A DNA stretch of 47,942 bases from Sphaeroforma arctica JP610. Its lineage: Eukaryota. The notes under the pieces are model-generated. The model was not told the origin of the DNA. It made no database searches and worked only from the letters and a program-made list of their open reading frames with translations. Where the stretch lies: the NCBI RefSeq assembly GCF_001186125.1, contig NW_014040544.1, positions 110,513 to 158,454 on the forward strand, in the 5' to 3' direction. The first letter of the stretch is position 1; the number at the start of each line of letters is the position of its first letter. A program made the translations under genes and the position numbers. Shown piece by piece: positions 1 through 47,942 of this stretch.

Positions 1-161
1 TACATATACATATACATATACGTATACTTATATTCATATATATATATATTATATATATATATGTATACAATATATGTATATATATATATATATATATATA
101 ACTATATATATATGTATACCTTTAAATATACATATACATACATACACACATACAGACATAC

Positions 162-198
<37 letters not shown>

Positions 199-315
199 TA
201 TATATATACAATATATGTATAAAATATATATATATATATAATATATATATACATACATACATACATACATACATACATACATACAAGCATGCATACATAT
301 ACATACATATATATG

Positions 316-346
<31 letters not shown>

Positions 347-569
347 GACTTACATATGACATATATACACACTATCATAATACATACATACATATATATA
401 TATGTATATGTATATACACATATATATATATATATATATATACGTATATATTTACTTACATACATATATATATTTATTTATATATTTTTACAACCCTCAA
501 TTCTATTTTTATATATTCTGCACACACACATATATATATATATATATGTACATATATACATGAATATAA

Positions 570-601
<32 letters not shown>

Positions 602-614
602 TAATATATATAAT

Positions 615-647
<33 letters not shown>

Positions 648-826
648 TGAAATATTGATATATTAATATATATATATATATATTGATATATATATTTATA
701 TATATTGATATATTGATATATTAATATATATATATATATATTGATATATATATTTATATATATTGATATATATGTATATATATATATATATATGGATTTA
801 TAAATACATATATATATATAAATAAC

Positions 827-859
<33 letters not shown>

Positions 860-1111
860 ATTCTTTTATATATATGACATATAAACACACTTATCATAAA
901 TACATACATATATATATATATATATACACGTCGTTTTATATATATATATTTATATATTTTATCACGTATATATATCCATACATACATATATATATATATA
1001 TACTTATATCCCTAAACTTTACTTTTTATATTTTATGCACACACGCACTTATATATATATGTATGTATATTTATTTATATATATAAATATATATACATTT
1101 ATATACATATA

Positions 1112-1142
<31 letters not shown>

Positions 1143-1942
1143 CAAATATATATAAATATATATAAATGTATATATCTATAAATATATAAATATGTATCTA
1201 TATATATATATATGTATATAAATATATATATATATTCATATATTATGTATATTTCCTATACATATTTATATATATACATGTATATTTATATATATAAATA
1301 TATATATATTGATATATATATTTATATACATGTATATATATATTTGTATATATATGTATAAATATATTTATTTTGATATACATATGTATATATATATATA
1401 TTGTTATTTATTTTGATATATATATGGATATATATATATCTCTCTTTAAATGTATCTCTAGATATACTTATATATATCTATATATCCATATATATATATA
1501 TATTAATATCTATATAAATATATTGTTACATATATTGGTAAATATTATATCTATATATATATATATATATATATAAATATACATGTACTTAAAAATATAT
1601 ATCTATATATTTATACGTATATATATATATCTATATATACATATATATCTATATCTATACATATATAAATATATACTTTTATAAATATATATATATATAT
1701 TTGAAACATGAATATATGGAATTTCGTATATATACATTTTTGTATGTGTGTATTTAGATCTGGTTTAGTAATTGTTTGTATATTTTGGATATGCAAGTAT
1801 TATTTACAACGATACACATACATACATACATATATACCTATATGAATATAGATTTCTATTTATACACACATGTATATATATATATATTCATATATATATG
1901 TATGTATATATATATTATGTACATACATATACATACGTATAT

Positions 1943-1979
<37 letters not shown>

Positions 1980-1985
1980 CTATCA
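1..1985. repeat. Low-complexity (TA)n/(CA)n/(TACA)n microsatellite tract, probably intronic to the PFK gene
   Basis: Nearly continuous TA/CA dinucleotide runs. ORFs here are Y/I/C/V artefacts. Similar tracts occur at ~6850-7200, 8845-9040, 9240-9420, 19490-19760, 20420-20575 and 36100-37060. Confidence 0.95.
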
Positions 1986-2243
1986 GTTTCTACGCAAATA
2001 TTGTTATTGTCACTGATGTCTACTATATTATCGTATCTATCTATATTGTTAGTGTCAATAATGTTTGTTCGTAGTATTGTTTGTATCAGGGCACCTTCTG
2101 CCGCATTACTGGCGATCGCAATTCTCCCACTATCTATACCTCCACTCATTTTCACACCCCAGCCACATCAGGACATACTCTCTTGCCCTGGCTATATGAA
2201 CTCTCCCGAGACTTATCACACCTTCATCACCGAACACTGACAG

Positions 2244-5200
2244 GGATACGAGGGTATGTATCAGGGAGGCGACAACATCAAGAAAATGGAATGGGCTGAC
2301 GTCAACATGATTATACACAGAGGCGGTACCATCATTGGCTCTGCGCGTTGTATGAAATTCCGTGAACGCAAGGGGCGTTTACAGGCGGCGGAAAATCTGC
2401 TCAAATGCAAAATCACAAACTTGGTGTGTACTCCGGTCGTTTGCCTATTTTTGAGTACGTATTCTTCTACTATCACTACAACGATGCTCGTGTTTTCCTC
2501 GTTCTTGTTCTGGAAGGGGTTTAGGGATGCGTGTTGTGCTTCTATTTCCACGATTGCGCGGATGAGTTTTTAATACCCTCGCGAGTAGGACCCGTGACAC
2601 AAGTTTCCTCAAAGAATTTCTGCGACCGTTGCTGCTATAGTGGTACACGCACGAAAGTGGTCAAACACACCCACAGACTACGAGTGTAGGGGTATGGCCA
2701 GCCACACTAGTATTGAAGCCCTATCGCTCTGGAATATTTGCCAGAGTGTTTTCAGGCACAGCCAAGCAAAGGACAGTTTATGTACGACGCACAAACTGCT
2801 ATCCGTAGCGGGGCACAGCACAGAATGAACTAGACGTGCTGTTTGAACATCGTCGTTCATCTGAGATGTATAGTAATTGCACCAAATACACTAGATATCC
2901 ATCATGTACACTGTCTTATTTGAGCATCGTCGTTTGTCTCAGAGATGTAAATTATAAATAGCACAGAATACAGTAGATATCCATCGTGTACACTGCCTTG
3001 TTTGAAAATCGCCGCTGATCGCAGAGAGGTATTATAAGCAGCACAGAGCCCACTAGATATTTATCTTGTATTGTTCGAACATGGCTGTTCATTTGAGGTA
3101 TGGATAAACATACTTTGTATTGTTCGAACATGGTTGTTCATTTGAAGTATGGATGAACATACCTTGTATTGTTCGAACATGGTTGTTTTAGGGTTTAGTT
3201 GAGGTATGGATAAACATGAAAGTACAGGCTGAACAGCCGCGTGCAAGTTGGCGCTTTCGCTGAGGTTCACGTATTTAGTTGGACGGTTCCTCAGGGCAAT
3301 CACCCGCGACGGCGGCTTTTGAATGATTGATTCTTGCAGCCTGCGATACTCATCAGTTGATATCACATGTCGCTGATACTAATACCTGTAAATGTGATGT
3401 AACATACCACAGATCGCCTGTGGAGGTGACGGTAGTTTAACCGGTGCTAATCTGTTCCGTTTAGAATGGCCGTCGCTGTTGGAAGAGCTCGTAGCTGAGG
3501 GTATGTTTTATGCAGATATGAAATGGTAAAAACATGTGTCTAAACCAGTTTCTACTTGCGACGTGTTTGTTAGTTTCTGATCACGGCATGCTTGGTTTAT
3601 TCTTTGTGTATACCAGAATGGATATGCGTAAATCTACCAATGCAATACATAATCATCGATGGGCTGCTATTTGGTGCTGTATGAATCTCTTATCTAATGC
3701 TCAACCCTATTGCAAGGGTTGTCTTTGCAGCAGTTAGTGATTCTTGTCAGTCGACCTCTAGTAATTACCCACTACACTTCTCGGAGTCTGATGCCCAAGT
3801 ACCTCGCACCAACATACCTACCACTTCATAGCACACCTACCATCCCATAACATACCTACAATCTTATAACATACCTGCCATTCCACAACATATCTACCAT
3901 CTTATAACATGACTACCATCCCATATCATGCCTACCAACCAAGAACATACCTACCATCTTATAATATACCTGCCATCTTAATACATACCTAGCACCCATA
4001 CCATACCTATCATCCAATAACATACCTACCACCCCATAACATACCTACCATCCCAGAACATACCTACCATCCTATAACATACTTACTATCTCATAACATA
4101 CCATAACAGGTCGTGTAACACAGGCGCTAGCAGACGAGTGCTCGTATCTGAACCTGGTGGGTCTGGTAGGATCCATTGACAACGATATGGTGTACGAGGG
4201 TGACCTGACAATCGGTACAGACACCGCACTCAACAGAATTGTGGAGTCTATCGATGCCGTTACAACCACTGCCGCGTCCCACTTGCGTACATTCGTCATG
4301 GAGGTGTGTTGACCTGACAAGGTTGTGCTGAGTTGACACCCCGAAGCGTAAGACTGTTTGCGTACTTGATCCCGTTCATCTGCACGTTAATGTGAGTATT
4401 GATGAATACGGTATTGTAGGGGGTCGGGATTGATGTGCTTAAATCACATACGCGAATGTGTATACCCGCTGTATATCTATATCTATATGCCCAAGTGTAT
4501 CTGTGTAAATAATTGGCACATTGGATCTCATCAATGCCAGTACTACCACTGCCGTGATCGTTTTGTAGCATCGTCCCTCGAGGGGTGTCTCTACAACAGT
4601 TTGCATAATTGCACAAACTGAGAATGAAGTCTCAGAAAAGTGTCATATATTCAGGTCATCCATATTCGATGGCATATAAACAGATTGTATATGTTTGCTG
4701 ACATGGTATATGTCTCATACCTAATTGTTCCCTTAACTGTGCTATGCTCTATGTTTCATAGTTAATCTTTCCCCTATACTGTTCTTCTGGTACTAGGTTA
4801 TGGGACGCTACTGTGGCTACCTGGCTTGGGCGGCCGGTATCGCCACCGCCGCTGATTTTGTGTTGATTCCCGAATCGCCTCCAGATGTGGACAACTGGGA
4901 GGAAGTCATGTGCTCCAAATTAGCGAAGGTGGGTGCGTAAAATCAGGAAGATCGTTTCGGTCGTAAAATTAGGAATATTGTTGTATCGTAAAATCGGATT
5001 TTTTTATATATATTTAAAATCAGGAATAATATTTTATATATGAAAGTATACACGAATAACCACGTTATTATATGCAATACGAACTGCCAGATAGTGCTCT
5101 TAGAGTAGGGCATTAGAGCATCTAGAAGGCTATCAGACGTTTTGTTTCTTTTCTGTCCTGCCACCGACCGTAATCTTCAACCTGGGAACACGTTACCTGA

Positions 5201-6902
5201 TTCTGTGGGGTAAACCTCCGGATGGCTGGACGGTGGGTTGGGTAGTAGTTACTACTATTTCCACTCACACTGTTTTATTCTCGCATTTGATCCAACAGCG
5301 TCGTAGTAGGGGCCAGCGCCTGTGTTTGGTGATTGTCGCAGAGGGAGCCATTGACAGACACGGAAAGGAAATCTCAGCCGAGCATGTCAAGAACGTCATT
5401 GTCGAGCGCTTGCAGCATGACACTCGTATCACCATTTTAGGACATGTGCAAAGAGGCGGGCAAACCTCGGCATACGATCGCCTGATGGCCACCATCACCT
5501 CCGCTGCAGCCGTTGAGAAGGTGAATGACTCGTACATATATGTCGTGACTGTCAGTGTATGTTTACGGTTTAGGGTTTAGGGTTCTCAGGCTGGGCTTAT
5601 GCATGCAGTGCACAGACGCAAAGGCACACTTATACACCCTTAAAACCCTACAAGCACCTGACCAGAGATGCGCAAGCTGCTCGTACACATGTTGACAGGC
5701 ACGTTGATCAAGCTTATGCCCATGCTTGTTTGTGTGTCTGGTCGCACGCAGATGTATTTGTGTGGCTATGCTTTTACTACCAGCACGAGAACTTACCATG
5801 TGAAACCGGTGTACAACCACTGAATTCGCACATGGCGTCGTGATTACGGCTGAAAACCCGTGTCAGAATCCCTCGTACGCGAGCATTGTCATACCTACCA
5901 TCACTTCCACGTGGACTAACATCGTCCTGCTTACTTTCACCGGTAGTCATACCTACCATCACTTCCAAGTGGACTAACATCGTCCTGCTTACTTTCACCG
6001 GTAGTCATACCCACCGTCACTTCCAAGTGGACTAGCATCGTCCTGATTACTTTCACCGGTAGTCATACCTACCATCACTTCCAAGTGGACTAACATCGTC
6101 CTGCTTACTTCCACCGGTATATTCAGGTGCTTGTGGCTAAGCAAGGAGACCCGGCAACCATTGTGGGGATGAAGGGTTCCAAATGCATCTTTGCCCCATT
6201 GGTCGAGACTGTCCAAGCGGTAAGTCAGGCTTGTCATTAGGGCACATCGCTATACTTTGTATTTGCTGTAAGCTATATTGTTTCTAGGAATCGGGTCTGT
6301 TATCTGTTTTGGACTATTTGTTGTACATGAACGTTTATATGGCGAGACGATCTCTTGGGAGGTAGGTATTGTGCAGCACAATGGGAAGCAGTTGGACGTT
6401 AGAGCCAATATCGGGTGTCACGTGTATAGTCTGTGGATTGATGACGCGGACCCGATTTAGTTGTTCCAAAGCAAGTTCGTAGTAGCAACTTACTGTATCA
6501 ACGGGGTGAGGCGCGGTCACTATACATCTGGTTTCCAGATATAAAATAACTTGTCTACCTAGATAAGGACCGACCCTGTTTCACACCTATTTGTCCTGAG
6601 ACAGGATCAATGCCCTGAGTTTCGAAATCGGGACTTATCTCAAGTTTCTGGGCCTATACCTAAGACTACGAATATTCTCAACGGTCTTCAATATTGTTAC
6701 AGACACAAAAAGTGGCCGAGTTGACCATCAACCTCAACTTCGCGGGAGCTATCAAACAGCGTGGAAAGAATTTCGACCGTGACTACGCATTCCATCTGCA
6801 GATCAATGGAACGGATGTGCGTCTGGCCGATGGCGTCAAGGCGGGGGTATGTCTATATTATAATTGTATATACATATATATATATCTATATATGTATTTA
6901 TG

Positions 6903-6935
<33 letters not shown>

Positions 6936-9348
6936 ATATGTATATATATATATTATTATATTTGTGTGTGTGTGTGTGTTTGTATAGGTATACGTATAGA
7001 TATGTAATTCTGTATGTATGTATGTATGAGTACTGTGTATATTTATATTTATGTATTTGTGTATGTATGTATGTATATATTCATGTATTCATTTGTATAT
7101 GTACATGCATATGTATATGTATATGTATACGTATACTTTTATGTATATGTGTAGGTTTATATATATATATATATATACATATATCTATATCTATATCAAT
7201 ACATATCGATATCACATGGAGATCAAATGTATTCTTTTGTAGACTATGATGCCAATTATTTCTTAATAGTCGAAGACCATTTGTTACTCGGTCGAATAGT
7301 TCGCGCATATATTAGCGATGTTGTATGTTGTGTATATTGGCCTTCAGGTATTCGCATTTTTGGATCAATGTTCTCTTGTTCCTATCCCAAAATATATACT
7401 TTCACCAAATGTCTTCAGCATACCAATTTTCATCCTCAAATATTATCGTTGATCCATTTCTATGCTCCAAATAATATATGTGATCTATTTCCCCCCAAAC
7501 AACCTTAGCAAAGTATTTATGGGTCAAGATCCTCTAACTCGGTACAAGTGTTTGCTTGATGTACTTCTGAGAGCTTTATGCTGATACTGCCTGATCTCGG
7601 TCTCTTATTGGTTCATTATCGTGAATACAGGAACACGGTGTTGGACTAGTGCACGTCGGAGCCCCAGCTGCCGGTCTCAATTCGTAAGTGTCATTAGTAT
7701 TAGTAATAGATGTCGTGTGTGCTAATGCAACGAATAGATGATATCGGAGCCCCAGCTTTCGTAAGTGTCATTAGTATTAGTAATAGATGTCGTGTGTGCT
7801 AATGCAACGAATAGATTATATCGGAGCCCCAGCTGCCCGTCTCAATTCGTAAGTGTCATTAGTATTAGTAATAGATGTCGTGTGTGCTAATGCAACGAAT
7901 AGATGATATCGGAGCCCCAGCTGCCCGTCTCAATTCGTAAGTGTCATTAGTATTAGTAATAGATGTTGTGTGTGCTAATGCAACGAATGGATGATATCGG
8001 AGCCCCAGCTGCCGGTCTCAATTCGTAAGTGTTATTAGTATTAGTAGTAGATGTTGTGTGTACTAATGCAACGAATGGATGATATGCGACTTCCATACCA
8101 ACGATTGTTCTAACCGAACGAGTCGTAGGGGGACTCAGCCCATCTGTGAAACTGAACGTTATCTTCACGTGTGTATGTTATGCGTTTGCCGGGTGCTGTG
8201 AGGCGGCGACTGTATAGTGGAGAGTATCAGAACTTCGCCACTCACCACCAAGGCAACAACCTAACATACATTTACTGGCACATCCCTTTAGTTTAGAAAC
8301 AGTGGTACTGCTTTTATTCGTACTAACCAATACGTTATCTGAGCATGAACCGGTCCATAAGCGAATGTTCCAGCTGATCCGTAGCAGTATCGAATGTCCT
8401 TGTTGATGTTGACTCATCCTTGTTCTCGCAACCCTCCGATACCCAGTGCCACACGAGCTACAACACGCTACATGCTGAATCATGGCTGGAAGGTGTTCGG
8501 AGTGTCGGATGGCTTTCAGGGGCTAGCAGAAGGGCGGTTAAAGGAACTGGGATGGATCGAAGTGGGAGGGTAAACTATTTATCTATGTATGTCTATCACG
8601 TGTTATGTATGCAGATGAGACTGGATAGTATAGAGCTGTATGGCAAATTGACCGAGGTTTGAGATTAGCGTGTGGAACAAAATTGTACGCATTGAGTCCA
8701 AACCTCAAGCTCTTTAATCACGCCATAACACATCTCATCCAACTGTGGCCTTAGTATATTAGGTAGGCACTCTGATAGCCTAAATATATTTAACCGCATA
8801 CGATTCGACCAATTATATCTGCATGTGAATCACTTCGTGCCAGAATATATGTATATGTATGTATACGTATACGTATACGTATACGTATACGTATTTATAT
8901 ACGTATATGTATATGTATATGTATATGTATACATATATAATTTATATTTTATATATTGTATGTATGTATGTATGTATGTATGTATATATATATATATATA
9001 TTATTGATATTATTATTATTATTATTTGTACATATATTCAATCTGTTTGTTGTCCATATCGCCACTACAGATGGCATATGAGCGGAGGCTCGCGTCTGGG
9101 TGTAAACCGTAAGTTGCCCAATGAGGTGGGCATTGAACAGTGCGTGGCAACCATCAAGGCCAACAACCTGAATGCGCTTTTCATCCACGGAGGTTTCGAG
9201 GCCTTCAACGCCGCAGTGCAACTCAAAGAAGCGAGGTATGTGTGTGGAGATGTGTGTGTGTGTGTTGCGCGTCTCTATCTCTCTCGGACTCTCCTTATAT
9301 CCAAACGAACCGGTATATATCTATACATACCAATATATATACACACAC

Positions 9349-9418
<70 letters not shown>

Positions 9419-10895
9419 GCGCTATTTTGTTATCTCCCTTTGTACCATCAGTAAGTAGCCTATTATATTTTTGTAGCACCTGCATGGTCGTGTGTTTTCT
9501 CTCCCGCCCAGTTTTAATTGTTGATCACATGCCTCTTTGTACATATACTCCACAGTACCAATATCCTTGCCACAGCGAGATGAATCCGAGCTACACATCC
9601 TTACTACTTTATATCCGTTTATTATCGTCAAGTAGTTTGAATCAATTCTCATCACACCGACGATGGTATCCAACCTCAATGAGGGTTCACCTTCCATCGC
9701 CGCTGCATAGGGCCAATTGACCTGAGTTATACCTCTGTGTTATACCTGAGCTATACCCCCACATCAGTCACATTATTTAGACCACCAGCACTCCATAGTC
9801 TTAGTCGCCGCTATAGAGAGAGACGTACCCTGAGTTGTATGCCCACGTTCTGGTGATGCACTGCACTACCAGCATCAACCAATCACTTACTATCACATCG
9901 TTGGTCCTACTAACATCTGGACATGCCTTGGTCACCGCCGCTCAGGGAGAAGCACCCGGAGTTGAACATCCCCATTCTGGTGATCCCCTGCACCATCAGT
10001 AACAACGTACCAGGAACGGACTGGTCGCTGGGCTCAGATACAGCCCTCAATGCCGTGTGCGATGCTATTGACAGGACTAAGGTCTCCGCCTCATCCTCCA
10101 AGCACAGGGTGTTTCTGGTGGAAACACAGGGTATATATGGGAGTTGACAAGCCGCACGAGTATATGGAAGCGGTCTAGTACTGTACTCAGAATAGAACGT
10201 GTGCAACGCGTACGTGCATGACAGAGTAATCACACGCACATATATCGTAGGCATGTACCTAGAGATAACACAAGGCGGTTTTCTGATAGGGGAAACAGTC
10301 TTTATACGGCAAGAGTCTAGTAAGCAGGGACGGACCCCGTCTCCTGGTACATGCCTGCCTCAGTCATTTACCCGCTCAAAGCACCAGACCTCTACATTGA
10401 TCTATACTTTACTTAAACTGTCCCACTCTTCTCCGCTTATTCATCAACCTGTCCCGCCCGGGCTGGTGCAGGTGCAAACTGTGGTTTCCTGGCAGGTATG
10501 TCTGCCCTGGCCTCGGGTGCGCACAAAGCGTGGGTGCCGGAGGAGAGCTGTTGTGTAGCGGATCTTAAGACAGACATCGAAATGATTAGGAACAGAGTCA
10601 GCCGAGGGGGACAGTATTCGGTCATTGTCAAAAATGATAAGTACGTGGTCGGTGGTGTTTATCTATACGCATGCGCGATTAGCCGGGTTGTGATGTTGCG
10701 GGTGAACGAACATTTCGTAGAGAGGAATGCTATGTATATACATGCATTGTGTCACATAATCGCAGCTCAAGATTTGGCATGCCTGCGTAGCAAACCTTAT
10801 AGTGCCAATCGGATCGTACCGCTACTTACTGGCGTAGACTCTTATTAACATACATGCATGAATGTTCACATGTACAAAGTTCGGTACTATTTATC

Positions 10896-10928
<33 letters not shown>

Positions 10929-11833
10929 TCCCAGAGATGAACCTTATACCTCCACCCCGCCTGTACGTACGCCATACAGATGCAATGCTTCGTACGATCT
11001 CGACTTCTTTACGTCTCTGTACTCACAAGAGGCGCAGGGCAAATTCTCTGTACGGGACTGTTCGCTGGGACACTTGTGCCAGGGCATGTACCCCTCGCCA
11101 CTCGACCGCGTGAGGTCGGCCCAGTTGGCAGCCTTCGCAGTGGAAACCGTTCTGAAATCGGTAGGTGGTTTCCGGATGTGCTGTCTCTGTGTGTGGGATT
11201 TGCTGGGTGTGACTGTGGGTCTGAAGGGGATAAGACACGCACACTAGGTGCGTAGAAGTACAAACGAATGCCATTTCTGAACAGAGATAGGTATACATAC
11301 ATGCGCCGGTGCACAACGTTTTTCTGAACTATTGTACACACCACGTGCAAGGCCACGAGTCCGGAGACAGACCAGTGACAAGAGAACCAAGTCTATTCTA
11401 GCTAGGTTCGATCGATTGTAAACCGGTTATCTTGTGGATTTACGCTGGTATCTAAACTAATCACGAGTCGATGAGAGAGATGACTTACTAGAAACTGTAA
11501 ATGAGTCTTTGTGTGACTACATTCATGCGTAGAATATAAGCATACATATCGTACTCAAGTATGTTGGTTAACTTTTTTTGTCTACACATATCTGCAAAAC
11601 TATCACAGCTCAACGAGTCCGGAGACAAGCCCGTTGGGGTTGTAGGCCACCGTGACGGCAGCTGTAGGATGACATCCATTGATGAACTTTTACCAGAGGC
11701 TGACTGTGAGAAGCGTGTGTGGAAGAAGCAGTGGTTCCTGAAGTACCTACCACTGGTTGGCCTGCTGTCCGGTTATGAACTAGGAGTGGACGGCCCAAAA
11801 GTCTTGCATGACATGTTTGACATGAACGAGTAG
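2244..11833 (+). CDS. pfk: ATP-dependent 6-phosphofructokinase, eukaryotic duplicated type; 5' exon(s) lie upstream of the window
   Basis: Manually spliced GT-AG exons with consistent phases: 2244-2423, 3413-3500, 4110-4303, 4797-4928, 5299-5520, 6127-6219, 6703-6846, 7631-7683, 8447-8569, 9071-9235, 9946-10130, 10472-10640, 10980-11160, 11609-11833 (718 codons incl. stop). Catalytic-half motifs: [49 protein letters not shown]. Regulatory-half motifs: [32 protein letters not shown]. Confidence 0.96.
3065..3217. repeat. Intronic tandem repeat, 49-bp period, 3 copies
   Basis: GTATTGTTCGAACATGG recurs at 3068, 3117 and 3166. Confidence 0.85.
3810..4105. repeat. Intronic minisatellite, ~19-bp unit (ACATACCTACCATCCCATA-like), roughly 15 degenerate copies ending at the splice acceptor
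   Basis: Repeated acatacctacca motif runs up to the AG at 4108-4109. Confidence 0.85.
5889..6119. repeat. Intronic tandem repeat, 58-bp period, 4 copies
   Basis: TCATACC(T/C)ACC at 5889, 5947, 6005 and 6063. The unit contains a CTAAC branch-point-like motif. Confidence 0.9.
7657..8085. repeat. Tandem repeat, 88-bp period, 5 copies, spanning an exon/intron junction of PFK
   Basis: CGGAGCCCCAGCT...TTCGTAAGT at 7657, 7745 (internally deleted copy), 7822, 7910 and 7998. Confidence 0.92.
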
Positions 11834-13118
11834 ATGTTACTAGTAGATGTTAATAGTAGATGTTAAAAGTGTGTTAGTGCGTCCAAATACCTTCTGCGGA
11901 ATTGTATATGATTCTTCCGGGGTATGGTATGGATTGAATTGGTGCAGGTATCGTTAAGCATCTGGGATAGAATAAAGTTATGGACCTATCACTGCACGTG
12001 TGTACTTGATAAGAAAGATAGCAATCTATTTGAAGAAATCGTTCACAATTAGATCGCGGACTCGATTCTTCAACTTATGGCGCAGGCACACTTCATAAGA
12101 ATTGGATGCATTTCCCTGCTAAAACTCGACAAGCACCCATGTGCAATATTGTTTATATTTATATGAATTTTGCGAAGTTACATTAGCTAGAATTACTTAA
12201 ATTCAAACAATGCGACAGTCACAATTGAATTTTGTGGCAAAATGTTTGAAGGCATTGATATTCTCGCACAGTATGTGAGCCGAGTTTGGTTGCATCTGCA
12301 AAACTCGCAAGCAGCCACCCCCCCCCCCCCTTTTTTTTTGGCAACAATGATTGAGTCCTATTCGGATCAGGACTATACTGGAGATACCGCTCGGAGGTTC
12401 ACTCGATTCCCGGAAATACGCCCACTTTTGATTATTCCCTTATACCAGTGTATTGATTTAGATCCTTGGTTAGATAAGCCCGTAGTTTTTCGGTCCTTAT
12501 TACAAAGTGCATATGATTCAACGCAACTCTGTACACAACATAACATGGTTTGTTTAATATTCATGTTTCAAATTGCCGCTTTTGGTTAAGCATGATGGTC
12601 TATACTGGCTGCACAAGAAGATTCGGCTAAAGCGTTGGCAGGTTTTTTTGTAACTTGATATGCGAAGCCAGCTTTTGGACGTACCCGAATATATGTGTGT
12701 ATTACACTTGATCAAGCTCCGGTATACACACCGATGGACTCTTATAAATATATGTGTATACATGTGTATCCCACTCATACTTGACTTGCTGGTCCGCTCA
12801 TACTCTCTTGGCCGCATATACACGCTTGGCTTTATAAGAATTACCATTAGGCGTATAGTTGTCTCACAAACTACTAATGTGCTGTCGATTGTATGCGCAA
12901 GCATATTGCTCGATGATCGACAATGGTTCAGTTTCGAGTTGTCCCTGGATTCCAACTAAATTTCCCGCGATCTCCGCACCCAAAAGTAATAAGTATAGAC
13001 GTGAAATACAGAGAAACCCTAGACAGACTTCAAAATCGTAGTCTCTTAGCCTATTGGCTTTAAATACAGATAAGGCCTATTTTCTGAATAAAATAATAGC
13101 ACGACAGATTTTATCGTA

Positions 13119-13169
13119 CAAACCCTAAACCCCTAAAACTTAACCTTTAAAAAACCCTAAATCCTAAAT
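13119..13169. repeat. Cluster of telomere-like/telobox motifs (AAACCCTA) upstream of the nuclease gene
   Basis: caaaccctaaacccctaaaacttaacctttaaaaaaaccctaaatcctaaa. Similar motifs at ~3187, 5568-5584, 16315 and 36022-36037. Confidence 0.5.
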
Positions 13170-14246
13170 TGATGAGTCATCGCACGTCACGGGAATTTCA
13201 CGCAATGAACACGTCGAATGTCCTGCACATTGTTTTTTTACATAGAAGGCTATGTGCACATATGTATATATTTATGTGTTTAGCTTAGCCTATGCCCTAT
13301 AAAGCTTCCAATCAGACATTATTTATGATACTATTTGTATCACAAAAAGAACAAAGGTTAGAGAACACACTGTCGACCATTTTTTTTTATTAACAAAAAA
13401 GCCATCCGCGACAGGAAGACTTTCAAAGTTCCATGAATGTAAAACTGTGAACTGACTACTATCTTGACTAGTATAGTTACTTGTAATCAGGTAATTTATT
13501 TTGCTTTTGCCAATACCATAAAGTGCAGATCCATAAAGTCAACTCCTGTTGTCGCAATTTAGCCGTACTTTGCCTATTGTGTAACATGGAAGTCTTCTCA
13601 AGACTTTCAATTGAAAATACGAAAAAGATGTTTGCTGGCGAGTATGAGTAATCTCAGTGATCGGTCATGCGTATTCCATATACCTTTTATGCTCTATACG
13701 TGCACTCACAATCACAATCACATGCATGCACACACGTATATATATTNNNNNNNNNNNNNNNNNNNNNNNNNNNNNNNNNNNNNNNNNNNNNNNNNNNNNN
13801 NNNNNNNNNNNNNNNNNNNNNNNNNNNNNNNNNNNNNNNNNNNNNNNNNNNNNNNNNNNNNNNNNNNNNNNNNNNNNNNNNNNNNNNNNNNNNNNNNNNN
13901 NNNNNNNNNNNNNNNNNNNNNNNNNNNNNNNNNNNNNNNNNNNNNNNNNNNNNNNNNNNNNNNNNNNNNNNNNNNNNNNNNNNNNNNNNNNNNNNNNNNN
14001 NNNNNNNNNNNNNNNNNNNNNNNNNNNNNNNNNNNNNNNNNNNNNNNNNNNNNNNNNNNNNNNNNNNNNNNATATATATATTTAAGGGTCTACTTGTTGT
14101 GTTTTCAGTTTATGTATTGTGTACACGTAGGTTTTATTGCTCATCCAAGGTATGGTTTTTCACTCGTACCTTTGTGCTTATATACACCTAGACAGGGTGA
14201 TTAAGAGTCAGAGTGATAGGAGTGCGTGGGGCGACGCGTAGTCAAC

Positions 14247-17200
14247 ATGATCGATATAACAGAAGATGGCGATGATGCTAACAACTTTGGAGAGCGAATA
14301 GGCCCAACTCGCTCCACTTTCGATAATGGTGTTGAGATTATAGTGCCCTGTGTGGACCGGAATATTAACAATTTCTCTACGGTCCCAGCAGATAAGAGCG
14401 CGCCGAACAAACTCACCACACAGGCTACCATAGGCGAACGCACCCGGCACAGTAGGCGACCAAAGACTAGGAATTCTAAGTTGAGTGATGCGGCGCTGGG
14501 GTTCATGGAGTATGCTCAGAAAGGAGTCGTTGATAATATTCAGATAGCATCCAGCGATGTTGCGGCCATTTGTGGGCTGAACAAGTACGCTCGACCCGGA
14601 GAACTGCTATTCAAGGTGTGTGCATGCTAAATTGCTTGAATGTGTTTAAAAATAGTAAAAATAGTGAATATGTGGAAGTGTGTTTTCATATACGAATCGA
14701 GCACTCAGGAATGCGGTCTGTTTCGATTACTTGAAGGTGTGAAGTATATATAATTTTGTCAGCTGTTAGGGAGGTCTTAGCAATGGATAGGTGATGTACA
14801 GATTGAATTTTTTGCTTTGACTCAGCTTGCTGTTATGTGTGGTTTGAATTGTAGTGCTGAAGTGTGTCTGTGTCGAACAGTATGTGGTTGAGGCCAAGTA
14901 AACTCTTTGTATCTATGATTACTCATCAACATGCACTTATTGCCAGCCTTTTTTAACTTCGACGATGATGGAACGGTACTATTACTCTTAGCGGCGAGAG
15001 AGGGGTTTAATTTCTATAGAAAAGGATACTCGCTTGTCTTGTGCCTATATTCACTTTACTTATATCTTTATTACAGTATGTATACAAAGGATTTCCGAAT
15101 CTGATGAAGATGGATGCTGCAAACTTGGATATTTCGATTATCTCTGAGGAGCAGAAAGTGGAAGAACTCATGGCTCAGACATCGCAAGCGAAGGAGCTCA
15201 AATCCGTGCTGAAGGCTTCTAAAGTGCGTGTCTTTACATGTTACGTCTGATATGATTAACTGTCATGTGCTATGTTACATGCATGGATAGCTGGGTTGGT
15301 CTGTAGCCCTGCGGATAATATTCGTCCGTTGCCTGTGTGCCAAACCTTTCGTAAAGCACTTCGGTTGTACATACTGCGTTCCTACGTTGTGCATATGTCC
15401 AAATCGGATTGTGTTCGTTCTGTATGCCTCACTCGGGACTTTTCACGTAGAAATCGGCAATGTCACGCCAGTCTTTTCTTGGGTCTTTGATGTGTGATAT
15501 CAATATACTTTTAGTATCGTACGCGTCTTTCAACCTCGGCACTGTAGATAATTGCCTGTTGTTTGTTGTTTGTTGTTCGGAGTCCCACGTATGTTGTTAT
15601 CAGGATTCAATGTTGTTGCTCAGGTTTGCTGAAGTATATATACACTGCAGTTAAGTTAGAACGGAGTCCTACTGTACAGTGCCTACATGGTATGTCCAGG
15701 CACGATTTCTCGACAGTTTAATTTCTAGGTAGAGGTGCAGTCTGCAATCGTCTTATGTTGGTATGACCACAAAATCACAACTGTCATCGATTCGGCCTGT
15801 AACGTGGTCTTGCGTTTGCGCCGTATAGAACCGAGAAGGCATGTCTAGATGCCACTGTTGTCGCATATGCTAGTATAACTAACTATACGTCTGTACCAGG
15901 ACTTGCCTGTATAAATGCATACCATAGTCGTAGACTATATACCGTCGTGTACAGGCTCGTCACAAGTATCACACTGTGTCTGCTAATCAGGACGGTAAGA
16001 AGGTCAAGAGTGTCGCCGATGTTGAGATCTTTGGCAAGCAGGCGTCCAAGGCTATCCAAACGGCCTTAGTGAAGAAGGAACTGCCAGTGCATGAGATTCA
16101 CGAGCTACAAAGGGCCATCAACTCCAGTCTATTCACCAACTTTGGGAACCGTAAAGAGAACACTGCCCTGCAGGAATACGAAGATCGTACAGGTTAGTCA
16201 CGCTCTGTGGTAGTACCTGACTTGTGGTGCGGGGTTGTTCTGTTGACTTGATATACGAAGTCTGGCCTGCACGGGCCCTTCATACACTGTCGTATATTGT
16301 GGTCAGAATTGTCTTAGGGGTTTAGGTTTTAATTTAAATTCCAAACCCCTTACTCTGTATGGGCGGCTTGTGTAGCTGATAAGGTATGTACGTGCGAATG
16401 TGCTGGACATGGACTACGATGAGTAGGGTGGCATTTCAGTGCAACAGAAGTCCTTTTCTTCGCAGTATTTCGTTCGTTAACGTTTCAAACACAATTAACA
16501 ATACCTTATTGCGTCATGTCATTGCCATGCGGCACATGTTCCAACGGTGCTCTCGTCTGTCTCAGGATACTTTGTAAGCGAAAACAACGCGCAGTGCTAT
16601 ATGATGAGTGTAGATACCACTGCAGATGATACCACTGCAGATGGCGTTATGGACACGGCCGACGATATCCAATTTATTCCCCGAACGAACAAGAGAGCCA
16701 AGTCTTTTGACATCATCGGGTTCATAGACGGCATTGCTCTAGCTCCCGCAGTGGAGATAGCTAATCCTGCCAGTGCTTCGTCATCACACGAGACTACCGG
16801 TTCCGGGAAACCAACGAACGAGGCTAGAGATTCGAAGCCGCAGAAAAGGCGAGTCGAGCTCTGAAATCTGTAGCGGTGTGGGGTGCGGGTCAATTTTATC
16901 TAGTGGTGTGGAGTGCGGGTCAATTATATCTAGTGGTGTGGAGTGCGGGTCAATTATATCTAGTGGTGTGGAGTGCGGGTCAATAATATCTAGTGGTGTG
17001 GAGTGCGGGTCAATTATATCTAGTGGTGTGAGTGTGGGTCAATCATATCTAGTGGTGTGGGGTGCGGGTCAATTGTCTCGGTGTGCAGTAAATGAGGTTA
17101 ACGGCTATGTTTCTGCTCTACTAAATGTCTGGTACAAAGTGTATCAATTGCCATCCACAGTTGCGTAGTAGATGTGAAAGTCTATTCGGAGGCTGGCCTC

Positions 17201-19545
17201 TGTGGGATTTCAATTCGCTCACGTAATGGATATACTTGCGTATGGTGTTCGTTGTCAGTACACCGTATTGTACAGGTACTATATACGTGTGCGTATCGAT
17301 GCTACTACCTGGTGTGTTATTGATTTTTTTAGGCTCAAACGCCCAGCCTCCCAAACCCATACAGACCTTTGCGCAATCCAGCTCGATATCCCAAATATCC
17401 CAAGAAAGCCAAAAGTCCAATTAAAGGCACAAGCCAAAAACCAGCTGCAAAGATCAATACTCTCGGCAAGTACTTCTCTATTGATAGGAGTAAGGGTAAG
17501 GTGGAATCGGAGACTCCTGTTCCAATCAGTCATTCAGACGGTGTCATGCCACACACAAGAACACTTAAGGGCGTGGCTGTAGCTGATGGTACGGCCAATG
17601 GAGCAAGCGAGGATGCCAAGACCTCGCCAATGAGTTCTGACGCCTTGCCAAGAAACACCCAGAACTCAGAACTGCCCGCGGGGAATGATAAATGCACCGT
17701 GCACAGCGCTGGCAACGACGATCAGGGTGACGACGATGATGGGACGGCTAGCTTAGCTTTATCGGCCCAAAACCAGGACGGGGAGTCGGATGATCAGACC
17801 CAGTTACCTGCAGATCGACTCACGAACTCACAAATAAGTGCAAGTGTAGATTCGTTTGAGGACGCACTGACGATCTTACCCACACAAATAGGTACGCTAG
17901 AGCAGCCACATACACTTGTACCAACACAGACACTTGATTCACAGACGAATCCGATACTACCGCACACACAGCCCAGGGGGAGTGGACAGCCCGAGTCAAC
18001 CGTACGAAACGGACCAGAAAGTATATATACGATTGATGTGACTGAGAGTGTTTGTACAGCGACTGCACGACTCGATGTGGCTATCAATGCACAAAGCTGC
18101 GAGGGAGAGAAAGACGGAGAAGAGGTCGACTCAGTAGCACCGGCGACTGACCTGTTGCAAGAACCGCAGATGGACGATGAGATTCAGAGCGTAGACGAGA
18201 ACAAGACTAACAGCAGACTTCGCATGCGTTCACGTGACGCCAGTGCAGTAGGCACAGACGCCGCGGCACAGACGCCTATAGCGGAGACTGCAGCGTTGAT
18301 GGCACCGACGGAGTGTGTGCCAGAGGACTTGCTGGGTAGAAAGGCGTGTGCTGCGGTTGTGGGTGCTGGGGGGGGGGCTGGGGAGATGAGACAGGGCTGT
18401 AGCAAAATCAACACGGATAGACGGGCGGGAAGTGGCCAGGCTGTGAAGAAAGCGAATACGGACTTAAGTGATGGGGAAGGGCAGATGGACGATGGGCGAG
18501 TCAGCAGCGATACGAAACAGAAGGATGTACATGGAGAGCAAACTGAGAGGGACGGAGAGCCTATCAATCCGAGCAATCAAGAAGGGCATTCAGGCACATG
18601 CAGTACGCTAGCTGGCACAGGGGGCGTGCAGACGCATATGGGGGATAAGGACGGGGACGCATGTACCGGTTCAGATTTGGATCTGGACAACCTGTCGTCG
18701 AGTACGAGAGAGGAAAAGATAGATCATGTGTCGAACGGATTGAACGACCAAGTGAACCAGGGGGACGAAGCCACCCAACCCGACGCGAAGGTGGCTGTAG
18801 GAATAGACGTGACTGATGGCCAAGGTGACGATATACTTGGGCAAGATGAGGGAAACGGTGTATGTGGCATGCAGAGGTTGGTCGTGGAGATCAAGAACCG
18901 GGCTGGTGGAAGGATATTCAACCCACCACACCTGCACGAACAAGTGCAAGTGCTAGTCTATCTCAAGCTAACGGGATGCACACAGGGTGACCTCGTCCAG
19001 TACGTCGATAGCGACAGGGTATGTGGGCCGCTAGAGGTGTGCTTGTGCATACTAGGGTTGTATTGGAAGTTCAGGGCAGGATGTGTATATTTGTATAGAT
19101 ATATGTATACTATATACATATATATATGTGTGTGTGTGCTCGTACCTTCTACGTTTGATTATGTATCACGGGCGATCATATGCAATGCGATGGCGAGCGG
19201 TGTTGGCTGGCTGGCTAGGCTCTCATGGCATCTTAAAGATTTGTTTATATGACTTAGATTGCTGAGTGTATGCATGGGTGAAATGGGAAATACATTCATT
19301 CGGTGCATTCGCATTGATTGTTAAGTCATTGTGTATGTTGGTCTTCGTGTTCGAATGAGTGATATATCTCCGACAATATCTTCGTGTTCTCTCTATTTCA
19401 TATGTTCATTATATTCAACTGAGGCTTCCGTATAAAGGCTGAGTCTCGAGTCATTGTTTAATGAGATTACCAAAATTCCGACTACAGTGCGTTGCGATAT
19501 ACATGCAGATATAATCCTATATATGTACATAATTATATATGTGAA

Positions 19546-19577
<32 letters not shown>

Positions 19578-20475
19578 CTCTGTATGTANNNNNNNNNNNN
19601 NNNNNNNNTGTAACTATATAGTATATTATAATATATATATATATATATGTATGTATATATATATGTATATATATATATAATCATGTACATGCGCATCATT
19701 ACAGCTGCGTAGCAATGTGTATACATGTATATATGATTGATAAATATGATATATACATTTATAATCGTGTGTATGCGCATCCTTAAAACTGCGTTAGAAG
19801 GTATATCCATGTACGTATGATTGATGATCATGGTGGTTACTCAAATTGACACATTTGTATGGACCACATATTCGAACAGGGGAAAGGAGAGTCTTTAATG
19901 GATATCTCGCGAGTGAGACTGGAAGACTTTGAAAATGCCGACGTTTGGGAGAGCGTCATAGTTCCTCGGTTGTCCGAGTTTTGCCAAATAGTAAGACAGT
20001 TCAGTCAACGGTCTATATCTAGCAGTGTGTATGTGCATATGTTTGTGCATATGTATGTACGCGTGTACTAGTAGAATGTGCAAGCAGAAGTGATAGAGCT
20101 CCTTCAGACTCATCAGACAAATCTAGCAGAATTCCGTACGGTGTGTGTGCGGGCTTCATGGTTGTTATATGGTTTCTGTATGCACCCTCGGACTTTTCTT
20201 TGCCTTTGTATATATTATTTGGCGTTGGTTTGCGATTTAGTAAGTTATTTGTTGGCAGTTTGTTTTCATCAACAATTTGTACGATGGCTTTATACGTTAT
20301 ACGCTTTTCAAGTCCTCGTTTCATCCTCAGTCTGCAATGTAGTACAGCTACACAATTGACTAAATGTTAGCAATCTTTTTTTTGGCACGATGGAAGCAAC
20401 ACCTTATAGAAGTGAGAACACTTATATGTATGTTTGTATGTATGTATGTATGAATATATGCATATATGTATATAG

Positions 20476-20543
<68 letters not shown>

Positions 20544-20938
20544 CTGTATGTATATATATATATATATATATATTAGTTATGGCGTCTACTCGTGAATACT
20601 ATATATATGTTCTTCTCTGGGCTTTGCCATCACTCTCATATTTGAATGTCGACTTCAATAAACGTACGTTTTTCTTTTAATTTCTCGAACAAATTACATA
20701 CACCTATCACTCTGAATTTCGAACCGGCAGCACCTTAGATTTTACACTTGTTTGTGTCACCACAACCCATTGACAGGTTCACAAGGTACGGCAAGATGAT
20801 AATCTTCGCACACGTTTGATGATGAATAGTACTTTGGATAATTTCGAAGCGCGAGACGACCTTGCCGTGGATTTATGCCCGAGTATGGAGCACGCAAGCA
20901 GTATTAGGCGGCCGCGGAGCCAATCTAAAGTGAAATAA
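14247..20938 (+). CDS. Spliced YqaJ-like (lambda exonuclease / viral recombinase family) PD-(D/E)XK nuclease, ~1024 aa, with a large low-complexity insertion
   Basis: Phase-consistent exons 14247-14615, 15077-15223, 15991-16192, 16566-16848 (GC donor), 17161-17275, 17333-19018, 19880-19990, 20777-20938; possible extra exon 20075-20140. Motifs in family order: IASSDVAAICGLNKY, FGNRKENTALQEYE, IIGFIDGIA, LVVEIKNR, EQVQVLVYL, WESVIVPRLSEF. Confidence 0.78.
16869..17073. repeat. Intronic tandem repeat, 30-bp period, ~7 copies
   Basis: TCTAGTGGTGTGGAGTGCGGGTCAATTATA repeated; explains the SSGVECGSII peptide repeat in ORF 16773-17168. Confidence 0.92.
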
Positions 20939-21194
20939 ATATCTTTGATATACATCTTATCACATGAGTTTGCGATACCGACGAGCTGTGAGTTCGTGAT
21001 TAACAAGTAGGTTCGTGTCTCGGGTATGCATTGATCCGATGTCAATCCGTAAACCAATGCCAAAACGAACTCAGATGTGAATACAGCCGTGCGAACCAGT
21101 GTCTTATAGCCATAGTTCGCGAGTCACATCATATTTGTAAGGTAGATTTTATTAGAAATGGCTATCCACTGAAAGAATTGTTCTTATGAATCAG

Positions 21195-22547
21195 TTATCG
21201 GATAAATCTCATGCAAATCTGCTCAATTTCTCCGACCAACTTAGCTCGATCTTCCGTATTCAGTTGCGATAGGTGTTTGTTCGTGTTTTCAAGCGAATCC
21301 GGGTGCACCAGCATTTCCGTGAGTTTGAATGTCATAAGCTCGCGATATATTCGCATCATCGAATCTTTCTTTGGGGACGTCACTGGCGGCTTTCGGTCGT
21401 ACACTGAACTGTCAAATGTTTGGTACTCAATTGGAGTTTCTTCAAACTGCACGCGATACCGACCTCCCAGTCTCTCCCGAAATGATGATGGTTTCTTTTC
21501 CGCTATGGACTTCATTACCTTTTTGGGTTTTTGACCTTTGGCTAATGAAGGTGTATCGATTGGGGCTCCATTAATGTACATGGGCGACTGTAGGGGTGAT
21601 GGTGGCAAACTGATATCCAAGCCCCGATCACGCGACGCCGAAGGTATGGTGGAGAGAACCAATTGCTGGGTAACGAGAGAGGTGGTTGACCCCTGGGTGC
21701 GGCACTGAGAAGGATGCGACACTCTGTAGTTGCTAGTGTGGGTGCCATCCATCGGAACTCTCGGGCTGTTCTCCGGAAATAAATGAGCGAACCGGTTTCT
21801 ATCTCCATTGTGTTGCTGTTGTGGTAAAATTATGCTCTCCTGGGAGGTTAATGCACCATTCATCGCCGAAAACAAGGATGCTGAGCGACGTGGGGTAGCT
21901 TCCGACAAATGACGTAGCACTGCTGTTTCACGAGCTAACACGGGCGCGCTGCTGGCCTCTATAAACGACGACTGGCTCATCAATGAATTACTACGACTAC
22001 GAGAGAGCGGGTGAGAAGATACAGTTGTGCGATTCCTTGGATACCGTCCTGATTGGGTAGGTACAATAGGCGAACGGCTCGCCGATCTCACACTGGCTGA
22101 CGAGTGTTGTGGGCTTGACAGATTCTTTTGTGAAATATATTCAGGATACGAGCCTGTATCGACACGTGCGACAGGTGAATGACCGGCCGAATTCTCATGG
22201 GCGATGGTCGGGTAGGCTGCTGATTCCCCAACCCCTTGTGATACATATATACTGATAACTCTAAAACTTGTAGCATTTTCAATTTTCTGATCTGTGGGCC
22301 CTCTCTGGAAGTCCTTGGGTCGTGAATTGTTGAGAACTGAATCATTTGACTGTAAGCCTATAGAAAAGCCTATTGATTCTGTCGAGTTCGGCTCGGTGCG
22401 TGACTGGTATACATCAGATAGGTGCAATTGTTTAGGAACATCACACATGCCTTTGCTCAGACTCCCTCTCCGCATATTCTCGTTATGGCTCTTTCCCTTT
22501 GAGCCGGCATGTTTATGAAAGTATTGCTTTATTGCCTTCAAACCCAT
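21195..22547 (-). CDS. Intronless Ser/Pro-rich protein with C-terminal PP1-binding module (Phactr/neurabin/Bni4-like)
   Basis: 450-aa ORF from ATG at 22547. The C-terminus RVQF-EETPIEYQTFDSSVYDRK...IYRELMTFKLTEMLVHPDS has an RVxF motif plus the YDR...EL..FK.TEM.VH signature of the Phactr C-terminal PP1-binding domain. Confidence 0.8.
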   Translation of the reverse strand: MGLKAIKQYFHKHAGSKGKSHNENMRRGSLSKGMCDVPKQLHLSDVYQSRTEPNSTESIGFSIGLQSNDSVLNNSRPKDFQRGPTDQKIENATSFRVISIYVSQGVGESAAYPTIAHENSAGHSPVARVDTGSYPEYISQKNLSSPQHSSASVRSASRSPIVPTQSGRYPRNRTTVSSHPLSRSRSNSLMSQSSFIEASSAPVLARETAVLRHLSEATPRRSASLFSAMNGALTSQESIILPQQQHNGDRNRFAHLFPENSPRVPMDGTHTSNYRVSHPSQCRTQGSTTSLVTQQLVLSTIPSASRDRGLDISLPPSPLQSPMYINGAPIDTPSLAKGQKPKKVMKSIAEKKPSSFRERLGGRYRVQFEETPIEYQTFDSSVYDRKPPVTSPKKDSMMRIYRELMTFKLTEMLVHPDSLENTNKHLSQLNTEDRAKLVGEIEQICMRFIR

Positions 22548-24788
22548 CGTGTATGTCTGTATTCGACTGAGAAAAATATGAGTCTTGCACACGGACTCCT
22601 CGAGTTCTTATATACAATTACATACAGACCTGGCAAGTAATTGACAATCTAACAACTTACAACTAAATACTCTCTTGGAACTAAAAAGGACTTGGGATGT
22701 CCATTTTTATTTTTCCGTTGGTTCATAGCCTTCTTGTAATATTTAGACAAGGTTATGGTAATATGGTTGGTTGCCTAATACTCATTTGTTGTTGTTTTGT
22801 TTTTGTTTTTTAAACAAAAGTAAAATATAAAAATGCCGAGGCCCGCATCGACTCAGTAATTCAGTATTCACCATATATTTACTCCAGCTGAATTAGTAAA
22901 TACTAGATTGTGTAAATATTAAATATTTACATAGAGTTGTCGGCTTGTCGCATAGCCATCTGTATAATTTAGAAGGCTACGTATGATATGGTTGTCGCTG
23001 TTCAGACTACAGAGTTCAGAGTTCAGAGTTTCAGACATCAGTGTTCAGCCGCGACGTGTAGTGCATGTCGTTTGGTGTTGCGACAGTCAGGTCTGGATCA
23101 ACACTGGGTCTGTCGCCGACACCCGACGCCGACTGACATGTCTGACAAAATGTCGTGCCGACACGTCTGACATGTCTTTTTGCCAAATGTCGGCGTCTTT
23201 TCCCAGCCCAGCAAAGTACATATCAGTATGTAATTCTATTCACTCTCTACGACTCTACTCTCTACATACTACTCTAGAGAGTAGTAAGTAGTAACTACTC
23301 GAGAACAGTTTTTCCTCTCGGTTGTCCAATGACATATTGGACAGGGGATCCCGGCGATTTTTTACTACCCCGGAGCTAATGTATGTGCATTCTAAATATG
23401 TACTCATAACTCAGGTATGTAAATATGTATATGTATTTGTTAAAAATACTCTATTGTACTATGTAATATATGTTTATACATGGTTAATTTTTCTTTTCTT
23501 TTCTGAAAAATAAAATGATGATTTTGTAGTCACGGCCCTCAGCCCCTCACTGGTGCCGTTAGCCCTTTACTGCCGTATACAGTATCGACACAATCAAATA
23601 TCTAAAATTCTTGTACATATCGACAGTACAGGATGTGACACTTGACGTCACACTTGCCCTAGGACATAAGTCGGACGGTCCTGCACCCAGGACTCAGTAC
23701 AGGTTCACTTCAGATGGAAAGGTTCATCATTTTTTTACAATGAAAAACAGACTGTTTTTAATAACTCTAAAAGTGCCGGACAAGTCTTCTGGAGTTTTTT
23801 TAGAAATATTCCGGACACAAGACAAGCCGGGCCAAAAACAAAATGAGACCCCGGCCGAATATATAAGGACTACAAGGATCAGTATGAAACAGCACTTTTT
23901 TTTTCAAAAATTATTATTATTATGAGCCGATTTTGTGAGTCCTCCACATACTATTGTTGCCGTTGGACTCGAGGTAAATATTTGGTTGATTCTTACACTA
24001 CTATTGAGGGGCCAGTAAAAATTGGAAATTAAATATAGACTGGAAATTCCTACTCTTGTGATTTTGCTCCTAGAAAAGACGAAAAAAACTCGACAATACT
24101 CTTTATCATTTGGTGCCAACTGACACCAACACACACACAAGCACGTACAGCAAACAAGGTCAATTTAGTCTCAATCGTGTTTGTGAACATAATATGATTA
24201 TTTATTTGCGTTCGTGTGGATACATTCAACGTATAATATGGTTGTAATATTGAGCTCATATAAACAAAATTTCGGAGAGTATCCGGGTTAGCTATTTTCA
24301 GTATAATTTGTACTATAAATGAGTAATGATATGTGACCCACTAGCAGTACAAACTCCCTTGAAATTGTCAGCAATAAAATTACCGGAGAGTATCCGGGTT
24401 TTACAATTCCTGATTCAAAACTGAATGGAGAGAATCTCATTGGCTAGAATACGGTCATAAAATTTTGGATACAATTCTGGCCAATTTCCGTTACGAAGTT
24501 AGGTTTACTGTCATAATAATCAGGTCTGAGGATAAAGCTACGCATCCAAATTGGAAATCGGAAAGATGAAGAAAAAAAATCATGCACTTGAGCTTGAAGG
24601 TTATTTACGGACCTTTGATTCAAATTTTCGCCTCCGAAACGTAAATCTCGGTGACCAGTAGGTCACCAGTGTAGAACTGAATACCACTTTCAAAAAAACC
24701 CACAGACCCCACCAAAACGTTGACTTGAAATTTGGATTTTCAATCAAAAATTAAAATTAAAAAAATTTATCCAGTAGGGAGTCTGGGG

Positions 24789-24874
24789 ACCCACAGTCCC
24801 ACAGTCCCACAGTCCCACAGTCCCACAGTCCCACAGTCCCACAGTCCCACAGTCCCACAGTCCCACAGTCCCAC
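24789..24874. repeat. Octamer tandem repeat (CCCACAGT)n, ~10 copies, at the 5' edge of the LINE remnant
   Basis: Direct reading of the sequence. Confidence 0.95.
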
Positions 24875-24885
24875 ATCCGCGAAAA

Positions 24886-27800
24886 TTGTCGGGCCAGGCC
24901 GAATCCCCAATTGAGACGTTCGTCCCCAACGACTCCTTACCCAATGACCAATGGAAATTGAACATACAAAAATTTATCACAAACCTCTCTGCCCAGGTCA
25001 GTACTCTACAGGCCAATCTCAATCAAATTTTGGGACCGGCTCTAACAACCCCGAACAGTGATGCCTTTGACTGATGACCAATGGAATCAACCATACACCA
25101 AATGCTCACTAACATCTACCGCAGACCGTCTCCAGAAGGCTTCCCAACNNNNNNNNNNNNNNNNNNNNAACACACACTACCATATCCTACACCACAATAC
25201 ATAGCATAATATCTTACACCCTTTACACTGTGGTATTGGCATCTTTTCCAAACACCACCCATCGAATTTTCAACTTGTACACTCTTCACCGTACGCGGTG
25301 TTCTTTATGTGCTTTGGCGTTCATATGGCCGTGTTCTACTTTCCACTCAAATCGCTCACTGAAGAAGACGTCAGGCGATACATGAATCCCCCCGAGATTG
25401 GCGGTTTACAACCAGATGTCGTGTGGGGAGATTTCAACTTCAAAGCCCGAAAGTATGGCCACGCATCTACAAATCACGGACTAGTATGAAAAAGATTGAA
25501 ACTATTCTGCGTAAGACGTGACACTTGAACTACCTTTATGCTGGCGGCTCAACTGGTACTGAATATGCGTATCATCGACCTACCACCCCCGCCTCCCTCC
25601 AAACTTATAAGCTGACGGACTACGGTATCTGTGTTGACCACACCTTTGGGCTCGATCTCCAGATACTTCCCCCGAATTAAATCCATCGGCCCCAACAAAT
25701 GCCAGCAATGCCGCCGCCTCCGGACCAACGCCTCCCTTCCCATGGATATAACCGATATCGCCATCGACTGTATCACCTACGCAACAAATCTTGCGCGCGA
25801 TTATTCCACCTAAAGCCAGCTTGGGTAGCATAACTGTAGCCTCCTAACAGCGCGCCCAAAGAAATCCGATGCAGATATCACCTCCCCCGCCGACTTCCGC
25901 CCCATCACGCTTACGCAAATAGTCAGACGCATCTTTGAAAAGTGCTTTCTTAATCTGATTACGAGCCACCCCGGCTCTGCTACCCATGCTACCCAAGCTG
26001 GCTTCAAATCACGGTACCCCTGTCATACCCAAGTACTTGCCGCCATGGAATCTGAGACATACTCAGAAGAGTAGTAGAACGACGCCTGTCTGGACATAAC
26101 CAGAGCATGCGACAAGGTCGCTCTCCCACGCCTATGGGTACTTCTGCGTCGCGCTGGAATGCCCGAAAACTGGATCAACTGCCTCCGCGCGCTGTTGGGG
26201 AGGGTCCCTACCCGAGTGACATACCGCGACACGCTCTCGTCTCTATTCCATAGAACGAATGGCATCCTACAAGGCTCAATCGTCGGCCCCCAGCTCTTTA
26301 TTATCTACATGGATTCCTTAGCTGTCACGCTAGCACAATTTTGGCCCAAGCTCCTCCGCTCCTATTTATTTGTTGATGACACATGGATCCAAGCCCCTCG
26401 ATCGGTTTTGCTCCAGCCCTTCTTAGATGACGTTGATGCGTGGAGACGCAAATCTGGCCTCGAACCGGGTGTCATTAAACCCCGAGTATGATCTACCGAC
26501 TTGCGACACGCGGCGCCAACCCTCCGTATAAATGGAGAGCTTATCACGCCGACGCTTGCAGACGCACCTTGGAACACACGTTACCTCCCCCTGAAACTGG
26601 CGCCCACACATGCCGAACCGAAGCACTCCAAATACCTGGGGTTCCCACTCTCTCACGGAGTACCAGGAATCAACCTCGCTAAACATATGCAATCCCTGGT
26701 TGCAGCATTGTCACTGGGTATCGCCTCTTTCCGCGCTTATGGCTTCCATGGCTTCAGCTGGCGACACCCCCGCAATCGACTGGTGATGTTCAAAACATTC
26801 ATCCTATCCACGGCTACATATGGGATGAACATTATTGCCTGGGCTCCGCCTATATGGAAGGATGCGTTGGACCCCCTATTCGAGCGCTTTAACTCAGCAC
26901 CCATCCAAGCAGCAGCCATCATCACGGACACTATACACCCTCGGTTTCCCAAACATCAAACAAACTTACTTCACTTTTGCGGCCTGCTTCCCGCGCAACC
27001 ATTCGTGGACTACCTCGGAGGTTGTCTGGGAATACAAATTGACTCGGTGGACAGCACAAATCCACTTACTCCTCTGACGCAGCCCGCCTGGGCCCACGGA
27101 TAAACCATCACTGCACTTCCCGTACAGTATCTATGCTCACCTGAAAACTGTACACAAAGCCACGGGCGGGCGTACACCCGACCATGTAGCCCTCCACCAA
27201 CGCTGTGACGACATCAGGAAGAACTCAACAAAACGTTGGTCCAACAAGGGGATCGCGGCAATGGCCCGGCGCCAAATACTACCAACTGGTTATGGGTAAA
27301 CCGCCAACCTCAAACCGAGACACAGCCAGACACGACAGCTTCAATCGCTGCTTCGAGTCTATACCAATCCGGCTCTGTGCTATGATTGTAACGAATATGT
27401 ACATGTTCACATTGCTCGACTACCGCGTCGACGGCTGTCTCTGCCCTGTCTGCCCCGGTAGCCACAAGTTCACTACCAGCCACTTTACCTGCATCCAACA
27501 ACTGATTCGACGCATCCTGGTAGGCCCGAAACTGCCGCCCATTGGCCCTGACCTCCTTCAGCAATTACAGGAGTGCCACGACTTCCACGGTATCTGGACC
27601 CTCCACAAACACCTTGGATCTTTTCACCAGCACGCCGAAGAACCACCATACCCTCACCCGTCCTTGACACATCAACAGATGTTCCCCATACCCCGGCTAA
27701 TCACGCTGTTAAAGTACTACTTCCAAATATCGGTTCAACCCAAATCATCGCGCTTGTTGGTTCCGACTATGATACTTCCGATCCAGGCCAGCCAACACAT

Positions 27801-28240
27801 ACCGAATTCATCCGTGGTCTGATGCGGCATTGACTTACCCCCATCCTCGCTTCTCGACCGGATTATGACGGATAACCTGGTCCTTCTCGGTATTTCATAC
27901 TCTGCACTAACCCATTCCGCGGCACTACACGGCGCAGACCCGATCCGTACCACAGAGGTGGGTACTCTACTTAGTAGGTCAGCAAGCGAATATATGGAAC
28001 ATTCGATAGAACCAGTGTTTTGTCAACACCGGCCCGAATTGACTCAGCACATATCTTCCATTGTCGACTCACTTGGCCCAAGCTTCAAACGGGAATTTAC
28101 TGACCACTTCTTCCCATCAATCTTTCCTGAACCACTACAGCGACTATGAGAGCCATACCATATATTCATATATTGTATCATACATACTTGCCATTTTTGA
28201 AATAAATAATATTATCCCTATTGATTTATACATTTATGAA
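24886..28240 (+). mobile_element. Decayed non-LTR retrotransposon (LINE) with AP endonuclease, RT and C-terminal Cys/His knuckle
   Basis: APE motif VVWGDFNF (~25420); RT motifs PADFRPITL, QAGF, GILQGSIVGPQLF, FVDD, KYLG; CPVC...H..C at ~27440. Many stops and frameshifts; last ORF ends at 28149. Boundaries approximate. Confidence 0.88.
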
Positions 28241-28302
28241 TGGTAAGTTGCAGTATACACCACAAAAAAGGTAATTGCTCATCCTAAGAGCAACGTTCTA
28301 CG

Positions 28303-28440
28303 ATGGAATTTCCTGAGTCCTTTGCTAGTGATCAACCATACTCTACGTGCAATAGGTGGGTTGAGTCAGAAGAGTGGACTTTTTGCGAGTTATGCGATCA
28401 AAAATGGCATCTACCCTGTGCATACATGCGAGGAGAGCAT
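28303..28440 (+). pseudogene. PHD-finger-like fragment
   Basis: STCNRWVESEEWTFCELCDQKWHLPCA matches the W..C..C...WH..C core of PHD fingers. Confidence 0.5.
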
Positions 28441-28611
28441 GGTCATGATTATACTATTAATTATGGACGTCATCGTATAGGATGTTACATGATGGAGAAC
28501 GTATATGTACAAGACTAACACGACGCCAGCTGACCTTTGGATGAACTACAGAACAACCATGAGGAGAAGGTGATAAACTTTATTTGAGCTTTTAAGGTTG
28601 CTATTCCTGAT

Positions 28612-30849
28612 TTAAGTTCCCTGATCATCGAACTGATCGATGAACTCCTCGAAAGAAGGCGTATGGAACAACTGATAACAACTGTAATTTCTCCCTCGGA
28701 TAAGCTCTTTACATAAACGCACCTTACAGTGCACACATGTTTTGCTAGTCTCACGAGTGCAACCAGCAATCGCACAAACCCTGTAATCGTGGCGTGATCT
28801 TTCACCCGTTCTGTCTGATCCACATACAACATTGTCTGGGACACTATAAATGTGCCAGCGATGACCGCCACTGTCACAGCGCAATTTGTTCAATTCCCCA
28901 TTTGCAATGAATGCGACTGCTTTGTTATTCCTACGTATCTTCGCAACCTTATCTGCTACCTGATCTGATGTTAAATTGGAAAGCGGATCATACTGACTCT
29001 CCGATTGAATACACCTGTGTTTCCTATTTCATCGTCGTTTACAGTATTGGTAACTGGTATGATGCCGGTACTGTGTGAGGCTTTCTTCTGAACAGCCTTA
29101 CCTATTGGGCCCTTCACGACTTCAATAACAAATTCATTAAAAGGTAATTGCCTTGTACACTTCTTTCTAAACTTCTGTAATGTCCATGTTGTACTGTCTT
29201 TAAAATGAATTTGTATGTGTGTGGCCTGAAATGCATTCATCAGCAACTGGTCAAAGGATCTGGTGACTAACTTAGATTGAAATCCCATCGCATTATTGCT
29301 AGTACATAATTGTTCAGTGTATTGTGTTGCCTTGTCTACGCCAGGTTTGAGCTTACTCTATAACTTTGCGCAGCCGCTGATAATGTTGCTACAGGGCAAC
29401 ATAAGCCCTGTCTTAGTAACATAATCGTGTACGACTTTCCACATTGGGATATGTGAATCAACTAAACGCTTATCGTATTCTGAATAGATTCCAGACGGAC
29501 AAATCTTGTTGTAATATGCCCAGGAAGGACACGCATCATACCTCCGTAATGCGGTGTAGTATGTATTACGTACTTCAGGTGGCACGTTCACTAGCACCAT
29601 GTAAGTTATATCATTTGTGGTGCAAACAACGAACAAAACATAGTCGACCTTGAGTACCAAAGCTTCTTGTATAACTTGGCCTCTATACTGTTTTTGTACT
29701 TCGTCAAACCAGGCCTCATCGACAACCTTGCAAGAGAAGTATCTCTCCCTTCTTTCTCGAACAAGCATACGCTCTTGTCTGAGCGAGTGTGCAGCAACTG
29801 TTTTCACTTCAACTGCACATATGGTTTGTACAGTGCGAGTCTTCGGTGCATGTACGCGAGCTATTCCATCTGTTTCGATTAAAACAATAGATTTATTGAG
29901 TGATGATAAGTGTAAACAAGCGTGGCATGGTAAAATTAATAAAAATGTTACACAAAAAGACTTAGGCATGCACACACAGTCTATCAGTATGAACGACTTG
30001 ATTCATTGAACGAACCCTCCTTCATCGGCTCCGTCGAAAATTGTCTGCCGAACCACCCATCTACTAGCTTATTAGCGACTGCTTTGAGCTCTAAAGTCGT
30101 CGCCGGATATAGATCATTGAACTCATTTAGCAGTTAGCGTCGATAAACGAAAAAAATAGATACATCACATCACTTTATAACATAGCGAAATACATCGGGA
30201 ACGAAGTCTGGCAGCGGTTGGCCTCTGATATAGAATTTTTCAGGCACTGCGGCTTCAGCTGGACGTGTCTACTCATCTGCGTCCTCATCTTCTGAGTCGC
30301 TTATTGGCGGCTCATCAAAAAATATAATTCCATAGTATCTTCAATCACGTTGGGCTAACTTTCAACAGCTCGCCCGTGATTGTTGTTTGCTCCACTGAGT
30401 CTCTCATCATCACAATCGATGAGATGAGGCATGTCATCGTAAAGACCAGGGAAGGATTGGGCAGAGCATTTGATGATGTTCTCCCTGTGGTATGTGATTC
30501 CACAAGGTATGGTCGGCATAATGTATCTCGATTCGTTATCATGTGGCCAACGGTCCCAGTGATTTTCGGAAGATGCCTGATTGCATACTATACAACTCAT
30601 TCAATTATTACACGTATATCTATATTCGCCAGTCTTCTGATCGAACTTATCGTTGCAACACTTATCGTGTGCAGCGTTACTGCACACGATGCAAACCCTT
30701 ACATCTGACACTAACGCAACGTCTTGATCACAAACGATGCAGCCCTGTTGCACGACTGGTAAACTAACGGCCTGTGCCTCCATAGTTGCCGTATTCCGTG
30801 GCTTCGAGCCCAACCTACGCCCTCTATTTTGAGTCATTGGGCGCTTCAA
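28612..30849 (-). mobile_element. Decayed DNA transposon ORF: N-terminal PHD-like fingers, YqaJ-type nuclease, piggyBac-like C-terminus
   Basis: In order on the - strand: CIVC...CIVC..AHDKC...YTC (30600-30760); WFGRQFSTEPMKEGSFNE (~30005-30060); DGIA...AVEVKT...YRGQVIQEA (29670-29875); in-frame *SKLKPGVDKATQY (29310-29360); KLVTRSFDQLLMNAF; terminal CAIAGC...CVHCKVRLC...SCYQLFH (28660-28780) resembling the piggyBac cysteine-rich domain. Confidence 0.7.
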
Positions 30850-31837
30850 GTGAGTTTTAGTAAGTGTAAAGTTAGTACATCAAGGCTATACAGTCTATAC
30901 TATCACAGTGCAAGAGGTAACGTACCACAGATAGCGAACTAATCACTGTATGGAAAAATGGTTTTCGAGACCCATAGACAGTTTTTTGCTGACATGAAAT
31001 CGCGTGCGATGGATTCGTCAATATTCTATTACCACCCAACGTGGCCTATGACCAATTAAAAGGCCTATGAATACCCAGATACTATCCGGGTTCCTAAGAA
31101 ATATTATTTGGGCCAGAAATTTGATAATCCGGAGACTCTCTGGGTTCTATATGAACTGGTGATATGTCGCAGTCTGAGTGAAGATCGCTTCAATCTTTCC
31201 CTCCATTTCTTTTCAGTTTCATCTCTGTCTCAGTGTTCAGCGCAGTCTCTCCTGTAATAGCCGGGCCTCCACATTAGATTCTATGTTATAAACGTACTCT
31301 TAAGCAGTACGTAAATTATAAACGTACTCTTAAAAGTACGAGGAACTAAAGTTTCCTAAATGGTTTTTAATGGTTTTATTAATTAATACCTTTTTCATTT
31401 TACATATCAGATATTTGGACGAGGCCATTAAAAGGCCCCAGTAAAATACCAAACATAAAAGTTGGTCTAGTTCTATTAATAGAACTATATTTACTTTCCA
31501 ACTTTATTTATATCTGAATACTTCGGTAGCGAGATGGCTCAACCGAATTTAGGTTTCTAGGGACTATTAACGTTACCTAGTTGATCCTCCGATCAGCCAA
31601 CCGGTTGTGCCAGTCTGATGAAGGCTAAGTCGGTAATTATTGATAAGTGGCAAGTTATTGGTTAAGACAATAACTAAGGACGTCAAGAATTAATTTTTTC
31701 TTCTTCTTCTAAAGATAGGATTTTATGAGTTTCTCGGATTCGCCCCAATGAAACATACCATAGTTTCTAATTGAGCGACAACGAAACACTAAATAAAGTC
31801 CCTTCGGCGGAAATAGTACTGAGAGGATTATATGTAG

Positions 31838-32013
31838 GCAATGTCTCAGCTTCACAACCCCTCAGAGTATTGCTGTTTTCACGAGGCATACATAACTTTA
31901 CTAAAAGTCTCATTTCGTTTATTTACTTTGATATTTTCACGATACTTAGAATAAACCTACGGGTTTATTTATTCTAAGGCGTTAATATCGCCTTAATAGA
32001 CCGAATCTTACAC
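31838..32013 (+). repeat. Left copy of a ~175-bp inverted repeat (partner 35241-35416)
   Basis: First 76 bp are ~88% identical to the reverse complement of 35341-35416, with a perfect 30-bp core CCCTCAGAGTATTGCTGTTTTCACGAGGCA. The remainder is more diverged but colinear. Confidence 0.85.
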
Positions 32014-32768
32014 TCTTACGTTCTCCTGCAGACCTTTGAGTCGGCTGGTCATATTCTTTCTTTTCTCATCAACTTTCTTCCATTTTTTCTTTATTCATTG
32101 TCTGCATCCGTCATTTGAACCATTATGTGGCTATACTCCTGCTGACAACTTGCATGCTGTAATGATTGTTCTAAACTAGTATACTTCATTACAGCTGCAG
32201 AATTTGCTGCTTCGTAAAGCTTGTAAAAATGCTCTCCGTCGCTGTGCATGAGTTCCACCTTTCGCTTGGCCATAGCCATTTTGTCAGTTGATTGTTTCTG
32301 AAGAGCAGCTTCATGCTGATCCTATTGCGCTCTGAGTGTTTCGAGGTCTATTTCGTTTCTATATTGAAATTCCTCGATCTTCCCTTGTACTGTCTTCTCC
32401 CTTTTTCTTTTGTTCACTGTTGCTATGGTAATATCGGCAATTGCCATAGTCGCTGTCAGTGGCACGTGATGAGAAATTGTTTTAAACTACTGCTGTAAAG
32501 CCTCATGTGTAACAGCTGAGAGTTAAGCTCCAACCGCTACACGATCTTCATCAGGCGACCATATTTGCACAGGGTGTTTAACTACACTTCTCACTGCTCT
32601 TTTCACTGCCAGTTCTTGCTTCTTTTCCGTACTTTCAATATCATTTTGTTGAAGTATATTGCCTTTGACGATACTTTGTTTTGAGTACTTGTGAACTGTC
32701 GAGTCTTATGCTTGAAGGGGAGAGGTTGTCTGTGTACACGCCAACCATCTGCTGTAAGATTCGGTCTC

Positions 32769-35050
32769 TTAAGGCACGTCATCAACTGGTCCTTGTACAT
32801 CAGGGGCTTGTTGGACTGCGTGCTTGAGCGCTTTAAATGCGTCATCACACTCTTTAGTCCACAAGTCTCCTAGTTTGCCTTTATGACATCTTAAGTGTCC
32901 AAAAGGTTTAAGGTATTCAGCCAAGTGTGGTACTCCATCTGAAAAGAAGTTTACAAACCCACACATGCTGTTAACATCTCTTCCTGTAGTTGGTGTTCGC
33001 CAATCTAACAAGTGTTCTACCTTACCGGGGTCGATTTTAATACCTTCCCCAGATATTCGGTAGCCTAAGAGCTGTATTTCGCTCATGGCGAAGTGTCATT
33101 TCTTCTCGTTAATCTTGAAGTTTTGCTCGTTGAGTCTCTGAAGGACTCGCCTGACTAATTTGGCATCTTCGCCCTTCGTCTTGGAAAAGATGACTATGTC
33201 ATCAAAATAGACTTGTGCATTAGGAATGTCTGCAAACATTTCCTCCATTACTTGTTGGAAGAATTCTGGTAAGGAGTGCAACCCGAAAGGTGCATCTCTA
33301 AACCTGTATTGTTTACCTTTCCAGGTAAAACTAAAGTACTTACGATGGGGTTCATAAATTTGCATTTGATGATACCCCTGTGTTAGGTCTATGGATGTAA
33401 ACACCGTAGTAGCACCTTCCATTCGTCTCAGTAACACGTTTATACGAGGGAGATGGAAACTATGAGTCGGCAATAACTTATTTATTGGACTCATATCTAA
33501 ACATACTCTGACTTTCTTAAATATTCTGTCAGAATTGGATTGATCAACTGCCAATATTGCTAAGTTAACTGGCGTTTGTTGGTAATTGATTTCGATTATC
33601 GCATCGGATAACCATTTCTCAACTTGTTCTTTAACTACAGCTTCGTGTCTCCAAGAAACATAGTTTCTTGAAGGGCATTTGAGTTTAGTAAAGTCTACCT
33701 TGGTTAAGTCAAGGCTGACATATCCGTCGTTAAAACGGAATTTTGCCCAATCTGTGATCTTCATTTTCTTATTTACTAGAATCAGATCTATGATTTTGTC
33801 CGCAAAGTCAGGTAGTATTGCCTTGACTGTGTCTGACGGGGGCTTATATGGTTTCAGACAGGTATCGTCTGATTGATCCTTTAATGGATCTATATTATTT
33901 GGTAAATCAGTTACGGTTATAACTAGAGTGAGTAAATCACTCATTCCGACTATTAAGTCGAACTTCTGTGACATTTTAACTATCACAGCTTGGGTAGTGA
34001 TATTTCTATCATCGGCCAGGGAGATTTTAACATCTGTGATGGTATCACACTTAGAAGTTTTGTCATCTGCTAAGATTAGGTGAGTAGTTTGAGTTCGCCT
34101 TTCAATGTCTTTCATTATTGCAAAGCGGTCGGATATACATAAAATTTCTGAACCAGGATCAATCAACGCAAGGACTTTATTTCCATTGCAATATACAGGG
34201 ATTATTATACGCTCGTCTAAAGAGTCGTTGTATTTCCTTTGTAACGACTGTACCTGGTAGTACTTTCACTCCAACTTAATGTCGGGCTTTTTGTCACAAG
34301 ATTTGGCGTGATAGACATTGGTCTTCTCACACTTGTCACACTTAGTAAGAAAGTGTGTACAGGTGGGTGCATGTCTGCCATTCCAATAACCGTTAGGGGT
34401 CAATTGGTACATATCGTACTTAATTTTCTTATACGGGGATTCCTTTGACTCGGCGCGCATCTTCTAAACAGGGCGTGCATTCTGAACAGAGTCACGAGGA
34501 CATGCCTGAGGCGGCTTCTCATTGGAGGTCTGCCGAGATACGTACCCTTGGTCAATCTGATCACGTGGTTTCTTAACAACCGCCTTCTCTCTCGAGGTCA
34601 CGCTCTACTTAAGCGCAGCTAACTGATTCTTAAGTTCAGTATTTTCTTCGGTCAACTTACTTATACGAGCTGGTTCCGTCGATTTTGATTCTGATTCGGG
34701 CTGGCTCTTTGAGCTTTTCTCTTCTTCATCGTCCTTCGGTGGTTCTTTTTCACCTTGGGATTCGTCATTCTCCCCCGTAACCGGAAATCATCCTTCTGAG
34801 TAATCTCATCAGGGTTGTTTGGGGTAGTCTTAAACGCTCCCCTTGCTTCACTTCGTGGCTTCGTAAATGTTAGCTTAGAAGTAGATGCAATAGTTGGCCC
34901 TCGGACTCTTTCTTCGGGGGACTTCTCTCTTAATGAAGTCGTCTCTCTCTTGTCGGTTGCATTGTTCTGACTGTTAACGCCAGCGACAATAGCTTCGGCT
35001 ACGGTGCGGTTAAACGCATCGGCTGCAGCAGTGGCAGCGTTTTTATCCAT
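32769..35050 (-). mobile_element. Truncated Ty3/gypsy-like retroelement A: gag-like ORF, aspartic protease, RT; no RNase H or integrase visible
   Basis: gag-like fragments with Cys/His cluster (CTHF..KCDKC....HAKSC); protease ALIDPGS; RT motifs RVCLD, IDLTQGYHQ, PFGL, YFDD, LLGYRIS; similarity stops at ~32770. Confidence 0.88.
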
Positions 35051-35240
35051 ATTCTTTTTTCAGCCTTTTGCTTCTTAGAAGGGGTGTGGTCTTTCTTTAG
35101 AAGGGGTGTGGTTAACTTATGACTTCAAGGTATTCTCTTAAGGAATCACTGATCTTTTTTGGCCAAGAAAATTTTATGGTAGTCAATTACCACTACGTTT
35201 GGGCAGTCTAAGTAGTTAATACTTTTACTAACTTTAAAAT

Positions 35241-35416
35241 GTGTAAGATTTGATCTCTTCAGGTGATATTAACGTCTTAGAGTAGTTAAACGTAATAAAG
35301 TCTTCTAAAGCTCAAATGAATTTAAAGCAAAATAAAGGTAATTAGTCTTTTAGTAAAATTAGGTTTGCCTCGTGAAAACAGCAATACTCTGAGGGATTGT
35401 GAGGCTGAGAAGTTGC
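35241..35416 (-). repeat. Right copy of the ~175-bp inverted repeat, upstream of gag of element A
   Basis: Reverse complement aligns with 31838-32013. Confidence 0.85.
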
Positions 35417-38130
35417 AAATTTTTTTGTCCTTTTGTAAATGCAAGAAAAATATCTGAAGAACAATAAATACAATTAAGAACAGTCCTAAATTTATATATT
35501 GTCGTTTTTATATATCTTGTATTTGTATCCGGTTCAAACTATGTTTAATACATTACGACTCATGTTTAAAATTCGTGTCGCCAATTGTTGCAACACGTTA
35601 TTATTTATAATGACCCATGTGGTTCGTTTAACCTATTGTCTTATTCTAAATATATATCCTAATTTGGTACCTGACGCATGTTTGATTATGAATGTTCTGT
35701 TTTCGAACACGTTTAAACGGTTATTCATATGCGCTATTGTTCTATGGTGCACCGTGGCATAGTATCTAGAAACGTTTTATACCGTTTTCTGAACGGATAT
35801 ATCAACCGGTTGATTCTTTATGTTTCTATCAATTTTAGATACCCAAAAGTATAATGGAAATGTAGTGAATAAACCCCATAATTCCTATATGTGTTCGTAG
35901 TCTATGTGTGTATGGTTCATTAATTCCAGCTAAAAGAAGACTATCTGTGGCCCTATGCCCGATACTGTTGACTGTGATATCGTGACGTGGATTTCGACGA
36001 GTGTATGGCTTCTGTGTCAGAAAAACCCTAAACCCTACACCCTTGCCTCTATGTTATATCAATTTATAATTTGTGTTCGTGCTCACCATCGCTTGTTTAT
36101 TGATTATATATATTTAACCGTACATGAATGATATATATATCTTCTAATATGGATATGTTTTAATATATATATATGTATATTATTATATGTATATTTATTT
36201 TTATTACTATACATGTGAAAATGTACAATGTATATTATGTTGTCATGTATATGTACAATGGCTGGTTTATCTATAAATGTATAATATATATTATATGTAT
36301 GTAATATATCTGTAAATTATATAATGTATGTAATATATCTATGTACATTATATTTAATGGATGTATGTAATATATCTGTAAATTATATAATGTATGTAAT
36401 ATATCTATGTAAATTATATTTAATGGATGTATATANNNNNNNNNNNNNNNNNNNNNNNNNNNNNNNNNNNNNNNNNNNNNNNNNNNNNNNNNNNNNNNNN
36501 NNNNNNNNNNNNNNNNNNNNNNNNNNNNNNNNNNNNNNNNNNNNNNNNNNNNNNNNNNNNNNNNNNNNNNNNNNNNNNNNNNNNNNNNNNNNNNNNNNNN
36601 NNNNNNNNNNNNNNNNNNNNNNNNNNNNNNNNNNNNNNNNNNNNNNNNNNNNNNNNNNNNNNNNNNNNNNNNNNNNNNNNNNNNNNNNNNNNNNNNNNNN
36701 NNNNNNNNNNNNNNNNNNNNNNNNNNNNNNNNNNNNNNNNNNNNNNNNNNNNNNNNNNNNNNNNNNNNNNNNNNNNNNNNNNNNNNNNNNNNNNNNNNNN
36801 NNNNNNNNNNNNNNNNNNNNNNNNNNNNNNNNNNNNNNNNNNNNNNNNNNNNNNNNNNNNNNNNNNNNNNNNNNNNNNNNNNNNNNNNNNNNNNNNNNNN
36901 NNNNNNNNNNNNNNNNNNNNNNNNNNNNNNNNNNNNNNNNNNNNNNNNNNNNNATATGTATATGGATATATTATGGGTATGTATGGTATGTATATTATAT
37001 ACCATAATAACATATATATATATAACATAATAATCATATATATATGTAGATATATAATTAAAAATCACGAACGAAATCTTTGTCTGCAATTCTCTGTACA
37101 TTTAGGAAATTGGTTATAATGTACTAAGTATACTCTTGTATATTGATATTGATTCCTGTCTAATGCTCATGTATGGTATACTGTTCTGTGTCTTAAGTCA
37201 TAATACTTGTGCTTAACATTGAGATGTGTGTGTCTGTATGGGTTGCAATTTAACAATCTCATGTATATACTTATGTGTGAAATCTTATCCAAAATCTCAT
37301 GTATATACTTATGTGTGAAATATTAACCATAGTAACACTAACTATATCTAGTATATACCCTTTATTAATATCTTTTTATATCTGTTGTCAATTGTAAGAC
37401 TTGATTATTCTTTATTATAGGATGCTTAATTGGCCATTCATCTCAATTTAGATGTTGTCGATAAGTTTTATTGAATTATATGTAAGCATCTAATGTCTAA
37501 TGTGCGGAAGCCATGTAAATAACTAGTATACGGTCTTCTGCAACATCTGTGAAAAACTGAGTGTCGTAGCACGTGTATTTGCTGAGATATCCGTGTTTTA
37601 GCTATGTGTTATATGTTGGTTATCGCATGTTTACGAACCTTAACGTTTATGGTACACGTTAAACGGTTTTTAAATAAATAAAAATTAGGTCCATTTTTAG
37701 ACCCCATTTTTCTGAAAAATATACATAAACGCATCAGACTAAATGCGTAAAACATATTGGACTAAAAGCAATACGTATATGACAGAAAATGTATTTTGCG
37801 CCCCTTCGTCTACGAGGGTGCAGAAACCCGTCGTTATACTTGGTACTTGTTCTAATGTCAGCATCCCCTCGATCTTCCTTATTCATCACAGGTTCGACGA
37901 AGCAGATACAAGCCCATCTTATGAATAAACGATGCTCAGAGAAACCTACACCTGCCGTGCATAGTCATCTCCTTCATCGGTGTTGTATAATTACCTTCTC
38001 GAGCATAAATATGATTTACTTCATGATGTATTGTTAACTGTGAGCGTGAGTGTGAGTGTGCGAGTGTGGTGTGGTGTTCTCTAAAGCATACTCGAGCTGG
38101 GTGCGCATTCGGTGACTCCGTCACAGCGCC

Positions 38131-38343
38131 TTACACGTTCCGACTTCTACGTAATAGTGTTACATGTTCCGACTCTTGCGTAATAATATCATACATGGTC
38201 CGCCTCCTACGTAATGATGCCACATGTTCCGACTTGTTACGTAATAGTGCGTGCATGTTCCGACTCTTGCGTAGTGATGCTGTACATATTCCGCCTCCTA
38301 CGTAATGATGTAACTCGTTCCGACTTTTACGTAAGAATGTTAC
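38131..38343. repeat. Tandem repeat, ~30-bp period, 7 copies (GTTCCGAC...CGTAAT)
   Basis: Units recur about every 30 bp from ~38137 to ~38317. Confidence 0.85.
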
Positions 38344-38371
38344 CCAACTCAACACCACTCAGGGCGACTAT

Positions 38372-38602
38372 GCAACACGCTCAAAGCTGCGGTTGCTCAC
38401 CGACTGTAGTGCTCACGCAAAGTTCAATGCGCCATGTCCTCAGGGTTGCTTGCCCCTGAGAGCCTGCATTCTCGGCATCTAAAGAAACATACATGGTCTA
38501 TTTTTTTCAACTGGGTGCCACGCAACACGCTCAAAGCTGCGGATGATAACCGAGCTCACACAAAGTTCAATGCGCCGTGTCCTCAGGGTTGCTCGCCGCT
38601 GA
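38372..38602. repeat. Direct duplication of ~80-90 bp (38372-38460 vs 38522-38602)
   Basis: GCAACACGCTCAAAGCTGCGG...AAAGTTCAATGCGCC.TGTCCTCAGGGTTGCT present twice. Confidence 0.85.
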
Positions 38603-39214
38603 GTTAGAGTCAACAAGGTACTCGCCTGTACTCTAAGCATATAAATATCCTTGCCACACACAACCACCACTCATTGTTTCATGACGTTCTGTTTCGTATG
38701 TTTATGTCCAAAGTGTTATGCCATGCCTATGTATGTATAGTGTTGGGCTGTGGTATATGTATCGCATCAAGGACATTATATCACACCACCCACGTATCAC
38801 TGGGATGTATTAATGTTATCTCAATGAGATCTTATACTGTATTTTAATTAAGCCTATATGTATAGTCGCTGTAGTATTTGTTATGAATATGTATATACGT
38901 GTGGATATATCTCTGCGATTGTGTTGTAGTATCATCGCCGTTATACTTGACCTATGTGAATGGTACATGATAAATAAGACTTTTGTAATGTTAACTAATA
39001 GCCTATCCTGTATATGTCGTGGAAGTATTGTATTCATGTCTCAAAGTCTACGTAAGTTTGCTTTATTAATAGTAATGTGTGAGTGTGTATCTTCTCGTGC
39101 AGACGTCACTCATGCATGCAGCAAGGACGCAGCCCCGGCCAGACATACCAACAGCCAAGGCCGCTCTAACCTTGGACCAGCCGTCGCTGTCGTCGACTCT
39201 CCCGAGTTTTAATC

Positions 39215-39360
39215 CACTTACGGTATGCAGTCACCACGCTCGGATCATCAAAAGCATCCGCTGTCACCCATGTGGGAGAGCCCTCTAACCAGCGCACCAG
39301 GTACTCCGATTGCTGAGTCGCTTCATAGTGGCGGTGTGATATGATGTGCCGGAATGTCGA
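39215..39360 (-). other. Chromodomain at the integrase C-terminus
   Basis: FRHIISHRHYEATQQSEYLVRWLEGSPTWVTADAFDDPSVVTAY. Confidence 0.8.

Positions 39361-47942: not shown

Follow-up and report, generated by a model that had tools for sequence, protein, structure and literature searches.

The stretch of DNA analyzed here (the window; 47,942 nucleotides from Sphaeroforma arctica JP610) is rich in microsatellites, and its positions 28612..30849 lie in a nest of mobile elements. On the minus strand, this region holds what is very probably a deleted, frame-broken piggyBac-type transposon. In intact relatives of this element a single polypeptide includes a lambda-exonuclease-like domain, placed between catalytic aspartates two and three (D2 and D3 of a DDD triad), and resection of donor-site ends is the leading candidate role of that domain. 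The preliminary description of the region had proposed the C-terminus of a piggyBac-like transposase fused to a YqaJ exonuclease and PHD-like fingers, and all of the motifs it named were recovered in place, all on the minus strand. The coding remains, in the direction of reading, are as follows.

30601..30837, minus: frame start and one PHD-like finger (30786-30947 also covered by a second copy)
30477..30590, minus: start of the nuclease domain (ITGT motif)
30130..30194, minus: AT-rich intron-like stretch, variable acidic linker (GC 0.27 over 30140-30195)
29999..30094, minus: nuclease segment W...T..M..G..NE
30055-30002, minus: WFGRQFSTEPMKEGSFNE (W..NE motif)
29872..29998, minus: intron-like stretch (GT...AG; GC 0.32) in place of 32 missing nuclease residues
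29361..29873, minus: YqaJ/lambda-exonuclease-like core and following helices (D 29870, E 29810, K 29804, Q motif)
29870-29859, minus: DGIA motif
29813-29799, minus: VEVKT motif
29687-29664, minus: YRGQVIQE motif
29360-29358, minus: TAG stop, at the conserved Tyr of the Y..xK.GVD motif
29088..29360, minus: piggyBac third-Asp region and following helices (D3 at 29336-29334)
29357-29319, minus: SKLKPGVDKATQY
29273-29229, minus: KLVTRSFDQLLMNAF
28612..29001, minus: C-terminal part with the Cys-rich domain, past a frameshift near 29000
28776-28663, minus: Cys tail, in a separate frame

Several features were also noted elsewhere in the window. An intron-rich 6-phosphofructokinase gene occupies about 2200-11800 (plus), its closest solved relatives being mammalian (one exon tested), which points to a likely opisthokont host. 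The long, acidic frame of low complexity at 17333-19252 (plus) has a PD-(D/E)XK/YqaJ-like motif (ExK ... Q.Q..Y) at its end; this frame had no Pfam or PHROGs match, was not scored by the six-protein YqaJ profile described below, and is possibly a host-gene exon. A very high-copy element of ~760 bp with sharp ends (31253-32012) is inserted in the flanking two-copy repeat and has a partial inverted relative at 35241-35416. Additionally, remnants of two Gypsy-like LTR retrotransposons (protease, RT, integrase) lie at 32700-35060 and 39166-43024, both on the minus strand.

Transposase and nuclease remains in the window copy

Pfam searches with pieces of the window matched neither YqaJ nor DDE_Tnp_1_7 and, because Pfam was blind to both domains here, small custom profiles were built. 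A YqaJ profile of six proteins from genome bins (six of seven loci were used) scored 20.5 bits against the 303-residue read-through frame, which none of 2000 shuffles reached, and gave no signal for the short upstream exon (758/2000 shuffles). The YqaJ run across one TAG that had been described is borne out by this score and by the position of its motifs, except that the W..NE motif is read in a different frame from DGIA. For the transposase, canonical piggyBac loci were taken from pattern scans, after removal of six that were not piggyBac and four that were duplicates or irrelevant. A canonical piggyBac profile (35 sequences) scored 12.2 bits against the third-Asp region and a canonical Cys-tail profile (11 sequences) scored 9.7 bits against the window Cys tail, each unmatched in 2000 shuffles, and these two regions were the top piggyBac-profile matches across the six frames of the window. 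Both scores uphold the earlier assignment of a piggyBac third Asp and Cys-rich tail, with piggyBac profile similarity present at 28612-29360. With the selected GVD motif left out, the piggyBac profile gave no signal in the window copy (337/2000 shuffles). A shuffle test of the motifs themselves carries little weight, its patterns having been written after the sequence was seen, and its D3 pattern went unmatched because of the TAG.

Other searches with the window sequence were largely negative. None of the 532, 183, and 292 candidates from word-index protein searches was significant, pieces of the window had no match by sequence in the PDB, and none of seven window frames was present in the protein collection by exact look-up. 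The best phage tblastn match had only E=7, PHROGs gave only a RecE-like match (E=0.05), and no related loci were found in viral contigs. The one metagenome locus (L001) was rejected, its similarity being a coincidence on the strand opposite to a bacterial gene. The single-sequence fold of the window protein (pLDDT 33) was too low for use; Atlas returned YqaJ clusters at 0.93 for the window sequence, a weak lead, and no usable match for the third-Asp part. During these scans, eukaryotic piggyBac transposase DNA was seen in many prokaryotic GTDB genome bins (L012-L051), reflecting host contamination, and a frameshifted canonical piggyBac transposase was seen in a giant-virus bin (L002, 861-3046). 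The read-through protein matched none of five contaminated genome bins.

Relatives with a nuclease inside the transposase

An exhaustive protein search with the read-through frame recovered 163 relatives at E<=0.001, and the homolog set comprised 161 sequences, specifically the 150 matches listed (of 163) together with 11 cluster members. Among these listed matches and cluster members, 107 of 161 had a single continuous match that began at the nuclease Q motif and included D3, and, as judged from these sequences, the nuclease-transposase fusion is real. Twenty proteins were looked up, with named members coming from Hondaea fermentalgiana, Gracilariopsis chorda, Plasmodiophora brassicae, and marine protist transcriptomes. 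P0007, a Hondaea protein whose annotation reads cytochrome c peroxidase, also contains a member of this transposase family and is probably a merged gene model.

Full-length relatives carry both domains in one polypeptide, in the order D1, D2, nuclease, D3, and Cys-rich tail. Pfam matched YqaJ in seven of 25 long relatives at E<=0.05 (three above the cut-off) and DDE_Tnp_1_7 in four of the 25; the pair of matches that the preliminary description had expected was absent from the window pieces and present in relative P0003, which carries DDE_Tnp_1_7 at 287-501 and YqaJ at 643-787. A profile of 36 relatives matched canonical piggyBac with 98% probability over the N-terminal part, and matched both piggyBat (E=1e-14) and piggyBac (E=2e-12) in collinear pieces with a gap between, those of piggyBat being three in number (profile 30-336, 744-806, and 902-957). 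Lambda-exonuclease-like structures matched weakly at profile 467-580, inside the gap (R354, E=0.007; 3syy, E=0.29).

Both catalytic sets were conserved in the 24 long relatives compared, in which D1 was present in 22, D2 in 21, and D3 in 19, while the nuclease residues E, D, E, and K were present in 23, 24, 20, and 21, respectively. Profiles, conservation counts, and fold match together give the family the catalytic residues and fold of PD-(D/E)XK nucleases, and profiles placed a Cys-rich domain at the C-terminus, as in the piggyBac superfamily. In the 10 of 24 that had all three transposase motifs, D1-D2 spacing was 78-83 residues and D2-D3 spacing 444-666, as compared to 78 and 101 in the Trichoplusia ni piggyBac (PMC7351741), so that the D2-D3 interval is not the short three-stranded insertion domain. 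At the position of the fourth Asp of piggyBac, the family mostly has T or S, with D in 3/24. An N-terminal zinc knuckle was found in eight of 28 long relatives, and the PHD pattern was absent from all 161 homologs. In a tree built by a quick method (53 rows), the window copy fell on a long branch without supported placement.

An AlphaFold model of relative P0159 (131 sequences; pLDDT 89, pTM 0.84) had as its ranked fold matches 6x67 (piggyBac transposase), 3slp (lambda exonuclease), and 9c0f (piggyBat), with a TM-score to lambda exonuclease of 0.61-0.65 (normalized by target length), and the pairing of folds first described from the fragment was in this way recovered in a full-length homolog. 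Several strands were modeled at 346-398, before the nuclease (about 445-710) and the D3 helix. The nuclease had been described as sitting where the piggyBac insertion domain normally lies; its location between D2 and D3 holds in the homologs, but in the model it appears to have been added after a retained beta-rich insertion region and not to replace the insertion domain. The insertion-domain site accommodates a domain of several hundred residues.

A family profile of 28 proteins (four of them near-duplicates) matched four segments of the window in order, at 30563-30477, 30094-29999, 29873-29088, and 29001-28657. The third match is circular, since that segment was the search query, and the other three are independent: the ITGT segment (profile 522-550, 3.3 bits, E=0.003), which a paralogue contig also matches at 30514-30566, the W...T..M..G..NE segment (profile 553-584, 14.5 bits, E=1e-6), and the C-terminal part (profile 904-999, 26.2 bits). 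No family-profile match to the D1/D2 region was found anywhere in the window, in agreement with the internal deletion of the first two catalytic Asp proposed beforehand, and the window copy retains only D3 of the triad. The deletion ends immediately upstream of 30477..30590 and its junction falls at the PHD-like finger region. There, one PHD finger at 30741-30601 is plausible from its sequence (C4HC pattern at 30741-30655, TGA at the last Cys position, one further CxxC after the finger; Pfam PHD E=0.023, below the cut-off). The second of the proposed fingers was discarded, as the family profile and the paralogue contig revealed it to be mostly the nuclease ITGT motif read in another frame.

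The AT-rich stretch reported to interrupt the YqaJ part is indeed intron-like (GT...AG, 29872..29998). However, the 32 family-profile positions between NE and DG (585-616) had no match in any of its frames, and because these conserved residues are absent, splicing it out would not restore the nuclease. The stretch at 30130..30194, with a GT start and a CTAAC motif, is a candidate intron. One extra A at window position 30149 was present in 6/6 runs covering the site in long contigs, and its absence from the window is probably an assembly slip inside this intron-like stretch. With D1 and D2 deleted, 32 nuclease residues lost, one stop, and one frameshift, the window copy is dead and unable to make an active transposase.

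The coding part had single-copy depth in contigs of sequencing runs, at 80% identity. A diverged paralogue contig matches 29661-29690 and 29787-29819; over 20 codons compared, 14 residues were identical, all 14 through different codons, and 18 of 26 base differences were at third positions. Because these stretches were chosen by DNA mismatch, not protein identity, the pattern indicates purifying selection on the nuclease frame. The low copy number and identity of the coding part, and the nest of mobile elements around it, could also be taken to suggest that the fusion is an accident of this locus in which a nuclease fragment and a piggyBac tail were joined by nested insertions. That reading, to which we give almost no weight, is refuted by the continuity seen in 107 of the 161 listed matches and cluster members and by the four separate window segments that match one family profile in order.

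Boundaries, termini, and target of the element

Boundaries were drawn by comparing contigs of public sequencing runs with the window, and gave the following features beyond the coding remains.

31162..31165: ATAT target tetranucleotide, here in one copy; also found in the empty site and in two other copies with differing flanks
31146..31161, minus: left (5′) terminus, beginning CACCAG; the empty-site contig joins at 31162
31127..31145, minus: 19-bp imperfect palindrome, bp 17-35 from the end (7/9 pairs here)
31073..31091, minus: second 19-bp palindrome of the left end (8/9 pairs; 9/9 with a substitution from another copy)
28222..28611, minus: 3′ untranslated arm up to the nested LINE, at single-copy depth
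24774..28221, plus: non-LTR retrotransposon nested in the 3′ arm of the element (RVT_1 43 bits; 5′ boundary approximate; 20-N gap)
24271..24773, minus: right arm of the element, with a palindrome-like motif at 24271-24288 and 24381-24399
24248..24270, plus: flank continuing into the empty site, a 23-nt exact match to the loose end before 31162

Two contigs represent other copies that share the left end, their matches to the window ending at 31166 and 31167, and in a third (runs X14 and X7) the right-hand flank begins at 31162 and is preceded by different letters. Of those letters, 23 match 24248-24270 exactly and uniquely in the window, followed by 7 more in the contig. When this contig is read as the empty site, the insertion spans 24271-31161, nested LINE included, which extends far beyond 28612..30849 and leaves an element of about 3.44 kb without the LINE; the empty site would also place 28222..28611 inside the element. 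Because two diverged versions of the flank exist, what is read as the empty site could be a paralogous copy of the repeat instead of an allele. Position 28255 (CACCAC, TAT flank) was also considered as the right end but was dropped when the empty site pointed to 24271.

At the nested LINE, depth was very high between 27500 and 28221, many loose ends fell at 28221, and ATTTAT stands on both sides. This very high-copy retrotransposon has an 8-nt tandem array near its 5′ end, and a second 3′ end of it is inverted at 47541-47683. Its 3′ end also adjoins another copy of the piggyBac-like left end.

The left terminus fits five of the six positions of the piggyBac end motif in PMC5381638. A second left end differed from that of the window at 21 positions plus 3 gaps in 245, a divergence that marks the family as old and low-copy here. 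ATAT(G) occurs in the empty site and after three left ends, and on this evidence of three left junctions and one empty site the target is ATAT, and not the TTAA for whose duplication the preliminary description had proposed a test. A survey of 157 piggyBac-like elements (PMC5381638) lists ATAT only as a rare site.

A substitution seen in two other contigs raises the outer palindrome (31127..31145) from 7/9 to 8/9 pairs. By analogy to T. ni piggyBac, in which a dimer of the Cys-rich domain binds a palindrome at bp 17-33 (PMC7351741), this is likely the predicted binding site of the Cys-rich domain. Leaving the left end aside, the two right-arm motifs were the best matches in the window to the left-end motif, and since the first of them stands at the junction, the copy lacks ~17 terminal bases, the second ATAT, and 7 bases of flank. 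The left end starts with C and palindromes occur at both ends; with the right terminus deleted, the left terminal repeat has no readable partner and target duplication is visible at one end only.

Relation to known elements and role of the nuclease

The family resembles piggyBac (T. ni, PDB 6x67/6x68), piggyBat (Myotis, PDB 9c0f), and Pfam DDE_Tnp_1_7 in its DDD triad with D1-D2 near 80 residues. It also shares with piggyBac and piggyBat the Y..xK.GVD motif, the C-terminal Cys-rich domain, and the top fold match, as well as a 19-bp palindrome ~17 bp inside the end and a palindromic 4-bp AT-rich target. Unlike them, it has 340-560 extra residues between D2 and D3, which hold the nuclease domain, its target is ATAT in place of TTAA, the fourth Asp is mostly absent, and the N-terminus bears a zinc knuckle (8/28 long relatives) or, in the window copy, a PHD-like finger. 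With lambda exonuclease and YqaJ (PDB 3slp, 1avq; PF09588) it shares the fold and a conserved E...D...ExK...Q set, but the family nuclease is embedded in a transposase.

We also considered whether the element belongs to one of the superfamilies known to bear exonucleases, ISL2EU (PHIS) or KolobokE, which are likewise eukaryotic cut-and-paste elements with a YqaJ/lambda-exonuclease-like domain (PMC4122938, PMC9587614). Their transposases are unrelated to that of this family. The nuclease of ISL2EU is a separate, YqaJ-type ORF (PMC4122938) beside a THAP-DDE transposase, and that of KolobokE lies downstream of the DDE transposase domain (PMC9587614) in an element with RR..YY termini and a TTAA target, whereas here one polypeptide with a piggyBac-type core holds the nuclease inside the triad, the left end starts with CA and not RR, and the target is ATAT. 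The profile match over the N-terminal part and the fold match both assign the triad to piggyBac, and assignment to ISL2EU or KolobokE, now very improbable, is largely refuted by them.

The literature searched yielded no account of a piggyBac whose transposase has a YqaJ domain inside it, although the supplement of PMC5381638 and a review of eukaryotic transposon classes, both outside the search, may hold one. The word "exonuclease" is absent from the main text of that 157-element survey (PMC5381638), and the available text of PMC3706591 and PMC5718144 has nothing on a nuclease-in-piggyBac design. Plasmodiophora brassicae holds members of the nuclease-piggyBac family. Repbase has a group "piggyBacX" from protists and red algae. 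The repeat label "DNA/PiggyBac-X" has been applied to P. brassicae repeats (bioRxiv 10.1101/2025.07.30.667784) and may, at a guess, name this family; no definition of the label was found in the literature searched. The window copy is a real but dead member of a widespread and probably under-described piggyBac variant.

An intact member would be expected to cut and paste via the piggyBac hairpin route (PMC7351741), with the Cys-rich domain binding the end palindromes as in piggyBac. The tethered nuclease would then trim 5′-phosphorylated donor ends, the trimmed ends would block seamless rejoining, and repair would be pushed toward re-copying the element from the sister chromatid, so that the donor copy is restored and copies are gained overall; we hold these last three steps tentatively, at somewhat below an even chance, and the same applies to donor-end resection as the role of the nuclease. 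The 5′-3′ exonuclease activity is itself presumed from the nuclease family. In piggyBac, hairpin and target DNA occupy a channel lined by the insertion domain (PMC7351741), so that a nuclease there would sit beside flanking DNA.

That position fits equally well a role in which the nuclease of the same element trims 4-nt 5′ flaps at the transposon ends or integration joint, such that imperfect targets are tolerated, and 7 target bases are missing at the single right junction. Yet ATATG is common to three left junctions, a palindromic fixed target lets the flap simply anneal, as in piggyBac (PMC7351741), and the loss at the right junction also took ~17 element bases, which suggests a later deletion. 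We regard flap trimming as a minority possibility. The fold could instead have been kept as a non-cutting DNA-binding or scaffold module. Lambda exonuclease is a trimeric ring that prefers blunt or recessed ends, properties that fit a dimeric transposase and 5′ overhangs poorly and count against donor-end resection. This trimer geometry, hard to square with the transposase dimer, and the loss of catalytic residues in a few long relatives would favor such a module, but with the catalytic D present throughout the 24 long relatives, and E and K in 20 and 21 of them, it is improbable.

A broader reading builds on donor-end resection, and we consider it doubtful as a whole. Here, the family would form a pan-protist piggyBac branch, as yet undescribed, with ATAT as its target and an internal end-resecting nuclease, which would defeat seamless excision and steer the break to homologous repair, with a copy gained per jump. 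The window copy would add an opisthokont host and, at the N-terminus, a PHD chromatin reader, and the loss of 7 target bases at the right junction might be a nuclease footprint.

The piggyBac transposon is used in genome engineering for its scarless excision and TTAA insertion. A natural branch with another palindromic target and a second nuclease in its catalytic core makes the re-coding of target choice testable, and likewise whether a transposon can increase in copy number by steering how the host repairs its donor site. The dead window copy is of value for its defined end, target, and palindromes and for a wider host range, while intact relatives (e.g., P0003, P0004, and P0009) provide the experimental material.
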